Virus record (IMG/VR): IMGVR_UViG_3300010397_000044 | Coordinates: 14,735 to 78,734 of that record | Strand: one strand, 5' to 3' | From: a virus | DNA length: 64,000 nucleotides | Shown here: positions 1 through 64,000 of the stretch, one piece after another | Position numbering within the stretch: position 1 is the stretch's first letter | Layout of the letters: each line of letters opens with the position of its first letter | Made by a program: the position numbers and the translations under genes | Notes under the pieces: generated by a model | Told to the model about the DNA's origin: nothing | The model's input: only the letters and a program-made list of their open reading frames with translations | Database searches by the model: none

Positions 1-11
1 AACAAAGCACT

Positions 12-221
12 ATGCGAAGGTTCACATTAAAACAAGATTATCAGGGATTCTATAAAGGAACTATCTTTGTCGGCCCAATATTCGCCACCGATACTCAACG
101 ACCAGCTTTTTACAGAGAGCAAGACGTAGAAGACCGAAAGGATAAAATCTACTATTACGCCTCTCATGTAACAGATAACCCACTTATTTTTGAAGAAATT
201 AAAACAGAAGAGAAACAATGA
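12..221 (+). CDS. hypothetical protein (69 aa)
   Basis: ORF with A-rich leader; ATGA overlap with the next gene. Confidence 0.6.
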   Translation: MRRFTLKQDYQGFYKGTIFVGPIFATDTQRPAFYREQDVEDRKDKIYYYASHVTDNPLIFEEIKTEEKQ

Positions 222-856
222 TTTGTGCCATCTGCAATAATGCCGCTCTCCCAAGGCTTAAAAAAGGGAATGTTCAATATTTTCAATGCACGAACTGTAA
301 GACTTTATTTTCTGGCCCATTGGATCAGGATGGAATGGTAGGTGGGGGGGCTGAACTGGAAAGAAATACACAGCAAAACCATGAACGAGTAACGCGTGTG
401 GAGGCTTTGACCAAATCCATAAAAAAAGAACACGTTTCCGTACTAGACTTCGGGGCCGGTCATGGGTTGTTGGTTAATGATTTAAAGGCCGCTGGATTCG
501 GAACAGTAGTAGGATATGATCCCTATAATGAAGAGTTTTTAAAACTACCGGAAAGCGAAAAATTTGATGTTATTTCTTGCGTGGAATGCTGCGAGCATTG
601 GTCAAGCCCGTACGTAGAGGTAAGCGTAATAAGACGCGCTTTAAAACCGGGGGGAATTATAATGTTTGAAACCAGCTTCGTACAGGTAGCGGAGGAAGAG
701 GGAATAGAGTTGGAGGATTTCTTCTATATCGATCCACGAGTGGGTCATAGTACAATCTTCTCTTACCATGGCTTAGACCTTCTTATGGCTTTAAACGGAT
801 TTATTCCACAGACTCACTACAACCGACACGTTAGGCTTTATAGAAAATACGCATGA
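218..856 (+). CDS. class I SAM-dependent methyltransferase with N-terminal Zn-ribbon
   Basis: CxxC...CxxC at the N-terminus; motif I VLDFGAGHG; GYDPY; FDVISCVECCEH; LKPGG. Confidence 0.85.
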   Translation: MICAICNNAALPRLKKGNVQYFQCTNCKTLFSGPLDQDGMVGGGAELERNTQQNHERVTRVEALTKSIKKEHVSVLDFGAGHGLLVNDLKAAGFGTVVGYDPYNEEFLKLPESEKFDVISCVECCEHWSSPYVEVSVIRRALKPGGIIMFETSFVQVAEEEGIELEDFFYIDPRVGHSTIFSYHGLDLLMALNGFIPQTHYNRHVRLYRKYA

Positions 857-1665
857 ACAGAAAAATATCTTTTGTTACCTTAACCCAAGGTAACCCAATA
901 GCTCTTAGAAGAACAATGGATAGTTTGCGGGGTATATGCGACAACTATGTGGTTGGGGATTTATGTGTATTTCGTGAAGATTCGGAAGCTATATCCGAAT
1001 TGAAGAACGACTACCCATTGCATCATGCAAGGACAAACTTCAACAGCCTTTATCAGCATGGCTTCTCTCATAACCTTAACTGTCTTGCGTCATTGGCCAA
1101 AAACGATATAGTCGTATATCTTAACGTTGGAGAGGTTATTGAATCTAATGAAAAGGACATATTGGCCACTATTTCGGATGAATACAATTGTTACTACATA
1201 GATCACGCTACAGAAAAACATAGATGGTTTCGTGTGTGGAATAGAACTGAAATGAAATGGAGCGGATTAATACATGAAGAAATAGTGGGGGATTATCGTC
1301 CATATCACAAGCCATTGTTCAGATTTGCAGATACAGAAAAGGACATGGTGGACCCTTTTAAGGCGGCAGTTTACAATGATATAAAAGAGATTGTTTATTG
1401 GCGGAATCTTATGCGAATAGTAGACGAACCAGAAGTATTAGGTGCAACTGCCGAAGGATGGGTTCATTTTGCTAAAGACAACTATTCTACGATGCAGGAG
1501 CGGTTGCTTAAAAAAGGGGTGAGGCCAAAAGCATTCGAGCCGTGGCTTGGAGACTTGAATATGTACTTGAATGACGTATACTCCAATCCAGAATTTGAAA
1601 AAGAAAGGTTTGAATCTAATCACATAATTGAGTTTCAGGGAGACCCCAAATATTTAGGAAAATGA
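853..1665 (+). CDS. glycosyltransferase, GT-A/GT2-like
   Basis: KISFVTLT..ALRRTMDSL..DNYVVGD start; RVWNR..KWSGLIHEEI motif typical of GT2 beta-glycosyltransferases. Confidence 0.65.
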   Translation: MNRKISFVTLTQGNPIALRRTMDSLRGICDNYVVGDLCVFREDSEAISELKNDYPLHHARTNFNSLYQHGFSHNLNCLASLAKNDIVVYLNVGEVIESNEKDILATISDEYNCYYIDHATEKHRWFRVWNRTEMKWSGLIHEEIVGDYRPYHKPLFRFADTEKDMVDPFKAAVYNDIKEIVYWRNLMRIVDEPEVLGATAEGWVHFAKDNYSTMQERLLKKGVRPKAFEPWLGDLNMYLNDVYSNPEFEKERFESNHIIEFQGDPKYLGK

Positions 1666-2681
1666 AATTCACAATATTGATCCCTCATTGGAAAAGTAAA
1701 ATAACGGTCTACGCCGTCTCTCAATTCCTTAGATATAGAGGGAAGCATGAAATAGATATTTGGATTATTGATAATTCATATCCAGATGAAAGTATTGAAT
1801 TGTTAAATCCTTTCCGGTTTGAAATTAGAATTATTAAAGCCAGACAAAATAACAAAATAACATCTCACGGGGTAGCTTTAGATTGGGGGATGTTTCATAG
1901 TAGGAATGAATGGGTAATTTGCGCTGAGTCTGATTCGTTCCCAACAGAAGACGGGTATTTAGACACATATGAGAATATTATAAAAATGGGATATGATGGC
2001 GCTGGAAGTTTATTGCAATTAAGCGGAGGACTATATAAACATCCTTGTGGTGCGTTGTATAAACGAAGCGTATGGAAAGAGGCGATGGAATATTTTACTA
2101 CTATTCCATATAATTATTATCCCAACTTCATGATGAGGGATAATTTCCCAGTACACGCAATGATTCATCATTCTTTGGTGGATCAGGTTGGAGAAAATCC
2201 AGAGGATTGGGTCGAATTGTCTGCTGAATACAAGGGGAATACGAAACAAATCATGAAAGAGAAAATGGAATATTATAAACCCGTTTGTGGGGCATTCCAT
2301 TCAGGAGCGGGAGGACGGCAGGAGTCCTTGAGGACATATGGACAACGAACCCACGAAACGGATGCCCCTCACATCATAGTTGGCAATAAAAACTCTAAAA
2401 TAATAGGTCGTTTGGGGATGGAGCCGGGGCAAGCTCTTCATTATTACGAAGTGGCTACCGGTAGAAAACTATGCTACATAGACACCAAGACAACTTGGAT
2501 GCCTAACAGAGAAAACGAACAACAAGAAAGGACGGTCATGTCCAATGGATTTACTCATTTATGGGCTGGGTCGTCATATTTAAGTATGAAAGGAACGGCA
2601 CTTAACGACGTATGGGAGCATAAAAACAAAATAGTAGAAGATTTATACAACACATTACCTAAACATCAAAGAATAGATTAA
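1662..2681 (+). CDS. glycosyltransferase family 2-like
   Basis: FTILIPHW..IWIIDNS; HGVALDWG; ICAESDSF (DxD-like). Confidence 0.7.
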   Translation: MKFTILIPHWKSKITVYAVSQFLRYRGKHEIDIWIIDNSYPDESIELLNPFRFEIRIIKARQNNKITSHGVALDWGMFHSRNEWVICAESDSFPTEDGYLDTYENIIKMGYDGAGSLLQLSGGLYKHPCGALYKRSVWKEAMEYFTTIPYNYYPNFMMRDNFPVHAMIHHSLVDQVGENPEDWVELSAEYKGNTKQIMKEKMEYYKPVCGAFHSGAGGRQESLRTYGQRTHETDAPHIIVGNKNSKIIGRLGMEPGQALHYYEVATGRKLCYIDTKTTWMPNRENEQQERTVMSNGFTHLWAGSSYLSMKGTALNDVWEHKNKIVEDLYNTLPKHQRID

Positions 2682-3497
2682 ATGGGAATTAATAGCAATT
2701 TTTTAAGCAGCGGAAACGCTGGTGACGCTATCGGAGCTTTGCCGGCCATAAGAGAATTTTACAGAAAAACAGGTATTAAGCCAACCCTCTACCTTAGAAA
2801 AGGGGTAGAAGCCTTCTATTACGAAGGCGCTGTTCATCCCGTTAAAGACCCAGAAACACAAAAAAATGTAATGCTCAATCAGAAAATGATTGACATGCTA
2901 ATTCCTTTGTTGAAATCACAATCGTTTTTGGAGGATGTAAAGACATATGCCGATGAAGAGATAGGGTGTGATTTGGACCAAATTCGGGAAACCAACGTAG
3001 GAATGCCCGGATTGAGCCTGAACCGTTGGTATTTTTATGTATATCCTGATTTGGCTTGTGATCTTTCAAAACCATGGCTAGAAGTACCTGATGCCGAAAA
3101 AGACTTAGCCAAAGGAAAGATTATCATTACCCGAACAGAACGTTATACGAATCCAAATATAGACTACTCTTTCCTCAAACCCTACGAAGATGAATTGATC
3201 TTTTCCGGAACCATGCGAGAGTATAACAACTTCTGTATGGGCTACGATCTCAATATAAAAAAACTGACGGTTGATAACTTTCTAACGTTGGCCCAAGCCA
3301 TAAAACAGTCCCGATTTCACGTGACTAACCAAACCATGGCCAACCAAATTTCGACCGGATTATGTCATCCATCCATATTGGAAGTGTGTACGTTTGCCCC
3401 TAATTGTATCCCAATTGGGGAAGATAGATACGACTTTCTCGCACAGAAGGGGCTTGAATATTATTTCGATGTATTGCATAAAAAAACCGCCCAATAA
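2682..3497 (+). CDS. glycosyltransferase, GT-B/GT9-like
   Basis: GNAGDAIGALPAIRE N-terminal motif; LAQAIKQSRFHVTNQT resembles the GT9 C-terminal motif. Confidence 0.6.
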   Translation: MGINSNFLSSGNAGDAIGALPAIREFYRKTGIKPTLYLRKGVEAFYYEGAVHPVKDPETQKNVMLNQKMIDMLIPLLKSQSFLEDVKTYADEEIGCDLDQIRETNVGMPGLSLNRWYFYVYPDLACDLSKPWLEVPDAEKDLAKGKIIITRTERYTNPNIDYSFLKPYEDELIFSGTMREYNNFCMGYDLNIKKLTVDNFLTLAQAIKQSRFHVTNQTMANQISTGLCHPSILEVCTFAPNCIPIGEDRYDFLAQKGLEYYFDVLHKKTAQ

Positions 3498-3506
3498 GAG
3501 CGGTTT
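3481..3506. terminator. bidirectional intrinsic terminator between convergent genes
   Basis: aaaaaaccgc-ccaataaga-gcggttt hairpin. Confidence 0.55.
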
Positions 3507-3529
3507 CGAGGTAAATACTAACCAATTGA

Positions 3530-3784
3530 CTACGCAAAGATTGTGGCAATAGAGGCTACTGTCTCTTGCACATAATACTTTGTGCCATTAGAGTCAGCAG
3601 CAGCACCAGAGGGGATGATAATAACCCCATATACATTGTAGCCGGAAGATAAGCTACGTGTGGGAGATGTAATACAATCCTGTACAATACACCCCTGAGT
3701 AGGAAAGCCTATTCTTTGGGATTGATCTCTTGCGAGAGTGGTCTGGTTAATCGCGTATACGTTGAAGAATGCTAAATTTGCCAT
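3530..3784 (-). CDS. hypothetical protein (84 aa), isolated minus-strand gene
   Basis: Clean ORF filling the intergenic space; beta-rich composition. Confidence 0.65.
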   Translation of the reverse strand: MANLAFFNVYAINQTTLARDQSQRIGFPTQGCIVQDCITSPTRSLSSGYNVYGVIIIPSGAAADSNGTKYYVQETVASIATIFA

Positions 3785-3838
3785 GGCTAAAAATTTCCAT
3801 GAAAATAAAAAGGTTTTGGGCCAAATAGTAAGTTATCC

Positions 3839-3846
3839 TATCTTCG
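3839..3846 (+). promoter_or_regulatory. Bacteroidota-type -7 promoter element (TATCTTCG)
   Basis: One mismatch to TAnnTTTG, 10 nt before the ATG at 3856. Confidence 0.5.
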
Positions 3847-3855
3847 AGGGGCAAG

Positions 3856-4023
3856 ATGGATGCAAAAAGTACACCTAAAAAAGAAATGAAACGATTAAAC
3901 GTGGATTTCCCCCTTCTCACAATTCAGAAGTTGGAAGTGTTCCGTCTGCAAAAAGGACTCTCTATGAGAGCCGCTATCCGGATGATTGTAAATGATTTTG
4001 TAAAAGATAAACCCCTCTATTAA
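3856..4023 (+). CDS. ribbon-helix-helix DNA-binding protein (55 aa, not in ORF track)
   Basis: MDAKSTPKKEMKRLNVDFPLLTIQKLEVFRLQKGLSMRAAIRMIVNDFVKDKPLY; strand-helix-helix pattern; stop abuts the groEL ATG. Confidence 0.7.
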   Translation: MDAKSTPKKEMKRLNVDFPLLTIQKLEVFRLQKGLSMRAAIRMIVNDFVKDKPLY

Positions 4024-5586
4024 ATGCGAAAAGCATCACTTTACGGCTCAGAAGCTAGGACTAAACTTGTAACCGGGATTGAGAAAATAGTCAAGGCCGT
4101 AGCCGTCACACTTGGCCCGTCAGGTAAGAATGTCATGATTGGCGGCAGCATGTGGACCGATACCGGAACAATTGCGCTGCCTAATATCTCCACAAAAGAC
4201 GGCTATCGTACAGCCAGATCGTTTGATGTTGATTGTCATTTTGAGCGTGTGGGAGTGGTGGCGGTAAAAGAAACCGCACAAAAGACTGTAGATGAGGCCG
4301 GAGATGGGACAAGCACAAGTTGTATTCTTGTAGAAGCTATTCTAAAAGAGGGACTTAAGCAAATAGAAGCAGGGGTAAATCCCATAGAAGTGAAGCGGAA
4401 TATCGACAAGGCGGTTGATATTTTTGTCACCAAATTAAGGAGTTTGGCTACACAAATAGGACAAGACTTCGATAAAATATTCAATGTAGCGACCGTTTCA
4501 GCCAATAACGATCCCGTAATAGGAAAATTAATCTCGGATGCTTTTAGGCAAATTGGTACGGAAGGGGTAGTGGATATTCAGGCAGGTGTTTCAAATGAAA
4601 CAGTAGTTAAGATTGCCAATGGGTACAAAATAAACAATGGTTATCTGAACAACATCTTTGTCAATAATGGCAGCAAGCAGAACTGCGAATTAGAGAACCC
4701 ACTTATTCTCTTATATCAAAATAAGATTACGCACCATACTCAGTTGGAAAGATCGTTACATATCGCTGCTGGGGCCGGACGCCCCATTTTAATAATTTGC
4801 GAAGATGCGGAAGGAGAGGGATTGGCTTATTTGGCAATTAATACAAAACAAGGGAAGATAAAAAGCTGCATCATCAAGGCCCCGGCTATCGGCGATGAAC
4901 GCAGGATTGAGATGGAAGATTTGGCCATTCTAACCGGTGGTAGTTATGTGTCCGACATTAGGGGTATAAACATCAAAGAAATTGAACCCAATAACCTTGG
5001 ACAGGCCGCCAAGATTATCGTCACCAAAGACGATACGGTTATTGTTTCTCCCGACACCGACAAAAGAGCATTGGAAGACCTGCTTAATGACCTTCGAATG
5101 AATCTGGCCCAATGCAAGAACGAGGATGAACGATACCCCATAGAAAAGAGAATAGCTAGATTACAAGGAGGGATAGCGGTCATTGAAGTAGGAGCGCCGA
5201 CAGAAACCGAAATGAAGGAGAAAATGGACCGGTTTGACGACGCCATTAGAGCCACAAAATCGGCTATTTCAGAGGGTTTCATAGTTGGAGGGGGCATGGC
5301 CTTTTTGAAGATAGATACGGGAAACGAGGTCATAGATAAGGCCAAAGAGAAGATTTTCGATCAGGTGTGTGAAAACGCCGGGGTAACGTCCGGGCCGTAC
5401 AAAGCTCAACTTAAAGAAGACAAGAACTTTAACTTAGGGTATAATGCCAAATCCGGGCTAGTGGAAGATTTAGTCGAAGCGGGAGTTATTGATCCGGTGA
5501 AAGTTATCCGTTGCGCTCTCCAAAATGCAGCCAGCAGCGCCGGAACAATCCTTACAACAGAAGCCCTTATTGTAGACGCCCCTTAA
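4024..5586 (+). CDS. groEL: chaperonin GroEL (phage-encoded)
   Basis: VAVTLGPSGKNV, TKDG, AGDGTST, ISANND-like, RIARLQGGIAVIEVGA, GVIDPVKV..ALQNAASSAG; no GGM tail. Confidence 0.97.
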   Translation: MRKASLYGSEARTKLVTGIEKIVKAVAVTLGPSGKNVMIGGSMWTDTGTIALPNISTKDGYRTARSFDVDCHFERVGVVAVKETAQKTVDEAGDGTSTSCILVEAILKEGLKQIEAGVNPIEVKRNIDKAVDIFVTKLRSLATQIGQDFDKIFNVATVSANNDPVIGKLISDAFRQIGTEGVVDIQAGVSNETVVKIANGYKINNGYLNNIFVNNGSKQNCELENPLILLYQNKITHHTQLERSLHIAAGAGRPILIICEDAEGEGLAYLAINTKQGKIKSCIIKAPAIGDERRIEMEDLAILTGGSYVSDIRGINIKEIEPNNLGQAAKIIVTKDDTVIVSPDTDKRALEDLLNDLRMNLAQCKNEDERYPIEKRIARLQGGIAVIEVGAPTETEMKEKMDRFDDAIRATKSAISEGFIVGGGMAFLKIDTGNEVIDKAKEKIFDQVCENAGVTSGPYKAQLKEDKNFNLGYNAKSGLVEDLVEAGVIDPVKVIRCALQNAASSAGTILTTEALIVDAP

Positions 5587-5595
5587 AATTTAACA

Positions 5596-5865
5596 ATGGC
5601 AACTATCAAAGCTACCAATGATTGGGTATTTATAGAACAGGATAAGAAAACAACAGAGTCTCATGGATTTACATTGCCGGATGCCTCAAAAGAAAAGCCA
5701 AGCGCCGGGATAATTGTTTCCATAGGCAGGCTTGTCAAAGACCCAGACATTAAGGCGGGGAAGGGGAAAAGGGCTTTATTTCATAAAGGAACCGGCTTTT
5801 CGATAAACTTTGAAGGCAAAGACTACCTTGTCATTCAGTCTGGGAATATAATCGGTGTTTCATGA
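5596..5865 (+). CDS. groES: co-chaperonin GroES
   Basis: IKATNDWVFIE, GFTLPDASKEKPSAGIIVSIG, EGKDYLVI..NIIGV; directly after groEL. Confidence 0.9.
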   Translation: MATIKATNDWVFIEQDKKTTESHGFTLPDASKEKPSAGIIVSIGRLVKDPDIKAGKGKRALFHKGTGFSINFEGKDYLVIQSGNIIGVS

Positions 5866-6395
5866 AGGCAGTGAACAATAAGATTTTGGTTACCTGCGAC
5901 ATGAAGCAAAAGGACCAAATAACCATAAACGGGTTTACCCTAAAGTGCGCTAATTCATATAACACCAACTATAGAGAGCGGAGCCCCGTGGTTTGTTCAA
6001 GAGTGGATACGGGGGAAATACTTATTGTTCACCACAATACGCTCTACACGCCATCCCCCTATCATTTAGGCGATAACCTATTTTCCATTCCATCCAATAG
6101 CAAAATACTATTTGCCAAGCTGGAAGAAGATTTAAGCCTTACTCCCCTTTTGGGACACTTCTTTTGTGAGCGGGTGGAAATACCTTCCGACTTTCCCTTG
6201 CCGCCAGAATACATTAAACACTACGACGACCGTGTTCGGGTAACTGATCCCGGGCAAACCCGCTATAAAACCGGCCAACTTCTCTTCACGAGACCATTTT
6301 CTTACTACGAAATAGTCTACATAATTAACAACCAGCAAAAACGGGTAATTCGATGCCACGAAGATATGGTTGTAGGGTATTTGATTGATAAATAA
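5862..6395 (+). CDS. tandem GroES-like co-chaperonin (177 aa)
   Basis: Two GroES-like segments (MKAVNNKILV...; LTPLLGHFFCERV...KTGQLLF...EDMVVG); overlaps the groES stop. Confidence 0.55.
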   Translation: MKAVNNKILVTCDMKQKDQITINGFTLKCANSYNTNYRERSPVVCSRVDTGEILIVHHNTLYTPSPYHLGDNLFSIPSNSKILFAKLEEDLSLTPLLGHFFCERVEIPSDFPLPPEYIKHYDDRVRVTDPGQTRYKTGQLLFTRPFSYYEIVYIINNQQKRVIRCHEDMVVGYLIDK

Positions 6396-6431
6396 GGATT
6401 TTTCTTATTTTTAGGTTAAAATATCCTCATT

Positions 6432-8873
6432 ATGGCCGAATTAACGCCGGGACAATCCCCTATTACTAATCCATTAGTAGAACGCTTCTTTTTGTCTCCG
6501 GCAGAGAAAGCCAGTCTTGAAAAGGGGAAAGCCATCGTTAAGGAATTTTACAGGCTCCAAACCTCCAATTCTGATAATAACAACTTCTTCAATCTCCGCA
6601 ATAAGCGGCAGGTGGAATTGCTTTTGTGGGCCAAGGGTAGCCAAAAAATGACCGAGTTCTTAGATTACATGAACGTGTCGGACGCAAACAAGGCTTGGAG
6701 CAATATAGACATGACCCAATCCAGGATTGGAGCCGAATTCGTTGGAACGCTGGTGGAAAGCATGGCAAAGAATAGAATCTACCCATGCGTTAAAGCGATA
6801 GATCAAGGCTCCTTAGATGAAAAAGAACAAAGGCTATTCGACGCACTCTTCAGGATGCACGAGGCGGAGACGGTAAATGCATTGCAGCAAGCGGCGGGAA
6901 TACAATTGGAGCCTACGACAGGATTTGTCCCAGATGATGAAATGGCGGCAAAGGTATATTTCGAAATGGAGGACCAATTGCCAAAGGAAATACGATTTGA
7001 GGCTATGCTAAAGCGCGTAATGGCAGATATAAGTTTTGAAACTGTCGCCAATCGAAAGACTTTGTTCGATCTAGTCGTTTTAAATGGCGGCTTTACCAAA
7101 ATAGAAAGATGCGGCCCCGGACAATATACCGTTCGAAAATGTATTACCCCCAACATGGTGTATAATTTCTTTCTCAGCGACAGCGGGAAGTTTGAAATAA
7201 CAGAGATTGGGGAATTTTACAATATCAAAGTAAAGGAGTTCAGACAGAAATTCCTAAAAACGGCAGACAACCCCAATGGTCTAACGGAAAAAGAGATTTA
7301 CGAACTAGCCAAACTGTCCACTAACAAAAACATAGGCCAATTTAATTATCAATGGAATGATGTATGGGCGCTCACTACTTATACATGGGAACGACCATAC
7401 GACGACTGTTCCATCCTTGTTTTGGACGTCGAAATAGATTGCGGCGAGGATGTATACTACGTTGAAAAGACTGATCCATATGGCCGCTCAAACATTACCC
7501 AGAAAAAGGGCATTCCATATCAGGAAAAAAGAAAAGACGGATCAGTTGTTCCCCAACCTGTCCCAGAAGGGACGCAAATCATAAAGAGGCGAAGGAATAG
7601 CTGGATGCGTGGGGTATATGCTCCATATGGGGATAAGATGCTATATTGGGGAGCGCCAGATATAATCATAACTCCTTTTACAAATACCTCCAAGCCACTA
7701 TCTTCTTATACAGCTAATATCTGTAATAATGACGGTGATTATGTTCCATCTCTCTTTGAAAGAGGCATGGAAATTCTGCGTGAATACCAATTGGCGAAGC
7801 TTAAAAGAAAGCAGCTAATAGCCAAGATAAAGCCATCGGGGATTAGGATTGACGTAGAGAGTGCCCGTAATATAGATTTGGGTAATGGGGATTCTATTGC
7901 ATGGGAAGAGGTCATGCGTATATACGATCAGACCGGTAACGAGGTGTGGTCCAGCCGTGGCATTGATCCATTGTCAAGAGAAGCGCCACCATTGAGCAAT
8001 ACTGTCCGGACGCCAGCCATTGAGGACGTAATAGGATTGACAAACATAATGGGCGGCATGATGCAGGAGCTTAGGCAGATTTGGGGCGTCCCATCCTATA
8101 GAGATGGCAGCGATGTGGGAGATAGAACACCGGCAAAATTGGCTGAAGGTCAAAACGAAAGCTCTTTCAATGTAACGGATTTCGTACAAAACGCCAATAA
8201 CCAACTTTGGCAAGAAACATTCTACAAACTTTGCCTACTTCATTGGAATGACATAGTAAAGGAAGAGCCGGAGTCAAAAGCGGACATGATCAATACAAGG
8301 TTTGACGTATCGGTAAGAATGAAATCCACAGACTATGAAAAACAATTGATAGAAAGAGATATTGACCGATATAGTCAAATGCCAGATGCAACTGGTAATC
8401 CTTCTCTTACTCTAAAGGACGCCATGATGATCCGGCAGATAGACGACTACAAACTAGCCTGTTATTATTTGGCGTCAACGGTTGAAAAGAACCAAAAACG
8501 TGCCCAGCAGGAAAAGGAACGACTCCAACAGCAAAATGCGAACGATCAACAGCAAAGCGCCATTGTAGCTGCCAAAGCCCAAGCGCAGGTAGATCAGCAA
8601 AAGAATGCTCAGCAAATGCAAATGGAGCAGGCTAAGTTTAAGCACGAAAAAGAAGTCGCTCTATTAAATGGAGTATTGGGGCTCATGCAAAAAACAGGCG
8701 GTGAAATACCGGACATTTTACAGCCGCTGGCCCAACAAATATTCCAAAACGTATCTATGGACGTAGTAATGGATAACATGGTTACAAAAATGGAGATTGG
8801 TCAAACCATGCAGGCCATGCAGCAATCACAACAGTCTCAGCAGCAAGAAGCGTCAGAACCTCAAATGCAGTAA
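6432..8873 (+). CDS. portal protein
   Basis: 813 aa; RIYPCVKAID, RIYDQTG motifs; Q-rich coiled-coil C-terminus; adjacent to terminase. Confidence 0.8.
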   Translation: MAELTPGQSPITNPLVERFFLSPAEKASLEKGKAIVKEFYRLQTSNSDNNNFFNLRNKRQVELLLWAKGSQKMTEFLDYMNVSDANKAWSNIDMTQSRIGAEFVGTLVESMAKNRIYPCVKAIDQGSLDEKEQRLFDALFRMHEAETVNALQQAAGIQLEPTTGFVPDDEMAAKVYFEMEDQLPKEIRFEAMLKRVMADISFETVANRKTLFDLVVLNGGFTKIERCGPGQYTVRKCITPNMVYNFFLSDSGKFEITEIGEFYNIKVKEFRQKFLKTADNPNGLTEKEIYELAKLSTNKNIGQFNYQWNDVWALTTYTWERPYDDCSILVLDVEIDCGEDVYYVEKTDPYGRSNITQKKGIPYQEKRKDGSVVPQPVPEGTQIIKRRRNSWMRGVYAPYGDKMLYWGAPDIIITPFTNTSKPLSSYTANICNNDGDYVPSLFERGMEILREYQLAKLKRKQLIAKIKPSGIRIDVESARNIDLGNGDSIAWEEVMRIYDQTGNEVWSSRGIDPLSREAPPLSNTVRTPAIEDVIGLTNIMGGMMQELRQIWGVPSYRDGSDVGDRTPAKLAEGQNESSFNVTDFVQNANNQLWQETFYKLCLLHWNDIVKEEPESKADMINTRFDVSVRMKSTDYEKQLIERDIDRYSQMPDATGNPSLTLKDAMMIRQIDDYKLACYYLASTVEKNQKRAQQEKERLQQQNANDQQQSAIVAAKAQAQVDQQKNAQQMQMEQAKFKHEKEVALLNGVLGLMQKTGGEIPDILQPLAQQIFQNVSMDVVMDNMVTKMEIGQTMQAMQQSQQSQQQEASEPQMQ

Positions 8874-10946
8874 ATGGCAGTCGTAGAAATTCAAGGAATA
8901 CAAGTACATTATAGAGATTTAAAGGACGGCGAAACTGTTCTGTTTTCTGACTTGCCAAAAGAGGAACAGTATTATAGGAGGCCACAACACCCGTTTACCG
9001 ATAGCGACCTAATAGCAATTGCTAATAAAGAGCATAATTATACCTCCATTCAACTCAAATGGAAGGAAACGCAAGAGGAAATATTTGAAAACGGTATTTA
9101 CGCCAGCATAAATGGGGACGTAACTTTTATTCCCGGAGCCTACTATTGCTATGTTAATGAGTGGACGCTTGAACACGGAGAGAAGCCGGAATACAGAGAA
9201 GATGACCGGCAGTTCTTTCTGTTACATGAATATCTAAGATTAGAAACAAATGTGCTAGGGCTGGTGCGTCTTAAAGGAAGACGTCAAGGGGCTACATCTA
9301 TAGCTATGTTCTTCATGTGGTTCATAGCAGGAAGAAAAGAACATAAACTTTGCGGATTAACATCCTTTAGTGATACTGCTGCCCAAGATGCATTTCAAAA
9401 AATGTTCATGTACGGATTCAAGGCGATGCTCCCTTGCTTCCAGGCTGATTTCGATAGCGCGTCAGAAAATTTTATACGGTTCGTAAAGCCTATTGATAAA
9501 AAGGCCAAAAGCGTTTTAGCTGTTAAGAGAGAAGGGCTTAACAGCTATTGTGATTACAAATCAAATGTTATTAGTAGTTACGATTCCGGTAGGCAGTCGT
9601 ATAACGTGCCGGACGAAGGCGGTAAGAGGAATAAACTTAATATAAATTCTTATTGGTCTCGTTTATACAAGACACTTCTTATTGGTGTAAATAAAGTTGG
9701 GTTCGCCTACTTACCAACAACAGTAGGGATGAAAACAGAGGGAGGCGAAAACTTTAAAGAGTTTTATAAAAACGCTAACCAGTTTGAAATAGACAAGAAG
9801 ACGGGGAATCCCGTAGGATTAGATACGACGAATAGGGTTGTCAGATATTTTGTACCTGCGACACATTGCTATGCAGGGTATATAGATAAATTCGGCAAGA
9901 GTATTGTAGAGGACCCGATAGAACCGGTGCTTACCAATGAAGGTAAATTAGTTTCTATAGGCAGCAAAAGTGTTATCCTTAAAGAAAGGGAAAGACTTTC
10001 AGGAGAACAGTTAATGGAGCATAGAAGGGACTATCCTTTAACAGAACATGATGCCTTTAGCTTTGAATTAGGTCAATGCGAGTTTAATGAAGAGCGCCTT
10101 TTGGCTCAAATACAAGAATTAGAGGATAATCCAGTCTTTCTTAGGAAGTGCCGTTTGTATAGAGTAAAAGTCACAAAGAAAAACATATTCACCGATAGGG
10201 AAGAAAGTCACGATGAAATAAAATTCATGGATGACGACAAAGGGGAATGGTTGTTATATGAACCTCCTAACAAACAGAATCACTATGATTGGAAGGGGGC
10301 GATGATGCCATTAAACGACCTCATGTATTCTATCGGAGTGGATACAAAGAAGACTGGATTTGCGGTCGGCGGCTCAACTGCGACAATTTGTGTATTCAAG
10401 AAATCACATTTAGTTGATGGTGAAGAGATGGGATTAAAGCCCGTTGCTATTTATATGGGTAAACCGCGCCTTCTTAATCACTTTTTCGAAAACGTCTTAA
10501 TGGCCTGCATGTGGTACGGCTGTAAAGCAAACTTTGAAATTGACGCTGGAAGTGCCTATTACGATTACTTTTTAGAACACGACGCCCGTTTGTTTATATC
10601 TTGGACTCCTCGTAGAGCAATTGATATTACAAAAAAGAATCCGGTTATTAAGCCCGGTACAGAGAGTGCGTCCCCCTTCCAGCTCCAAGCACAATTAGAA
10701 ACGGCCAAACTTTATGTGGATGGCAATCTAATTGATGGATATAATGGGAACGTACATAGGATTGTATATCCAATGCTATTAGAACAATTATTAGCTTATC
10801 AGCATGCCGAGAGGACGCCCTATGACATAGTGATCTCCCTTATGATGGCTTTGTTGCCATGTTTTGGGGTTGCTGAATATAGAGATGAAAAGATAGCCAA
10901 GCCCAAACAAATACTGCCTTACAAAAAGATCAAAATGCCCGCCTAA
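8874..10946 (+). CDS. terL: terminase large subunit
   Basis: Walker A LKGRRQGATS, Walker B YNVPDEGGK, RRDYPLTEHDAF, RNase H-like YSIGVD, C-terminal YDIVIS. Confidence 0.9.
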   Translation: MAVVEIQGIQVHYRDLKDGETVLFSDLPKEEQYYRRPQHPFTDSDLIAIANKEHNYTSIQLKWKETQEEIFENGIYASINGDVTFIPGAYYCYVNEWTLEHGEKPEYREDDRQFFLLHEYLRLETNVLGLVRLKGRRQGATSIAMFFMWFIAGRKEHKLCGLTSFSDTAAQDAFQKMFMYGFKAMLPCFQADFDSASENFIRFVKPIDKKAKSVLAVKREGLNSYCDYKSNVISSYDSGRQSYNVPDEGGKRNKLNINSYWSRLYKTLLIGVNKVGFAYLPTTVGMKTEGGENFKEFYKNANQFEIDKKTGNPVGLDTTNRVVRYFVPATHCYAGYIDKFGKSIVEDPIEPVLTNEGKLVSIGSKSVILKERERLSGEQLMEHRRDYPLTEHDAFSFELGQCEFNEERLLAQIQELEDNPVFLRKCRLYRVKVTKKNIFTDREESHDEIKFMDDDKGEWLLYEPPNKQNHYDWKGAMMPLNDLMYSIGVDTKKTGFAVGGSTATICVFKKSHLVDGEEMGLKPVAIYMGKPRLLNHFFENVLMACMWYGCKANFEIDAGSAYYDYFLEHDARLFISWTPRRAIDITKKNPVIKPGTESASPFQLQAQLETAKLYVDGNLIDGYNGNVHRIVYPMLLEQLLAYQHAERTPYDIVISLMMALLPCFGVAEYRDEKIAKPKQILPYKKIKMPA

Positions 10947-10953
10947 GCCAATA

Positions 10954-11106
10954 TCAAACTGGCTTCTTTTTATTTTTTTCAATATATTCTCTTATTGCCC
11001 TTTCTGCTATCTTAGTTATTTTCCCGTCAATAGATTGGGCATATTCCACAAGGATTTTGTGGATTTCCTTGCTCAAGGCGACATTTTTAGAGGTTAAATT
11101 GTTCAT
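10954..11106 (-). CDS. ribbon-helix-helix DNA-binding protein (50 aa, not in ORF track)
   Basis: MNNLTSKNVALSKEIHKILVEYAQSIDGKITKIAERAIREYIEKNKKKPV; divergent from the capsid operon. Confidence 0.7.
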   Translation of the reverse strand: MNNLTSKNVALSKEIHKILVEYAQSIDGKITKIAERAIREYIEKNKKKPV

Positions 11107-11157
11107 TACTGTTAAAAATAACATTATTTAACAATATAATGAAATTTTTCAACTGCT

Positions 11158-11165
11158 TATATTTG
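11158..11165 (+). promoter_or_regulatory. Bacteroidota -7 promoter (TATATTTG) for the capsid operon
   Basis: Exact TAnnTTTG, 24 nt upstream of the ATG at 11189. Confidence 0.65.
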
Positions 11166-11188
11166 GTTAAATATTCCCATTTTTAATT

Positions 11189-12367
11189 ATGGCAGACAAT
11201 ATTGTGGATCAACAAGTAGAGACAACGCAGCCCGATGCGGGGCAGGCGGAATTACATCGGCAAATGCAGATGAGCCTAGGTATAGCGCCCGTGGAACAAG
11301 TACAGCAGCAACAAGAAGGTTCCACGGGGAACGTTTCTGCTGACGGAGCCGCAGCGCCGAATAATAGTACTGCAAATGCTACGCCAGCCGACCCTTTCTC
11401 TCTTTTTAAAGAAAAATTCGGGTACGAAACCCCGGAGGCGGCAGTAACGGAAATAGAATCCCTTCGCGCTCTTAGAGATAACCCGGTCAAGCCAGAATAT
11501 AAATTTGAAAATGAGGAAAGCGAAAAACTATTCAAGGCTTTCCAGTCCGGTAAAAAGTCAGAGGTTTACGCCTTTTTGGAACAAGATCAAAGGATTGACA
11601 AATACCTCACTACCGACGTAAGCAAAGAAAATGCGGCAGAAATCGTAAAGATGGGGATGCAGCTTAGGTATAAGGACCTTTCTTCGGATGAGATAAACTA
11701 TCTCTTTAACAAAGAATTCGCCATCCCAGCCAAGCCGGTTCAGCAATCGGACGAAATGGCCGAAGAATATCAAACTCGTTTATCCGATTGGGAAAGTGTA
11801 GTGCAGGACAAGCAAATGGGCCTCATGATTGAGGCAAAAAAGTCCCGGCCAGAAATAGCCAACGCAAAAACAAAACTCGTATTACCTGAAATAGCGGCGC
11901 AAGTTGAGCCTGAATACCTTGAATGGAAGAAATCTGTCGAGGAGAATCAGCGACTTTCTGCCGCAACCACAGATGCTTATAAGGTATTTACGCCCAAGCA
12001 GTTTGAAATTAAAATTCCGTTCAAAGATGAACAGAATAAAATTGATTTCGAATTTCAGCATGAACCAGATTCTAAATCGTTCACTCAGGCAGTAGAGCTG
12101 GTTTCGGATATTGATAAATTCTGGAAGCACTTTACTGATCAGGCCGGTAATCCTGATCGTCAGAAGTTTTTAAGATTTATCTATAACGGGCTTAACCATG
12201 ATTCACATGTTCATAATGCCATGAACCAAGCCAAAAATGCTACGATCAAGGCAAGTCTGCCCGATAATAGCCAAGGAGGTATGGTAAGGCAAATGGCACA
12301 AACACAAGAGCCAAGTGAATTAGATAAGAAAATGCGGGAATCATTGAGGGGATACGGTGGATTTTAA
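11189..12367 (+). CDS. putative capsid scaffolding protein
   Basis: Acidic, helical, low-complexity N-terminus; immediately before the capsid gene. Confidence 0.6.
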   Translation: MADNIVDQQVETTQPDAGQAELHRQMQMSLGIAPVEQVQQQQEGSTGNVSADGAAAPNNSTANATPADPFSLFKEKFGYETPEAAVTEIESLRALRDNPVKPEYKFENEESEKLFKAFQSGKKSEVYAFLEQDQRIDKYLTTDVSKENAAEIVKMGMQLRYKDLSSDEINYLFNKEFAIPAKPVQQSDEMAEEYQTRLSDWESVVQDKQMGLMIEAKKSRPEIANAKTKLVLPEIAAQVEPEYLEWKKSVEENQRLSAATTDAYKVFTPKQFEIKIPFKDEQNKIDFEFQHEPDSKSFTQAVELVSDIDKFWKHFTDQAGNPDRQKFLRFIYNGLNHDSHVHNAMNQAKNATIKASLPDNSQGGMVRQMAQTQEPSELDKKMRESLRGYGGF

Positions 12368-12396
12368 CCTATTAAAAGTATTTAAAACAGAAAAAA

Positions 12397-13809
12397 ATGC
12401 CTTCAGCAATAGTTAGAGGCGCTACTGGACAACCGGGTCCAATAGCATATCCCAGTGGCCTCACGACCGGTATTTTCAATGATCTCAACTTCGTAATTCC
12501 TGATTATATTCCGGGCCTGATTTCAAAGTACGGCAATAGTTCATACATGCTTGCCGCTGAAATATTAGGTAGCTCCGTTATCGAACAAGCGAACACTACG
12601 ACCAATACCTATTCTCACTTTGAGAAGGGCCGTATCTATGGTTCTGGCTTGGTCAAAACAGCCGTTACGGGTGTTACTTCCGGCGCGGATGTGCAAGTTG
12701 CCTTAAAGAGTCCCGAATCTTACAATAACTCCGCCTTTACCCAATCGCCATTCCTGCTTAATCAGACCATTAAAATTCGATCCAATGGTCGGAAGGCGAA
12801 AGTAACAGCGATTGACCGGACTACAGCCGGAAACTTCTTGGTAACACTGCATCCGCTGGGTAACTATGCTCTTATCACCGGCACAACGGGTACAACCCTG
12901 AATGCAAATGAAGGTCTGGAAACGTTCGGTAACCAATTGGCGGGCGAATCTTCGGACTCTCAGGGTACTCAGCAGCCCAAACTTTACCGTTACGACAATA
13001 CGGCTACTGTAGCACGTGCTTCCGTTAAGGCAAGTGACCTTTCCAGCATGAATAAGACACAGATCGATTTCGGCAATGGTAATAACTACCTGCCCTATCT
13101 GGCTGTCAAAACCATGAACATTCAGATGTTGACCTCAATTGAAGACATCGTAATGGAAGGTGTTCCTTACTCCAATGCCACCAACGGAGAAATCGGTACA
13201 ACTGGCGCGCTGGTTGATATCGGTGCCCGGGGCTCAGAAGTGGATTATATCACTAATTCCTTCGCTGTAGGTGATTTCCAGAACGTAACGAACGTATTGG
13301 ATGCCAATGGCGGTCCTCGTGAGTACCATGGTCTTCAGGATTTAGGCCAACGTCAGGACATTAACGATCTCCTTTTTGGTATTTACCGGAATGGGGCCAT
13401 CAGCTACGCTTCAGTTGGTATGAGTCAGGAAGCTGCCGTTTCTTACGGTTTCCGTGGATTCTCGACAGATACATTCGACTTCCACTTCCACCGGTATAAG
13501 GGTTTTACCGCTCCCGCCGTGTTTGGCTATGTGCCTACTCAAGGCGATTACCGGGCAAACTTTGGCCTGTTTGTACCCCAAGGTATGACGCAGGATGCCA
13601 AAGATGATACTACCCGTCCTTATCTCCAATTCGTCTATCAACAGAATCCGGATATCCCCGCAGGCATGCGTATCTATAGCTGGGAACTGGGTTACACAAA
13701 AGGAACCAAAACTACGGAAGCCAGCAATAAGTACGAGCAGATCGCATATGTCGGATCGCGCGTAACGGCTGCTGAACAATTCGTAATTCTACGTGGTTTG
13801 AATTCTTAG
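12397..13809 (+). CDS. major capsid protein
   Basis: 470 aa after the scaffold; high-expression codon bias; strong terminator downstream. Confidence 0.75.
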   Translation: MPSAIVRGATGQPGPIAYPSGLTTGIFNDLNFVIPDYIPGLISKYGNSSYMLAAEILGSSVIEQANTTTNTYSHFEKGRIYGSGLVKTAVTGVTSGADVQVALKSPESYNNSAFTQSPFLLNQTIKIRSNGRKAKVTAIDRTTAGNFLVTLHPLGNYALITGTTGTTLNANEGLETFGNQLAGESSDSQGTQQPKLYRYDNTATVARASVKASDLSSMNKTQIDFGNGNNYLPYLAVKTMNIQMLTSIEDIVMEGVPYSNATNGEIGTTGALVDIGARGSEVDYITNSFAVGDFQNVTNVLDANGGPREYHGLQDLGQRQDINDLLFGIYRNGAISYASVGMSQEAAVSYGFRGFSTDTFDFHFHRYKGFTAPAVFGYVPTQGDYRANFGLFVPQGMTQDAKDDTTRPYLQFVYQQNPDIPAGMRIYSWELGYTKGTKTTEASNKYEQIAYVGSRVTAAEQFVILRGLNS

Positions 13810-13824
13810 TGTTTAAATCATAAC

Positions 13825-13855
13825 GGGGAAGAGAATAACTCTTCCCCCTATTTTT
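13825..13855 (+). terminator. intrinsic terminator after capsid gene
   Basis: ggggaagag-aataa-ctcttcccc followed by a T-run. Confidence 0.8.
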
Positions 13856-13874
13856 CATTCATAAAAAATAAACA

Positions 13875-14804
13875 ATGGCAGACGCCTTAACAACAGAGGC
13901 CCCATTAAAAAAGAAAGGGGCAGAGAAGAGCAATGAAGACCGCTATTTGGAAATGCAATTCGATACTTATAAGAAGTACGTATTTCAATTAGCGGAAGAA
14001 AATCCAGAACGAGAATTGCCGGTCATAGATGTGGCTTCAAGACGACCACTACCCCACAAAAAGTTCAAACCCTATCAGAACGTTGTATTTACCTCTCAGA
14101 TCATTTGGAAGGGACAAAGAAGAGTAATTAGGTATTATGATGGGTGCTCCTCTATATTCGTAGACGAACAGCCAAAGGAAAAAGAAACCATAGATCAATT
14201 TATTGCTCAAACCAAACGTAGACAGTTTTTAGATGGGAAGTTGGTTGTAGAAGGTAATGAACGCATGCTGCTTTTATATCTGTATATATGCGGATGGAAT
14301 GCAGAAAGCCCGTTCAGAACCAAATCGGCTAACATGATATTCGTAGCTATGGACGGTTTGAAAATAGCCACCAAGGAATCTGAAAAGCTGGACGAAACTG
14401 AAAAGGCGTTGAAATTCGCTAAGGAGGCATCTGAGCAAAAAATGAGGATTCATGCGGAATACTTAGGTATACCGGTTAAAGATGAGGATAGCGACAATGA
14501 CCTGACCGAAGAAGAAATCCGGCCTATTTACCGTAAAGAGGCACTAAGAAATTCGGCTGAGTTCATACGTAGTTATGGAGACAAGTCAATTGAGGTAAAA
14601 ATATATATCCAGAAGGCCGTTCAAACCGGACAAATAATTCGCCCTAAAGGCTCCAATAAAGTAGCGTGGAAGAACGGGAATGAGATATTGGATGTGTCTG
14701 GGGTGGCGAGTATGTCAGGAGTGGAAGAAAAATTACTTGAATTTTCACAACTGCCAGAAGGTGAAGAGTTTTTAATCCAATTGAAAGCTATCTATAGCGA
14801 ATAA
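13875..14804 (+). CDS. conserved morphogenesis-module protein
   Basis: RVIRYYDGCSSIFVDEQ motif resembles the post-capsid gene of Bacteroidota podoviruses (from recall). Confidence 0.5.
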   Translation: MADALTTEAPLKKKGAEKSNEDRYLEMQFDTYKKYVFQLAEENPERELPVIDVASRRPLPHKKFKPYQNVVFTSQIIWKGQRRVIRYYDGCSSIFVDEQPKEKETIDQFIAQTKRRQFLDGKLVVEGNERMLLLYLYICGWNAESPFRTKSANMIFVAMDGLKIATKESEKLDETEKALKFAKEASEQKMRIHAEYLGIPVKDEDSDNDLTEEEIRPIYRKEALRNSAEFIRSYGDKSIEVKIYIQKAVQTGQIIRPKGSNKVAWKNGNEILDVSGVASMSGVEEKLLEFSQLPEGEEFLIQLKAIYSE

Positions 14805-14831
14805 AGCTCTTTAAATAAAATTTTAAATCCA

Positions 14832-14861
14832 AGTCCTTGCTAAATTGGCAGGGACTTTTTT
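14832..14861 (+). terminator. intrinsic terminator
   Basis: agtccttgc-taaattg-gcagggact plus tttttt. Confidence 0.75.
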
Positions 14862-14870
14862 CGATAAATT

Positions 14871-15545
14871 ATGGCATGGTCGGTTGATGATATATACAGA
14901 TTCACTAGGTTCTTATGCAATAAGAATCAGGCTGGCGGCATATCCGCAACAGACCTTTTTTATGCGTGGAACGGCGAACAAGCCTCATATCACGAAGACT
15001 TATTAGGCAGATGGCAAGCTAGGGCTGCTGACAAAACGGGTCCAAACATTGGGATGATTCAGGACGAGACCGTATTGCTTAAATTAGCCCCGTTCACTAT
15101 TTTGGTTAATATTCCAATTGTTTCTGGCTATGCTCCATGGCCGTCTGATTTCATATACGGAGCCGCTCTAAGGATCAATGGGCAAAAAGTTTACCATTTC
15201 AATAAGGATGAGAGGTGGTCCATTGAAGAGGACGTTATTGATCCTCCTTCGATTGCAGAAAATTCGTACTATTACACTGAGTACGATAAAAAATTCCTAA
15301 TCTTACCAACAAACGCTCCAAGTATTGATTTAGACTATATAGCCTCTCCGCAAGACATACAATGGGCATATACCTTGGATGGGAATAATAGGCAGATTTA
15401 CAATCCGGCGACAAGCATTCAGCCCAAGTGGACAGCTAATACTATTATAGAAATAACAAAAAGAACTTTAAAGGGGTTTGGCTTACATTTTTCAGACAAA
15501 TCATTTGAAGAATTTGGCAATTCCAATATTATAACTGGAAACTAA
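14871..15545 (+). CDS. putative head-tail adaptor / tail ring protein
   Basis: Position and size; NKNQAGGIS and LDYIASP motifs. Confidence 0.55.
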   Translation: MAWSVDDIYRFTRFLCNKNQAGGISATDLFYAWNGEQASYHEDLLGRWQARAADKTGPNIGMIQDETVLLKLAPFTILVNIPIVSGYAPWPSDFIYGAALRINGQKVYHFNKDERWSIEEDVIDPPSIAENSYYYTEYDKKFLILPTNAPSIDLDYIASPQDIQWAYTLDGNNRQIYNPATSIQPKWTANTIIEITKRTLKGFGLHFSDKSFEEFGNSNIITGN

Positions 15546-16198
15546 TGGCAATACCATACTCTAAACGGATGTTGGTGCAACGCATTAGGAAGCATATGGC
15601 GGATGGATATCCGAATGACGACTTCTCTGCGTCGACCAATGAGATAATGCTATATGTCGATCAGGCGTTGGCCATGCAAATACGAGCAGCAGCATATGAA
15701 AATGCCAAGGTTGAAGGAGTGTTGGAAGTTCCAGAAGCATTCTTGGTCACCTTTCAATTGGATGCGCCAGTCTATGATGACTTTACCAATGAATGGGTGA
15801 GTACATTGCCCCAAACTCCAATTTCTCTTCCTATTGGGTATAGCATAAATAGCGGATATATCGCAGATGTATCCAATGGAAGGTCTCAGGATATAATTTG
15901 GATCAAGGGAAAGCGTATTGGATACCGTAGGAACTTGCCTAAAATGGATGGCATATATGGACGTGTTGAGAATAATACAGTTCGGCTACAAGCAAGTAAC
16001 TATATGTCTTTGCTGGGGTTGAATATTTTCATCCAGATGCCCTTCAGCAGAACAAAGGATTTGGACGAACCAATGGCTCTCCCTGATGACGTTATAGATG
16101 CCATATTTATGCGAGTAGTTACGATGTTGAAAGATAGAATGTCTATACCGAAGGATATAATTCTGGATGATTTGCCGGCTGGTAATAAATCAAGCTAA
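15545..16198 (+). CDS. putative tail ring protein
   Basis: Translationally coupled; size and synteny with crAss-like ring proteins. Confidence 0.5.
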   Translation: MAIPYSKRMLVQRIRKHMADGYPNDDFSASTNEIMLYVDQALAMQIRAAAYENAKVEGVLEVPEAFLVTFQLDAPVYDDFTNEWVSTLPQTPISLPIGYSINSGYIADVSNGRSQDIIWIKGKRIGYRRNLPKMDGIYGRVENNTVRLQASNYMSLLGLNIFIQMPFSRTKDLDEPMALPDDVIDAIFMRVVTMLKDRMSIPKDIILDDLPAGNKSS

Positions 16199-16200
16199 CT

Positions 16201-16941
16201 ATGACGACAGATATAAATTCACATATGCCGCTGAAAGAGATAGTAAGCTTTGCCATGGATGAAGTCCAATCATCTGAAGCGGCTTTTGATAGATATTGGC
16301 TATTGGCGTTCAGGGCACTTGTTAAATTGAAGATAAGTATGGCTGCCGAACCTGCCACGGTTAGGATGCCGGTAAGTCCAAATAAGACTGTTCCTTTCCC
16401 TCCCGGATCAATTACATGGACGAAGATAGGTGTCTTGAATGACCATGGAGAACTTTCATCTTTAAAGATAAACAGGGGTTTAACTACATGGAAAGACACG
16501 AACCCTAATAGGTTGTCTCAGATTGGGAATGCAGATATTCAAAGTGGTTTACCATTTTTGCTGGATAGTCCATATTTTTTCAATTATTATCAAAATGGCG
16601 TTTTTCAGCCTTTATTTGGCGTTGGTGGCGGACTCATTCAATATGGAAGTTGTACGGTCGATGAAGAAAACAGAGTAGTGGTTTTGGAGCCTGATTTTAG
16701 ATATGATCACATATTTTTTGAAGGCATTTTCGCACCAGAAAAGAACGGAGATTATACGGTGCCTATTACCTTGTTAGAACCTATTGTTGCATTTATTAAA
16801 TGGAAGGACAAAAAGGGGACGAGGGAAGAGTTTATTTCTGAAAGTATAGAAGCTAGACGAAGCATGCCTAAGAAGAGAATGTCCTTACAGGTTATAAATC
16901 AAGTTTTAAGAGAGTCTGAAGCAATGAAGCTACGGTCATGA
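16201..16941 (+). CDS. putative tail ring protein
   Basis: Synteny; TVPFPPGSITWTKIG motif. Confidence 0.5.
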   Translation: MTTDINSHMPLKEIVSFAMDEVQSSEAAFDRYWLLAFRALVKLKISMAAEPATVRMPVSPNKTVPFPPGSITWTKIGVLNDHGELSSLKINRGLTTWKDTNPNRLSQIGNADIQSGLPFLLDSPYFFNYYQNGVFQPLFGVGGGLIQYGSCTVDEENRVVVLEPDFRYDHIFFEGIFAPEKNGDYTVPITLLEPIVAFIKWKDKKGTREEFISESIEARRSMPKKRMSLQVINQVLRESEAMKLRS

Positions 16942-19900
16942 TAGATATCAAGCAATTCATAGGAGGCATGGATCAGGATAGCCCTAACGAGGATATTCCA
17001 AAAGGCTTGGTAAGAGAAGCCCGGAATATCTTTTGGCGTGGACTGCCGCCCAATATGCGTGCTGAGGGGATGCCGGGGACGAACATCATATCAAACCCAT
17101 ATTTGCCTGTAACCGGAAGTAATGTAGCCATAAAAGGATACTACGATGCGGTAAATAACAGAATCTTTCAATTCAACTACAATACTGCCGGGTTTCATGG
17201 AATTTACATTTTCTACACTTTATTAGACTCATGGCAGAGGTTGATGGAAGAGGGTATTAATGCAGATAGTGGAGTTCTTGGGTTTAATAATACCATACGA
17301 ATACATAGCGTAGATATAATCTATGGAGACGACGATAGTGGGGATTTGTTATTTTATGTAGACGCGCAAAAACGACCACGTAAATTAAACATCAATAGGA
17401 TTCTGGCAGGTACATATCCTACTGTAAAAGACAGCTATATAAAGGTAATTAAGGCACCTCCCATTCCACCGCCTTATTGCGTTTATGAGAACGACGCAAA
17501 CGTTACTTCCAATAACCTTGTCAATAAGCTTTTTAATTTCTCATGTTCTCATATATATGACGACTTTGAAGAGTCTGTTTTGGGTAGTGGGGCTAGACAG
17601 CCTTTGCCGCCAGACCCATTCGACCCTACCAATAACAGCCCTCAAACAAGATGCGCAAGAATTTCAATCTATGTCCCAACGGGCGATGCCAATGTAAAAA
17701 AAATACGGATATATGGGAAACAGGTAAAAGATGGCACAACATCTGATTGGTTTGTAATTGATACGCTTATAAAGAGCGACTTAGGTATAGGAGATAATAC
17801 AGTTTACAGATATTGGTTTTATAACAATGCGAGATATGTGCCTGCTGCTGCAAGCATATATGCCAATAATAATCCGGTTGACGGTCAGTTGGACTATGAC
17901 TATGTACCTTTGAAAGCTAATACACAGTCCTTGTTAAATGGAGACGTTGTGGCGTATGGTGGATTAACTGAAGGGTATGATTATTTGAATCCATCTTTCG
18001 GTATTACAACTTCCAATATTGTTGCTCCTCAATTTTCGGCGAATGGCCTTTTGTTTTTTGCCGCTCCAAATGGACAATTCACAAGCGGACAGCCACAAAT
18101 AACCATGTATCTTGTCGGCGCTGGCATTAATAATGGTTCTGGGGAAGTAACAGACCTTGAAAAAGCGCCAGCTAATTTAAACGTCCATGCCAAGTCAAAC
18201 GGGACTAGCATAAATTTCACTTATAATAATCCGGGAGGGAATAGAAATATACCCACTTTACTATTTAATTTGAGAGGAGCTGCACAAAGTGCGGGGTGGA
18301 TATTCGTGTCTAATACCGTGAACACACTAACCATGTATTATCCAACGGGTAATATAGTCCTTCAGTCATCTTATTACCAGGGTATATCAGCCAATGTTTC
18401 ACCCTATGCCGCCCCCGTTTCTACTCATTTCCCGGAAGCTAATTACGCATATGGCGTTTTATATAGAGATATAGACGGTCGAACAAATGGCGTTATATCG
18501 AATGTGACTGGTAATGTCAGAACGCAATTGCGTGGAAGTGCTGGTCAGATACCGTACTTCCAAATTGGATTGGGAGGATTTACGCCTCCACTTTGGGCGG
18601 CTTATTATGAAATAGTCAGAACAGACAATCTTACATATGACTACCGATTGGATTGGGTCAGCGCATCAGCATTTAGTGGCCTTGGTTCATTTAATAACTT
18701 GCAGTACGCCTACATAGGTGTTAACAATATAGCTGACTATAATTCTCAGATAAAGGCCAGCGAAGGCGTAGTAAGTTATGGCTTCAAACAAGGAGATAGA
18801 ATTAGAATAACGGGCAGATATACCGCATCTGGCTCTTTTGTATCCTTAAATTACGATTATGCTGTTCTGGGGACTCAAACTCAAATTGTGGTAAACGGAG
18901 AAACCAAGACAGGCCTATTTGTGCAAATAAATTACCCAGCAGGAGATATTAGTGGTGATCCAAATTTGAAATTTGATGGAACCGATGACTTTCAGAACTA
19001 TCAGATAATGCTATATAATTACAAAGCATACTCTTCTGATAGTCAAAACGTCTATTGGCAAATAGGGCAGCAATATGGTATAGGGAATCCCGCCACTCTT
19101 TCCGCCTATCACATGGGTAACGCTGGTGATAATCAGGTTAATCTGACAGACGGGGATGTGTTCTATAGAGTTAGAAACGTGCCCATCATAAACTCGTATA
19201 GGGTACCTTGTGGGGCTTATACTCAGGGGACTACTTATGGGACAGAGTGGGTAGCTCCTAATTTAGAAGGATTTTTATTTGCAGATAATGCCATTTGGAG
19301 GATACGGGGGGGGGTGAATAGAAACGGAGGGCTGCTCCCTGCGCAAACACCATTTTATAGTGATGCAGATCAGACTGTTTGGAATAAATCAGGAACTCCT
19401 TTCAGTGTTAGGCTGAGGCAAACGGTATTTATAACCGATGTGAATGATCCGAATGGTCAATGGGCTATGTATGTGAAGATTGTAGATTCGGGGGGAGCCG
19501 TAACAACTTACAATATATTACCTCTTAAATCAGGACTTGCAGAAAACATACAGAATGAATATTCATTTGACTTCACTTTCTCTTTGCCGGGGAATAGTAA
19601 GTTGTGGATAATGGGTTATGCGGTGAATCAAATGCTGGTAGGCTTAGGAGAATTACAGATAGATATCATAAGAACACGCACAATTAATGTTTTTGACTTC
19701 TCCTTTAGCGACATTTTTGATTTAAAGACTAATTCTGACAACAAGCCTAACGTCATCCAAACATATTCTAGACAAACATTCTATGGGACTAAATATAGAT
19801 GGGGACAAGTATACCAATTAGGGACATCCATAAACAATAGCAATCGTTTTTTCCCTTTGGATTTTGATGAAATTGATAAGTCGGCAGGTCAAATACAACG

Positions 19901-20957
19901 GATGTATGCTTGGAAAAGAGAGCTTAGGTTTTTTCAAGAGCTAAAAACGGGCCATACAGGGATATATGCCAAATTTATAAAGGACAACAATGGTGACAAT
20001 ACTTTAATCACAACTGATTCGATTATATCAAAAAATAATGTTGAGTATTTTGAAGGTCAATTTGGTATAGGTAACCAGCCTTGTAGCCTTGTGTGTTCTG
20101 GATATCAAAACTATTTCCCAGACCCAATTAAAGGTCGAATATTACGTGTATCACTGGATGGAGTTAAAGATATAAGCGAGGAGTTTCGGTTGCTATCTTT
20201 TACAGGGCCAAACCTGCCTAATTACCTTAACCCATATAACTACCAGTTTGCAGGAACTTCCTGTATAGTTGGAGCTTATGTATTTAATGAGGATAAAGAA
20301 GGGGAAGTGGTTTTTGGATTTCAGGGAGGCGTTAACCAAAGACTGGATTTTGTAGGCCCAGGCAGCAGCACTTTAACCTTTCCGGCTCACTTATTTTTCG
20401 GCACATCTTCTATATCCGGAACATCATTATCATTCAATGAAAAAAATAATTCATTTCAATCTTTCTATGATTTTGTCCCTGATGAATTAGTTTGTGCGGG
20501 AAATCAACTATACTCCTTCTATAATGGTGTAATGTACCGACATGACAATACAAGCCAATATTGCAATTTCTATGGGACTCAGTATTATCCTTCCATTAAA
20601 ATGATCTTTAATGACCAGATGCCGATAAAGAAGACTTTCGAAACGATAGCCTATAAGGGTAACCAATTTTGGGAAGCTTTTAATGTTGGAGATATAGTGA
20701 CCAGCCAGCCCAACCCCCAAACTGGTTTGCCACAAATCAGCCAACTATTGTCCGTGGATACTGAAATAAACGAAGGCGACTATTTTGCGGCCCTTAATAG
20801 GGACGCTAATAGTATGTCTAATCCGGCTATTGCCATAAACGAAGGCGACTATCTTAAAGGCTCTTGGATTTCGGTTAAATTGACATATAGAGGCAGCCAA
20901 TTCGCTTGGATTTATTTACCTTTAATAAAGAACAATCTTTCGCCTAAAACACCATAA
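16938..20957 (+). CDS. tail muzzle / stabilisation protein (P22 gp10-like nozzle)
   Basis: FIGGMDQDS..IPKG..REARN N-terminus; beta-propeller-like composition; C-terminal EGDYLKG. Confidence 0.7.
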   Translation: MIDIKQFIGGMDQDSPNEDIPKGLVREARNIFWRGLPPNMRAEGMPGTNIISNPYLPVTGSNVAIKGYYDAVNNRIFQFNYNTAGFHGIYIFYTLLDSWQRLMEEGINADSGVLGFNNTIRIHSVDIIYGDDDSGDLLFYVDAQKRPRKLNINRILAGTYPTVKDSYIKVIKAPPIPPPYCVYENDANVTSNNLVNKLFNFSCSHIYDDFEESVLGSGARQPLPPDPFDPTNNSPQTRCARISIYVPTGDANVKKIRIYGKQVKDGTTSDWFVIDTLIKSDLGIGDNTVYRYWFYNNARYVPAAASIYANNNPVDGQLDYDYVPLKANTQSLLNGDVVAYGGLTEGYDYLNPSFGITTSNIVAPQFSANGLLFFAAPNGQFTSGQPQITMYLVGAGINNGSGEVTDLEKAPANLNVHAKSNGTSINFTYNNPGGNRNIPTLLFNLRGAAQSAGWIFVSNTVNTLTMYYPTGNIVLQSSYYQGISANVSPYAAPVSTHFPEANYAYGVLYRDIDGRTNGVISNVTGNVRTQLRGSAGQIPYFQIGLGGFTPPLWAAYYEIVRTDNLTYDYRLDWVSASAFSGLGSFNNLQYAYIGVNNIADYNSQIKASEGVVSYGFKQGDRIRITGRYTASGSFVSLNYDYAVLGTQTQIVVNGETKTGLFVQINYPAGDISGDPNLKFDGTDDFQNYQIMLYNYKAYSSDSQNVYWQIGQQYGIGNPATLSAYHMGNAGDNQVNLTDGDVFYRVRNVPIINSYRVPCGAYTQGTTYGTEWVAPNLEGFLFADNAIWRIRGGVNRNGGLLPAQTPFYSDADQTVWNKSGTPFSVRLRQTVFITDVNDPNGQWAMYVKIVDSGGAVTTYNILPLKSGLAENIQNEYSFDFTFSLPGNSKLWIMGYAVNQMLVGLGELQIDIIRTRTINVFDFSFSDIFDLKTNSDNKPNVIQTYSRQTFYGTKYRWGQVYQLGTSINNSNRFFPLDFDEIDKSAGQIQRMYAWKRELRFFQELKTGHTGIYAKFIKDNNGDNTLITTDSIISKNNVEYFEGQFGIGNQPCSLVCSGYQNYFPDPIKGRILRVSLDGVKDISEEFRLLSFTGPNLPNYLNPYNYQFAGTSCIVGAYVFNEDKEGEVVFGFQGGVNQRLDFVGPGSSTLTFPAHLFFGTSSISGTSLSFNEKNNSFQSFYDFVPDELVCAGNQLYSFYNGVMYRHDNTSQYCNFYGTQYYPSIKMIFNDQMPIKKTFETIAYKGNQFWEAFNVGDIVTSQPNPQTGLPQISQLLSVDTEINEGDYFAALNRDANSMSNPAIAINEGDYLKGSWISVKLTYRGSQFAWIYLPLIKNNLSPKTP

Positions 20958-20959
20958 TT

Positions 20960-21709
20960 ATGTTTGGAGAAATAAGAAAATTCTATGATTTGGGGGATGG
21001 CCTAAGTGGTCTTTTGGGAGGTGCGGGTGCTGGCTCTGCGTTGGGGCCGTTAGGCGCTGTTGCTGGGGGATTGATCGGTGGAATTACTGGACTATTCCAG
21101 AAAAAGAAAGGCAATAAGCTATTAGATCAAAATGTACGGCCAAATCAAACCCTCCCAGCCGAATTGTTGGCTAACCAAGAGGATGCTAAGCAAATGGCCA
21201 ATGAAGGACTCCCATCCCAGCAATATGATAATGCAAATAAAAACATACAAAGGCAGCAAGTAGCAGCAATAGGAAATGCTCAGGATAGGCGGCTAGGCGG
21301 AGCATTGGTGGGGGGCATACAGCAAAGAACTAATGATGCTACGGCTAACTTAGATGCAGCAGACGCAGACAACAGAAAGCAAGGGAGAATTAATTTGCAG
21401 AACGTGAATAATCAAGTGGCCAGCTGGCGTGATAAACTCTTTGACTGGAATCAAAAGCAGAAATATATAGAAAGGCAGAACTACGGGATGAGTTTATTGG
21501 GGGCTGGGAATGCCAACTTTTATGGTGGATTGGATAAGGTAACGAGTGGGTTGTTAGGAGGATTGAACTATCTTAATGTGGGACGACAAGGACAACCTCA
21601 ATCTCCTTATCAGAGTGAGGGTACTGGATTAGCGACTACCTCTGCTGGATATGTTCCCGGCAGTAACACAGATGTAGTGCTAGACCCAAATGCATATTCA
21701 AGATTTTAA
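20960..21709 (+). CDS. putative DNA ejection (internal virion) protein
   Basis: Gly/Ala-rich hydrophobic N-terminal segment followed by Q/N-rich coiled coil. Confidence 0.55.
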   Translation: MFGEIRKFYDLGDGLSGLLGGAGAGSALGPLGAVAGGLIGGITGLFQKKKGNKLLDQNVRPNQTLPAELLANQEDAKQMANEGLPSQQYDNANKNIQRQQVAAIGNAQDRRLGGALVGGIQQRTNDATANLDAADADNRKQGRINLQNVNNQVASWRDKLFDWNQKQKYIERQNYGMSLLGAGNANFYGGLDKVTSGLLGGLNYLNVGRQGQPQSPYQSEGTGLATTSAGYVPGSNTDVVLDPNAYSRF

Positions 21710-21718
21710 AAATAAACA

Positions 21719-23209
21719 ATGGCAGAAGTAGGAGAAATTCCGGGTGGCGGAAGGCCTTGGGGAGACGCTTTCTTAGTTCAGACACCGGCCTTGGACAGGT
21801 TCGCTGAACGCCAGCAGCAGCAGATGCAGCAACTAAATATGCAGCGTCAGCAAAGCGCTGTCCGGGAATCTCAGCAATTGGATGGATTGATGAATAAAGA
21901 ATTGGCTAAAGTTAGAAGTGTTGATATCCCTTCTGTCTTTGATGCTTATGGCAAATATAAAAGTCTTAAGCAAGCAACTTTATTTGACAAGAGATTAACG
22001 TCCAATCCACGAGAATTAGCCAAGGCTCAAATGCAGGCTAATGCAGCCATGGGAGATTTGCAAGCACTTATAAATAAAAGCACTCAATTGAATGATTTTC
22101 AAAAACAACTAGTTGGAGAAAGAAAAACTAAGTTTAATCTTTTTGCCGATGATTTTGGAGATAAAGTAAATACATTGAACAATACCCCTATTGACAAACT
22201 AGGAGAAGATTACACTAATCCAGATTTTTATAGATACAAAGGAGCCAATACAGACTTCGGTAAAATGGAATTGACCGCAGCAGGTCAGCCTAAACCAACA
22301 TTCGAAAAGGTAGAGCGGATAAATAACCTTCAAACCAGAAGAACACCTATTTTATTTGGGAATACACCTACGCAGTTTTTTGAGACGTTCAAGGGGAATT
22401 TGTCACAAAGAATACCCAACAGAGACGCAGCAGCAGCATGGGAGAATATACCAGATGAACAAAAGATAGCAGTAGATAAACAATTCGCCGCTATTTCGCC
22501 AGATAAATGGAAGCAATGGGGATTGGAAGATGCTCCAAATATACAAGCATCCAATCCAAATGACCCCGCTGAAAACTATGCAGCCTATCGGGCCAAATTG
22601 TACGCCATCAATGCTACCCCAAAACAAGGTAGATATAGGGACGAAACGGATCAGCAGGCTAAGTTAAATATGCAGTTTAATCAAAAATCTGCATTGGAAG
22701 CTATTAGGCAAAATAACAGGGTAGCACTCAAGCAGCTTAGTCACACGTTTAAACAAATGGATCAGGAGCAACAAGGCTCTAAACTAGATGAATTAGTTTC
22801 GGGTATGGTAGAGGATGCCAGAAAGTCTACTACAAAGGCATTTTATAAAACAGAGGATGGTAAAGTAGAAAGACGGCATATTATTAAATTAAGTCCTCTC
22901 CTTAAGAATCAATTCAAATTTAAAGATGATAAAGGGCATGATATTTATCCGGATCAGCTTCAAATGAATGAGGACGGCACCGAGTTTACGCCAGTATTCT
23001 ACAATAGCGAAGGAAAAGAAATGAGAGGAGTAAATAAAAATCTAAGTCAGGCTATGACTGGACCGGAATTTAAAGCTATTATAGGTAAAGCTTTATTGGG
23101 AGTAAAAGAGGCAAGTAAAGGCGGTGTTAATATAGACAATAGCGATGATGATGAGCCATCTAAGTCAGCGGCTCCCACTCAAACTAAAAAGAAAATAGCA
23201 GGATGGTAG
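21719..23209 (+). CDS. putative ejection/cargo protein
   Basis: Q-rich helical protein between the muzzle and the giant cargo gene. Confidence 0.5.
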   Translation: MAEVGEIPGGGRPWGDAFLVQTPALDRFAERQQQQMQQLNMQRQQSAVRESQQLDGLMNKELAKVRSVDIPSVFDAYGKYKSLKQATLFDKRLTSNPRELAKAQMQANAAMGDLQALINKSTQLNDFQKQLVGERKTKFNLFADDFGDKVNTLNNTPIDKLGEDYTNPDFYRYKGANTDFGKMELTAAGQPKPTFEKVERINNLQTRRTPILFGNTPTQFFETFKGNLSQRIPNRDAAAAWENIPDEQKIAVDKQFAAISPDKWKQWGLEDAPNIQASNPNDPAENYAAYRAKLYAINATPKQGRYRDETDQQAKLNMQFNQKSALEAIRQNNRVALKQLSHTFKQMDQEQQGSKLDELVSGMVEDARKSTTKAFYKTEDGKVERRHIIKLSPLLKNQFKFKDDKGHDIYPDQLQMNEDGTEFTPVFYNSEGKEMRGVNKNLSQAMTGPEFKAIIGKALLGVKEASKGGVNIDNSDDDEPSKSAAPTQTKKKIAGW

Positions 23210-26200
23210 AGGAAGATGTTATAGAAGCTCCGCCTATAGGGGACGAACAAGCCCCACCAACCCCGCCACAAGATGCGGATGAAAAGTTACGTGCATTACA
23301 TTCGGCTGTTTCGCATGATTATGATATTGGCGACTTTGATACTTTCAAGAAAAAACTACAAGACGCTTCCAAAAGAAAGGCTTTCTATGACGGTATTGGT
23401 AATGAATATCAATTAGGTAGCTATGATGATTTTGAGAAGAAAATAGGATTCGTAACACCGCCAGAACATCACGTTCAACATAGTTCATTGCAGGATATAC
23501 GGCATTTGAACGATATAGCAACCGCTCCAATAGATCTTCCGCAAGGAACGGCTGCGCCTATAAATACAGACGAACTATATGCTACCAAAAAGAAAGAAAA
23601 AGATGCATTCGCCAGTCAATTAAATGCACAATCCAAGATGCTTGGCGATCAATGGGGCATTGATCCTAAAATAGCCAAACAAGCTGTAATTGACTTCCCA
23701 GATGAGAACGATGAGGAAAAGGTAAAGGGGTTTGCTCAATTGTATAAAGACAATCCGATTTATTATAGGAGATTAAAGGATGAAAATGATATCAGAACTG
23801 CTATAGCAAAAAGCCCAACCGGAGGGATCAACGACGCTAATATCTACAATCATTTGCAAGATGCGCAGAACTACGATCAATTGCAGCACAATATCGGCAT
23901 TCAGCAAGAACTAATGACTAAAAGTGGTCTAGGTCAGGAGTATTGGGAAAAGATGAAGCAAGCCAAGGCTCCATTGATAAATACGCTTGATCCGGGTCTC
24001 CTTCATCAATATTGGAATAGCCAAGATCATAAATTAGGGTTAACCGACTTTCAGTATGCCGGGCTTGAGACACTAAAAATGTTTCAGCCGGAGTTATATA
24101 AGCAATACAAGTCCATCATAATGGAGAATAAGGGATTGGATGAAGGCGGTAATCCAAGGCCGGAAGGACAAGGTAAAAAAGGGTATGAATATGATAGAGG
24201 GGTAGAAAATGTACTATACAGCATTGAAAGACAAGGGAGACAGAATACGGCTCAATATATATCCCAGCATCAAGTTGAGTTAGGGAAGCAATTGGAGAAG
24301 GTCAAAAATGATTATCAAACTAGGATAAATAATAGCAAAGACCCAGAAGAGCAAAAGGCATTAGTGGAAGAGTTTAAAGCCAATCCCCTTATAGCAGAAG
24401 CCGGTAAATTAGAAGAGGGCCAACAGGCAATAGACTACGCCCAAAGTGAAGATCAAAGGCGGTTCCCTTTGAATTATTCCGACATGTCCACTAAGTTGGT
24501 AAAGGATGCCATGGATGGCACAACCGGGTTGATAGGGAACACCGGAAAGTTCTTTGAGGGTGTCCTGACGGGAGCTGGCCAAGCTTCGGATAATACCATT
24601 CGGTTTATAAAAAACACGTTTGTTAATATATTGGGTTCGGAAAGTTCAAAAGCCGCCCAACATGCGAAGGATATAGGTCACCAATCTTTAACAGAATTAG
24701 CCAATTACGAGCCATCTTCTTATACAGGAACTCAAAGCCCCTTGCTGATACCCGATGACCTCAAGAAGTCGGTACAGACCATAATGGATGATAGCTCTTT
24801 GTCAAATGCAGAGAAGGAGCAAAATGCCATATCATTAGTCCGGGATAACTTTGATAACATAAAAATCAATCCTAAGGCTGGTCAGCAAAACTTGACCGGG
24901 AAAGCGGCTTTATTCACTGCTGCGAACACTTTGGGTCAGATCATAGGCATAGCCGATCAGTCGTTATTGATGGGGGGATTATTGGGTAATGTAACGAAGG
25001 TTCAACAATTGACGAATGCCTTAGTTCCTATGTATGCTTCAACGCAAAATCAACTATACGAACAGGCATTGGCTAGGGGGGATGAGAAACCGTTGCTAAA
25101 ATCCAGTATTGACGCGGCAATTATCTCCCTAGCCTCACTTATCAATCCGGACTATAAAGTAATAAAAGGAATGGTAGGGGCGGAAACCGGTTTGGGTAAA
25201 GTTATCGCTGGTGTAGATGAGGCTACTTGGAATAAAGTGTTGTCCGAAAATTCCCCCATCGTAAGCAAGTTGATGGCCGGGACTAAGGCAACCGCGCGTC
25301 AGTTAGGACTTGCCAATCTACAATATGGTCTTATTGTGCCAACCGCCCAATACGTTGTCCATAAGAACGTCTTAAACGAAAACGCTAATTTGGGCGACAT
25401 GATATTGGACGGCATGAAACAAGCTACGATATCAATGGCTATCCCAGCGTTAGCGCATGGTATTTGGGGGGGCATCAGAGCTAATCAAGTTAATCCACAG
25501 CAGAAATATGCCTTAGTCGAAGCCGGATTGCATCCACAAGAAAATATTGACCTTATTAATGGCCAGATTGAGCGTGGTCAAATCATGCCATCCGAAGCCG
25601 ATAAAATAAAGGAAACCATAAAGCAGACAGGAGAAATCCTTAAAAATGGCGAGTTTATAAAGACGGACGGCACTCCTATGAATGAAAATGAGGTAGCGGA
25701 TGTAGTTTATAACCAGCTTCGTAAAAGAGCCTTAGATGGTAAGCTACGCAATGCGGCAGACCCCAATAAGCCCCTAATTGAAGCCAAAATACATGAGATA
25801 AATCAGGATATATCTGACCTGCATACCTCCGACGAACAAAAGCATAAGACGGAACTAAATAAGTTGCTGACCGACAATTTGGATAGGATCAAAAAGAACA
25901 TGCCTGCATTCGAAGGACCTATTAGAGATGCTATTGCAGAGAATCGGCCAGAAGAAGTCATGCAGATGATAGCCGATCAAGCAACCGAAACGACCAAAGT
26001 TGATGGAAAGGAAGTTAGTTCAAGATCGGCCACAGAAGAAATATTCGGGAAAGAATTGGTTGCGAAGGCTATTGAAATATCAAAGAAAAAGCCTGAAAAA
26101 CCAGCGAATATAGAGCCGGAGGCGAAACCGGCTTCTATATCCGTTATCCGTCCCGAACAAATCAATAAACCTGAAACAATAACCATAAAACCACAAGAAG

Positions 26201-28884
26201 ATGCCCTACAAATCAATGGCCCAAGCGGCCTACTTCAATATCCACAAGAAGGAATTGGAGGCGAAGGGAGTGGACGTGGAGGAGTGGAACCAAGCCAGCA
26301 AGGGGAAATCCCTACCGGAGAAGGTGGACAACAAGGACCACAAGCAGAAGGTGGCAGCAATGTTAGCAGCCAAGAAACGCCAATCGGGCCTCCTGGGAAA
26401 GAAGTAGCAAACGATGAGCTCCCTTTTGGTCATTTGCCAGTCGGTATTTCCCATGAACGGTTTTCCGATAGGGCGAATGCCGAATTAGGGCTTGCCCCTC
26501 CTGAACGCGGTGAAGGGGTAACCTTAGAGCAGGCTATTAACAAGGGAAGAGAATTGATAAAAGAAGGGGTAAATCCGGATGATGTAGTGGCGCAATTCAA
26601 AAAGGATGGGCGGATTGATTCGTCTGCCATGAGCGTAGTACGGGCTAAATACGAGCAATTGGTAAAAGAAACCAATTATGCAGAGGATAGATATGGGAAA
26701 GATAGTCCAGAATACAAAGACGCAGTAAACGAAGAATTGAAATGGAGGGATGAGGTCATTAAACCTATGCAGACTGAATGGCATAAAATAGGCATGACCC
26801 AACAAGGCGTATCCGATTTGGATGCCGGAACGATCACGGGGATTCGTCGTGCCGTAAAAGAGGTATCGGGTAAAGAGTTAACCCCCGAACAGGAAAAGAA
26901 GGCTAAGGAACTATCCGACAAGGTTAAATCCCTCACAGACAGAGACAAGCAATTGCAAGCCAAAATAGACAAACTATTGTCGGAAAATGAGAAGCTAAAA
27001 GACGATAAGACTATAAAAGAAAAAGCTAAAAGTTTAGCAGATAAAATACGCAAAGGGAAGACCAATCGCCCGGATTCTTTTTCGGCTGCTACGCCAGCGT
27101 CATTAATTTGGGATGCGGCGGTAGAAATAGTCGCAAGTACGGTAGAGGCAGGCGGCACGTTGGCGCAAGCTGTAGCCGATGGAGTAGCTCATATTAAAGA
27201 ATCCGAATGGTATAAAGGACTGAATGATGAAGAAAAGAAGGTGGCCGAAAGTGAATTTACGGATGCCCATTTGGATGTTGAGCGACCAGAAAAGAATATG
27301 GCAGAAAGATTTGTGGCTAAAAAGGACAACAAATTTACTGCTGATGAAGCCAAAGATATATGGAGTTACATCAAAGACAATTATTTGGATAAGGGAACAG
27401 AAATCCCAGATGCTATAAAAAATACGGCTAATGATTTGGGCCTTAGCGCAGAACAAGTGATCCATGCAATGAGCACTCCTAAAGGCGCAAGAGAGATTAC
27501 AACCGAAATGTTCAAAACGCAATACGAAAGGAGGAAGGCTATAAATTCAGCAAAATATTTTGTAGCCAATGCTGATAAATCTGCGGTGTCGAAAGCCTTG
27601 AACAAACTGCCGTCCATCTTCTTTAACCTGAAAACATGGGGCCACGGTACGGTAGGTAACATTACCCATGCCGGGCCTAATATCTTCCGCCCATCCACTT
27701 GGAAAGCATATTGGCCTAATGTAATGAAGTCGTTTGGTTTGGCATATGGGTCAACAGCCAATTATGAGAAAGCTATAACTATTTTAAAGGCAAGCCCAAA
27801 TTTTACTGAGTGGTTGCAAGCTGGATTAGCCGCTGATCCGCAGAAGACATATGATGAATATCAATTATTAGGCAAGCCAAAGAAGGACACAAAAACCGGG
27901 CAAGCTATCCAGTGGATGAACGAAACCGGTACCCGTGGTTTTGCTGGCCTCAATTTCATGCGGTACGACATGGCCCAAATGCTATATAATAAGGCTTCGG
28001 ATGCCGCAAAAGCTGATCCTGAATTTAGGCAATATGTCGCCGAATTGGTTAACCATGCAACCGGGCATAGCGAATGGTCACACAAAGTACCCAAAGCCAT
28101 AAAGGTCATAACCTTTGCACCGGGGTTGGAGTTGTCAAGATGGCAGCGTATGATAACCGACCCGGTAAAAGCAGGGAAAACGTTCCTTTCGTGGGATAAG
28201 TCTACAGATGCAGAAAAGGCAGCGGCTAAAATTGTGGCAGCTTCTGCCGGGGAAAAAATAGCAGTATATGGGACTCTTCTGGCTGCCAATGCTGGACTAT
28301 TGGCGGCAACTGGTTCAAAACAAAGCGTCAACGTATCCGATCCTACCAAAAGTGATTGGATGCGTTTCAAATTTGCCAATAAAACGTTAGACGTGAGCGG
28401 AAACGTATTATCGCCATATAGATTATTGGCTGTATTGGTGGGGCAGGCTTATTTAGCGAACACAGCAGACGCTAAAGATATTAAGGGAAAACCGGGCGAT
28501 AAAGACGCCAATACTTTAACGCAACAAGCTAGATATAAGCTTTCCCCTATAGCTGGTACAGTGACCGATATTGGAACCGGAACAGATGCAATGGGTAACG
28601 TGCTGCCATGGTCAAATGTAAAACCGTCTGCTGGACGGCATAAGTTGACATGGAAGGAATTAATAGCTAAGGAAGCTCTTCCTATTCCTGTTGCGGCTGG
28701 TTTAGAAGCATACTGGCATTCAATGGAAGAAAATGGTATGTCGGAAAGTCAAATCAGTTCAATCATGAATGGATTATTATTGTTTGGGGTGGAAGGATTG
28801 ACTGGGGCTAAATTACAGCCAGATTATTCATTGGATAAGGACAAAGAAAAATCAAAAGCAAGAACAACTTCAAGAGCTAAATGA
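23203..28884 (+). CDS. giant internal virion / DNA ejection protein (1893 aa)
   Basis: Size and position; repeated D(I/L)G(D/S)(F/Y)DxF N-terminal motif; largely helical. Confidence 0.6.
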   Translation: MVEEDVIEAPPIGDEQAPPTPPQDADEKLRALHSAVSHDYDIGDFDTFKKKLQDASKRKAFYDGIGNEYQLGSYDDFEKKIGFVTPPEHHVQHSSLQDIRHLNDIATAPIDLPQGTAAPINTDELYATKKKEKDAFASQLNAQSKMLGDQWGIDPKIAKQAVIDFPDENDEEKVKGFAQLYKDNPIYYRRLKDENDIRTAIAKSPTGGINDANIYNHLQDAQNYDQLQHNIGIQQELMTKSGLGQEYWEKMKQAKAPLINTLDPGLLHQYWNSQDHKLGLTDFQYAGLETLKMFQPELYKQYKSIIMENKGLDEGGNPRPEGQGKKGYEYDRGVENVLYSIERQGRQNTAQYISQHQVELGKQLEKVKNDYQTRINNSKDPEEQKALVEEFKANPLIAEAGKLEEGQQAIDYAQSEDQRRFPLNYSDMSTKLVKDAMDGTTGLIGNTGKFFEGVLTGAGQASDNTIRFIKNTFVNILGSESSKAAQHAKDIGHQSLTELANYEPSSYTGTQSPLLIPDDLKKSVQTIMDDSSLSNAEKEQNAISLVRDNFDNIKINPKAGQQNLTGKAALFTAANTLGQIIGIADQSLLMGGLLGNVTKVQQLTNALVPMYASTQNQLYEQALARGDEKPLLKSSIDAAIISLASLINPDYKVIKGMVGAETGLGKVIAGVDEATWNKVLSENSPIVSKLMAGTKATARQLGLANLQYGLIVPTAQYVVHKNVLNENANLGDMILDGMKQATISMAIPALAHGIWGGIRANQVNPQQKYALVEAGLHPQENIDLINGQIERGQIMPSEADKIKETIKQTGEILKNGEFIKTDGTPMNENEVADVVYNQLRKRALDGKLRNAADPNKPLIEAKIHEINQDISDLHTSDEQKHKTELNKLLTDNLDRIKKNMPAFEGPIRDAIAENRPEEVMQMIADQATETTKVDGKEVSSRSATEEIFGKELVAKAIEISKKKPEKPANIEPEAKPASISVIRPEQINKPETITIKPQEDALQINGPSGLLQYPQEGIGGEGSGRGGVEPSQQGEIPTGEGGQQGPQAEGGSNVSSQETPIGPPGKEVANDELPFGHLPVGISHERFSDRANAELGLAPPERGEGVTLEQAINKGRELIKEGVNPDDVVAQFKKDGRIDSSAMSVVRAKYEQLVKETNYAEDRYGKDSPEYKDAVNEELKWRDEVIKPMQTEWHKIGMTQQGVSDLDAGTITGIRRAVKEVSGKELTPEQEKKAKELSDKVKSLTDRDKQLQAKIDKLLSENEKLKDDKTIKEKAKSLADKIRKGKTNRPDSFSAATPASLIWDAAVEIVASTVEAGGTLAQAVADGVAHIKESEWYKGLNDEEKKVAESEFTDAHLDVERPEKNMAERFVAKKDNKFTADEAKDIWSYIKDNYLDKGTEIPDAIKNTANDLGLSAEQVIHAMSTPKGAREITTEMFKTQYERRKAINSAKYFVANADKSAVSKALNKLPSIFFNLKTWGHGTVGNITHAGPNIFRPSTWKAYWPNVMKSFGLAYGSTANYEKAITILKASPNFTEWLQAGLAADPQKTYDEYQLLGKPKKDTKTGQAIQWMNETGTRGFAGLNFMRYDMAQMLYNKASDAAKADPEFRQYVAELVNHATGHSEWSHKVPKAIKVITFAPGLELSRWQRMITDPVKAGKTFLSWDKSTDAEKAAAKIVAASAGEKIAVYGTLLAANAGLLAATGSKQSVNVSDPTKSDWMRFKFANKTLDVSGNVLSPYRLLAVLVGQAYLANTADAKDIKGKPGDKDANTLTQQARYKLSPIAGTVTDIGTGTDAMGNVLPWSNVKPSAGRHKLTWKELIAKEALPIPVAAGLEAYWHSMEENGMSESQISSIMNGLLLFGVEGLTGAKLQPDYSLDKDKEKSKARTTSRAK
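26201..26407 (+). CDS. small basic protein nested out of frame in the giant gene
   Basis: MPYKSMAQAAYF...GVDVEEWNQASKGKSLPEKV resembles a recurrent MPFKSxAQ small phage protein family; A-rich leader. Confidence 0.6.
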   Translation: MPYKSMAQAAYFNIHKKELEAKGVDVEEWNQASKGKSLPEKVDNKDHKQKVAAMLAAKKRQSGLLGKK

Positions 28885-30968
28885 TAAAGATATATTATAT
28901 ATTAGACGGAGGCGGTGGGGGCGGAGAGGAGCCGGAACAGCCCAAGAACTACAAACCATTGACAACTGCCCAACGTGGCGAATGGAATACATTTCTGGAC
29001 TATTTGGGAAGTCAGGGTAATATAAATCTGGCTGATCCACAAGTAGGGACCAATTTCTTAAATCAATACAAAAAAAACAATCCGAATTTCTCTATAACGC
29101 CTGACTTGTTGCCATCTATCCAATACGAACAATACCAATTCAGAAAGGGCAAAAAATTCGGAAATCTTGACGAAAATCAATTAAAATACATTCGTCAAGG
29201 TCTTCCACAGACATATTTGGCGAAGCCAGTAAGCCCCATAAATGGCATTATAAACCCTGAAACCGCCAAGCTTTATTATCCGCAAGTAGGTCAATATGGG
29301 ACCGACTTAGAAGCTTATTATGATGCAAAAGTGGGTAAAAGTCCCGCAGTAGCACCCGTGACAACGAATGCTACTTTAGTAACCCCCATGGTCTATCCAG
29401 ACAAGGACACACTAAGAAAGAAATATGGCGGTAATCCTTATCTGGCAGATCAAAATAGATACAATTGGGGCAATAAATTACAGAATGAATTTCCACTTAC
29501 GGGGGGTAAAGTTAAAGATGCCGTGGTAGATGCGGCAAAATTTAATGGAGTAGACCCTGCATTGCTATATAGTTCAGCGATGGAAGAGGGAATGTCAGGG
29601 TCGGTAGATGCAAAATATTCAGGGAACGCCAGCGAGGCATATGTAGATTGGGCCAAAAAAAATAATGACATAGCGGAAGAGTACCCGGTAGATAGCTTTT
29701 ATAATTATGGGTTAGACCAATTTTCCGGAATGGCCTCGGGTCTTGAAAAGAAGGGATATTTACCCAAAGGCTTTAAGGAAAGATTCACGACATTCCCAGC
29801 TGAAAATGAAAAAGGAGAGCAGATAAAAGCCTCTGCCTTTAAGAAAGACTCCGATGCCCTCATAGCTAAAAGCGCAATGATGAGGCTCGCTAAAGACCAG
29901 CTTAATGACCACTTATCCACAAATAACGTAAAACTAACCCCTAAACAACAAGAGTTTTTTCTTTTAGCTAATTATAATGGCGGGGAAGGACTTATGAAAA
30001 AAATGCTTCAGTCTTACAAAGAGAAAGGGTATCTGAAGGATGATAAGTTTCTAGACCCTAAATTTAAACCGGCATCCTATGGAGAAGTTTATAAACACGT
30101 TTTGGCCCGGTTGGAAAGTGCCAAACAACTTAAAGAGGAAAAATATTTTGAAGATGATAAAAAGCAAAGTGATTTCAAAAGTTACAAAATTGCAGACAAC
30201 AATAACTCTAGTGATATAAGGAATGATGAGACTGTAAATAATTCAGAAAACGAAAGTCAGTCCGACATTGGCCCTATTTCATTTCTTAATTCATATTATG
30301 AAAGCCCTGAATTTAAAAGAAAATCGGGGGGAAATTATGAAGCTAACAAGTCTATATATAAAAAAGGGGCTCAAATGTATGTTCCAAAAATAGTTGAAAG
30401 TGATAAAGAAGGCAGTCATTCCGTAGGCCCTGACGAACTTTTTTATTCTAAAAGATTTGAAGAAAAAGGGAGTCCCACGGTAGTTTTAGATAAAAAACAA
30501 GCCAAGGATTTAAAATATGACCTTTTTAATGATGTGCTTCCGCATGAGTATGCACACACTACAAGACGACTTAGTCCCAATGACGAACAAAAATTTATTT
30601 TAAAAAATAAAAACAATCTGGTAAAGACCCTTTTTGAATCTTATAAACAGGATTCCAGCGGGATGCAATCAGGTAAAACCTTTTCAGATTGGGCGCATAC
30701 AATTGCGGACCATACACAACTGCCGGGGGAGAATTATTCTGATCTCAATTCATTAAGGTGGAATTTGTACAAAGCTGGTATTTATGACGCTAGAAAAGGG
30801 CAAATGAATGTCGAGCACCTTAAAAAGGCTATGTCCGACCCTAAATTAAAAGATAACGAATTGTTTAATAGGCTTTTAAAGTCTTTTTCTCCGGAAGATA
30901 TAGTGGAGCTAAATAACACTGTAGCATCGACTAAACCGGAAAAAGACAAGGAAGGTTCGAACTCTTAA
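28881..30968 (+). CDS. virion protein with lytic transglycosylase-like domain and HExxH metallopeptidase-like C-terminal domain
   Basis: AAKFNGVDPALLYSSAMEEG and LANYNGGEG (SLT motifs); VLPHEYAHT. Confidence 0.6.
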   Translation: MIKIYYILDGGGGGGEEPEQPKNYKPLTTAQRGEWNTFLDYLGSQGNINLADPQVGTNFLNQYKKNNPNFSITPDLLPSIQYEQYQFRKGKKFGNLDENQLKYIRQGLPQTYLAKPVSPINGIINPETAKLYYPQVGQYGTDLEAYYDAKVGKSPAVAPVTTNATLVTPMVYPDKDTLRKKYGGNPYLADQNRYNWGNKLQNEFPLTGGKVKDAVVDAAKFNGVDPALLYSSAMEEGMSGSVDAKYSGNASEAYVDWAKKNNDIAEEYPVDSFYNYGLDQFSGMASGLEKKGYLPKGFKERFTTFPAENEKGEQIKASAFKKDSDALIAKSAMMRLAKDQLNDHLSTNNVKLTPKQQEFFLLANYNGGEGLMKKMLQSYKEKGYLKDDKFLDPKFKPASYGEVYKHVLARLESAKQLKEEKYFEDDKKQSDFKSYKIADNNNSSDIRNDETVNNSENESQSDIGPISFLNSYYESPEFKRKSGGNYEANKSIYKKGAQMYVPKIVESDKEGSHSVGPDELFYSKRFEEKGSPTVVLDKKQAKDLKYDLFNDVLPHEYAHTTRRLSPNDEQKFILKNKNNLVKTLFESYKQDSSGMQSGKTFSDWAHTIADHTQLPGENYSDLNSLRWNLYKAGIYDARKGQMNVEHLKKAMSDPKLKDNELFNRLLKSFSPEDIVELNNTVASTKPEKDKEGSNS

Positions 30969-30989
30969 AGATTTGTAAATAAAAAACAT

Positions 30990-30997
30990 TAATTTCG
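30990..30997 (+). promoter_or_regulatory. putative -7 promoter (TAATTTCG) of the tail-fibre operon
   Basis: Near-consensus TAnnTTTG upstream of 31016. Confidence 0.4.
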
Positions 30998-31015
30998 ATA
31001 AACCTATTAAAAGTC

Positions 31016-31522
31016 ATGGCGTTAAGCCCCTCATTTACTCTTTCCGGGACATCTGATCCAAGTTCCCTGACCCTGACCGATACTAGTACCGGAACGGATG
31101 GCGCGGTCGTCGGCAGAAAGATAAATCTTTACGACGTTTCAAATAATTTATTTGGATCATCTCCCTACGATTTCCCCAACTTCCCTGGCACGACCTCAAT
31201 TACCATAAATCCTTTTTTAAAGGATAAATCCATTAACGTTGTTGTTACATGGGTTGACAATGTGGGAACCGTATTATATACCGCGTCTAAAATCTATGCT
31301 TCAACTGGATATGGGGAACAATTTTATTCCGGGCTCACAAGAAATTTAACCTCTCAGCCGGGTATAGCCAATGATCAACAATTCAGGGAGAACTTTAGTT
31401 GGTTGAGAACGCTGTTAGATTCAACCGTACTAGCCATCAATAACATGCAGGATATTATAGCAGCCCAAAACTGTATAGATCAATATAACGGAATGATTCA
31501 AAATCAAAACGATTTCTTCTAA
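31016..31522 (+). CDS. putative tail hub / fibre-docking protein
   Basis: SSLTLTDTSTG N-terminal beta domain with helical C-terminus; start of the fibre operon. Confidence 0.45.
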   Translation: MALSPSFTLSGTSDPSSLTLTDTSTGTDGAVVGRKINLYDVSNNLFGSSPYDFPNFPGTTSITINPFLKDKSINVVVTWVDNVGTVLYTASKIYASTGYGEQFYSGLTRNLTSQPGIANDQQFRENFSWLRTLLDSTVLAINNMQDIIAAQNCIDQYNGMIQNQNDFF

Positions 31523-32391
31523 TGGCATCTGAAAGAACACCAGCACAAATTTCATTAATTGCAGCCATCTGTCAAACGTTGGCCGTTAATGATCGTGCAT
31601 TTCAGAATGCCGTAAAAGGGTTTGCTTTGGATCAACGGTTAGCTCGTTACATCTACATGAACAGAAGGTCTTTGGATTATGTTCTTTCTGTAAATCCGTC
31701 CGACACAACCTTGCAGGCAATAGCTAATTACGTTTATGCCCTATGTTCACCATATATAGCGAGAGCGCAGCAAATTATAAATAACCTGCAAGTGGGATTG
31801 CCCGTATTAACGGGACCGACAGACCAAAGTACAACGGTTGGCAATAGCGCAACGTTTTCAGTTAGTGTGTCCGGAACAGGTCCGTTTATGTACCAATGGT
31901 ATGTAGGCGGAGTGGTTATTGCCGGAGCAACAAGTGCATCATATATAAAAAGTAATGCACAGTTGTCGGATGACGGTAAATTATATTCGGTGCAAGTTAC
32001 TAATGTCGCTGGTTCAGTGTTTAGTGGAACGGCAAAATTAAATGTTACATCTGCATATGTGGCCTTCTATTACTATGGTGATGTAGATTATAGTAGTGAT
32101 TTAATGTCTGGCAATGATAGCGTACCCTATTTGGGAACATTCCCGGTCACGGCTGGGCAACCATTGAGCTTTACATGGCCTTCAGGAGCGGCGAACAATA
32201 AATACATAGTTGTAAAATATCCGGGGGCAGAATCCGTTAAAACGCAATACTCTAATCTGCCTTTGAATAACGGGCTTATACCCAGTATAGCCTTTGAAAA
32301 TGTCTCAACAATAGGATCATTTAAATACATATTCAGTCGAGGAGGAAATCCTTTCTCGATGAATACGGCAAATGCATTAATTTTTAGTTGA
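31522..32391 (+). CDS. tail protein with Ig-like domain
   Basis: PTDQSTTVGNSATFSVSVSGTGPFMYQWY...DGKLYSVQVTNVAGSV (I-set Ig pattern). Confidence 0.75.
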   Translation: MASERTPAQISLIAAICQTLAVNDRAFQNAVKGFALDQRLARYIYMNRRSLDYVLSVNPSDTTLQAIANYVYALCSPYIARAQQIINNLQVGLPVLTGPTDQSTTVGNSATFSVSVSGTGPFMYQWYVGGVVIAGATSASYIKSNAQLSDDGKLYSVQVTNVAGSVFSGTAKLNVTSAYVAFYYYGDVDYSSDLMSGNDSVPYLGTFPVTAGQPLSFTWPSGAANNKYIVVKYPGAESVKTQYSNLPLNNGLIPSIAFENVSTIGSFKYIFSRGGNPFSMNTANALIFS

Positions 32392-32408
32392 GCTAAAATG
32401 TAAACGAT

Positions 32409-35400
32409 ATGGCCCAAGCAGAAGGAAGGAGGTTGAAGAATAAATATCTTCCCCTCTTTCTGACAATAATTCTAGTATTTATATATACGGTTTCGTTTTC
32501 ACAAACGTTTAACCCATCTCTTCACGTCGTCGTTAATTCAGCAATAGGGGAAGCTCAAGCAGCGCCACTGGATGCTCGTAGTATGTTTTATGATACGTCA
32601 AATTTTAGGTACCGCGCCTACCAAAATACTTCAGAAGTAAAATCATACTTAAATCTACCCAAATACAGATTCGGCAACTTTCTTATCGTTGTAGACTCAG
32701 GGGGAATATTGCAGCCAAATGGAACATATGTCGGTGGAGTTAATACATTTTGGATGTTTAGGGATTCCACCGCAGATGCTAATTTAGTTAAACTCAACCT
32801 GACGGGAAGTTCGGGACCTTGTGTGGGCTGTCTTTTAGCTGCTAATAACCTAAATGATGTTGCTAATAAACCGACAGCATTATCTAATTTAGGAATTGGG
32901 AGCATGGGTTTATTAAGTTCAACCGCAAGTGGAGATTTGAATGGCATTTGGCCCAATATTACAGTTCAGCGTTTTAATAATCAATTGCCGGCCTATTATC
33001 TAAATTATAATAACCTAACCAATCAACCCGTAATCCCTGCTCAAATAAACATTACAGACGCTGGTCTTTTCACGCATACCGGCACCTACCCTAACCTTAC
33101 CTTTAATTCCAGGACTCCCGGATTCGAGGAGACTATAATTCAAAATAATGCATTATCGGGAGATAGAACTATAAACGGGGGAGCTTTTAATCTTTTGATT
33201 AGTGGCACGGGGGCGTTGGGAATTCCTGTTGGCACAACTGCGCAACGTCCATCATCCCCAGTTACTGGAATGTTGCGTTTTAATACAGACTCTCTGAAAA
33301 AGGAAACTTACAATGGGAGCACATGGGTAAGCGATGGAACGGGCGGCGGAGGCGGGGGTAGCGGGATTACCGCCTTAACAGGAGATGGAACAGCTTCAGG
33401 AACGGGATCGGTTCCCTTTACGTTGGCAACTGTTAATAGTAACGTATTCGGGTCTAATACATTTTTGAAATTTGGAGTAAATGGGAAGGGCCTCGTTACT
33501 TCGGCGACTGCTGTAGTGAGCGGAGACATTACCAGTGCATTAGGGTATACCCCGTATAATTCAACAAACCCAGCTGGTTACATAACCGGTAATCAGTCTA
33601 TTTCTTTTACCCCCAATGCAGGCGGAGACGTTACGGGATCGTCTTCGGGAACAACTTCTTTAACCCCTACACTTACGATAGGTAATAACAAGGTGACTTA
33701 TGCTAAGATTCAAGCAGCTTCCGGAGCAGCCTTATTAGGAGCAACAGGAGCAGGTAATTATCAAGAAATAACATTAGGAACGGGCCTCTCTTTTGCGGGA
33801 TCGGTTCTTAATGCAGCACCCGGCGGGGCAACAAACTCAAATATTGGTGCTGGTTTCCGTTGGGCCGTTCCCTCAACAAACAATATCAAGACTGCTTTCG
33901 GAAGCGCATTTATAGCATACGACTCAACCACTAACACTAATGCTTTAACAGCAAAGATAGCCAATGGAACGCCTAATTATCTTTTAGGGTGGGATGGGTC
34001 TGGCAATCCAGCAGCATTAAAACCAGATACACTTTTTTATGCCCAGTTAGGTCAACCCGGAGATTCTGTTGGATGGATAAACTCTCTTGGAGTGATTAAT
34101 TTTAGATTAATGCGAGATTCGCTATCATTTCATCACATAACAAATCCAGATGGGAGCTGGACTTTTTATTCTGCTGCAACTGGTGATTCTGGTATTGTAG
34201 CCGGATATGGTATTTCTGTAAGTAGAATAGCCGCTAATAATAGAATTGTATTTGCAGATACTTCTATTCCAAATGGAATAGCGCCGCGTCACGTTGTGAT
34301 AGATACCGCATTTAATAGATTTGTGCGTACAGATTCTGTCAATATAAGATTCAGAAACCCTGACTTTAATACACAGCAAATATATTTAGATGCTGGAGTA
34401 GTAGCTGGGGTGTTTTACTATGACAACACGGATATAACCACAGCGGATGACAGCGTAATGACCTTCGTTACAAATCAAGGCAAAAGATGGAAGAGGTTAA
34501 TCACTACGCCGTATATAAATGTAAAGTGGTTTGGTGCGCTGGGTAACGGGGCGCATAACGATATACCCAATATTACCAAAGCTATAGCATGGTTAAATAA
34601 CAATACTAATAGCCCTACAAGAGTATTGTATTTCCCGTCTGGCAATTATGTTATTAATAGTCCAATCATTGTGGCTAGATTTAATGGCACAACATATTCT
34701 CAGGTTAATATGACATTGATGGGTCAGGCAAACGCTAAAAATTCCCCATCTCAATATACATCTGTAATTACTCCTACATTCAATAATACATTTGCAATAG
34801 GTATTCAATTAGGAAAGGGGTGTAATATAGAAAACTTTAAAATATCCGGGCAATTCTCTTTCCCGAATACTCTAAGTAATATTAGTGTTGATACATTAAC
34901 TGAAGCTCAATGGACAGACGGATCGGCACGACAAAATACAGTTACTCCATATGCCGGTATCGCTATTGATCCATTTTCCGACTCTTTATCTTATACCTCA
35001 AATTCGGATTTATATCCGGGACTTCATTCTTATTGCCCTGCTGGATTACCAAGGGCTGGTAGTACAGATATAAACATCAAAAACTGCAATATAACTCAAT
35101 TCATAGTTGGGGTCATATTGTCTCCATCCAATCAGCAAAATGCTGACGAAATAAACATGGATCAAGTTAATATAGGGGGCAATAAAGTAGGATTCGCATT
35201 TTGTCAATCTCAATCTAAAGATTGTAATGTAACAAGGTTTATGGCTTGGGCACCAGTCTATAGCATATTTGATAATGCTACCTACGGGATTAGACATGGT
35301 GATGGTGCTGGTTCGCCAAATATAAATGGCGGCAACATAGCTTCTCAGGTATATCAGCTGGGTTATATGAATGGGCAATCGTTTAGGGGAGGAATATATA

Positions 35401-38400
35401 ATGTATATGCGGAGGGGTTATTCAAATTGGGGTCATGGGTTGGTCAAGCCGGCTATATATTCGAAAATTGTGATTTCAACTTTGCGACTAATGCATCAAA
35501 TATCCCCTATCCTGACTTCTTTATATTTGCTGATAATGTAGAAATGGTAAATTGTCAAAATAGATTCTATGGCAATGTGCCTACGCGTATGATATTTACT
35601 GGAAGCCAAGTTAAATTTAGAGGTGGCACCCTAAATGCAGCGCCTTTCGTGGCGTCAATGAGCTGTTGCAATACTTCTCAAACTCCCACATTTGATAACG
35701 TTAGACTTTTTTATTCTCCGGGAGGGGTAATAGGTAGAAATAGGCCCACAAATCCATTTAATACGAATGGCGTAATGAATGGATTAATGTCTGCCGTGGC
35801 GGGTGGAACCGATCCAATATATCCTCAGAGTAATCAATCTGATATATATACTTTCAAGTATAGTGGATCATGGGATAGAACGGTCCCATTGGGAACCAAA
35901 GCTATTACAACTAATAGAACTACATGGAGTGGTTATTTTGTTTCAACTGCTGGCGATAGTACAAAAATAAGAGTGGGTGATTTTCTGGTAACCAATAATG
36001 CAAAGCCGGTCGGTCAATCAAGCACCGTTGCGACTACATCAATGCCTATAGGCTTCATATCAAAAATATCTAATGATACGGTTTACTTTAATAATCTGGC
36101 AACAGAAATAAAAGATAGTGCATATACTATTTGGGCTGGATACGCAGTCAATAATAAAGATGCATTTACAGGAAGCATGGTAAGCGGCCAAAAGTATATT
36201 ACCAAAGTAATTACAGCCAATGGTAATTCTTTGGCAACTTTCTTTTCAATTGGAGAACGATTTGATTTGCCACAATTTGCATTAGGTACTTATGTAACAG
36301 GGGTCGGTAACGATACTGTCTATCTTTCAAATGTCGCCAATGCTACAAATCCGGAATATACATGGATGAATGGATTCCCATCTATTGAAATATGGAGTCC
36401 GTCTACCCCGGAGACTTTTACGCAGTCAAGTCAAAAATTGCCACTATATGGAGGAGCAATATATCACAAATCAATCGCAACTTGTTGTTCTTTTTTATAT
36501 GCCGCCCATTATGGGGACGCGTATAAATCATATAAAATATTAAATTCAAACTTTTTTGGAGATACCATCATTCACAAAGTGAAATATTCTCCAATAATAG
36601 AGGATGTTGGCGGTATGACAATTGCTAAAGGAACTACAGCTCAATTGTTCAACCCTAATTATACTACGCCATTAATAAGGATTAATAGTGATAGTACTTT
36701 GAACGGGTTTTCACATGCAACTATTACGGACGGAAGTATAACCAGACAGCTTGCCTATCTGAATGATTTAACAATTGCTACTGATACGACTATACTATCC
36801 ACAAGAAATAATGTAAATAGGGTTAGAGACTCCCTATTAGGTGTTTTGGTTAAAAATTTAGGGGGAGCCGTTGGGATATCCAGTGGTCCTTACTTATCGA
36901 GGCCCTCGGCTTCTAATTCGCAAAGATTCTATTGGTCTACTGATTCTGTATTTTACTCCTACGATAACGGGACTTGGAATGATATCCGAACCGCCGCAGG
37001 AGGCAATAATTCTTTTTTAAATATTCAGGCAAATAGTTTAGGTACTACCCAAGACCCTTCAAAAGGTATTTTAATAAACAACTTAACTGCTGCTGCTGCT
37101 GGCGCACAGCAAATATCTCCGGGTCTTGTATTAGAGGGGCAAGGATGGAAAACGAATGCCACAGCTGCATCCCAATCAGTTAAATTCAGAATGGATGTTA
37201 CACCTATACAAGGAGCAGCTGCGCCTACGGGACAATTTAAAATAGGCTCCTCTATAAATGGTGGCGCATATGCCGATAAAATAACCATTAATTCGGATGC
37301 GATTGGCGGCATATTTACATCCGCCGGATTACAAATGAATGGAGCGGGCCTAAATTTTTCAGGCGGAGGTACTGTTGCCCAGCAAATGACAGTTGGGGGT
37401 GCATGGACATTCAACTATTCCAGCGGACTGGCTTCAAATGCGAACGCATGGACAATGACTCATGCAACCGGCGTGTATACCTCCGGCACTTCCAGCAATC
37501 TGAGAGTCTTAGGTACATATAACCCGCCGTCTGGTACTGGTGAATACAATGCCGCCTTTATTACACCTACTATCAATCAGACGGGGGGGGCAAATGGAAT
37601 TACCAGAGGATTATATATCTCCCCTACTCTCACATCCGCTGCTGACTTTAGAGCGTTAGAAATTACGACTGGCCAATCTATTCTTGGGGGCTCACTTACT
37701 GTCAAGTCAATCTCTACAGGCTCCGGAACGGACTCTGTTTTAGTTGAAAATGGAGGCCTTATAAAAATGGTAGCTCAATCATCCTTGGGAGGGTCTAATA
37801 TCTACAATGCAGACGGAGCCTTGACGGCCAATAGGACACTTTCCGGTGCAACATTTTCTCTTGCATTAGGCACAAGTGGCAGTAAGATTGGTGGTTTATC
37901 CATTAATTCGAATGGAACGACCATAAGCAGTGGTATATACAATAGCGCAGGGGGATCACAATTATTACTGGCCGCCAGCACTATTAATAATGCGATAACT
38001 ACAGGCGGGGGAACAGTTAGCGACTTCTCTGCATATTTTTTCAGGACGCCAACAGTCACTAGTACAAATGCTGTAAACTATTCTCACGCAGCAACGGTAA
38101 GGATTGAAAATTCCCCCACAATGGGAACCAACTCCACGGGGACTAATCAATTATATGCATTAGATGTTGCTGCCGGTATATCCCACTTTGGGGTAGGTAA
38201 TTCCAACATATCAGCTTGGTTCGATGGAGTAATAGGGGTTAGTGCGCCACCAAATAGCACAATACTACTTGGGATAGGGGCATCTTCTTCTAGTGTAACT
38301 TCTATGTACCTTACACCGGGAGCAGATGTAACAGGAAGCCTTTTGACACAAAGCGGAGACTTGTGGAATAACGGGACTAATTTATATTTTGTCGATGGGT

Positions 38401-38714
38401 CTTCTTCAGGTGTGAAAAGAGATTTATTGAATGAAGGAACGTCTATAACAGAGAGCTCTGCGGGTACCTTAACCTTAACTCAACAATACACTGATTTCAT
38501 ATTTACTGGCACCACTACTACATGGACTTTGGGGGCATTAGCGTCTAATTTCAATAGAACTATTCATATTAAAAATGCAGGCAGCGGAAACATCACTTTG
38601 AACAGAGCAGGGAGTGACCAAATTTACGACGTAAGTGCTGTCACAAGTATAACAATAACGCCGGGAACAGCAAGAACCTTAAAGGGTGGTGCAGCTTTTT
38701 GGTATGTAGAGTAA
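32409..38714 (+). CDS. tail fibre/tailspike with pectate-lyase-like beta-helix and N-terminal signal peptide
   Basis: PLDAR, LAANNLNDVANKPTALSNLG and GTTAQRP..GMLRFNT fibre motifs; INVKWFGALGNG..ND..I.KAI beta-helix start; signal peptide KNKYLPLFLTIILVFIYTVSFS/Q. Confidence 0.75.
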   Translation: MAQAEGRRLKNKYLPLFLTIILVFIYTVSFSQTFNPSLHVVVNSAIGEAQAAPLDARSMFYDTSNFRYRAYQNTSEVKSYLNLPKYRFGNFLIVVDSGGILQPNGTYVGGVNTFWMFRDSTADANLVKLNLTGSSGPCVGCLLAANNLNDVANKPTALSNLGIGSMGLLSSTASGDLNGIWPNITVQRFNNQLPAYYLNYNNLTNQPVIPAQINITDAGLFTHTGTYPNLTFNSRTPGFEETIIQNNALSGDRTINGGAFNLLISGTGALGIPVGTTAQRPSSPVTGMLRFNTDSLKKETYNGSTWVSDGTGGGGGGSGITALTGDGTASGTGSVPFTLATVNSNVFGSNTFLKFGVNGKGLVTSATAVVSGDITSALGYTPYNSTNPAGYITGNQSISFTPNAGGDVTGSSSGTTSLTPTLTIGNNKVTYAKIQAASGAALLGATGAGNYQEITLGTGLSFAGSVLNAAPGGATNSNIGAGFRWAVPSTNNIKTAFGSAFIAYDSTTNTNALTAKIANGTPNYLLGWDGSGNPAALKPDTLFYAQLGQPGDSVGWINSLGVINFRLMRDSLSFHHITNPDGSWTFYSAATGDSGIVAGYGISVSRIAANNRIVFADTSIPNGIAPRHVVIDTAFNRFVRTDSVNIRFRNPDFNTQQIYLDAGVVAGVFYYDNTDITTADDSVMTFVTNQGKRWKRLITTPYINVKWFGALGNGAHNDIPNITKAIAWLNNNTNSPTRVLYFPSGNYVINSPIIVARFNGTTYSQVNMTLMGQANAKNSPSQYTSVITPTFNNTFAIGIQLGKGCNIENFKISGQFSFPNTLSNISVDTLTEAQWTDGSARQNTVTPYAGIAIDPFSDSLSYTSNSDLYPGLHSYCPAGLPRAGSTDINIKNCNITQFIVGVILSPSNQQNADEINMDQVNIGGNKVGFAFCQSQSKDCNVTRFMAWAPVYSIFDNATYGIRHGDGAGSPNINGGNIASQVYQLGYMNGQSFRGGIYNVYAEGLFKLGSWVGQAGYIFENCDFNFATNASNIPYPDFFIFADNVEMVNCQNRFYGNVPTRMIFTGSQVKFRGGTLNAAPFVASMSCCNTSQTPTFDNVRLFYSPGGVIGRNRPTNPFNTNGVMNGLMSAVAGGTDPIYPQSNQSDIYTFKYSGSWDRTVPLGTKAITTNRTTWSGYFVSTAGDSTKIRVGDFLVTNNAKPVGQSSTVATTSMPIGFISKISNDTVYFNNLATEIKDSAYTIWAGYAVNNKDAFTGSMVSGQKYITKVITANGNSLATFFSIGERFDLPQFALGTYVTGVGNDTVYLSNVANATNPEYTWMNGFPSIEIWSPSTPETFTQSSQKLPLYGGAIYHKSIATCCSFLYAAHYGDAYKSYKILNSNFFGDTIIHKVKYSPIIEDVGGMTIAKGTTAQLFNPNYTTPLIRINSDSTLNGFSHATITDGSITRQLAYLNDLTIATDTTILSTRNNVNRVRDSLLGVLVKNLGGAVGISSGPYLSRPSASNSQRFYWSTDSVFYSYDNGTWNDIRTAAGGNNSFLNIQANSLGTTQDPSKGILINNLTAAAAGAQQISPGLVLEGQGWKTNATAASQSVKFRMDVTPIQGAAAPTGQFKIGSSINGGAYADKITINSDAIGGIFTSAGLQMNGAGLNFSGGGTVAQQMTVGGAWTFNYSSGLASNANAWTMTHATGVYTSGTSSNLRVLGTYNPPSGTGEYNAAFITPTINQTGGANGITRGLYISPTLTSAADFRALEITTGQSILGGSLTVKSISTGSGTDSVLVENGGLIKMVAQSSLGGSNIYNADGALTANRTLSGATFSLALGTSGSKIGGLSINSNGTTISSGIYNSAGGSQLLLAASTINNAITTGGGTVSDFSAYFFRTPTVTSTNAVNYSHAATVRIENSPTMGTNSTGTNQLYALDVAAGISHFGVGNSNISAWFDGVIGVSAPPNSTILLGIGASSSSVTSMYLTPGADVTGSLLTQSGDLWNNGTNLYFVDGSSSGVKRDLLNEGTSITESSAGTLTLTQQYTDFIFTGTTTTWTLGALASNFNRTIHIKNAGSGNITLNRAGSDQIYDVSAVTSITITPGTARTLKGGAAFWYVE

Positions 38715-38727
38715 GAAATTTATAAAC

Positions 38728-39159
38728 ATGAAATATATATTTGGAGCCATATTAGCATTGGGGGTTGTTTTTGCAAGCTGGTTTGCATATGATCCTTCTG
38801 TTAGGATGACAATGAATAATGCCCCGGGGCGTACATTGTCAACCACGGGAAGCAATAACACATTCACTATAAGTACCACAAAGTGTACATCGGTTGCTTA
38901 TACTGTTAATTTCAGTGCTGCGCTTACTTTGGGAACTAGTAATGGGCGTGTTCAATTGGATGTGAGTTTAGATGGGGGATCAAATTGGATAACTATTTCA
39001 AGCGTGTCTCAGGTATTCGGTGTTTCAGTAACCATTACAACCAATCAAGATTTAGTCCTTGCCGGCATGGTGCCAGCTAACGCTTTAGTTCGAATATACA
39101 GAATAAACAATGCAGGAGTTACCGTTACGTTAGGTTCACAGCAGGAATGCACAATGTAA
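38728..39159 (+). CDS. exported beta-rich protein (143 aa)
   Basis: MKYIFGAILALGVVFASWFA signal/anchor followed by Thr/Ser/Val-rich beta strands. Confidence 0.6.
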   Translation: MKYIFGAILALGVVFASWFAYDPSVRMTMNNAPGRTLSTTGSNNTFTISTTKCTSVAYTVNFSAALTLGTSNGRVQLDVSLDGGSNWITISSVSQVFGVSVTITTNQDLVLAGMVPANALVRIYRINNAGVTVTLGSQQECTM

Positions 39160-39172
39160 AAAATAGATTCAC

Positions 39173-40150
39173 ATGATAAAATACATTTTAGGTCTTTGTT
39201 TGCTCGTAAAAGGATTTATAGGGGAGAGTCAAACTTTTGTCAAAAAGGTGGGTGATATAGTGGGAAATCAAACCGTCATAAGCGTTCCTGTTGCGACCGG
39301 TAGCCCAACAAAGCAAGCACTTATTTACTACCCGGATGATTATTTTAAAGACACTACAAAAACCTTCCCCGTATATTTTTTCTTACACGGCGCTGGGGAG
39401 GCAGGTACAGATATAACAAAAGTTACGAACACCTCGTTGCCTAGTCTTATTAAGGCAGGATTGAAGCCGTATAATATCGTAGGAAAAGATACAATAAAAT
39501 GGATAGTTATTAGCCCGCAGTGTAGTGAACCCGGGGGGAATTGTAGTTATTCGTGGCCTCAACTTAGGTACACCATCCCATATTGCTTGCAGAAATTCAG
39601 GATAAATAAGAACTGTGTTTGGGGCGGTGGCTTGTCTATGGGGGGCTCAGCTACTTTCTCTTTAGGAATGGCAGATACAGGATGGACTATGACTTACATG
39701 ACTGGGTTAATGCCATTTTCTAATGCCGGATGGGATGATAATTTAGCCAAGTATGGCCCCAATCTTGCCTATTGTTTGAAGAAAGGATTGGCTGTGCTAT
39801 ATGTTATCGGAGATCAGGATCCCGGCTGGAACCCTAATGCATTTGGGGCGTATGATAAATTGATGAGCGCAAATGCCCTCCCCGGTCTTTATAGAGATAG
39901 CGTAATAAAAGGTGGTACACATAGCGCTAATGTTTGGAATACACCGTTCCCTTTTACGTCTCGCCTTTGGTCTAAAACCCAAAATTCATGGGATTTAATG
40001 TGGTCTTTCCGAAAAAACGCCAATGTGGTTGCGCCTCCGCCGGTCGTGATACCGCCCCCAACTAACCCACCTGCATCATTGCCTTATCCGGTTCGTATTG
40101 TAGTGAAGTACAGTGATAGTTCTTGTCAAATAATTTACATGAAACCATGA
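39173..40150 (+). CDS. exported alpha/beta-hydrolase (esterase-like)
   Basis: PVYFFLHGAGE; nucleophile elbow GLSMGG; GDQD; GGTH; signal peptide ending ES/Q. Confidence 0.8.
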   Translation: MIKYILGLCLLVKGFIGESQTFVKKVGDIVGNQTVISVPVATGSPTKQALIYYPDDYFKDTTKTFPVYFFLHGAGEAGTDITKVTNTSLPSLIKAGLKPYNIVGKDTIKWIVISPQCSEPGGNCSYSWPQLRYTIPYCLQKFRINKNCVWGGGLSMGGSATFSLGMADTGWTMTYMTGLMPFSNAGWDDNLAKYGPNLAYCLKKGLAVLYVIGDQDPGWNPNAFGAYDKLMSANALPGLYRDSVIKGGTHSANVWNTPFPFTSRLWSKTQNSWDLMWSFRKNANVVAPPPVVIPPPTNPPASLPYPVRIVVKYSDSSCQIIYMKP

Positions 40151-41784
40151 GGGTACTAATATTCCTGCTAATATGCATTGGGATTCTAAGCTTCAAGATA
40201 GCTAAGGATAGGTATGTAGAATATAGAGATTTTAAGCGCATGTACGCCGGTATATACGTTACCAAAGTTGCAGCGGCAGAATATTTGGTTGCTTATCTTT
40301 ATAGCGATAGTACGGTAAGAGCCTATATAAATGACGTTGGGGCATCAGTGCATTTCATTCCTTATGTATTTGGAGGTAGAAAGGCTATAGATGTTGCCCC
40401 AGCTTTCAACCATGTCATGATTTTGGATGATCAGCATTACGTTTGGAGAAATACCCCGTCCGGGACGCCAGCAGGACCAGCATGTACAAGATATGATACA
40501 GATACAGCAGGAAATCAATTCAATTATTCTTATAAACTATATGCGTATTTCGATTGCTACCTAACAACAACGCAAAATAACGATTCATTAATTTATTGGG
40601 CCACTACCGATGGTCTTAGATGGATAGACGGTACCGGCACAAGAACCTGCAAGCCCTTCCTTATTTGGCAACCCCCGTCCGGAAGAACGATTAAGAAAGT
40701 GGCAATGGGGTTGACCGTGTCTGTATTGCTGGATAATGGGGATGTATACGAAAGGGGAACTGGCGGTAGCTCTTTTGCTAAAGTAACGCTTCCGGCTGGA
40801 TCATATTGTACAGACGTGTATTGTTCATACAAAGATTTTAGGACATACATTCTACATAATTACGCTGGTGGGGACCCTACCTTGGGGGTTCTCGCTTGGG
40901 CTGGTTCTCGATCAGGATTCTTTGGAGATAACCAATCAAGATCAAGTCCTTTCATTCTGTCATGGCCTTTCCCTAATCACCTAAAGATGTTAGGTGGTGA
41001 TGATAACACGGCAATTATGATAGATTCAGCCGGAAGGATGTGGGGAAATGGGGACAATCCACAAGGAGAAGTAGGTAACGGATCAGAGATAGTAAATAGG
41101 TATGATTATCATAACTTTTGCTGTTATACGCCCTATGCATGGTCAACTGATGAAGGACAGAACCCTGTTGCTCCGGCTGTTGAAATAGGAATTGGACAGA
41201 CGTGGAAATATATAGCTGATGAAAAAGGATTTGCCTTCCATCACTTCGCCATTACAACTAACGATTCATTGTATAGATGGGGGCGTAGTAAAAGCTTCGA
41301 CTTATGGCCATACGCCTCCAATAATGAAGCCACATATCCAAATAATTGGGACATTCTATCTCCCACTCAATACACTCTTTTAGCTACTCCAACTGGGTCG
41401 TATATCACATTCATTTTACCAAGAGTTCATTGTGTGGCAGGACAGCCAACCAATTCAACCGTATCGACTAGTACAAGCAGCATAAGCCTTGGGGGGCTGG
41501 ATACGGCTAATTTTTCTGGCCCCGTAGGTTATTCAATCTCATCCTATCAATGGAGTCTGAAAACCAAACCGGGCAGTGCGCCAAATCCTACCTATACATC
41601 TGCCACATCCCAGACTACTACGATAAACGGATTACAGAATGGTCAATACCAATTTTATAAGAAAATGACAGATAATAACACCGGTATTTGGGCCGACAGC
41701 GTTACCGTAAATGTGAATATCGTATCTGGTTGCGGGGGATGTACGGTTTTAAAACAAGTGAGAACCTTCAAAAGAGTGCCCTAG
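40147..41784 (+). CDS. exported RCC1/BLIP-II-like beta-propeller protein with C-terminal PKD-like domain
   Basis: Start MRVLIFLLICIGILSF; GRMWGNGDNPQGEVGNG RCC1-type repeat; ISSYQWS..TTINGLQNGQYQF..TDN..ADSVTVNV. Confidence 0.65.
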   Translation: MRVLIFLLICIGILSFKIAKDRYVEYRDFKRMYAGIYVTKVAAAEYLVAYLYSDSTVRAYINDVGASVHFIPYVFGGRKAIDVAPAFNHVMILDDQHYVWRNTPSGTPAGPACTRYDTDTAGNQFNYSYKLYAYFDCYLTTTQNNDSLIYWATTDGLRWIDGTGTRTCKPFLIWQPPSGRTIKKVAMGLTVSVLLDNGDVYERGTGGSSFAKVTLPAGSYCTDVYCSYKDFRTYILHNYAGGDPTLGVLAWAGSRSGFFGDNQSRSSPFILSWPFPNHLKMLGGDDNTAIMIDSAGRMWGNGDNPQGEVGNGSEIVNRYDYHNFCCYTPYAWSTDEGQNPVAPAVEIGIGQTWKYIADEKGFAFHHFAITTNDSLYRWGRSKSFDLWPYASNNEATYPNNWDILSPTQYTLLATPTGSYITFILPRVHCVAGQPTNSTVSTSTSSISLGGLDTANFSGPVGYSISSYQWSLKTKPGSAPNPTYTSATSQTTTINGLQNGQYQFYKKMTDNNTGIWADSVTVNVNIVSGCGGCTVLKQVRTFKRVP

Positions 41785-42015
41785 ATGGAAAAGGAATTTC
41801 TTCAATACGGAGTATTGGGAATGGTGGCAGTGGGGTTAAGTTGGTTCATTATGTATCTTATAAAGGATCATAGAAAAGAGAGAAAAGAATGGAGGGAATT
41901 TCAGGAAAAGCAAATGGATAGAATAATGGAACAAGGAGATGAGAGTAACAAAGTAATAAGAGAACATTCTAATCTATTATCAGGAATAAAAGCCTTACTC
42001 GAAAACCGTAATTGA
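41785..42015 (+). CDS. holin-like membrane protein (1 TM plus coiled coil)
   Basis: LQYGVLGMVAVGLSWFIMYLI then charged coiled coil (BhlA-like architecture). Confidence 0.55.
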   Translation: MEKEFLQYGVLGMVAVGLSWFIMYLIKDHRKERKEWREFQEKQMDRIMEQGDESNKVIREHSNLLSGIKALLENRN

Positions 42016-42016
42016 A

Positions 42017-42319
42017 ATGGGTAATTTTATAGTTACTGAAATCCTATTTGGCATTGTATGGATCATTGGAGCCTTGGTATTAAGGGAGTTTGTTATCTCC
42101 AAGGATGGAATGCTTAGAAAGATCATGATTGCCTATTTCGCCGTGGAAGTATTCACCTATTTGGGAGCGGCTATTTACTTTCTGGCCATAGAAGAAAAGT
42201 GGTCGGATATGTCGATTAACACATTCAGAATAGTTGTAATTACTCCAAAAGTTTTTGTTAAATTGTGGTTACTTTGGTATCTTAAATCCGGTAGAAAAAA
42301 GCTAAAATCCTCAATATGA
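42017..42319 (+). CDS. membrane protein (3 TM), lysis cassette
   Basis: Three hydrophobic segments and a basic C-terminus. Confidence 0.55.
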   Translation: MGNFIVTEILFGIVWIIGALVLREFVISKDGMLRKIMIAYFAVEVFTYLGAAIYFLAIEEKWSDMSINTFRIVVITPKVFVKLWLLWYLKSGRKKLKSSI

Positions 42320-42666
42320 GCCCCTTCTTGGAAGAATTATTGGGCAAAAACAACCAGCCGGGTGTTATGCTGGCTGCATTCGTTTTCGCCCTCATTGGTC
42401 ATGCTATCGTATTATTGGGTGGAACCATGCTTAGGGTACCTAAGTCGCCCGATAGCCCCGAAAAGTTTTCCCTCTCTTATCTTCTCTACGACAACGCTAA
42501 ACGTATTCTTTATGTCCTGCTGCTTATAGTGGTAGGCATTCGCTTTTTACCAGATTTCACAGGGATGCAGGTAACCGGATGGGGAGGTTTTTTAGTTGGG
42601 TCTGGTTTGGACATCATCGCACTTGTAATTAAGCAACGGACCAAACTGTTAGACCCCAAATCTTGA
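42316..42666 (+). CDS. putative holin (3 TM)
   Basis: Hydrophobic segments with a basic tail, within the lysis cassette. Confidence 0.5.
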   Translation: MSPFLEELLGKNNQPGVMLAAFVFALIGHAIVLLGGTMLRVPKSPDSPEKFSLSYLLYDNAKRILYVLLLIVVGIRFLPDFTGMQVTGWGGFLVGSGLDIIALVIKQRTKLLDPKS

Positions 42667-43334
42667 AAACTTTTGCACGATATGGTATTGTAACGGTTGT
42701 GGCTCTTCTATGCTTTTGGTTTTGGCTTCAGAAGTGCAATAACGTTCCCGGGCCAGATCATACCCAAGACAAGGTATTTGTAGATAGTGTCACCAATATG
42801 GTAAAGGGGAAGTTGGCCGAATTTCAGCACGTCTATGATTCGGTGAAGGCCGCCAATGTGGTATTGCAGAAAGATAAGGATAGCCTTGTAGGAGTAGTAG
42901 CCGCATATAAAATAGACCTCAAATCCAAAGGCAACGATATTCAGGATTTAATAAACTCATTAGACGAATCAGAGGACGCCAAGGACACGCTCCGACAGCT
43001 TACCTTATGTGATAGCCTCAAAGGCCAATTCGCTTCAGCCAAGGGGCTAGTAGGGGCCTATATCCACGCAAACGATAGCCTTTCAGCCCTCAATAACCAG
43101 ATCATAACTTCAAAGGATGCCATCATAGGCCGGTTAAACGGTATGTTCACGGATGCCAATAATTCCCTATTTCAGGTAGGGTTAAAATATGACCAATTAT
43201 ACGCAGATTATAAACGATTAAACGTCAAGCCAAAAAGATTTGGTATTGGGCCTTCAATTGGGTATTATGCTACCCCGAACGGATTAAAACCGGGCCTTGG
43301 CATATCTTTTACGTTTAGTATAATTAAATTCTGA
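42663..43334 (+). CDS. putative spanin-like protein
   Basis: N-terminal TM, long coiled coil, C-terminal amphipathic beta strands ending in Phe. Confidence 0.5.
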   Translation: MKTFARYGIVTVVALLCFWFWLQKCNNVPGPDHTQDKVFVDSVTNMVKGKLAEFQHVYDSVKAANVVLQKDKDSLVGVVAAYKIDLKSKGNDIQDLINSLDESEDAKDTLRQLTLCDSLKGQFASAKGLVGAYIHANDSLSALNNQIITSKDAIIGRLNGMFTDANNSLFQVGLKYDQLYADYKRLNVKPKRFGIGPSIGYYATPNGLKPGLGISFTFSIIKF

Positions 43335-43386
43335 TTATGCAGCACGAAACACACTCTGAAACTATTCAAAGCCAATATATTCAGCC

Positions 43387-43680
43387 ATGGAACCCTCCTA
43401 TTTTGACCGATTTTTCCAATTTGCGAAAGGCTGCATTCAAGAAAAGTTTACTACGGCTTTCAAAGGATGTTGCCTTGGCCTTATTGGAAGTCTTAATATT
43501 TTCTGGAATGGGGCGTTTGCTTCATCTGTGGTGATTTATATCCTTAAAGGATTTGGAACAATAATGTTAACGGCGGGGACTACTTTAACGACTTGCTATA
43601 TATCTCATAAATTTGACCAATGGAAAGAGAAAAAAAGCCAAAGTCAAAAAAGAACAAAAAGAAAGAATAAAGCAGCTTAA
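43387..43680 (+). CDS. membrane protein (2 TM, basic tail)
   Basis: Hydrophobic segments followed by KEKKSQSQKRTKRKNKAA. Confidence 0.5.
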   Translation: MEPSYFDRFFQFAKGCIQEKFTTAFKGCCLGLIGSLNIFWNGAFASSVVIYILKGFGTIMLTAGTTLTTCYISHKFDQWKEKKSQSQKRTKRKNKAA

Positions 43681-43695
43681 CAAAAATTACCTCAT

Positions 43696-43833
43696 ATGAA
43701 TTATCACAAAGGGAAGAGAATTAAGGGCGAAAAGCCAATCCCTAAACCAAAGCCAGATGATGGAGCTACTACGCAAGATGAAGGAAGTAATCCAAATCCG
43801 CCACCACCCAAGCCACCACCGCCGGGACACTAA
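43696..43833 (+). CDS. proline-rich peptide (45 aa, not in ORF track)
   Basis: MNYHKGKRIKGEKPIPKPKPDDGATTQDEGSNPNPPPPKPPPPGH; ATG 15 nt after the previous stop. Confidence 0.45.
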   Translation: MNYHKGKRIKGEKPIPKPKPDDGATTQDEGSNPNPPPPKPPPPGH

Positions 43834-44257
43834 TAAGAGGCGTGTAATATGGATCGTGGCGCTCTTATTGATCTCGATAGAGATTACTGAAATTCCTACG
43901 TACCTTAGCTACTGGCGGCCTGAGGTAATGAAGAACGAAGTGGATTGGTTTTGGCTCAGTTCATTTCACTACAAAATGGCCGAATACTGGTATTGGAAAG
44001 AAACGGCTTGCGGATTGGCTTGGATTATACGAATGATCGCATTTACTAAGACGGCAGTACAATATAGTACCACCGTCTTTTTGGCGTCTCTTCTTATATT
44101 GGGGCACATGATATTCAACTTGATAGCTTTTTGGGTAAATTACAATGCGTGTGCGTGGGTGTATGAATTCATGATATTGTTTATTTACATCGTTGGGAGA
44201 TCGTTAGTGAGACCATTCAAGCCAGATGCTTTTTGTAAAGTAAAGTCATTGTTCTGA
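43757..44257 (+). CDS. multi-pass membrane protein
   Basis: About 4 hydrophobic helices; 5' end overlaps the Pro-rich ORF, so the start is uncertain. Confidence 0.55.
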   Translation: MMELLRKMKEVIQIRHHPSHHRRDTNKRRVIWIVALLLISIEITEIPTYLSYWRPEVMKNEVDWFWLSSFHYKMAEYWYWKETACGLAWIIRMIAFTKTAVQYSTTVFLASLLILGHMIFNLIAFWVNYNACAWVYEFMILFIYIVGRSLVRPFKPDAFCKVKSLF

Positions 44258-44298
44258 CACGTTGGGAAAACTATATTACTTCATTTAAACACTTAGTT

Positions 44299-44436
44299 AT
44301 GTTGTATTACATTGGGGGATTGATTATAGTATTCGGGGTTGGATTTTTTATAGGCGCAAATAACCCTCCGCGCCAAATCTTGCAAAAATTATTGAACAAG
44401 CACAAAGATTCCATTGATAAAATAATGAAAAGCTAA
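44299..44436 (+). CDS. small membrane protein (45 aa)
   Basis: MLYYIGGLIIVFGVGFFIGANN...; TAATG coupling to the endolysin. Confidence 0.55.
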   Translation: MLYYIGGLIIVFGVGFFIGANNPPRQILQKLLNKHKDSIDKIMKS

Positions 44437-44900
44437 TGGACGAAAGATCATTAAAGGAACTTAATACACTCCATCCTAAATTTAGGCAATCAGCTATAGA
44501 TGCATGGACAGAGGCCCAAGCCGCAATGCCAGACAATGTGAAGATTGTAGTAACTCAAGGATTGAGAACATTTGAGGAAAGCGATAAGTTATACGCTCAA
44601 GGAAGAACAGCGCCGGGGCCAAAAGTTACTAATTCCGCTGCTGGGCAATCTTACCATAATTATGGGCTGGCCTTCGATTTTTCAATGATAACCAATGGAA
44701 AAACAGATTGGGTGCTTGGGCCTAATTGGATGAAAGTAGTTGAAATCATGAAAAAGCATGGAATGGCGTGGGGTGGTGATTTCAAATCAATAGTTGATAA
44801 TCCACACTTTGAAAATCGGTTTGGCTTTAATTGGCGACAATTGCTGGCTAAACACAAAGCGGGAGACTTTATCACCGGCACACAATACGTTAATATTTAA
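44436..44900 (+). CDS. endolysin, M15 family L-Ala-D-Glu peptidase
   Basis: QGLRTFEESDKLYAQGRT, SYHNYGLAFD, WGGDF..D.PHFE. Confidence 0.92.
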   Translation: MDERSLKELNTLHPKFRQSAIDAWTEAQAAMPDNVKIVVTQGLRTFEESDKLYAQGRTAPGPKVTNSAAGQSYHNYGLAFDFSMITNGKTDWVLGPNWMKVVEIMKKHGMAWGGDFKSIVDNPHFENRFGFNWRQLLAKHKAGDFITGTQYVNI

Positions 44901-44934
44901 TACTGTTCATAGGGATACAAAAGGGTTATTGAAA

Positions 44935-44970
44935 AGGCCGTAGTCTATTTAGATTATGGCCTCATTTTTT
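44935..44970 (+). terminator. intrinsic terminator ending the late operon
   Basis: ggccgtagtct-attt-agattatggcc followed by a T-run. Confidence 0.7.
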
Positions 44971-45057
44971 AGGGGGAAGTGGGTAATTATGGGATTTGGT
45001 GGAAGTTTTCTGAAAATAAATTTGGAAAAAGGGAAAAGAATATTGTACCTTAGATTC

Positions 45058-45216
45058 ATGAAAGGGAAAGAGAAATTAAAGTCGGTCAAAATAAGCGAAT
45101 CGGTTCACGAGTCCCTAAAGAATCAGGCTATATATGAAAAAACCACTGTAACAAAAATTGCAGATCGCATATTGTCACATAATCTTGAAAATATAAAATT
45201 AGTGCGCAAAAATTAA
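45058..45216 (+). CDS. ribbon-helix-helix DNA-binding protein (52 aa)
   Basis: MKGKEKLKSVKISESVHESLKNQAIYEKTTVTKIADRIL; start reassigned to 45058. Confidence 0.65.
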   Translation: MKGKEKLKSVKISESVHESLKNQAIYEKTTVTKIADRILSHNLENIKLVRKN

Positions 45217-45223
45217 TCGCATC

Positions 45224-45589
45224 ATGGACTACAAAACCGTCTACGACAAGATTATACAAACTTATTATAGAGATGAAATAAAGCCAATGGACCCGGAATT
45301 CTGTTTTTGTGGAACGATAGCCGATGGGGCTGGATGGTATGTTGGTGATGTGAATTATTCATTAAATGAATACGAACAAATGGAGCACGCTCTTTTCGTC
45401 GGTATCAAGGAAATCGATGGGCGGTATTGGAGCGTCCGAGACGAATTAGAGAACTACCCAAATATGACGGAGAGTGGAATATTTAATGGTATGGTTAAAG
45501 CACTGGAAGTGTTGAGGGGAATACACATATCAAGAGGAGAGAAGATAGATGAGGAGGTGACGTTTAAGAAAAGAGAATTACAATTGTAG
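45224..45589 (+). CDS. hypothetical protein
   Basis: ORF in operon; CFCG motif. Confidence 0.6.
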   Translation: MDYKTVYDKIIQTYYRDEIKPMDPEFCFCGTIADGAGWYVGDVNYSLNEYEQMEHALFVGIKEIDGRYWSVRDELENYPNMTESGIFNGMVKALEVLRGIHISRGEKIDEEVTFKKRELQL

Positions 45590-45592
45590 GGT

Positions 45593-45925
45593 ATGAAAAG
45601 AAGTATAGCATTAGCAATCTTTGTTTTTGGTGTATTTTCGACTTATTCCCAAGAAATAAGAAAGAAGTATATACTTCCGGGCCATTATAAAAGTCAAGGG
45701 GAGTATTACAGAACAATAGTATATTGTGACAGAAGGGATACGGTGCAGGTTAAAATATTCTATACAAATGGCGATGTTGAAGAGGGGTACAAAGAAGTGT
45801 GTAAAATGAAGGGGCGTATCTATGATGGGAAGAATATCCTCGACGCATGGAAAAGAGGATGGATATTCTATGATAAGTATGGAAGAAAAGTCACACAGAA
45901 AGTAAAATGTTATCAGCTTATTTAA
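45593..45925 (+). CDS. exported protein
   Basis: Signal peptide MKRSIALAIFVFGVFSTYS/Q. Confidence 0.6.
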   Translation: MKRSIALAIFVFGVFSTYSQEIRKKYILPGHYKSQGEYYRTIVYCDRRDTVQVKIFYTNGDVEEGYKEVCKMKGRIYDGKNILDAWKRGWIFYDKYGRKVTQKVKCYQLI

Positions 45926-46084
45926 GCTAATTGCAATAAGGAGGAGATTAGGATGATTAAGACGCAAATCTTGTGTTACTCAAGACCCTTTTTGACCGAA
46001 TTATTGCAAAACTCATTCATATGGCAACGCAATCGTTAAACGCCGGATTTATTCTTATTTCTGGCCATTTTTTAAAGTTCTTTA

Positions 46085-46338
46085 TTGGCTGTAATAGGCC
46101 GTCAAATATTTGCAAATGGTAACGTTAGGGGACGAGGCATCGAAACCTTTCGCAAAATTGTATGCTGCCCGTGGTCGAGGCCAACGGGATGGAGCTGGCT
46201 CTCGGAGGCGAATACAAACAATGTTGGCTGTAATAGTAGGATGAGGCCCCGCGAGGTAAACCTTCACTGCGATTTTAAAACTGTGGCCCTGTATTACATT
46301 ATGGTAAATCAGTTCTACAGCCAATATTGTTATTTGCT
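46085..46338 (+). ncRNA. candidate structured non-coding RNA
   Basis: 16-bp closing stem 46217-46232/46316-46331, internal hairpins, locally GC-rich, no credible ORF; strand assumed from context. Confidence 0.4.
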
Positions 46339-46369
46339 TTCAAAATGTTTTTAATTCCGTACTTTATTT

Positions 46370-46441
46370 GGAGGTCGGAGGGTTGATCTCCTCATTGGCA
46401 AGCGGGGTAATAGCCGTACTGGTTCGATTCCAGCACCTCCA
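46370..46441 (+). ncRNA. tRNA-like RNA (acceptor stem plus T-arm, no canonical anticodon arm)
   Basis: GGAGGT/ACCTCC-A stem; ctgg-TTCGATT-ccag T-arm; terminator downstream. Confidence 0.5.
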
Positions 46442-46507
46442 CAAATCTTTATGTGGCCTACACCGGGGATAGGCTCCCGGATTTTTTTACGCTAAAATCC
46501 TAAAGCC

Positions 46508-46690
46508 ATGCATACATTATACCATATTGGTGCTGTATTAATAGTTATAGCAACCGGCTTATTTCTAATGGGGAAGTTCAGTGTAAAGAAAGACCCAACA
46601 GAAGAAGAAGCTAAAGTCATTCAATTGGATGAACACGAATCTAAAATAGGAGGAGATTATCCGCCTTTAAAAAAGGCACAAAATAACTAG
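46508..46690 (+). CDS. small membrane protein
   Basis: N-terminal TM helix; own downstream hairpin. Confidence 0.55.
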   Translation: MHTLYHIGAVLIVIATGLFLMGKFSVKKDPTEEEAKVIQLDEHESKIGGDYPPLKKAQNN

Positions 46691-46881
46691 CTAAGTAGGA
46701 CGGTTGTTTTTTAAAGGGTCGGGAGCCGTTATTAATCCGGCGGCTCCCATTTTTAAACAATCCCCTTAAAGAGTCTAATAGGATAAGGTAAAATGGTCAA
46801 TGGCTTTTGATTAGCGCGGGGGGAGGGAATGGACGCCTTCCCCCTTATTTAATACGCAATAACTTTAAAAATTACTAGTCA

Positions 46882-47235
46882 ATGAAGAAAATATTTTTTA
46901 CTATCTCAGTAGCGCTTATTTCGATGGCATCCAAGGCTCAGGTATATGTCCAGTTCGTGAATACCACTTCTAAAAGAATAGTAGTGGATTTACACCTGAA
47001 GGGGGTAAAAGACACTATTCAGCCTGCTGAATCTGGTAAAAGGTTAGGCCCGTTTCGATTAATAAAGGAGAAAGAAGAGCTTTTAATTAACGACGCCTTC
47101 CCCTACAATCCGGATGTATCAAAGGATGGAGCCTATTATACCTCGGGAACATTTGTCATGCTTATCAAATGGTACCCCAAACATGGATTTATAGCCGATC
47201 TTATTAGAGTGTCGAACCAATCTCGCATGGAATAA
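46882..47235 (+). CDS. exported protein
   Basis: Signal peptide MKKIFFTISVALISMASKA/Q. Confidence 0.7.
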   Translation: MKKIFFTISVALISMASKAQVYVQFVNTTSKRIVVDLHLKGVKDTIQPAESGKRLGPFRLIKEKEELLINDAFPYNPDVSKDGAYYTSGTFVMLIKWYPKHGFIADLIRVSNQSRME

Positions 47236-47268
47236 ATTTTATAACTTTTCAATAAAACCCCCTAATGT

Positions 47269-47379
47269 ATGAAAAAGGTATTTTTTTGGATTTGTATCGT
47301 TGCTATGCTAGCTATTAGCGCTTGTGCCAGCTCCAAATCTGGATGCTATATGAGCCGAAATTTCAGTGGTACGCACTAA
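47269..47379 (+). CDS. small lipoprotein (36 aa, not in ORF track)
   Basis: MKKVFFWICIVAMLAISA-CASSKSGCYMSRNFSGTH; lipobox ISAC. Confidence 0.6.
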   Translation: MKKVFFWICIVAMLAISACASSKSGCYMSRNFSGTH

Positions 47380-47481
47380 ACTTATTGCCCCCTTCCTTAA
47401 CAGATGTGGGGCCTTTGGTTATGGACTACGCGCGTCCTGGTATTCTTGCCGGGACTTTTTTAACAGTTAAAGTATAATATA

Positions 47482-47733
47482 ATGAATGCTCAATCAATTA
47501 AAGAAATAGTCACAGAAGGAGAATTAGATGCCGTATGGGGAAGTGCAGACTTTGGGTCGCTTTCAAAACGAGAGGTGATCTACGATGGACTTTTACATTG
47601 CTTAGGTGGGTATAGGACTGGGCATACTTTGAAAGAAATATTAATCCAACTAGGCCTTGTTTATGCCAATAAATGGGACTTGACTAAAAAAGGTCGTGAA
47701 TATTTGTATTTGGCTATTACAACCAGATTATGA
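47482..47733 (+). CDS. hypothetical protein
   Basis: ORF with A-rich leader; winged-helix-like C-terminus LGLVY..WDLTKKGREYL. Confidence 0.6.
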   Translation: MNAQSIKEIVTEGELDAVWGSADFGSLSKREVIYDGLLHCLGGYRTGHTLKEILIQLGLVYANKWDLTKKGREYLYLAITTRL

Positions 47734-47838
47734 TCGATAAGCCTACATCTCCTTTTCCTCAAATAAGAGGTCTTATAATACTTGGATTTATTTTATATTT
47801 GTTATTTGCATAATGATTCAACAGTTAGTTTTTGGGTA

Positions 47839-47870
47839 ATCCCGGCTATTCTTGGCTGGGATTCTTTTTT
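47839..47870 (+). terminator. intrinsic terminator at the end of the plus-strand block
   Basis: atcccggc-tattcttg-gctgggat followed by a T-run. Confidence 0.7.
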
Positions 47871-47940
47871 AAATGAATAAAGGGAGCCGATATAATATCG
47901 AACTCCCTTAGTGAGTACGCTAGTACCTCCTTATGAAACA

Positions 47941-48111
47941 TTATTTATGCGTCAAACAATAGACAACCACTAGCAACACCAATACAACCAATCCTAAAGC
48001 ACACATAGCAAGAATAAATAGCTTCTGTATGCTCCTTCTAGTCGTCTCCATGTCTGATAAGCCTTTTTCAAATTCCTTTTTAGAAGGCCAATATTGAATT
48101 TCCTTTCTCAT
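47941..48111 (-). CDS. small membrane protein
   Basis: Start MRKEIQ; C-terminal TM helix. Confidence 0.5.
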   Translation of the reverse strand: MRKEIQYWPSKKEFEKGLSDMETTRRSIQKLFILAMCALGLVVLVLLVVVYCLTHK

Positions 48112-48112
48112 A

Positions 48113-48307
48113 TTAATCAATTTCAATTGGTTCCACACGAGTATCAAATAACTCCTCATCCAATACTACTGACTCTGCTGATTCCATTGTAAGAAAGGTG
48201 TGAGCCTTGGATAGATCATCTGTCCAACCCCAATCCCCCCAATATAAAAAGGTAGTCGCTAATGGTTCTTTTTGAGGGGAAACAATGCAATATAGGGTAT
48301 GTAACAT
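48113..48307 (-). CDS. hypothetical protein
   Basis: GWTDDLSKAHTF motif common in small phage proteins. Confidence 0.6.
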   Translation of the reverse strand: MLHTLYCIVSPQKEPLATTFLYWGDWGWTDDLSKAHTFLTMESAESVVLDEELFDTRVEPIEID

Positions 48308-48316
48308 AAGATAGAA

Positions 48317-48508
48317 TTATAATTCATTAAATTTGTCAATAGCTGCGGTAGGACTATTGGTAATCAATTTTACCACTCCTTCGTATGACACCTCAAAATT
48401 ACCAGCCCCCGTGAAATATAGTCTTCTTTTGCCATCGCTGGCGTACAATAATTTAGATTCATTAAGCCATTGGAGCAGGTCTATGATGTCTAATTCTAAT
48501 CGTTTCAT
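48317..48508 (-). CDS. hypothetical protein
   Basis: ORF coupled within the minus-strand operon. Confidence 0.55.
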   Translation of the reverse strand: MKRLELDIIDLLQWLNESKLLYASDGKRRLYFTGAGNFEVSYEGVVKLITNSPTAAIDKFNEL

Positions 48509-48762
48509 TTGTGGTGATTTTCTTTATTTGCTTCTTCTAAAATTGACATTGCAAAAGATAATGATTTAGCGGCTATCTGTTGACCTGTATGAGAGTGGTA
48601 GATTGGATTAGAAACCATTCCTTGACCGATCATAAGAGCGGCATATTCAAGTTTAGTAAAGCCTTCAGCCCCCTCTACCATTTGTCCAGCCGCAAAAGGT
48701 TTATTGTCAATTGGGTGGAGTATGATTTGCTGTGCGAAGGCCGGTGATTTTAAGTTATCCAT
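48505..48762 (-). CDS. hypothetical phage protein
   Basis: PAF...GFTKLEYAALMIGQGMVSNP, resembling the common GMTxRxYFAA small phage protein family. Confidence 0.65.
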   Translation of the reverse strand: MDNLKSPAFAQQIILHPIDNKPFAAGQMVEGAEGFTKLEYAALMIGQGMVSNPIYHSHTGQQIAAKSLSFAMSILEEANKENHHK

Positions 48763-48846
48763 TTATTTACTTTTTAGTTAAATGAATTAATGATACCGGT
48801 GCTCCAATAGATTCATGATAAAATCCTATGTATAGAGTATGATCCT

Positions 48847-49023
48847 TTATTTGCCCGTGAATTTGTCTCCGTCTTTTGCCAGCGGCATTTCTTCCGGCCA
48901 ATCGATAGCTTCAACATTACATGACGGTGCTAATCTGTCTATCTCTTTACTCATTACATGCTGGTTATAAAAAGATAAGCCTAGCATAAGGAATAAAACG
49001 GCGATTAAAAGGTTCTTTTTCAT
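48847..49023 (-). CDS. small exported/membrane protein (58 aa, possibly frameshift-truncated)
   Basis: MKKNLLIAVLFLMLGLSFYNQ... Confidence 0.45.
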   Translation of the reverse strand: MKKNLLIAVLFLMLGLSFYNQHVMSKEIDRLAPSCNVEAIDWPEEMPLAKDGDKFTGK

Positions 49024-49029
49024 AAGAGG

Positions 49030-49209
49030 TTATTTAAACACTTTGATATCTTTACCTAATTCACATCCATTGGGGCATTTATAATGCCTTTCGGTTTTCA
49101 CAATTAGGACCTTATACGATATTGTAGTCGTATTGCCTTCTTTCTTTCTGGCTGGCGAAAGTCTTTGTGATTTAAGATACATCCCGCAGTGACACATATA
49201 TTTTGCCAT
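49030..49209 (-). CDS. Zn-finger-like small protein
   Basis: CHCG...CPNGC. Confidence 0.5.
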   Translation of the reverse strand: MAKYMCHCGMYLKSQRLSPARKKEGNTTTISYKVLIVKTERHYKCPNGCELGKDIKVFK

Positions 49210-49248
49210 AAGATAATTTTTTAAAATGAACAATGTATTTATACCTAT

Positions 49249-50004
49249 TTATTGAACTATGGAATATTCGTTGTATCCATGGCTATCGGACGCTCCAATT
49301 AACTTTACCGGCTCAGTTGCTCCCATGACCCATATTCCCCAGCCTTTACGAGGGTCTAATTTTGACATGTCTATTTCATCCACAATATCCCCTTGGTTAA
49401 GCTTATCCCATTCTTTCCCGACTACTGAACGTAAATCGCCAATCTTTATTTTTCTGCCAGTTGGCCTATTGGGGGCCTTAGATTTATATTCGGATTCCCA
49501 AGCGAGTCTTTTTTCTTCTCTTTTTATAGCAGGCGTTAAAAACGTAATCGGGATAAATTCGTTGTCTCCTTTTAATTGTATGATCTCAAACAATCTCATA
49601 GAATAAGCAAGCGCATCGTATTTTTTAGGGTCTAATTCATGATATCCGTCATCCTCTCCTTTTGTTTTATTCCATTTTTGGACCCATACATAGGATAAAT
49701 CTTCCACGATAAGTTTAATATTCTTTTCGACTTCGTAATTGTCTATGATTATCCTTAGAGGTTCTTTTCTGTATTTAATAAGTACATCTGTAAGCAATTT
49801 TTGAATAGATGCCATGTACACAAAAGTGGTATTAAATATGAGTACATCGCACCAATTAATGAGCTTAGCCAGTTCTTGCCCATTATTATAAACATTGGTT
49901 ATCACTTTCACTTCAGCACCTTTTCGCTTTTCGCGTTTTACCCATCTACTAGCAGGCTGTTCGGGCTTGACTTTAATATCAGCCTCTACGTGCAATATTT
50001 TCAT
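49249..50004 (-). CDS. hypothetical protein (251 aa)
   Basis: Long ORF; GIWVMGATEPVKL motif. Confidence 0.7.
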   Translation of the reverse strand: MKILHVEADIKVKPEQPASRWVKREKRKGAEVKVITNVYNNGQELAKLINWCDVLIFNTTFVYMASIQKLLTDVLIKYRKEPLRIIIDNYEVEKNIKLIVEDLSYVWVQKWNKTKGEDDGYHELDPKKYDALAYSMRLFEIIQLKGDNEFIPITFLTPAIKREEKRLAWESEYKSKAPNRPTGRKIKIGDLRSVVGKEWDKLNQGDIVDEIDMSKLDPRKGWGIWVMGATEPVKLIGASDSHGYNEYSIVQ

Positions 50005-50038
50005 AACATTTAATTATAGTTAACAATAAAGCCATACC

Positions 50039-50263
50039 TTACTTGTTCTTTAAAACCCATCCTATAATCATAGGTAAAGTATTTAAATATGGTCTCTCCC
50101 CCAACAGTTTGTTGGCCAGATTTTCGCATTCTACACAAATATCGTTAACGTCCTCTATGGTATAATCCTCATCTTCTTCGAATGAATCCGCACCACAATT
50201 TTGCGCCATGGAAGCAATCCACATTCTAGCTATCTCCTTTTTCTGTCTCTTTGTCATAATCAA
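50039..50263 (-). CDS. hypothetical protein
   Basis: ORF in minus-strand arm. Confidence 0.55.
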   Translation of the reverse strand: MIMTKRQKKEIARMWIASMAQNCGADSFEEDEDYTIEDVNDICVECENLANKLLGERPYLNTLPMIIGWVLKNK

Positions 50264-50418
50264 TTGTAATTGACAATAAAGTTGTACCTAGTACGTAGAA
50301 CATATTGTATACGTTCCATATCCCGCCATATAGGAAAGCGATATTCGGGGCCTACTTTTTTCTTCTGCACATTCAGCCGCTCGAAGGCTATGATTAGTTT
50401 GTCTTTCATATTTGTATT

Positions 50419-50631
50419 TTAATTGTTATACCAATAGTCTACGCCAATTTTAGCGGCTTCAAAACATTGGAGGATTGTTGCGGTTGGCTCCTCTGCTCTT
50501 AGCCTTTTGTAGACCTTATAAAGAAGTCGAAGCCTATTTGACCACTCGCTATACATGATAGGCCTTAGCGAGGGGATTTCTGGGTTAAAATATCTGTGGT
50601 ACATATTAATGTCTTTTACTGCCAAATCCAC
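50419..50631 (-). CDS. hypothetical protein
   Basis: ORF in minus-strand arm; start uncertain. Confidence 0.45.
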   Translation of the reverse strand: MDLAVKDINMYHRYFNPEIPSLRPIMYSEWSNRLRLLYKVYKRLRAEEPTATILQCFEAAKIGVDYWYNN

Positions 50632-50672
50632 GCCCTGGTATTGGTGCGCGGCTGGCAGTATTGAAACCGTCC

Positions 50673-50888
50673 TTAAATGAATGCTTTTTCGGGGCTTTTT
50701 CTGGGGCGTGGCATAGGTTCTGGTTGTTGTACCTCTCCGCCATGCTCGTAAATGAATTCAGCCAACTTATCCCTATCCATAAGCTTCTTTTTCCCTATTA
50801 GTACTAGCTCCCTTTCCGCATCCATAAGAGCATAGAGGTTATTAAAGAACCATTCATCTTGCTTGGTTAATGACTTTTTCCTTTTCAT
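50673..50888 (-). CDS. hypothetical protein
   Basis: ORF in minus-strand arm. Confidence 0.55.
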   Translation of the reverse strand: MKRKKSLTKQDEWFFNNLYALMDAERELVLIGKKKLMDRDKLAEFIYEHGGEVQQPEPMPRPRKSPEKAFI

Positions 50889-51199
50889 ATATAAAGATTA
50901 AAAGAGAATAAATTTTAGACCACATTGATCAGGCCTTAATGTACGAAGCCGATAAGAGCGACTTAAATAATACACTCCAATTAGATGCTTGTTAGTCCTA
51001 ATTCCTAAGGACCAGCCATGTTCAGATTTAGACGTAACTAGTTTCATATAGATAATTTTAAATAAACAATACAATTAAGCTAAACAAGGAATAAGATAAA
51101 TAGAATCCACGAACAAGCACCAAATAGCCATCATAAACTTGTCTTTCTTTGGTCCTTTAGCTGCTAATAATACACAGAGAGTAATCATAAAATGAGGGT

Positions 51200-51535
51200 T
51201 TATTTTTTGGATTTAGTAGCATATTTAGGAAACGAAGCATTGCACAGCCTTCTTTCCACTCCAAGGCTATCGCAATAGCTATCTATGGCAGCTTGTAAAG
51301 CGAGGCCGATTGTATCACCTCTCCATGATAGATCAAATCGAGACAGGTTTTCTATCCTACAAGATCCAATATTAATCCTATCGCCCGCGTTATCTCCGGT
51401 TGATTCGAAAGTTGCAAGAAAAGTGCTACCACAGTTCTTCATCTCGTTTGCGTATTCAGGAGCTTCAAAAAGAACTGAATGAAAGCCAATTCCGGAAACT
51501 CCATTGCGCTGATATTTAACTTTTAAGATATTCAT
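51200..51535 (-). CDS. hypothetical phage protein
   Basis: YQRNGVSGIGFH...SWRGD motifs. Confidence 0.65.
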   Translation of the reverse strand: MNILKVKYQRNGVSGIGFHSVLFEAPEYANEMKNCGSTFLATFESTGDNAGDRINIGSCRIENLSRFDLSWRGDTIGLALQAAIDSYCDSLGVERRLCNASFPKYATKSKK

Positions 51536-51559
51536 AACTAGCTTCTATTTAAAAAAGGG

Positions 51560-51844
51560 TTATTTAATAAGTCTACAAGTATAATAATGGTTGGCTAGCA
51601 TTACCCAATTAATTAGGCCGTCTTTTGTCCAATAAGCTCGCCCAGACTTGTAAGTAAAATCATAGAGGCCAAAATCAGAAATATCAGCCTTACGCCATTC
51701 GGATTTTTGGCAATTTGACGATGCATCAAAAGCATAGTCGTCTGTAAGTATAATATCTGTCTTTATCTCAACATTCCCAGCTGCTATTTGCTTTTTTAGC
51801 CATCCACGGTTGACAGTTCCGGATGTTTTTGTTTGATTGTTCAT
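51560..51844 (-). CDS. hypothetical phage protein
   Basis: TVNRGWLKKQ..LTDDYAFDA. Confidence 0.65.
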   Translation of the reverse strand: MNNQTKTSGTVNRGWLKKQIAAGNVEIKTDIILTDDYAFDASSNCQKSEWRKADISDFGLYDFTYKSGRAYWTKDGLINWVMLANHYYTCRLIK

Positions 51845-51876
51845 ATAATATTTTTATTTAATTAAATGTGTAACGA

Positions 51877-52083
51877 TTAGTATCCAACTAAATCAGAGAT
51901 TGGGAGTTTGATATTTAATATCATAGGAATAGCGCCAGCCCAACCGCCGTATTCGGTATCAATCCACACGTTTTTGCGCCCTACCTTAGTCACAATCCCG
52001 CGTATGCCTTCGCCAGCGACCACACCAGCCATCCGCTGGGGCGGTTTTTGTTGTACTTGCTGTCCTATCTGTAACTTATTCAT
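51877..52083 (-). CDS. SH3/KOW-like small protein
   Basis: MNKLQIGQQV...GIVTKVGRKNVWI. Confidence 0.55.
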   Translation of the reverse strand: MNKLQIGQQVQQKPPQRMAGVVAGEGIRGIVTKVGRKNVWIDTEYGGWAGAIPMILNIKLPISDLVGY

Positions 52084-52331
52084 AATCAAAAGTTTTTCTA
52101 CCTCAAAAGCCGGGACCATTTACGGTGCCCGGCGTCGAAATAAAATATGAAACGATTAGTTGCAGACTTCAATCAGCCTTAAGAATTTATATGAGCAACC
52201 CCTAATTTCTAAAAGGGCAGAGCTCAGGTGTCCCCATTCGGCCTTTCCCTTATTAGCCGTCCATCCGTGAGGAGAGAGGAATCGACGGCTATCTTTTACA
52301 TCAACAATAAGGAATTTCATAACTGTTATTT

Positions 52332-52538
52332 TTAATTAGATGATTTAATATAGTTAGCGAATTCCAAAAGGAGAATAAACACACCCTTCTCATTAAGTGA
52401 CTCTTTACGGCTATTCATGAATTCAACGCAATCGCGCAGGATGTCCGCGCCGCTTTTGTCTTCATTGCGGTATTTCTCTTCGAGAGAAAGGATATCTTTA
52501 ATTTCTGAGTCAAGAGGTGTGATGATTGGAGGATACAT
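52332..52538 (-). CDS. hypothetical protein
   Basis: First ORF after the promoter/operator at about 52590-52630. Confidence 0.5.
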   Translation of the reverse strand: MYPPIITPLDSEIKDILSLEEKYRNEDKSGADILRDCVEFMNSRKESLNEKGVFILLLEFANYIKSSN

Positions 52539-52585
52539 AGTGTTTGTTTAATTAGAGTGATTTAATTATCGTTCCCGTTAACAAG

Positions 52586-52630
52586 ATAAAGATAATACAC
52601 AATTGAACATTGAACAAATAATTGGGTAAG
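52586..52630 (-). promoter_or_regulatory. early promoter with TTGAACA tandem repeat, copy 1
   Basis: ttgaacattgaacaaata at 52603-52620 followed by attgggta. Confidence 0.55.
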
Positions 52631-52661
52631 TATTTCACAAGATTACCCATAAACCCCTAGA

Positions 52662-52871
52662 CTAATTGGGTAGAATGATCCAAATGCGGTTTTTATCGCC
52701 TTCTAATTCATATTTGAACCATAATTCCCGTGTTGCACCGATATGATTATGATCGCATCCCAAATCCTGGCGTATAAGCCTATAGAGGTAACTCCATGAC
52801 ATTTTATGCCCGCGTCTGGTCAATTTTTTATTGTACTTCTCTGCGTATTCTTTAATACTAACCTTCTTCAT
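52662..52871 (-). CDS. putative DNA-binding protein
   Basis: VSIKEYAEK...MSWSYLYRLIR, HTH/excisionase-like pattern. Confidence 0.5.
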   Translation of the reverse strand: MKKVSIKEYAEKYNKKLTRRGHKMSWSYLYRLIRQDLGCDHNHIGATRELWFKYELEGDKNRIWIILPN

Positions 52872-53221
52872 GCTATTATTGCCTTTATTTTCTGAATTGC
52901 TAAATTAATCTCCTCGCCGTCCACTATCTCAATATCTACAATATTGACAAACGGATAATCGCTCTTCAGGTCCGATATTTTGCCCTTGTTGCGCCTCTTA
53001 TCGGAGTTATGGTAATCACCAAGCGTTATATTAATGATAGTGGTTATCCCATCTTCAATTTCTTCCCTGAAATAATCCCAATCAGGAGTATGATCTTTGA
53101 CGCGAATGAGATTGGTCCCACTTCTGGCATAGCCGCAAGACAATTGATTGGCTACAAAACCAAGCGCTTCTCTAATGTCATATTCTACAACGCCTACATT
53201 ATCGTGAGATAAATACATCAT
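52868..53221 (-). CDS. hypothetical protein
   Basis: Start reassigned to MMYLSHD just downstream of the promoter; LIRVKDH motif. Confidence 0.55.
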   Translation of the reverse strand: MMYLSHDNVGVVEYDIREALGFVANQLSCGYARSGTNLIRVKDHTPDWDYFREEIEDGITTIINITLGDYHNSDKRRNKGKISDLKSDYPFVNIVDIEIVDGEEINLAIQKIKAIIA

Positions 53222-53225
53222 AAAA

Positions 53226-53280
53226 CAAATGTACATTGAATATTGAACAATACAGCTAGTGGTAATGGGTAATTTTGAAA
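53226..53280 (-). promoter_or_regulatory. early promoter (TACATTTG on minus strand) with repeat, copy 2
   Basis: caaatgta at 53226-53233; ttgaatattgaacaata; tagtggtaatgggtaatttt. Confidence 0.6.
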
Positions 53281-53314
53281 AGACAACGACTAACTGTCGT
53301 GTCTCAATAGGCAA

Positions 53315-53557
53315 TTAATCGGCTTTTGCCTCGAACTTGCAATACAAGTCCATGTCTTGGTGTAACGTTACCAACAAATGGGCGCTTTCGCTATTGCCGT
53401 CAGCATTGGCAATAATCACCGAATACTGAGCAATCCACGCATCGTATTGCCTACGTGCGTCTGCATAATGCACGAATTCAAGGTCTAACGTGTTTTCACC
53501 CTTCTCATTGGTTAGCCACCATTTTAATGTTACTTGGTACATAGGTAATGTTGTCAT
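53315..53557 (-). CDS. hypothetical protein
   Basis: ORF downstream of promoter copy 3. Confidence 0.55.
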   Translation of the reverse strand: MTTLPMYQVTLKWWLTNEKGENTLDLEFVHYADARRQYDAWIAQYSVIIANADGNSESAHLLVTLHQDMDLYCKFEAKAD

Positions 53558-53572
53558 TGGTTAGTGACAATA

Positions 53573-53626
53573 CAAATATATTGAACATTGAACAAATATA
53601 CAATAGTGGTAATTGGGTATTTTCAA
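53573..53626 (-). promoter_or_regulatory. early promoter (TATATTTG on minus strand) with repeat, copy 3
   Basis: caaatata at 53573-53580; ttgaacattgaacaaata; tagtggtaattgggtatttt. Confidence 0.6.
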
Positions 53627-53638
53627 CAAATGATGCAT

Positions 53639-53842
53639 TTATTTTTTGGGCCTGCCAACTGGCTGAAGATCGGGTGCTGTGCGCTTGTCTACTAAATGCC
53701 TTCTATGATCTGCTCCCGGCAATACCACATATTTAATCTGTTCGCGGGTGATCCATGAACTAATTGTACTGCGTGGTATGCCCATTTCTTTAGCCAATGC
53801 TGCGGGAGTAACCCAATTACTGTCTAATTCTTCAATATTCAT
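53639..53842 (-). CDS. helix-turn-helix DNA-binding protein
   Basis: WVTPAALAKEMGIPRSTISSWITREQI; C-terminal GRPKK. Confidence 0.75.
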   Translation of the reverse strand: MNIEELDSNWVTPAALAKEMGIPRSTISSWITREQIKYVVLPGADHRRHLVDKRTAPDLQPVGRPKK

Positions 53843-53931
53843 AAACGTTTACTTCTTCTACCGTCAAACCCCGCCTAAATCAATAGAACGGGGTGAACGA
53901 CTTGCAAAACTTTGCAAGAAAAGCAAGAATA

Positions 53932-54411
53932 TTAAGCGTTAACGCTATTTTTTTCAATTAATTCAGCCAATAAAGCCTTTGCTCTGTTGGCCTCCTCAAG
54001 CCATCCTGCCCGCAATCCATCAACCCAATAAGAAAAGGATTCTTTTGAGGTTATCTCCTTCTTTACTTTTGCTGAAATCATTAAATCTACTCTCATATAA
54101 TCCGCAAAAACTTCAAGGGAAGAATTGCGCATATGATAGAATCCGTTTTCTATGGCATACATTGGAGCGCCAGATTCGTTGGATAAATGAAGGTCCACGA
54201 ATATTTTTAAAGACGGCATTTTGCTAAGTATATCCTCATGGCAGCACCCACATCGATCTATATTTCTATCTGATAAAATGTTACTGCCTTTTCTCCAAAT
54301 ATCTGCCGTAATAGCCCAATCGTTATGGCCATTATTGCAAGGATCAGACAGTCTAATATGTATGTGCATTGGCTCGCCATGTACTGTGTGGGTTTTAATT
54401 GTCGTGTTCAT
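53932..54411 (-). CDS. hypothetical early protein
   Basis: C.NGH..WAITADI, CGCCHEDI, LHLSNESGAPMYAIENGFYH; first gene of the minus-strand arm. Confidence 0.7.
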   Translation of the reverse strand: MNTTIKTHTVHGEPMHIHIRLSDPCNNGHNDWAITADIWRKGSNILSDRNIDRCGCCHEDILSKMPSLKIFVDLHLSNESGAPMYAIENGFYHMRNSSLEVFADYMRVDLMISAKVKKEITSKESFSYWVDGLRAGWLEEANRAKALLAELIEKNSVNA

Positions 54412-54441
54412 TTTGCAAAGTTTTAATTGTTATTGATAACA

Positions 54442-54449
54442 CAAACATA
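54442..54449 (-). promoter_or_regulatory. -7 promoter (TATGTTTG) of the minus-strand arm
   Basis: Exact consensus, flanked by two gatgcatta repeats. Confidence 0.6.
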
Positions 54450-55234
54450 CGATGCATTACTAAATATTGCAAACAAATGATGCATTATTCATAAAAAATA
54501 CCCATTTACATGAACAGCCCCCCCCCCCCTCACCAACCAATATCTCATCCCTGACCAACCAATCGCCCTCAATCAATTACACAACACATTGAAAAACAGT
54601 TTGCCGCTGGCTCATATCACTTTTCCAAACCAATGACAACAGTCATAACAACCAATCCAATCTCGTTTGGCCGATCAAAAACTTTAGGCCGGCCCTCAAT
54701 TTAAGCCCGTTTTCGCCCTGGCGATTGACCCCGACACAAACCTGCGTCCAACCCCCGATCCTGCCTCTATGGGCCTGTAATGGCTTTATAGCCCACAAAA
54801 CAGTTGCTTGCGAACCAAGGCCAAAGACCTTCCTTGAAATTCATTTCTTTTTCTGCCGTGGTTTTAAACGGCGGATTCACGCCACCCGGTCTAGGAACTT
54901 GACTTGCCCAAGGGCGCGGCCTCGCTCTAAAGGACGGGGGTATCCAGCGAAGGAGAGCCCATAGCTTTGTTGTTTTTCTATTTAGGCGGGGATTGGTATT
55001 GCTTTTCTAAAACGGGCTGTATTTGGCTTAAAATGCGTCTGGTTTGATTCCGAAAACCAAAAGTTCGATGCCGCCGGTTGATTCTAGCGGAAATTCCCCC
55101 GGCCGGAAGGGCCGCCCCGTTTGTTGCGTTGGACACCTGAATACGCTTGTGTGGACCTTTCTCCTAATTTTTGGGTTTGTTGGGGGTAAGTGGGTATAAA
55201 TTAGCGCCGCTTGGTATATGTCGTAGCGAGTAAT

Positions 55235-55242
55235 TACATTTG
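55235..55242 (+). promoter_or_regulatory. -7 promoter (TACATTTG)
   Basis: Exact consensus, 12 nt before the XRE gene. Confidence 0.6.
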
Positions 55243-55253
55243 CTAAAAACACC

Positions 55254-55607
55254 ATGCAAACATTGGGAGAACTTTTAAAGGTTGGCCGGGAAGGTCAAGG
55301 GTTCACATTAAGGCAAGTTGAGGAGGCGACGGGGGTATCAAATGCCTACCTAAGTCAGTTGGAAAACGGGAAGATTAAACGGCCATCGGCTAATGTCTTG
55401 TATAAGCTGGCGCAGATTTACAAAATGACTTTGGACGAACTGTTGAAGGCCTCCGGGATGATCGTGGTCAAGCAGCCGCCTGAGGTTGTCGTTGTGAATA
55501 ATAAAGCACTTGGTCCTATGCTGATTACCGACGACGAGGAATCGCAGCTTTTGGAATACCTTAGATGGCTTCGTTTTAAAAAGCAGCAAAAGTTCCCCAT
55601 CGTGTAA
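55254..55607 (+). CDS. XRE-family HTH transcriptional regulator
   Basis: TLRQVEEATGVSNAYLSQLENGKIKRPS..LYKLA. Confidence 0.92.
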   Translation: MQTLGELLKVGREGQGFTLRQVEEATGVSNAYLSQLENGKIKRPSANVLYKLAQIYKMTLDELLKASGMIVVKQPPEVVVVNNKALGPMLITDDEESQLLEYLRWLRFKKQQKFPIV

Positions 55608-55663
55608 GTGGGTAGTTTTAGTCGGTTATTCGGAAATTCCGAAAGGGTGCTATATCTTGGTCA

Positions 55664-55930
55664 CGAATAGTTGGTGATCGCTTTTTGAAAAACTGTTTGG
55701 ACAAGGGTTCGAATCCCTTCACCTCCACCGCTTCAGCCATTGGGTTGAGTATTGCCGGCCGCCTTGAGTAAGCGGCCATTTTGGGGGTGCCCGGTTTTGA
55801 CAGCAGCCTAGTAGGATTGCAGGAGATTATTCGAAACAACAAAAGACAAAGGTGTAATACCTTTCGGTGGCGGCTTCATGAAAGCTGCGGCCTAACGTGA
55901 CTGGCCCCCAACGATATCGGGGGCTTTTTT
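55664..55930 (+). ncRNA. ssrA: circularly permuted (two-piece) tmRNA
   Basis: Acceptor piece (T-arm AAGGG-TTCGAAT-CCCTT, CACCTCC-A at 55720-55727) lies before the 5' piece GGGGGTG at 55783; G3-U70 pair; tag frame 55845-55895 DKGVIPFGGGFMKAAA*; terminator 55903-55930. Confidence 0.88.
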
Positions 55931-55960
55931 ATTTCCTATTAGTTGTGTAGCTTTAGATGT

Positions 55961-56146
55961 ATGAACAAAGGGCGGCGACAAGAATTAAAAATGCTTCACT
56001 TTAAAAAGAGGATGAAGAAAATGAGACTCATTCATCCAGATGGGAACTACTATGCCTATCGATCCCATTCTACCCCTTGTTCTTGCTGGTGTTGTCGAGG
56101 AGACAAATACAATCGCGCTAAAGATAAAAGATACGGAAATTCGTAA
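55961..56146 (+). CDS. small basic Cys-rich protein
   Basis: PCSCWCC motif. Confidence 0.6.
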   Translation: MNKGRRQELKMLHFKKRMKKMRLIHPDGNYYAYRSHSTPCSCWCCRGDKYNRAKDKRYGNS

Positions 56147-56221
56147 ATAAGAGTAAAAAGTTTATCTTATCTTCGATTTATTAGCTGTGACCAATTCCGG
56201 CCAGCATAAATTAAATAAATC

Positions 56222-56461
56222 ATGGAAAGCAAGATCACAATCGAAATTCACGATGACGGCCAGCCGTATTTGTACATCAAATTTAATCCTAGTCCAGACT
56301 TGCGGGATAAAGTGCTGGGAATGTTTTTAACTAGTACCGGCGCTCTTGATCCGGAAAACAAAGGAAAGCCCGTAGGATTATCGCTGAGTGTTTTGGACAT
56401 TAACCAAAAAACATTTGATTGCATTGCTCTAATAGAGCCAGCAGCTTATCAACCATCATAA
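56222..56461 (+). CDS. hypothetical protein
   Basis: Promoter-like TATCTTCG at 56168; A-rich leader. Confidence 0.6.
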   Translation: MESKITIEIHDDGQPYLYIKFNPSPDLRDKVLGMFLTSTGALDPENKGKPVGLSLSVLDINQKTFDCIALIEPAAYQPS

Positions 56462-56499
56462 GAGTAAGAGTTGAATGTAGTAAAGAAGCCCTTCGGTAA

Positions 56500-56718
56500 T
56501 CAATCCGTGGGGCTTTTGTATTCTATCTCTATACCCGCATCAATAAGAAACTGCCTGCAAGCGTCTGGCCCTTGTCGTCTCAAATTCTCACTCACTCTAC
56601 GAATAGATTCTACGGTTTCTTTTATCTCCCGCTGTACTTCTTCATATGATTGGTTCCAGTACATAGTATAAAGGTAATGGTTTTGGGTATATTTTATTTT
56701 TATTTGGAAGTCTGACAT
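56500..56718 (-). CDS. hypothetical protein
   Basis: ACRQFLIDAGI motif; convergent hairpin at about 56485-56517. Confidence 0.45.
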   Translation of the reverse strand: MSDFQIKIKYTQNHYLYTMYWNQSYEEVQREIKETVESIRRVSENLRRQGPDACRQFLIDAGIEIEYKSPTD

Positions 56719-56739
56719 GTTTTATGTTAGATTTGTGTC

Positions 56740-56958
56740 ATGAGTAAAACAGAAAAAAAGAAGACATTTACGTACTATGGTACGCCATCCGTCAGAGATA
56801 GGGCCATGAAAAAGGCCGATAAGGAAGGGATGACGCTTGGAGAGGTTGTGGACGGGCTGCTGGCCTTGTACGTAAAAACAAAAAAAGGCGCTCTTTTGCA
56901 ATCTCAAAAGAGAAAAACAGTATTGGTATTCGGCAGCGAACAATACGAATTAAAATAA
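56740..56958 (+). CDS. ribbon-helix-helix-like DNA-binding protein
   Basis: KTFTYYGTPSVRDRAMKKADKEGMTLGEVVDGLLALYV; TAGATTTG promoter at 56728-56735. Confidence 0.65.
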   Translation: MSKTEKKKTFTYYGTPSVRDRAMKKADKEGMTLGEVVDGLLALYVKTKKGALLQSQKRKTVLVFGSEQYELK

Positions 56959-56986
56959 CCAACACATACTTTAACTATTAAATATT

Positions 56987-57217
56987 ATGAGACTATATAA
57001 AGAAACAGATATTACGCTCCCTACAAAGGGGAGATTAGACAGAAATGTGGTTAAAGTTAAAGGCAAGCAAGTTGGGTGGTGGGTAGTGCTGACTGATTGT
57101 TATTTTGACCCATTACCGGATGCTGGCTTGAAAGACTTCGATGCAAGAAGTATAGTGGGCCTGAAACGAGGACTCCTTCAGCAATTAAATGAATCCATCA
57201 CAATAAAAGAACAATGA
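56987..57217 (+). CDS. hypothetical protein
   Basis: Coupled ORF. Confidence 0.55.
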   Translation: MRLYKETDITLPTKGRLDRNVVKVKGKQVGWWVVLTDCYFDPLPDAGLKDFDARSIVGLKRGLLQQLNESITIKEQ

Positions 57218-57594
57218 CAGAATCCGGAAAGACAATATCAGTCCAACGCAAGTACGCTATATCCACTACCTTTTTAGATACTACTCTTGAATCAGAAGAT
57301 GTAATAAGAGAAGGAGAAACAAGAGAAGATGCCATGAATAGGGTGATAGATGATCTTGATAGAATAGCAGACAATCGCCGAAAGAAGCTATATCCGCATC
57401 GTGAAGAAGCTATAGAGGTAAAGCAAATAGGCACCATTCAAGTAGATAATACGCCAGCGGACGGAGACGAAGCCTTGGCGTTGATTAAAAATGCTCCTTC
57501 ATTAGAAATATTGGGCACCTTCAAACTAATCGCCGCCACTAACAAAGAGCTTTATGAAGCATATAATAAACGTTTAAAAGAACTAACTAAATGA
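57214..57594 (+). CDS. hypothetical protein
   Basis: Coupled ORF; C-terminal AYNKRLKEL helix. Confidence 0.6.
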   Translation: MTESGKTISVQRKYAISTTFLDTTLESEDVIREGETREDAMNRVIDDLDRIADNRRKKLYPHREEAIEVKQIGTIQVDNTPADGDEALALIKNAPSLEILGTFKLIAATNKELYEAYNKRLKELTK

Positions 57595-57782
57595 AAAATG
57601 CCTTTCTACTGCTAACTGTTGTTTGTCTTTTGTCTCTCTCTGTAATCACATGGGCGTTGATTGACGGAACAAAGTTATACATCCAAGGAGTCCCGTTATT
57701 AATCATCTATTTATGGATGATGACGATTGCTCTCATTTCCATGGGTTTCTATGTAATATTAGACAAGATAAAAGATAAGTAA
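57591..57782 (+). CDS. membrane protein (2 TM)
   Basis: Two hydrophobic helices. Confidence 0.55.
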   Translation: MKNAFLLLTVVCLLSLSVITWALIDGTKLYIQGVPLLIIYLWMMTIALISMGFYVILDKIKDK

Positions 57783-58039
57783 TGAAACAATACGATAAGA
57801 TATGGCTGCCTTGTGATAGACAAGATACCCATGGAGTTGTCAGGAACGGAGATGTATTCCTAGAAGGCTGTGTTAAGCCAGAGGCTAATCTACTTGTACT
57901 CACTATTAAAGAAGCAGAGGAAATATTTACTTCCGGATTTAATAGAGGAGTTGAGGCTAAAACAAAAAGATCTGGCGAATTAAAGTGCCCAACTTTCAAA
58001 ACCTATCTCCAATCTAAAGGAATAACAATTGAAAAATAG
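57782..58039 (+). CDS. hypothetical protein
   Basis: Coupled ORF. Confidence 0.55.
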   Translation: MKQYDKIWLPCDRQDTHGVVRNGDVFLEGCVKPEANLLVLTIKEAEEIFTSGFNRGVEAKTKRSGELKCPTFKTYLQSKGITIEK

Positions 58040-58563
58040 TAAAGAAATCTGGGTGGGAGTCCCAAAATGGAAAGATAGGTATGAGATTTCATCTCACGGT
58101 AGGTTGCGAGGTTTAGTGGGCGGCTGTAAAAATTATAAATTATTGGTACCCCAAAATAATAAAAACGGTCAAAGATAAAAAAACAGGCTATCATAAGGTA
58201 ATGCTACATCGTGGAAGCGAAATGCAATCAACCACTCTTCATAGGCTTGTCCTATTGTCTTTCAAAGGTAAGCCAAGAGGGAATCGTATGCATGTTTGCC
58301 ATAATGATGGCGACAAGGATAATAATTTCCTATTTAATTTACGTTGGGACACAAGGATAGGCAATGCCTCCGATAAGAAAAAACACGGAACATTTTTATT
58401 CGGAGAAACAAGCCCCCGATCTATATTTACCAACCTTCAAGTCCTTAAAATAAGAGAATTGAAAAAAGAAGGCATCTCTAATAAAAAGATATCTGCCATT
58501 TATAAGTGCAGCGAAGGGGCTATTAGAGATATTATAGTTAGAAAAACATGGAAACATTTATAA
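58029..58563 (+). pseudogene. NUMOD4-HNH homing endonuclease split by a +1 frameshift
   Basis: EIWVGVPKWKDRYEISSHGRLR (NUMOD4) in one frame; KKTGYHKVML...HRLVL...VCHNDGDKDNN..NLRW in the next; shift at cccc-aaaa 58149-58156. Confidence 0.7.
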
Positions 58564-58572
58564 ACAAATACC

Positions 58573-58791
58573 ATGACACCAATAGATAAGGCTGAGGAAC
58601 TACTATCAAAATTTGGCTCTCATCTAACGCATGAAAATATTAGATACGCTAAAGCCAGGGCGTGTGCCATTATATGTGTAGATGAGATAATAGCAGCCTT
58701 TGATCAATCGATATATACTACTATCGATGAAAATGGCGGTTCGCTGGAAGAATATTGGCAACAAGTAAAAACACACATACAGCAGTTATGA
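58573..58791 (+). CDS. hypothetical phage protein
   Basis: MTPIDKAEELL...ACAIICVDEII...YWQQVK. Confidence 0.65.
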   Translation: MTPIDKAEELLSKFGSHLTHENIRYAKARACAIICVDEIIAAFDQSIYTTIDENGGSLEEYWQQVKTHIQQL

Positions 58792-59087
58792 CAAGGAATA
58801 AGTCTCAGATACTACATGGGAAACTAAATGAATTGACTAATCCAGAAACCTTAGAATATCACCACGCCTTAAAGATATTCGACGCAATGGATGAATGGGC
58901 CGAACAAGAATCTATTGCTTTTGCAGAATGGTTAGATGAGGAAGTATATAATAATAATCTTTCACGAGTGAGGGCTAGAAATAGCGTTCATTATGGTAAA
59001 TGGGCTTATTCAAAAGGTGTTCCCAATCCTCAGTTCTTTACAACCGCTGAATTATTTCAGTTACTTAAACAATCCAAGAAATGCTAA
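58788..59087 (+). CDS. hypothetical phage protein
   Basis: AMDEWAEQESIAFAEWL...TTAELFQL. Confidence 0.6.
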   Translation: MTRNKSQILHGKLNELTNPETLEYHHALKIFDAMDEWAEQESIAFAEWLDEEVYNNNLSRVRARNSVHYGKWAYSKGVPNPQFFTTAELFQLLKQSKKC

Positions 59088-59287
59088 CAACCTTATGGAT
59101 AGAACATTGGGAAGAGGTAGAGTTAATAAAGAAGGTAATGGAAGAGAATACCTTAATGGGGAAAGTTATTTCTACGAATGTATCAGCAGTCAGCGGATAC
59201 GATGTAGAGATATATTTCGCCTCCGAAACAATGCCTTATATGTTAGGTAAACAAGTTGAATTATTGATAATTAAATCTATGGTATGA
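59081..59287 (+). CDS. hypothetical protein
   Basis: Coupled ORF. Confidence 0.5.
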   Translation: MLTTLWIEHWEEVELIKKVMEENTLMGKVISTNVSAVSGYDVEIYFASETMPYMLGKQVELLIIKSMV

Positions 59288-59529
59288 ATAAAGAAGTAAA
59301 AGTACTGCCCATTGGCAAAAAGTCTATTTGGAAAAAGATCACCTCTTTTCTTCCCTTTCACTGCCGGTACTGCGGGAAGAGATACGTTAAGTGCCACAGC
59401 GACAAGATAAATGTATTAATGCCACTCCCCCAAAACGGGAGATGCTGCCCTGATGGCCATGAAGGGTATACGGATGAATTTACAGGATTCGCCATCATGC
59501 GACACTGGTTCGACAATATAAAACATTGA
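59284..59529 (+). CDS. Cys-rich hypothetical protein
   Basis: CRYCG...CCPDGH. Confidence 0.5.
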   Translation: MNKEVKVLPIGKKSIWKKITSFLPFHCRYCGKRYVKCHSDKINVLMPLPQNGRCCPDGHEGYTDEFTGFAIMRHWFDNIKH

Positions 59530-59574
59530 CAACCAATTAACCCCCTAACTAAAGAATAATATAAATAATAAACT

Positions 59575-59904
59575 ATGTATCAACAATCATTACAACAAAT
59601 AGCTATGACACACGCTCAAAACTTCCCTCCTCAGCCAACTCCGATAAAAGAAGAGTCGGCCCTTGATATTAACCTGAATCAACTTGATGACCAAGTATCA
59701 AGATTTTACAATGGGATGAACGAATTGGACCGATTGGCTGAACGGTTAATGTCCGACCAGAAGAATCCAGAGCCAGCCCCGAACGGTGTAAAACCCGCAC
59801 CATCCAGCGATCACATTGGCAAGCTCAGAGAATCTATCAACACCTTCGACCACTTAAACAACAGACTCTGCGCAACCATTGCTTACTTACAAAGAATAAT
59901 ATAA
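59575..59904 (+). CDS. coiled-coil hypothetical protein
   Basis: Heptad pattern; strong A-rich leader. Confidence 0.6.
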   Translation: MYQQSLQQIAMTHAQNFPPQPTPIKEESALDINLNQLDDQVSRFYNGMNELDRLAERLMSDQKNPEPAPNGVKPAPSSDHIGKLRESINTFDHLNNRLCATIAYLQRII

Positions 59905-59909
59905 ACGTT

Positions 59910-60125
59910 ATGACTGAAGAAATAACAAAAAGAGTGTACTCATTAAATGGAGGCCCTCAAGATTTAAATAATCTATACTTTATGAGTTTGGATGAAGTCG
60001 TCGGGTTTATAAAGACAGACCTTGAGGAGATAACGGATATTGAGGCGGATTCCGAAAGTTACAGCATAGATATAAAATTAATGACTCAGAAAGAAATCGA
60101 TGATCTTCCCGAATATCAATTTTAA
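59910..60125 (+). CDS. acidic hypothetical protein
   Basis: MTQKEIDDLPEY motif. Confidence 0.6.
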   Translation: MTEEITKRVYSLNGGPQDLNNLYFMSLDEVVGFIKTDLEEITDIEADSESYSIDIKLMTQKEIDDLPEYQF

Positions 60126-60129
60126 CAAT

Positions 60130-60408
60130 ATGAATGCAAGAGAAGAGTACATTAAATTGTGCCATGCCGCCTTCAAGGCTATTAACGATGTGGATTTTCA
60201 TATAAAACGATCCCGTTGTGAAGGATACAGCCAAGCCATGAAAGATATACTAGGATTAGATCATTGGGGATCAATTGTCATGGCCACCGATCTTTCTTTC
60301 CCCGATGATGTGCCCGTATGTGCTGGCGTGCCTATCTATTCAGAACTACAATTAAAGGATCAAAAAGAAACAACCGATGGACTTCACATCTTGGAAATGC
60401 CGCTGTAG
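60130..60408 (+). CDS. hypothetical protein
   Basis: Start reassigned to MNAREE. Confidence 0.5.
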   Translation: MNAREEYIKLCHAAFKAINDVDFHIKRSRCEGYSQAMKDILGLDHWGSIVMATDLSFPDDVPVCAGVPIYSELQLKDQKETTDGLHILEMPL

Positions 60409-61243
60409 CTCTATATCCAAAATAATGACTAATGGTCGTGGATCAGAGCCTTTAACTCCTAAACAATGGGAAACTATAAAGGAAATAGAAGGAAAAATAG
60501 AATCTGGTAAGGCTACAGAGAAACAAAATCTGGAATTGGCCCGATTAGTTCAAAAAGACAGGGATTCCCAGAAAGTTACTCTTGGAGAGACCGCCGAATC
60601 GTATCTTTTAGAGGTTTATGCGTGGGAAACGGTCAAAAAGTGCTCTGTAAACAAGGAATTAAACGTTGATTTCATACAAAAGGGCAAAATGGGGGAAGCG
60701 GAAGGGCTACAACTCATGTCCTACTGCGAAAACTACTTCTACGAGAAGAATAAAGAGCGGATAAGCAATGATTTTTTGTCCGGGGAGCCAGATACCTTCC
60801 AAGGGAAGTCCATTATGGAGGCGGAAATTATCCCCGATATCAAGATAATTTGGGATTTCCCCGGCTTTTTGAGAAAAATCAACAAACCGGCTGAACCTGA
60901 GTATAGGGCACAACTGGCCGGATATGCAGACATCAGTGGAGCAAAGGAAGCATTCGTAGGTAACTGCCTAATCAACACCCCTGAGCCAATACGGAACGAT
61001 TACAAGCGTAAACTCTTCTATAAAGGAGAATATACCAGCGAGGAATCGCCCGATTTTTTGGCCGCATGGGACCCTATAGAACGATCTATGATCTTTAATG
61101 ACATCCCGGCGCTCATGAGATTCAATAAAGTCCCCGTGGAGATATTCTCATCCACTGAGCGCCAGCAGGTCTATGATAGGGTAAAATTCTGTCGCGAATG
61201 GCTCAACAACTTCCATGAACAATACATAAAACTTAATCAATAA
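60377..61243 (+). CDS. lambda-exonuclease/YqaJ-like PD-(D/E)xK exonuclease
   Basis: RCSSISKIM; KG..E; LSGEPD...IPDIKIIWD; Y.AQLAGY. Confidence 0.8.
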   Translation: MDFTSWKCRCSSISKIMTNGRGSEPLTPKQWETIKEIEGKIESGKATEKQNLELARLVQKDRDSQKVTLGETAESYLLEVYAWETVKKCSVNKELNVDFIQKGKMGEAEGLQLMSYCENYFYEKNKERISNDFLSGEPDTFQGKSIMEAEIIPDIKIIWDFPGFLRKINKPAEPEYRAQLAGYADISGAKEAFVGNCLINTPEPIRNDYKRKLFYKGEYTSEESPDFLAAWDPIERSMIFNDIPALMRFNKVPVEIFSSTERQQVYDRVKFCREWLNNFHEQYIKLNQ

Positions 61244-61521
61244 TGGGACGTAAAAAGGTTTTTGAAATGGATGTGCTGTCGGGTAATGAACAAAGTGGCA
61301 TTACCGTAGCAAACGCAAGAATAATAGGGACTGCCCCCAAGAATATCCCCTATCTGAATATTGATTTACCAGAAACCGGAACTTGCGCCTGCATTAAGGA
61401 CAAGGACTTAGAACGTTTTGCCATCAGTATTTTAGAGTCATTGGGGTACGAAATTCTCCCATTGTCCGCAGGGATAGACTCCCTTGGCAGGAAGGGGTAT
61501 AAAATTCAAAAAGACTCATAA
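61243..61521 (+). CDS. hypothetical protein
   Basis: Coupled ORF. Confidence 0.55.
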   Translation: MGRKKVFEMDVLSGNEQSGITVANARIIGTAPKNIPYLNIDLPETGTCACIKDKDLERFAISILESLGYEILPLSAGIDSLGRKGYKIQKDS

Positions 61522-61688
61522 ACAATTGAAAACTAAATACATGAATAGAGAGATAGATCAACTTACTTTGAAAAATAGGCCATACAATCCATGGAACAAA
61601 AAGCCACACCGGTTGGCGCTGGCCTGCAACATCCATGGATTTTCCATTCGCCCATACAAGAAAAACAAACGTAAAACCCTGAAAACCA

Positions 61689-61889
61689 ATGACCATAGAT
61701 AACTGGATATCCGTATTAGACAAAAAGCCGGAAAATGTCCATAACGTAATCATGGGAGGAGCCTGCTGCGAGGTGTGCTATAACATAGACATTGGATTTT
61801 ACGAAGACGGACAATGGTCTATGAAGAACGGGGATGATGTGAAATGGCCCGTAACTCATTGGATGCCAATACCAGAACCACCTAAATAA
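61689..61889 (+). CDS. DUF551-like protein
   Basis: NWISVLDKKPE...VTHWMPIPEPPK. Confidence 0.85.
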   Translation: MTIDNWISVLDKKPENVHNVIMGGACCEVCYNIDIGFYEDGQWSMKNGDDVKWPVTHWMPIPEPPK

Positions 61890-61907
61890 TACAATAATTA
61901 TAGGGTA

Positions 61908-62711
61908 ATGAAGATTAATTACCGAAACACGTGCCTTGATTGGCTGGATCATCCCGAAAGAATGGCGTTCCATATCCCAGACAACAACCATTTCGAGGAT
62001 ATGACACCTAAATCATGGGAGTTCCTTTACAGCGTTCGGGATGCGTTTACTAAGCTAGTCAAAATGGATGGCGAGCCCAAGGTGTTCAGAGAAAAAATCC
62101 GTCTTATAAGTCAACCTTTCTGGGAAGCCTACCTGAAAGGGAAACACGCAATGGTTAACATCTTTGACAAGGAGGAAATAGAAGAAACAGGAACGTTTAT
62201 CACACAGTGTCCTTCGATGACCCACACATACTTTTATTACATTAAAACGATGGGACATGGCGACGATTGGAAAATGGATTGGACGCTTCTTTTATTCACG
62301 AAACGTTCAGGGGCCGACACCGCAGGTCTTGATCTCTGCTTATCAGAAATGGGGGATAAGTCTAAGAGTTTTATCTGGAAAGAATGGGAAGATGCCGGTA
62401 TGACTAAAGGTTATTGGATGGCTTGGCTTATTAGCCTTATCGCCTTTATAAAATATTGTCCCATGGAGACTAAAATAGTTAATGCGGGCCGTAAGGATTA
62501 CCACGTAGGAGAAAAATATCTCAATGAGACAAGGCATAACATAGAGATATTGGATTCCACATGGTTTACAACGATCATTCGATCTGAAGGTTTCGAAGTA
62601 GGCGGTCATTTTAGACTTCAGCCTTGGGGACCGGGCATGAGTCAACGACGCCTACAATGGATAGAGCCCTTTCAGAAACACGGATATACAAGGAAAGCTA
62701 AAATTCTTTAA
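61908..62711 (+). CDS. conserved hypothetical phage protein
   Basis: C-terminal VGGHFRLQPWGPG..RRLQWIEPFQKHG motif. Confidence 0.7.
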   Translation: MKINYRNTCLDWLDHPERMAFHIPDNNHFEDMTPKSWEFLYSVRDAFTKLVKMDGEPKVFREKIRLISQPFWEAYLKGKHAMVNIFDKEEIEETGTFITQCPSMTHTYFYYIKTMGHGDDWKMDWTLLLFTKRSGADTAGLDLCLSEMGDKSKSFIWKEWEDAGMTKGYWMAWLISLIAFIKYCPMETKIVNAGRKDYHVGEKYLNETRHNIEILDSTWFTTIIRSEGFEVGGHFRLQPWGPGMSQRRLQWIEPFQKHGYTRKAKIL

Positions 62712-62731
62712 TCAAAACAATAAACACAAAG

Positions 62732-63025
62732 ATGAATCCAGACAATTATGGAGGCGTAGCTAATGCAGGACCTTCCCAACTTGACCAACAACAAGTCATT
62801 CGTGGCAATTATCCAATGGCACAAGGAGAAGCACAGGCACCAACGAGGCTTAATATAGCCCGGCCTATTTCCATTGAGCAGTTAAACCACGGTTATGTTA
62901 TTGTCGTCGGCTGCCAACGGTTCGCTGTAGAAAGCAAGGACGCCTTATTGCATCGCCTTGGCAGTTATCTTTCAGACCCTAATAAGGTAGAGGAAGATTG
63001 GTCAACTGGGAAACTAAAATTTTAA
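62732..63025 (+). CDS. hypothetical protein
   Basis: ISIEQLNHGYVIVVGCQRFAVE. Confidence 0.6.
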   Translation: MNPDNYGGVANAGPSQLDQQQVIRGNYPMAQGEAQAPTRLNIARPISIEQLNHGYVIVVGCQRFAVESKDALLHRLGSYLSDPNKVEEDWSTGKLKF

Positions 63026-63043
63026 CCCTCAAACATTTAAAAA

Positions 63044-63298
63044 ATGAGCACAGAACAAGGACAGCCAACATCTACATTAGGAGAAAGAAGGGTACGGGTA
63101 TCGTTCAACCCATCTCAAAAGGGCCTCGTGGATCAAATTAAGCAGAAAAGCGCGGAGCTTATCGATCTGGTCAACCAACTCAAAGGAGACCCGGCAGTAG
63201 TTGCAGACGGGGAGAAAATACGACTTATATCGCTCGCCCAAACCTCTTACGAAGAAGGCGCAATGTGGGGAGTAAAAGCAGCTACGTTCGGAATGTAA
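63044..63298 (+). CDS. Acb2/Tad1-like helical hairpin protein (candidate immune-signal sponge)
   Basis: RVRVSFNPS..VDQIKQKSAELID...RLISLAQTSYEEGAMWGVKAAT. Confidence 0.6.
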   Translation: MSTEQGQPTSTLGERRVRVSFNPSQKGLVDQIKQKSAELIDLVNQLKGDPAVVADGEKIRLISLAQTSYEEGAMWGVKAATFGM

Positions 63299-63332
63299 AA
63301 TTATTCGTAACTTAGTGCTTAATGCACTACTT

Positions 63333-63509
63333 ATGCGAATAACACTCACGCTGACTGATCCGGATGATATATCTGAGGTCAAAGCTATCGCCGCCAGAGA
63401 GAAGCATACGGTTTCTCGAATGGCGGCTATTTTATTGGAACAAGCCATCAAAGATCGTAAACGGAAAAGAAAGACCAATGGATCAGAGACTACCACCGAA
63501 GGGAACTAG
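63333..63509 (+). CDS. ribbon-helix-helix DNA-binding protein
   Basis: MRITLTLTDPDDISEVKAIAAREKHTVSRMAAILLEQAI. Confidence 0.7.
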   Translation: MRITLTLTDPDDISEVKAIAAREKHTVSRMAAILLEQAIKDRKRKRKTNGSETTTEGN

Positions 63510-63885
63510 CACATGGCAGCCAGGACATAGAGAGATCGGGGGCCGCAAAATCTACTTCCGAAGCAAGTGGGAGATCAACTATTGCCGGTATCTCCAATGG
63601 TTGAAAGAAAGAGGCCAGATCAAGGAATGGGAGTATGAGGTAGATACATTCTGGTTCGAGAAGATCAAAAGAGGAGTTCGCAGCTATAAGCCCGACTTCA
63701 AGGTCACCGAAAACAATGGGTCAGTTGCGTATCATGAAGTGAAGGGATGGCTCGATCCCAGAAGCCGAACAAAGCTAAAACGTATGTTTTTGTACCATCC
63801 TGCGGTCAAAATTGTCCTCATTGAAAAAAAGTTTTTCTCCCAGAACGGGAAGAAGCTCAGCGGTTTAGTGCATAATTGGGAGTGA
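63478..63885 (+). CDS. PD-(D/E)xK endonuclease (DUF1064/endonuclease I-like)
   Basis: FRSKWE, WEYE, YKPDF, YHEVKGW; start reassigned to MDQRL. Confidence 0.8.
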   Translation: MDQRLPPKGTSTWQPGHREIGGRKIYFRSKWEINYCRYLQWLKERGQIKEWEYEVDTFWFEKIKRGVRSYKPDFKVTENNGSVAYHEVKGWLDPRSRTKLKRMFLYHPAVKIVLIEKKFFSQNGKKLSGLVHNWE

Positions 63886-63940
63886 GTCCTTAAAATGGAA
63901 CAATTCCATGTCGTGGAAAAACCATAGCTTTGAGCATTCT

Positions 63941-63968
63941 AGTTAACATAATGTTTCTTATAAGACAG
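63941..63968 (-). other. XerCD dif-like recombination site
   Basis: Minus strand reads ctgtcttataa-gaaaca-ttatgttaact (11-6-11); right arm is 10/11 identical to the E. coli XerD arm TTATGTTAAAT. Confidence 0.75.
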
Positions 63969-64000
63969 TTGTAAGTTATTGATATTCAGTAAGTTGCGAC

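Follow-up and report, generated by a model that had tools for sequence, protein, structure and literature searches.

A conserved small phage protein nested in the +1 frame of a giant virion-module gene, with signs of selection on both reading frames

Is a 68-aa ORF that lies out of frame inside a giant phage gene a gene in its own right, and if so, which of the two is the older? The window analysed here is a stretch of 64,000 nt from a virus (IMG/VR record IMGVR_UViG_3300010397_000044, positions 14,735 to 78,734). Its inner ORF runs from an ATG start to a TAG stop and is enclosed entirely by an outer ORF of 1893 aa, which satisfies the definition of a nested pair, and the offset of 2998 nt between the two starts places it in the +1 frame of the outer ORF (Table 1). 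The original prediction had described such a 68-aa +1-frame ORF with an A-rich leader; this was confirmed, and the leader it gave before the ATG, aaccataaaaccacaagaag, was correct. Short contigs from two other studies, one of soil (2022) and one of root (2025), matched positions 26122–26397 and 26135–26285 and agreed without difference with the stretches of the inner ORF that they covered; because they reproduce the ORF, it is not an assembly artefact. The inner ORF was also the longest same-strand alternative-frame ORF within the giant gene, with a runner-up of 64 aa. Length by itself would not be decisive evidence for a gene, and we took homology to be decisive.

Table 1. Features of the nested locus and its surroundings in the window
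Feature	Position	Strand	Basis
Inner gene, 68 aa, MPYKSxAQ...EWNxASKGKxLP family	26201..26407	+	ORF, homology, profile
Inner conserved core, codons 1–42; the same bases read DALQINGPSGLLQYPQEGIGGEGSGRGGVEPSQQGEIPTGE in the outer frame	26201..26326	+	Family alignment, pN/pS
Inner variable basic helical tail (8 K/R, 2 D/E) and stop codon	26327..26407	+	
Outer gene, giant virion-module protein, 1893 aa	23203..28884	+	Single continuous ORF
Inner leader, A-rich, unstructured, within the outer CDS (outer residues INKPETITIKPQE)	26165..26200	+	
Outer conserved C-terminal part	26407..28884	+	Alignment of five giant proteins
G_GGA_AAG heptamer, phased with the inner frame and two codons 5' of the inner stop, probably incidental	26395..26401	+	
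168-aa gene of the same conserved module	31016..31522	+	blastp to the follower of the stand-alone small gene

A word-index search of 5.8 billion sequences returned 206 matches to the inner protein, with a best E of 2e-16 and identities of 60–90% over the first ~42 residues, so that the likeness to a recurrent stand-alone small phage protein, which the original prediction had pointed out, proved right. An HMM search, which it had proposed as a check, likewise uncovered a large family of stand-alone homologues: profile searching of 1.84 billion proteins gave 686 cluster representatives at E ≤ 1e-3 and 312 at E ≤ 1e-10, and 394 places of the family were confirmed in IMG/VR. The exact 68-aa sequence was absent from all of the protein collections searched, and gene callers had therefore missed the nested gene. 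We refer to this uncharacterised family as MPYKS and define it by our alignments A1 and A2. Among 20 aligned members 21 residues were invariant, and the window protein was 59–69% identical to 19 family members. It carries the M-P-Y/F-K-S-x-A/K-Q motif at residue 1 (its N-terminus is MPYKSMAQ, of which M1, P2, Y3, S5, A7 and Q8 are invariant in A1) and every one of the core residues F12, N13, L19, E20, G23, V24, V26, E28, W29, N30, S33, K34, G35, L38 and P39. With 68 aa in total and a tail of eight K/R against two D/E, it also has the short basic tail of the family, in which stand-alone proteins total ~45–70 aa; measured copies were 50–72 aa when nested and 43–66 aa when stand-alone. An AlphaFold2 model of the inner protein (pLDDT 86) placed helices at residues 6–14, 16–21, 26–33 and 45–65. 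The family consists of a three-helix N-terminal domain of ~40 residues with a basic tail, and is old, widespread and very conserved: its copies remained 60–90% identical among phages of 31–61% GC whose other proteins had nearly diverged past recognition, which suggests an important role in virion assembly or infection, the function being inferred. The conservation of the module was far above that of any phage partner. Two tryptic peptides, SMAQAAYFNIHK and GVDVEEWNQASK, are unique to the inner protein of the window.

No significant match to the small protein was found in Pfam, PHROGs or the PDB sequences, by Foldseek against PDB and BFVD, or by a wide VIA-align search (best fold Z 2.9, best BFVD E 0.28), and tblastn against 50,697 deposited phage genomes returned nothing at E ≤ 10. 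The protein atlas gave nothing significant either; the closest cluster with a name was DUF3008, at a score of 0.81 and for 15% of one cluster, which amounts to no more than a weak lead from a language model. DUF3008 (PF11450) comprises small proteins of phages and bacteria that begin with MP.KS..Q and resemble MPYKS in the N-terminal motif and in a K-G-x-LPE motif. Membership was not supported: the window protein had no Pfam match at E ≤ 1 (gathering score 24 bits), the Pfam model matched none of 20 family members at E ≤ 10, and nothing was found in five module-bearing records.

We compared the locus across about 100 related phage contigs, comprising 80 IMG/VR loci plus the window and 16 MAG loci. 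Among the 81 former loci the small gene was stand-alone in 53, formed the N-terminus of a longer protein in six and was nested in a giant ORF in 22, whereas among the MAG loci three were nested and 13 stand-alone. In all 22 nested loci the inner ORF was the +1 frame of the outer one and started with ATG. The proposal that homologous giant genes would keep the +1 frame open was thereby upheld, nesting being found in 21 other IMG/VR and three MAG loci. The outer-frame signature 'NAIQEPS...VLQHPQEG' occurred in 10 of 35 giant-protein relatives, and in-frame stops lay 1–13 codons 5' of the ATG in most nested loci. Stand-alone copies occupied several different genomic contexts, and in nearly every longer protein with a profile match the module began at residue 1. 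The classical model of a young gene overprinted de novo, taxonomically restricted and lacking stand-alone homologues, does not fit the stand-alone copies (53/81 IMG/VR and 13/16 MAG loci). The tree of the 44-residue core was unresolved, with eight state changes, and did not exclude a single origin of nesting.

The giant gene has virion structural genes on one side and tail genes on the other, and 'ejection protein' as a name for its product is inferred from size and gene order only. The protein had no Pfam or PDB match, its protein cluster contained only two fragments, and megablast of the gene against the collection of 50,697 deposited phage genomes found nothing. Its N-terminal part is variable, its C-terminal part of ~825 aa is conserved, and a Gly/Glu/Gln linker separates the two, the conserved part being 46% identical to that of locus L004, 43% to L028 and 31–36% to L058, L041 and L046. 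When five giant proteins were aligned, the alignable C-terminal part started with LPFG.LPVGISHE directly after the nested gene, and downstream of that gene the outer proteins were homologous and roughly colinear in 19 of the 22 nested loci. In L028, L041, L046 and L018 a stand-alone small gene directly follows the giant gene; other stand-alone copies adjoin the large terminase and portal genes, and fused forms adjoin a 'DNA ejection protein'. The 168-aa gene of the window is a homologue of the 172-aa gene directly after the stand-alone small gene in low-GC relatives (blastp identity 29–32%, E 1e-16 to 1e-20), the match lying, in over 20 loci, ~200 nt 3' of the small gene, and both this gene and a 289-aa gene of the window matched genes that follow the stand-alone copy. 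The family is usually found stand-alone in the head/packaging or tail/ejection module, or as the N-terminus of larger virion-module proteins.

From these comparisons we consider it very probable that the dual coding inferred in the original prediction is genuine, with the giant-gene mRNA read in two frames over 26201–26407, while there is no direct evidence of either product. Ribosomes from 23203 would read these bases as a flexible Gly/Glu/Gln/Pro linker connecting the variable N-terminal to the conserved C-terminal part of the giant protein, and other ribosomes would begin at the internal ATG, behind its A-rich unstructured leader, and make a separate 68-aa protein. As far as sequences can tell, the small-protein family, its repeated nesting in one and the same frame and the selection acting on both readings are established, and these support the inference; direct evidence of translation is lacking.

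Initiation at ATG 26201 is itself inferred, without RNA, ribosome-profiling or proteomic data for this uncultured soil phage. The genes of this phage have A-rich leaders and no Shine-Dalgarno sequence. With a matrix built from 39 gene starts, the inner leader scored 6.15, above 87% of true starts, a score that only 0.1% of the 978 internal ATGs attained. The folding energy within 30 nt on either side was -5.5 kcal/mol at the inner start, compared with means of -5.0 at true starts and -9.5 at internal ATGs. Low-GC nested loci had A-rich leaders, and the high-GC nested loci L026, L042 and L020 had canonical AGGAGG-type Shine-Dalgarno sequences within the outer CDS. No Bacteroidota-type promoter motif (TTTG) was visible by eye in the 100 nt upstream of 26201.

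A rival reading is that a once-independent small gene was swallowed and now serves only as raw material for the linker, its ORF being an untranslated relic. The pN/pS of the inner frame was 0.135 between the window and L004, whose outer proteins are only 46% identical, 0.26 between the window and L058, 0.18 between L044 and L050, and 0.06–0.2 within the clade of L025, L061, L064, L067, L071 and L076, with the caveat that overlapping frames bias standard pN/pS. Among nested copies, diversity was highest at the third inner codon position and lowest at the second, which is the outer third position. Diversity at the inner third position was 0.34 when nested versus 0.55 otherwise, in line with the suppression of synonymous variation that dual coding had been expected to cause. 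Judged by these substitution patterns, purifying selection acts on the inner frame while it is nested. The persistence of inner pN/pS at 0.06–0.26 in nested clades while their outer proteins diverged to 31–87% identity speaks against a relic, as do the ATG kept in 22/22 nested loci, nested lengths close to the stand-alone ones and the retained Shine-Dalgarno or A-rich leaders; a relic would, moreover, quickly gain stops in this K/E/N-rich frame.

Close strains bear on the same point in both directions. In a ~98% identical strain, 27 of the 33 listed flank differences fell at outer third positions, whereas five of the seven listed differences in the inner ORF fell at inner third positions, within its tail (26327..26407), and four of these five were silent in the inner protein yet altered the outer one, inner-synonymous change that is not expected of a relic. 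In a 58-kb rhizosphere contig with ~98% identical flanks, on the other hand, window positions 26206–26304 (inner codons 2–35) were replaced by 84 unlike letters, the sequence of which was unread, with a 15-nt length difference that kept the outer frame. The inner core may be destroyed there, and if it is, a very close relative would either do without the nested gene or have swapped it. A search for the replacement variant in viral and metagenome contigs, by a gapped pattern across the joint, found no match. This near-identical strain, the clear selection on the outer frame and the lack of expression data leave the relic a small chance, and we regard it as improbable.

A joint product is another way in which the inner frame could be used. 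A -1 slip at the G_GGA_AAG heptamer, on which the lambda G/GT slippery site also relies, would fuse the MPYKS module to the conserved C-terminal part, a product mimicking the natural N-terminal fusions in which the module is almost always residue 1. The heptamer has the right phase just before the inner stop, and the nested gene always lies just 5' of the conserved C-terminal part. Slippery heptamers were present, however, in only 7 of the 22 nested copies, as against 9 of the 45 stand-alone ones, and had no common position, several of them arising simply from conserved K-G-K codons, and stand-alone copies stop with nothing to fuse to. Programmed frameshifting is accordingly a highly improbable explanation.

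The outer frame could instead be open by chance and untranslated across the small gene, so that three genes, upstream, small and downstream, were present. In L035, L044 and L050 the outer ORF starts only ~50 codons 5' of the small gene, and in some phages, therefore, the N- and C-terminal parts can be encoded separately. There is, nevertheless, no stop codon to end an upstream gene, and the homology between the L004 and window proteins extends, in a single frame, to both flanks of the nested gene. Stand-alone copies had a mean of 4.9 stops over 42 codons in the outer-equivalent frame, which was open in only 2 of 44, and the exact probability of an open outer frame, calculated for the inner protein in question with the codon usage of the locality, was 1.2e-5 in the window and similarly small, from 7e-8 to 9e-3, in the other nested loci. 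T occupied 5% of inner third positions in nested copies versus 30% in stand-alone ones, even where T would make no stop, which shows selection on the encoded outer residues. With the outer frame also under selection in nested loci, the three-gene arrangement is highly improbable. Nor can a chance ORF with spurious resemblance be maintained, for all the unremarkable length and the second alternative-frame ORF in the same gene, given the E of 2e-16 against 5.8 billion proteins, the 21 residues invariant in 20 members and the hundreds of independent homologues.

The avoidance of T at inner third positions, where G was raised in nested copies, yields a Gly/Glu/Gln linker. The outer text over nested genes contained 16% G, 17% E and 12% Q, and no W or C. 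In the window, the low-complexity G/E/Q/P text that had been pointed out, quoted correctly as DALQING...EPSQQG, reached 71% G+E+Q+P+S over 69 outer codons compared with 31% in the whole protein. That the inner gene dictates the linker, as had been supposed, was borne out by a pN/pS of ~2 in the outer frame versus 0.29 in the inner frame. In giants that lack the nested gene (L028, L041), the equivalent place is occupied by a disordered linker unlike this one.

For the origin of the dual coding, we propose that the giant gene came to read across the older small gene in the -1 frame. Such read-through would have needed the loss of about five stops, and the loss of T-starting codons as well would have left a disordered linker. 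The small gene is, by inference, probably the older partner, a pre-existing gene engulfed rather than one newborn in an old gene; the direction rests on distribution and composition, with no rooted tree. For its function, a part in virion assembly, or a fate as a packaged or ejected protein alongside the giant-protein module, in either case with DNA contacts made by the basic tail, is a tentative suggestion that we rather doubt, being weakly inferred and without support from homology. Unlikely, if not to be neglected, is the broader idea that an ancient, almost invariant module of ~40 residues was engulfed by giants, has long been nested (outer identity down to 22–30%) and moves between the nested, stand-alone-after-giant and fused states. 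The dose of the small protein may be set by ribosome traffic on the outer frame, and the near-invariant DNA may be a recombination joint at which giant ejection proteins exchange their N- and C-terminal halves, neither of which has been shown; if there is such a joint, the patchy divergence and the replaced core in the 98% identical strain would be its traces.

The arrangement resembles the spanin genes of lambda, where Rz sets the precedent of a phage gene that encloses a smaller one, Rz1, completely and on the same strand, in the +1 frame (PMC5295617). The arrangement also varies across phages, the Rz/Rz1 function pair being found embedded, overlapped or separate (PMC5295617). Rz1, however, is a lipoprotein that partners the product of its host gene in lysis (PMC5295617), whereas the inner protein here has no signal sequence, lies in a virion-module gene and has no shown interaction with the outer protein; unlike in Rz/Rz1, what the outer frame encodes across the shared bases is a low-complexity linker and not a functional domain. 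Overprinting of the phiX174 type (E in D; B and K in A/C) also reads one DNA in two frames, and viral overprinting shares the adaptive conflict seen as suppressed synonymous change and one compositionally biased, disordered product (PMC8227390, PMC3494269). There the nested frame is young, de novo and taxonomically restricted (PMC8227390, PMC3494269), whereas the nested MPYKS gene is widespread and conserved with stand-alone homologues in many phage lineages, and it is the reading of the host gene over it that looks derived. MPYKS nesting occurs in tailed-phage genomes of 35–80 kb, in contrast to the tiny genomes of the phiX174 type. Out-of-frame remodelled families similarly reuse the sequence of a known gene in another frame of a different protein, but usually lose the original frame (PMC8788219); MPYKS loci select both in one genome.

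Nested out-of-frame genes are known in phages and are usually read as young; here the nested gene appears to be old and the host reading derived. In giant phage proteins, the linker text 'NAIQEPS...VLQHPQEG...VEPSQQGE' reliably marks a hidden gene, and if ancient modules have indeed been engulfed in this way, about a quarter of the occurrences of the family would be invisible to gene callers. With its free, nested and fused states comparable across about a hundred genomes, the family offers an unusually clean natural experiment on frame sharing. It reveals which synonymous sites are sacrificed, how the CDS of one protein accommodates the start signals of another, and how the -1 frame of a K/E/N-rich protein is pre-adapted to become a disordered linker.

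The window makes up the final 64 kb of a 78.7-kb IMG/VR virus record, which is complete. Its genes include GroEL-like, portal, large-terminase, capsid-like and tail genes, and three of its ORFs are giant (1339, 1893 and 2101 aa). The inner ORF lies entirely within the second of these, in its +1 frame, and the coordinates, leader and peptide texts given for it in the original prediction were all correct. The nested-gene observation was confirmed. In the outer frame the same bases read DALQING...PPGKEV, where G, E, Q, P and S make up 71% of the residues compared with 31% of the entire outer protein. This stretch was also found in soil, rhizosphere and root metagenomes.

Features located in the window and members of the sequence groups described in the text
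Feature	Position	Strand	Description
Inner ORF	26201-26407	+	ATG start, 68 aa, TAG stop
Outer ORF	23203-28884	+	1893 aa
G_GGA_AAG heptamer	26395-26401		inner-frame phase, two codons before inner stop
GroEL-like chaperonin, phage-encoded	4024-5586		phrog_5725, E 4.5e-123; directly upstream of portal and terminase genes
Motif of ~27 nt	~8166-8200 (locus coordinates, not window)		in IMG/VR loci L009, L014, L015, L018, L021, L022, L029, L030, L032, L039-L041, L046, L051, L052
Proteins with 45-residue module at extreme N-terminus			protein hits P0156, P0164, P0188, P0195, P0269; IMG/VR loci L007, L008, L059, L072
Giant relatives bearing PF00300			protein hits P0301, P0304, P0306, P0308, P0310-P0316, P0318, P0320, P0322, P0323, P0325

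Searches with the inner protein in Pfam, PHROGs and, by tblastn, deposited phage genomes gave no match. A large metagenomic protein collection yielded 206 matches (best E 2e-16), which were 60–90% identical across the first ~42 residues and nearly all annotated as separate genes of 45–60 aa. Among 20 family members, 21 residues were invariant (M1, P2, Y3, S5, A7, Q8, F12, N13, L19, E20, G23, V24, V26, E28, W29, N30, S33, K34, G35, L38 and P39). A profile search of 1.84 billion representatives captured 686 clusters at E<=1e-3, of which 312 reached E<=1e-10; among the profile matches listed, many were long (150–1019 aa), the module nearly always started at residue 1, and those that start at their own first residue have the module from residue 1. 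Family copies were confirmed at no fewer than 394 places in IMG/VR. In the AlphaFold2 model (pLDDT 86), a small helical domain predicted with confidence (helices 6–14, 16–21 and 26–33) precedes a long basic helix, and there is no significant structural likeness among solved or predicted viral structures. Judged from these sequence matches, the ORF is a member of a real protein family, and a literature search found no paper on this nested gene or family.

We classed the arrangement of the small gene in 80 retrieved loci and the window, where 53 copies stand alone, 6 form the N-terminus of a longer in-frame protein and 22 are nested in an ORF on the same strand, 427 to 4407 codons long. All 22 nested copies start with ATG and are +1 relative to the frame of the outer ORF, and because an in-frame stop lies 1–13 codons 5′ of that ATG in most nested loci, entry into the inner frame by frameshifting is disfavoured. 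Further copies on MAG contigs were nested likewise in 3 of 16 cases. The guess that 'DAIQxQS-type' linkers conceal the same gene also held, since, of 35 relatives of the giant protein retrieved through the linker region of the window, 10 contained its outer-frame text (N-A-I-Q-E-P-S ... V-L-Q-H-P-Q-E-G ... V-E-P-S-Q-Q-G-E). In two high-GC loci, L073 (8001–8150) and L095 (6001–6162), the small gene lies under a short open span of 123–161 codons in the same −1 frame, which could be an intermediate or a chance overlap. The window's G_GGA_AAG heptamer is identical to the lambda G/GT slippery site, and a −1 slip there would fuse the module to the conserved C-terminal part of the outer protein; the other nested loci do not conserve this heptamer.

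Across the 22 nested copies, pN/pS was 0.29 and median dN/dS 0.17 in the inner frame, while the same bases gave a pN/pS of ~2 in the outer frame. Diversity was highest at inner third positions and lowest at inner second positions, which are the outer third positions; accepted substitutions are therefore governed by the inner codon structure. The constraint was also seen within groups sharing the nested state by descent. In locus L004, with the nested gene in the same place, the outer protein is 46% identical to that of the window across 897 aa and the inner core 90% identical (pN/pS 0.135; 14.4 changes over 22.2 synonymous sites and 8.6 over 97.8 non-synonymous sites). Inner-frame pN/pS was 0.26 for the window and L058, 0.24 for L003 and L069, 0.18 for L044 and L050, and 0.06–0.20 within the clade of L025, L061, L064, L067, L071 and L076.

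A 58-kb rhizosphere contig ~98% identical to the window differs in the flank mostly at outer third positions (27 of 33 listed differences) and in the inner ORF's tail mostly at inner third positions (5 of 7), four of these five being silent in the inner frame and changing the outer protein. In the same contig, window positions 26206–26304 (99 bases, inner codons 2–35) are replaced by 84 unlike letters that preserve the outer frame. Either an allele swap or the loss of the inner gene may lie behind this replacement, which is the chief argument against the inner gene being essential. Elsewhere in the giant gene, 25410–25632 shows ~30 differences in 220 nt, nearly all at outer third codon positions, followed by a single difference in the next 570 nt; with the gene otherwise nearly identical between strains, this looks like a recombination patch, and the giant gene is therefore mosaic.

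The outer frame is also under selection. In stand-alone copies the equivalent frame contains a mean of 4.9 stops over the 42-codon core and is open in only 2 of 44 distinct copies; TAT-AAA at codons 3–4, for instance, creates an outer-frame TAA, where every nested copy uses TAC. Conditioned on the inner protein and locus codon usage, the outer frame would be open with an exact probability of 1.2e-5 in the window and between 7e-8 and 9e-3 in the other nested loci. At inner third positions where no stop would arise, T accounts for 5% in nested copies versus 30% in low-GC stand-alone copies, so that outer-frame selection exceeds stop avoidance, and G is three- to five-fold higher in nested copies. 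Owing to this base choice, the nested outer text is rich in Gly (16%), Glu (17%) and Gln (12%); Trp and Cys are absent and Phe, Tyr and Met almost absent. Synonymous variation was suppressed as predicted, with third-position diversity falling from 0.55 in stand-alone to 0.34 in nested copies. Lys, Glu, Asn, Gly, Ala and Gln are abundant in the inner protein, and since their codons start with A, G or C, the −1 frame is hydrophilic by construction and thus suited to a linker role. In L028 and L041 the giant gene contains no nested gene; at the corresponding point its protein has a disordered acidic linker of unrelated sequence, followed at once by the conserved LPFG..VGISHE that opens the C-terminal part.

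High-GC nested loci have a canonical Shine-Dalgarno at proper spacing within the outer coding sequence, such as aaggagggggaacaaaATG (L026) and acaggaggagaatcaaATG (L042), and low-GC loci have A-rich leaders. None of the 39 gene starts of the window phage has a Shine-Dalgarno; in the Bacteroidota style of translation start, they follow A-rich leaders (46% A) with weak structure. Scored with a matrix derived from these 39 starts, the inner leader ranked above 87% of them and was matched by only 0.1% of 978 internal ATGs. Its start region resembles true starts in being unstructured (−5.5 kcal/mol; the mean is −5.0 at true starts and −9.5 at internal ATGs). The dual-coding interpretation is supported, with translation of the inner gene inferred.

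The nested state covers only part of the family's distribution. In four loci (L028, L041, L046 and L018) a stand-alone copy immediately follows the giant gene; others sit between or beside the genes for large terminase and portal in phages that are unrelated, and fused forms occur in the tail/ejection module, adjoining a 'DNA ejection protein'. Downstream of the nested gene, 19 of the 22 outer proteins are homologous, and in L035, L044 and L050 the outer gene starts only ~50 codons upstream of the small gene and corresponds to the C-terminal part alone. The simplest reading is that the small gene came first: an old gene would have been engulfed when the conserved C-terminal-part gene extended upstream over it, and the extended gene would then have joined an N-terminal part in many lineages. 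This direction remains an inference, since the 44-residue core yields too weak a tree for events to be counted.

No characterised homologue of the small protein was found. The conserved module runs giant gene, small gene, ~170-aa gene, ~175-aa gene and another giant gene, and includes the window's 168-aa and 289-aa genes. In low-GC stand-alone loci, a near-identical motif of ~27 nt (TATAGCCATAAATTTCTTATATTTGGG and variants) right after the small gene and before a 172-aa gene is a candidate promoter or other regulatory site. Among the partners fused to the N-terminal module are NUDIX, a C-terminal DUF6321 and a region with weak likeness to zinc peptidases (HExxH). Many giant-protein relatives contain a histidine-phosphatase domain (PF00300), absent from the window's protein, which suggests that giant proteins carry enzymatic cargo in modular fashion; the name 'ejection protein' for the outer gene is inferred from size and gene order only. 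Membership of the module and the fusion partners favour, tentatively and short of an even chance, the view that the small protein acts in virion assembly or is itself packaged or ejected, in which case its basic tail would lie on DNA. Its domain is near-invariant across phages of 31–61% GC, a sequence pattern that points to a ligand which is itself conserved, and not to a quickly evolving partner from the phage.

Rz/Rz1 and phiX174 D/E are likewise nested out-of-frame phage genes. What is unusual for such pairs is that the nested member here is conserved and probably the older gene, and that one family occurs free, nested and fused.

Follow-up and report, generated by a model that had tools for sequence, protein, structure and literature searches.

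Tailed-phage assembly is taught as a purely cytoplasmic affair, and a tail fibre gene that opens with a secretion signal raises the question of where such a fibre matures and how it could come to join the particle. The gene in question belongs to a 79-kb crAss-like phage of the Bacteroidota, of which a window of 64,000 nt was analysed (all positions given here are those of this window). A preliminary description of the locus had proposed that the phage sends its fibre and the products of the following genes through the host's Sec pathway, where they are glycosylated, and then adds them to virions during or after lysis or displays them on the infected cell. This interpretation is partly supported by the present analysis. 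Maturation of the host-recognition apparatus very probably takes place outside the cytoplasm, because the fibre and the genes after it carry a signal for secretion and, about three times as often as chance would have it, a motif for sugar attachment; together they would make up a secreted module for host recognition and glycan cutting. Addition of the fibre during or after lysis, or its display on the infected cell, is plausible on indirect grounds (synteny, homologues without a signal in the same slot, and signal-bearing proteins detected by MS/MS in virions of Cellulophaga phage phi18:3). The best explanation, which we hold with belief and doubt in about equal measure, is that the exported and glycosylated fibre module joins the virion after the inner membrane has been breached.

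The virion plan of the phage is crAss-like (portal, MCP, ring proteins and a muzzle with a crAss_MUZ_C domain). The fibre gene is the last of the structural operon, following the muzzle, a giant protein, a tail protein and two partners of 168 and 289 aa, and the fibre module is followed immediately by the genes for holin, spanin and endolysin. Such a place, within the structural operon and adjoining the tail genes, is that of a tail fibre or tailspike gene. PhicrAss001 (PMC10172136), which shares both the virion plan and the muzzle with its crAss_MUZ_C domain, has the same layout, with a fibre gene block and then directly the lysis cassette. The features of the region are as follows.

31016-31522, + strand: conserved 168-aa partner gene without a signal; FN3-like sandwich with a helical C-terminus (synteny, AF2)
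31522-32391, + strand: conserved 289-aa partner gene without a signal; central Ig I-set domain (synteny, domain search)
32409-38714, + strand: 2101-aa tail-fibre/depolymerase-like protein with 21 sequons (translation, sequon count)
32409-32501, + strand: fibre signal peptide, aa 1-31; basic, extended n-region with L-K-N-K-Y at its end, uncharged h-region and S-F-S, followed by Gln at +1
32502-32828, + strand: conserved mature N-terminal domain of the fibre, aa 32 to ~140, beginning Q-T-F-N-P-S; candidate virion-attachment domain
33216-33368, + strand: fibre "collar" motif, also found in tail fibres without a signal from other phyla (PHROG 20787, virion structural protein)
34332-34703, + strand: start of the tailspike/depolymerase-like (pectate-lyase-type) region (tblastn)
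38728-39159, + strand: 143-aa protein with an N-terminal hydrophobic signal or anchor and no sequons (PHROG 31472, function unknown)
39173-40150, + strand: 325-aa CE1-type (feruloyl-esterase-like) alpha/beta hydrolase; weak signal peptide ending E-S before Q, 3 sequons
40147-41784, + strand: RCC1-like beta-propeller plus PKD protein; N-terminal anchor or signal, sequons at 7 of 8 D-S/T sites
41785-42666, + strand: three small membrane proteins of 76, 100 and 116 aa; candidate holin-like members of the lysis cassette (hydrophobic segments)
42663-43334, + strand: 223-aa DUF6808 protein with one N-terminal TM, i-spanin-like; sequons at 6 of 6 D-S/T sites
44436-44900, + strand: M15 peptidase endolysin without a signal peptide

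The resemblance of the 2101-aa protein to known fibres and tailspikes is confined to short stretches. Residues 642-765 are 34-46% identical (tblastn, E 2e-7 to 8e-6) to fibre or depolymerase genes of Klebsiella, Salmonella and Xanthomonas phages, and the pectate-lyase-type region has a weak rhamnogalacturonidase match. The matches P0056-P0069 align to the collar motif only, which occurs also in "tail fiber domain-containing" proteins; long fibrous stretches are present as well. In a profile search the mature N-terminal domain defined a family of 619 clusters whose conserved part is only ~100 mature residues long (alignments A3 and A6) and whose C-terminal domains are exchanged (SGNH, BNR sialidase, pectate lyase, SASA, DUF5907). 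A conserved N-terminal anchor with exchangeable binding or enzyme domains is the organisation of a fibre, and we read the protein as a putative one. Mature residues 1-100 were modelled by AF2 with a pLDDT of 62-87, and a fold search with the model of the mature N-terminal domain gave no clear match; the model of the 168-aa partner (pLDDT 92) has FN3 matches at Z ~10. The synteny of the fibre holds in 12 loci, and in two different phage backbones the gene comes after the two conserved partners, which lack a signal.

Signals or anchors on the three genes after the fibre had also been described, and they are confirmed, those of the esterase and the propeller being weaker than that of the fibre in this genome. 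The 143-aa protein begins with a hydrophobic stretch of 17 residues that may be either. The esterase, which matches the PDB entries 1JJF and 6RZO (E 3e-5 to 1e-4), has a weaker h-region and then G-E-S before the Q. The propeller ORF opens at 40123 (40123-41784, 553 aa) and its real start is probably the ATG at 40147, with a 4-nt overlap with the esterase stop; its N-terminus is anchor-like from M9. Homologues of both proteins in related loci have clear signals with A before Q, as the propeller homologue in L010 illustrates. The position of the three small membrane genes is kept in related loci.

The adjoining lysis cassette and these CAZyme-like neighbours (CE1 esterase, RCC1/PKD) also fit free enzymes that act on the envelope. 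Exported and glycosylated, such proteins would never join the virion; periplasmic or released, they would attack the envelope glycans of the infected cell and thereby help progeny to leave the cell, remove receptors that would otherwise trap them on debris, or exclude superinfecting phages, while the particle would recognise its hosts by other parts, for example the muzzle, the 695-aa tail protein or the Ig-bearing 289-aa protein. The SGNH, sialidase, pectate lyase and SASA domains of the family are likewise typical of secreted glycan-degraders, and this arrangement poses no topological problem, whereas a fibre in the periplasm has no access to a particle in the cytoplasm before lysis, which argues against a virion role. 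Nonetheless, we consider it rather unlikely that the proteins stay off the virion: long fibrous stretches and the collar motif are common to ordinary tail fibres, the gene is locked to its two structural-looking partners in both backbones, and no second fibre-like receptor-binding gene was found in the genome.

The signal peptide and following Q that had been reported for the fibre proved canonical in form. Residues 1-13 include four K/R, the h-region counts 17-18 uncharged residues, and S-F-S precedes Q32, which is invariant in the family alignment A1. Nearly all family members have a variable signal peptide and then an invariant Gln. The 54 complete signal peptides are 18-31 residues long, with an uncharged run of 11-21 (median 16) and an n-region net charge of +1 to +6, mostly +2; position -1 is S (18), A (18), G (17), T (1) or P (1), hence S/A/G in 53 of 55, position -3 is A, G, S, V, T or L, and +1 is Q in all. 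Across ~60 homologues the signal varies freely in sequence and always keeps its n-h-c form, and among the best 150 of the 619 clusters almost every one has the domain starting between residues 18 and 34. The signal peptide is thus kept in the family, conserved in form and not in sequence. By charge, h-region, -3/-1 residues and Gln at +1, the fibre is a predicted substrate of Sec and signal peptidase I under the Q-rule of Bacteroidota signal peptides (PMC5837995, PMC10653852), and Sec routing with a cut before the Gln, as proposed earlier, is strongly supported by this comparative evidence. A lipoprotein processed by signal peptidase II was considered and rejected, there being no Cys in or after the signal peptide and Q at +1. 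No NCBIfam or Pfam match to a T9SS C-terminal domain was detected at E <= 0.01 in the four module proteins; a route to the cell surface would thus be missing, which counts against enzymes working freely on the envelope.

The second line of evidence concerns the sequon D-(S/T)-(A/I/L/V/M/T), which is the O-glycosylation motif of the Bacteroidota. The fibre has 21 sequons against 6.9 +/- 2.5 expected from composition shuffles (z 5.9), about three times chance, and 0 of 1000 shuffles reached 21, so that a Ser/Thr-rich composition does not explain their frequency. Among its 25 D-S/T sites 21 are sequons, a third-position preference with a binomial P of 8e-6, or 9e-7 against its own non-D S/T sites. 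D-(S/T)-non-hydrophobic is depleted (z -2.2), and ten control motifs, which include E/N/G/K/Q-(S/T)-hydrophobic, the reversed motif and D-(A/G)-hydrophobic, all have an absolute z below 1.7. The propeller has 7 sequons against 1.9 expected (P ~0.001) and the esterase 3 against 0.8 (P 0.035); the 1893-aa protein has 0 and the muzzle 2. All these observed sequon counts match exactly those of the preliminary description. Taken together, the genome's five exported proteins have 37 sequons against 11.0 expected (P 5e-10) and its other 59 ORFs 26 against 38.6. Sequons present above chance mark the fibre as a candidate substrate of general O-glycosylation, and selection for the host's motif is strongly supported as far as sequence can tell. 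A non-cytoplasmic location of the fibre is suggested by its signal peptide, which the sequon excess tracks. In the Bacteroidota the motif is enriched in non-cytoplasmic proteins, and engineered motifs become glycosylated, also across species (PMC12871550). The paired Cys residues that had been pointed out are present in the fibre (CxxC at 138/141, CC at 1086/7 and 1359/60), but the disulfide argument drawn from them carries no weight, since the Cys content is equal in exported and other proteins (10.8 vs 11.0 per 1000 aa).

Signal-bearing members of the family have 745 sequons against 288 expected and, in a second set, 1261 against 513 (~2.5x), with an excess of 2.67x in the shared first 400 aa and 2.65x in the unrelated, variable C-terminal parts. 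Seven signal-less members, a small control group of 22 D-S/T sites, have 15 against 17.6 expected (0.85x), a chance-level density that results from fewer D-S/T dipeptides. A comparison of 17 related loci gave 119 sequons against 46.9 expected in signal-bearing fibres, 142 against 48.1 in other signal-bearing proteins and 91 against 112.9 in signal-less proteins. The signal-less family members retain the hydrophobic third position at 15 of their 22 D-S/T sites, and this would suit a reading in which the N-terminal segment of the fibre is a structural helix or uncleaved tether rather than an export signal, the sequon excess being a feature of the fibre fold. That reading is very improbable: the segment is free in sequence and length, yet never lacks the n-h-c form, the small -3/-1 residues and the Q at +1; the excess is equal in non-homologous C-terminal domains and in unrelated signal-bearing neighbours; the control motifs are flat; and fibres of similar fold without a signal show no excess, neither gp22-gp26 of crAss001 (16 sequons against 13.0, chance level) nor the fibres of elemo, a cultured Bacteroidota phage. 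In L014 the same N-domain heads a signal-less, collagen-like, enzyme-free fibre in the equivalent gene slot (0 sequons against 2.3 expected). This protein and the seven other signal-less members are therefore not exported enzymes, which again speaks against a module that never enters the particle.

We thus return to the exported fibre that joins the virion. Export and host O-glycosylation of the fibre module are, to judge from these sequence patterns, likely. As a first step, in which we have high confidence, the precursor would pass through the host's Sec system, signal peptidase I would cut before the Gln, and the Gln would become pyroglutamate. If so exported, the fibre would very likely be loaded with glycans at its D-S/T-hydrophobic sites by the host's general O-glycosylation in the periplasm, because the motif is in excess and the glycosylation of such motifs in exported proteins is established; once the fibre is exposed outside the cell, these glycans may shield or mask it. 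Among tailed phages, glycosylated virion proteins are known from a mycobacteriophage, in which phage-encoded cytoplasmic glycosyltransferases modify capsid and tail proteins; there the process takes place in the cytoplasm, whereas here a host periplasmic system and Sec export are implied. As a third step, for which the chances given export are somewhat better than even, a fibreless particle built in the cytoplasm would meet the glycosylated fibre once the holin/spanin cassette breaches the inner membrane, and the conserved mature N-terminal domain would dock on the tail. The position of the gene, the signal-less homologues in the same slot and the analogy with Cellulophaga phage phi18:3 make attachment after the breach moderately probable.

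A divided fate of the protein would reconcile the signal peptide with ordinary cytoplasmic assembly. Export would be partial or timed, the cytoplasmic fraction entering virions with its signal retained or from an internal start and the exported fraction serving as a soluble enzyme or decoy. The depolymerases of other phages are known in soluble and virion-bound forms, and the extended n-region motif, conserved in 25 of 60 family signals, could modulate targeting. Against this, the fibre gene has no internal start codon near the cleavage site (Met does not recur before residue 59), conservation is highest at the free mature N-terminus, which points to the processed end as the functional one, and the strong selection on sequons shows that the exported form matters for fitness; we consider such a double destiny improbable.

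The virion attachment that we prefer finds its nearest analogy in phi18:3 (Pachyviridae, NC_021794.1), a cultured, distant relative (TerL 25% identity, E 3e-45; muzzle E 7e-11). Its gp085, gp086 and gp087 are three large proteins that each start with a signal peptide and Q, as here, and their genes lie just upstream of small membrane genes and an endolysin, like the present module. Their annotation as virion or tail proteins comes from MS/MS and argues against signal-bearing proteins being kept out of the particle, although their detection could reflect co-purifying material. They have no detectable homology to the present fibre and, unlike it, no sequon excess (1, 1 and 1 against 3.6, 3.2 and 3.0 expected); the record leaves their signal peptides unmentioned. 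In crAss001 the fibre docks by its N-terminus, residues 1-26 of gp22 (annotated polygalacturonase/tailspike) having been observed docked in the hub (PMC10172136). At the sequence level no homology that would point to a gp22-type docking on THA/THB was found here, with hhalign probabilities < 1% for the N-domain with gp22 and for the 168- and 289-aa partners with THA and THB.

The export half of the scheme has wider parallels. Bacteroidota substrates of Sec, the Q-rule and O-glycosylation (PMC12871550, PMC5837995, PMC10653852) combine a signal peptide, Gln at +1 and an enriched motif, as here; in contrast to the host's own non-cytoplasmic substrates, the present ones are phage-encoded and lie in a virion operon, and the word "phage" is absent from the text of the review PMC12871550. 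Phages of Porphyromonas gingivalis (PMC10367356) have genes fitted to host Sec and signal peptidase I with Gln at +1; they are small, of unknown function and read as host-surface modifiers, not fibres, and come with no sequon analysis. As Q-rule signals proposed for non-virion phage proteins they favour free enzymes, and so do the exported, phage-fibre-like adhesins of bacteria. The MAT fibres of Bdellovibrio bacteriovorus (PMC10769870) have such an exported, trimeric, phage-tail-fibre-like build with swapped tips that bind surface glycans; unlike the present fibre they are cellular proteins on the surface of a predator from a different phylum, and involve neither a virion nor an O-glycosylation motif. 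We found no published description of a Sec-exported, glycosylated fibre route in tailed phages and no precedent there for late extracytoplasmic attachment of a fibre.

If the fibre is indeed mounted in this way, its passage through secretion and glycosylation would be a new assembly step and lysis a part of morphogenesis. In many Bacteroidota phages of soil and rhizosphere, the parts that are most exposed and that determine host range would be coated with host glycans, which bears on how stable they are, on how defence systems and grazers recognise them, and on how fibres avoid adhering to the cell that makes them. These phages would depend on Sec, glutaminyl cyclase and O-glycosylation as host factors, and recombinant fibres from E. 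coli may lack needed modifications. That a large clade of Bacteroidota phages has Sec-secreted fibres with host O-glycans and pyroglutamate, mounted after the holin opens the membrane, is a tentative view, to which we lean slightly less than to its denial. The implied two-compartment assembly line, with otherwise complete fibreless particles and a host-type glycan coat on receptor-binding proteins, we entertain with the same slight reserve. Sequon excess and Q-rule signals could mark Bacteroidota hosts of uncultured phages from sequence alone, and phi18:3 offers a cultured system in which the export part is directly testable.

The fifth exported protein of the genome, the 223-aa DUF6808 protein, was absent from the preliminary description. 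It has 6 sequons against 0.7 expected, and its equivalents have 9 against 0.8 in L010 and 5 against 0.8 in L016; in cultured phages, gp27 of crAss001 has 4 against 0.3 and gp32 of elemo 3 against 0.7. Spanin-like periplasmic proteins are sequon-rich in all the phages compared.

The window covers the greater part of a phage genome, a single contig of 78,734 bp, that has a crAss-like virion block and whose nearest cultured relatives are the Flavobacterium elemo phages and the Cellulophaga phages (terminase identity about 25%). The 2101-aa tail-fibre/depolymerase-like protein, hereafter the fibre, lies between structural and lysis genes; Pfam and NCBIfam searches with it gave no family match and no T9SS domain.

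Gene order around the fibre (window coordinates where given)
Virion block: GroEL/GroES, portal, large terminase, major capsid protein, ring-size proteins, 1339-aa muzzle with crAss_MUZ_C domain
3' of the muzzle: 1893-aa giant protein, then 695-aa tail protein
Between the 695-aa tail protein and the fibre: signal-less 168-aa and 289-aa genes, both conserved
32409-38714 (+): fibre, 2101 aa
3' of the fibre, in order: 143-aa protein, CE1-type esterase, RCC1-like propeller with PKD domain
After the propeller: three small membrane proteins, 223-aa single-TM DUF6808 protein (42663-43334), more membrane proteins, M15 endolysin

The preliminary description had claimed an N-terminal signal peptide, then Gln, for the fibre, and the sequence bears this out: four K/R within 13 residues are followed by an uncharged stretch of 17-18 residues, S-F-S and then Gln. 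Gln at +1 conforms to the Q-rule of Bacteroidota signal peptides (PMC5837995, PMC10653852). Homologues lacking the signal had been named as the finding that would speak against this claim; when residues 1-330 were used as the query in a word-indexed search, about 50 large homologues on contigs of 45-86 kb and ten shorter ones were recovered, and a signal peptide stands at the start of nearly all of them. These signals vary freely in sequence and length (18-31 residues, with an uncharged run of 11-21), but position -1 is always S, A or G, position -3 a small or aliphatic residue and position +1 Gln. The sole strongly conserved part is the mature end: Q-T-Y-N-P-S and, after it, a domain of roughly 100 residues (the N-domain). 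A profile of this domain identified 619 clusters among 1.84 billion representatives, and among the best 150 of these, nearly all have it starting at residue 18-34. Such features, kept while the sequence drifts, form the pattern that a true cleaved signal peptide would leave, and export of the fibre is, on this reading, very probable.

An extended n-region ending in [LF]-x-[NDG]-[KRN]-[YF], immediately before the h-region, occurs in 25 of 60 family signals (homologues P0005-P0079), including that of the window fibre (window 32409-32447); the remaining signals have a plain MKK-type start. This motif is conserved although it is situated in the part that is cleaved off, and it is reminiscent of the extended regions in signal peptides of very large autotransporters.

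The fibre is also rich in the Bacteroidota O-glycosylation sequon, D-(S/T)-(A/I/L/V/M/T). The counts of the preliminary description all proved exact on recount, and the comparison with composition-shuffled sequences that it proposed places the fibre far above chance: 21 of its 25 D-S/T sites are sequons, the shuffles contain 6.9 +/- 2.5 and none of 1000 reaches 21. Since ten control motifs (among them those in which E, N, G, K or Q replaces D, the motif reversed, and D-[AG]-hydrophobic) all remained flat (|z| < 1.7), this excess is neither a Ser/Thr effect nor a beta-strand effect. The combination of D-[ST] with a non-motif residue next is depleted. Among the fibre's own S/T sites that lack a preceding D, 36% have a motif residue next; against that rate, 21 of 25 has P = 9e-7. 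The propeller protein contains seven sequons against 1.9 expected by chance, and the DUF6808 protein, which was absent from the initial list, has 6/6 (0.7 expected). Pooled, the five proteins predicted to be exported have 37 against 11.0 (P 5e-10), and the remaining 59 ORFs of at least 100 aa have 26 against 38.6. The paired Cys residues that had also been reported are present as described; as an argument for disulfide bonding they were dropped, Cys being as common in other proteins as in exported ones.

This relationship between signal and sequon extends well beyond a single genome. For the signal-bearing members of the fibre family the count is 745 sequons where chance predicts 288, and for 118 representatives taken as an independent set it is 1261 against 513; the excess is 2.67x in the common first 400 residues versus 2.65x in the C-terminal parts, which vary and are largely unrelated. 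Among 17 related loci, signal-bearing fibres (119 against 46.9) and other signal-bearing proteins of at least 150 aa (142 against 48.1) are enriched; signal-less proteins (91 against 112.9) are not. Natural controls are provided by seven family members that open directly with the N-domain, which have 15 sequons against 17.6, although such members are few, their D-S/T sites still favour a hydrophobic next residue (15/22), and their chance-level density arises because they have few D-S/T sites. A further signal-less homologue, encoded by a 95.7-kb phage in the same gene slot as the fibre (L014:9995-12019), is a 674-aa protein with collagen-like G-x-x repeats, the N-domain right after Met, a stop codon just 5' of the ATG and no sequon against 2.3; the next large gene of that phage (13364-17176) has both signal peptide and Gln. 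Signal-less tail fibres of other phyla have 198 against 232, and among cultured Bacteroidota phages neither gp22-26 of crAss001 (16 against 13.0) nor the elemo fibres have a signal or an excess. The sequon excess follows the signal peptide, and the natural controls agree. That the window fibre, which has both signal and excess, is not exported at all seems highly improbable.

The periplasm is where Bacteroidota glycosylate this motif, on non-cytoplasmic proteins, in which it is enriched over chance (PMC12871550; the enrichment in host proteomes is taken from a review). Exported proteins given engineered motifs acquire glycans at them, and glycosylation also works across species, the proteins of one being modified in another (PMC12871550). 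Under these established rules, a phage protein with 21 motifs should be glycosylated once it is in such a host's periplasm, and the sequon excess implies selection for this modification. If the fibre is exported, its glycosylation would be quite probable. Spanin-like single-TM proteins share the enrichment of the window's DUF6808 protein, namely crAss001 gp27 (L032:15094-15696; 4/4) and elemo gp32 (L035:30391-30936; 3 against 0.7), which suggests that lysis proteins of Bacteroidota phages may be host-glycosylated too.

Whether the exported protein is also the virion fibre involves a further step. We propose that Sec would export the fibre with cleavage before Gln, that the host would O-glycosylate it, and that the adjacent holin and spanin genes would breach the inner membrane, so that the fibre could dock through its conserved mature N-domain onto fibreless particles. 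To this whole sequence of events we give an even chance. The fibre gene is the last of the structural operon, it recurs together with the 168-aa and 289-aa genes, as a triplet, in two different phage backbones, and the order of fibres and then lysis genes is that of crAss001. A constant N-domain is joined to exchangeable enzyme or binding C-termini, the protein has a collar motif common to ordinary fibres plus a tailspike-like stretch, and no other fibre-like gene was found in the genome. On fibres that are plainly structural, such as the collagen-like homologue, the N-domain does its work without being exported. Against a virion role, periplasm and cytoplasm are separate until lysis and the neighbouring genes resemble secreted carbohydrate-active enzymes, as they might if all were exported as free enzymes that never become part of the particle; with the structural context on the other side, we regard this as a rather unlikely but substantial alternative. 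That the fibre has a dual fate seems less probable still.

Structural comparisons yielded no evidence for the docking step. When the N-domain was modelled with the 289-aa and 168-aa partners, complex prediction (score 0.05) spoke neither for nor against contact, and hhalign against crAss001 gp22, THA and THB (hub) gave no match. In the model of the first 300 mature residues, confidence was confined to 1-100; fold searches with the N-domain returned nothing clear (best Z 3.4; BFVD E > 0.03), and its look-alikes in the ESM Atlas all scored below 0.9 and were unusable. The 168-aa partner is predicted to be an FN3-like sandwich with helices and the 289-aa partner to contain an Ig I-set domain, folds that as modelled do not tell the role of either. 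Cultured phages were also searched by tblastn, and neither the N-domain nor the C-terminal 1400 aa, the propeller or a neighbouring signal-bearing protein gave more than trivial matches.

An analogous case is offered by Cellulophaga phage phi18:3, which is distantly related, as shown by TerL (E 3e-45) and the muzzle (E 7e-11). Its gp085, gp086 and gp087 (L034:2892-8584), just 5' of membrane genes and the endolysin, each have a signal peptide predicted to be cut before Gln and are annotated as virion or tail proteins 'based on experimental MS/MS proteomics analysis'; the record's annotation is silent on their signal peptides. They have no homology to the fibre and their sequons are below chance (1 each against 3.0-3.6). 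By analogy, phi18:3 supports the view that signal-bearing proteins can reach virions and says nothing on glycosylation. In the full texts searched, few of them from subscription journals, tail fibres that bear a signal or are glycosylated by the host are nowhere described; what comes closest is the proposal that Q-rule signal proteins, of unknown function, are encoded by P. gingivalis phages (PMC10367356).

A smaller phage type (37.8-kb contig) also has the 168-aa and 289-aa genes together with a signal-bearing fibre, right after the head genes (L015:8650-16087, L024); this cassette therefore moves between phage backbones.

GroEL (520 aa) lies with GroES at window 4024-5865, and phi18:3 and the elemo phages likewise carry GroES or GroEL. 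A host search in genome contigs gave no match to the fibre profile and, for GroEL, only one Nitrospirae MAG (38% identity). Just 5' of GroEL (window 218-3497), a Methyltransf_23 methyltransferase, a GT2 glycosyltransferase and two genes without Pfam match may form a glycan-tailoring cassette that could bear on the glycan given to exported proteins. ARAGORN called a tmRNA of 548 nt with its own tag peptide (window 55182-55729); read from the sequence alone, a compact two-piece tmRNA (window 55653-55930) is an alternative. Host-type signals occur on further small phage proteins (46882-47235, 48847-49023(-), and window coordinates -12928 and -1521), one ending in S-K-A|Q, another in V-Q-G|Q and one with the lipoprotein lipobox L-V-S-C; host export would therefore serve several non-structural phage genes too.
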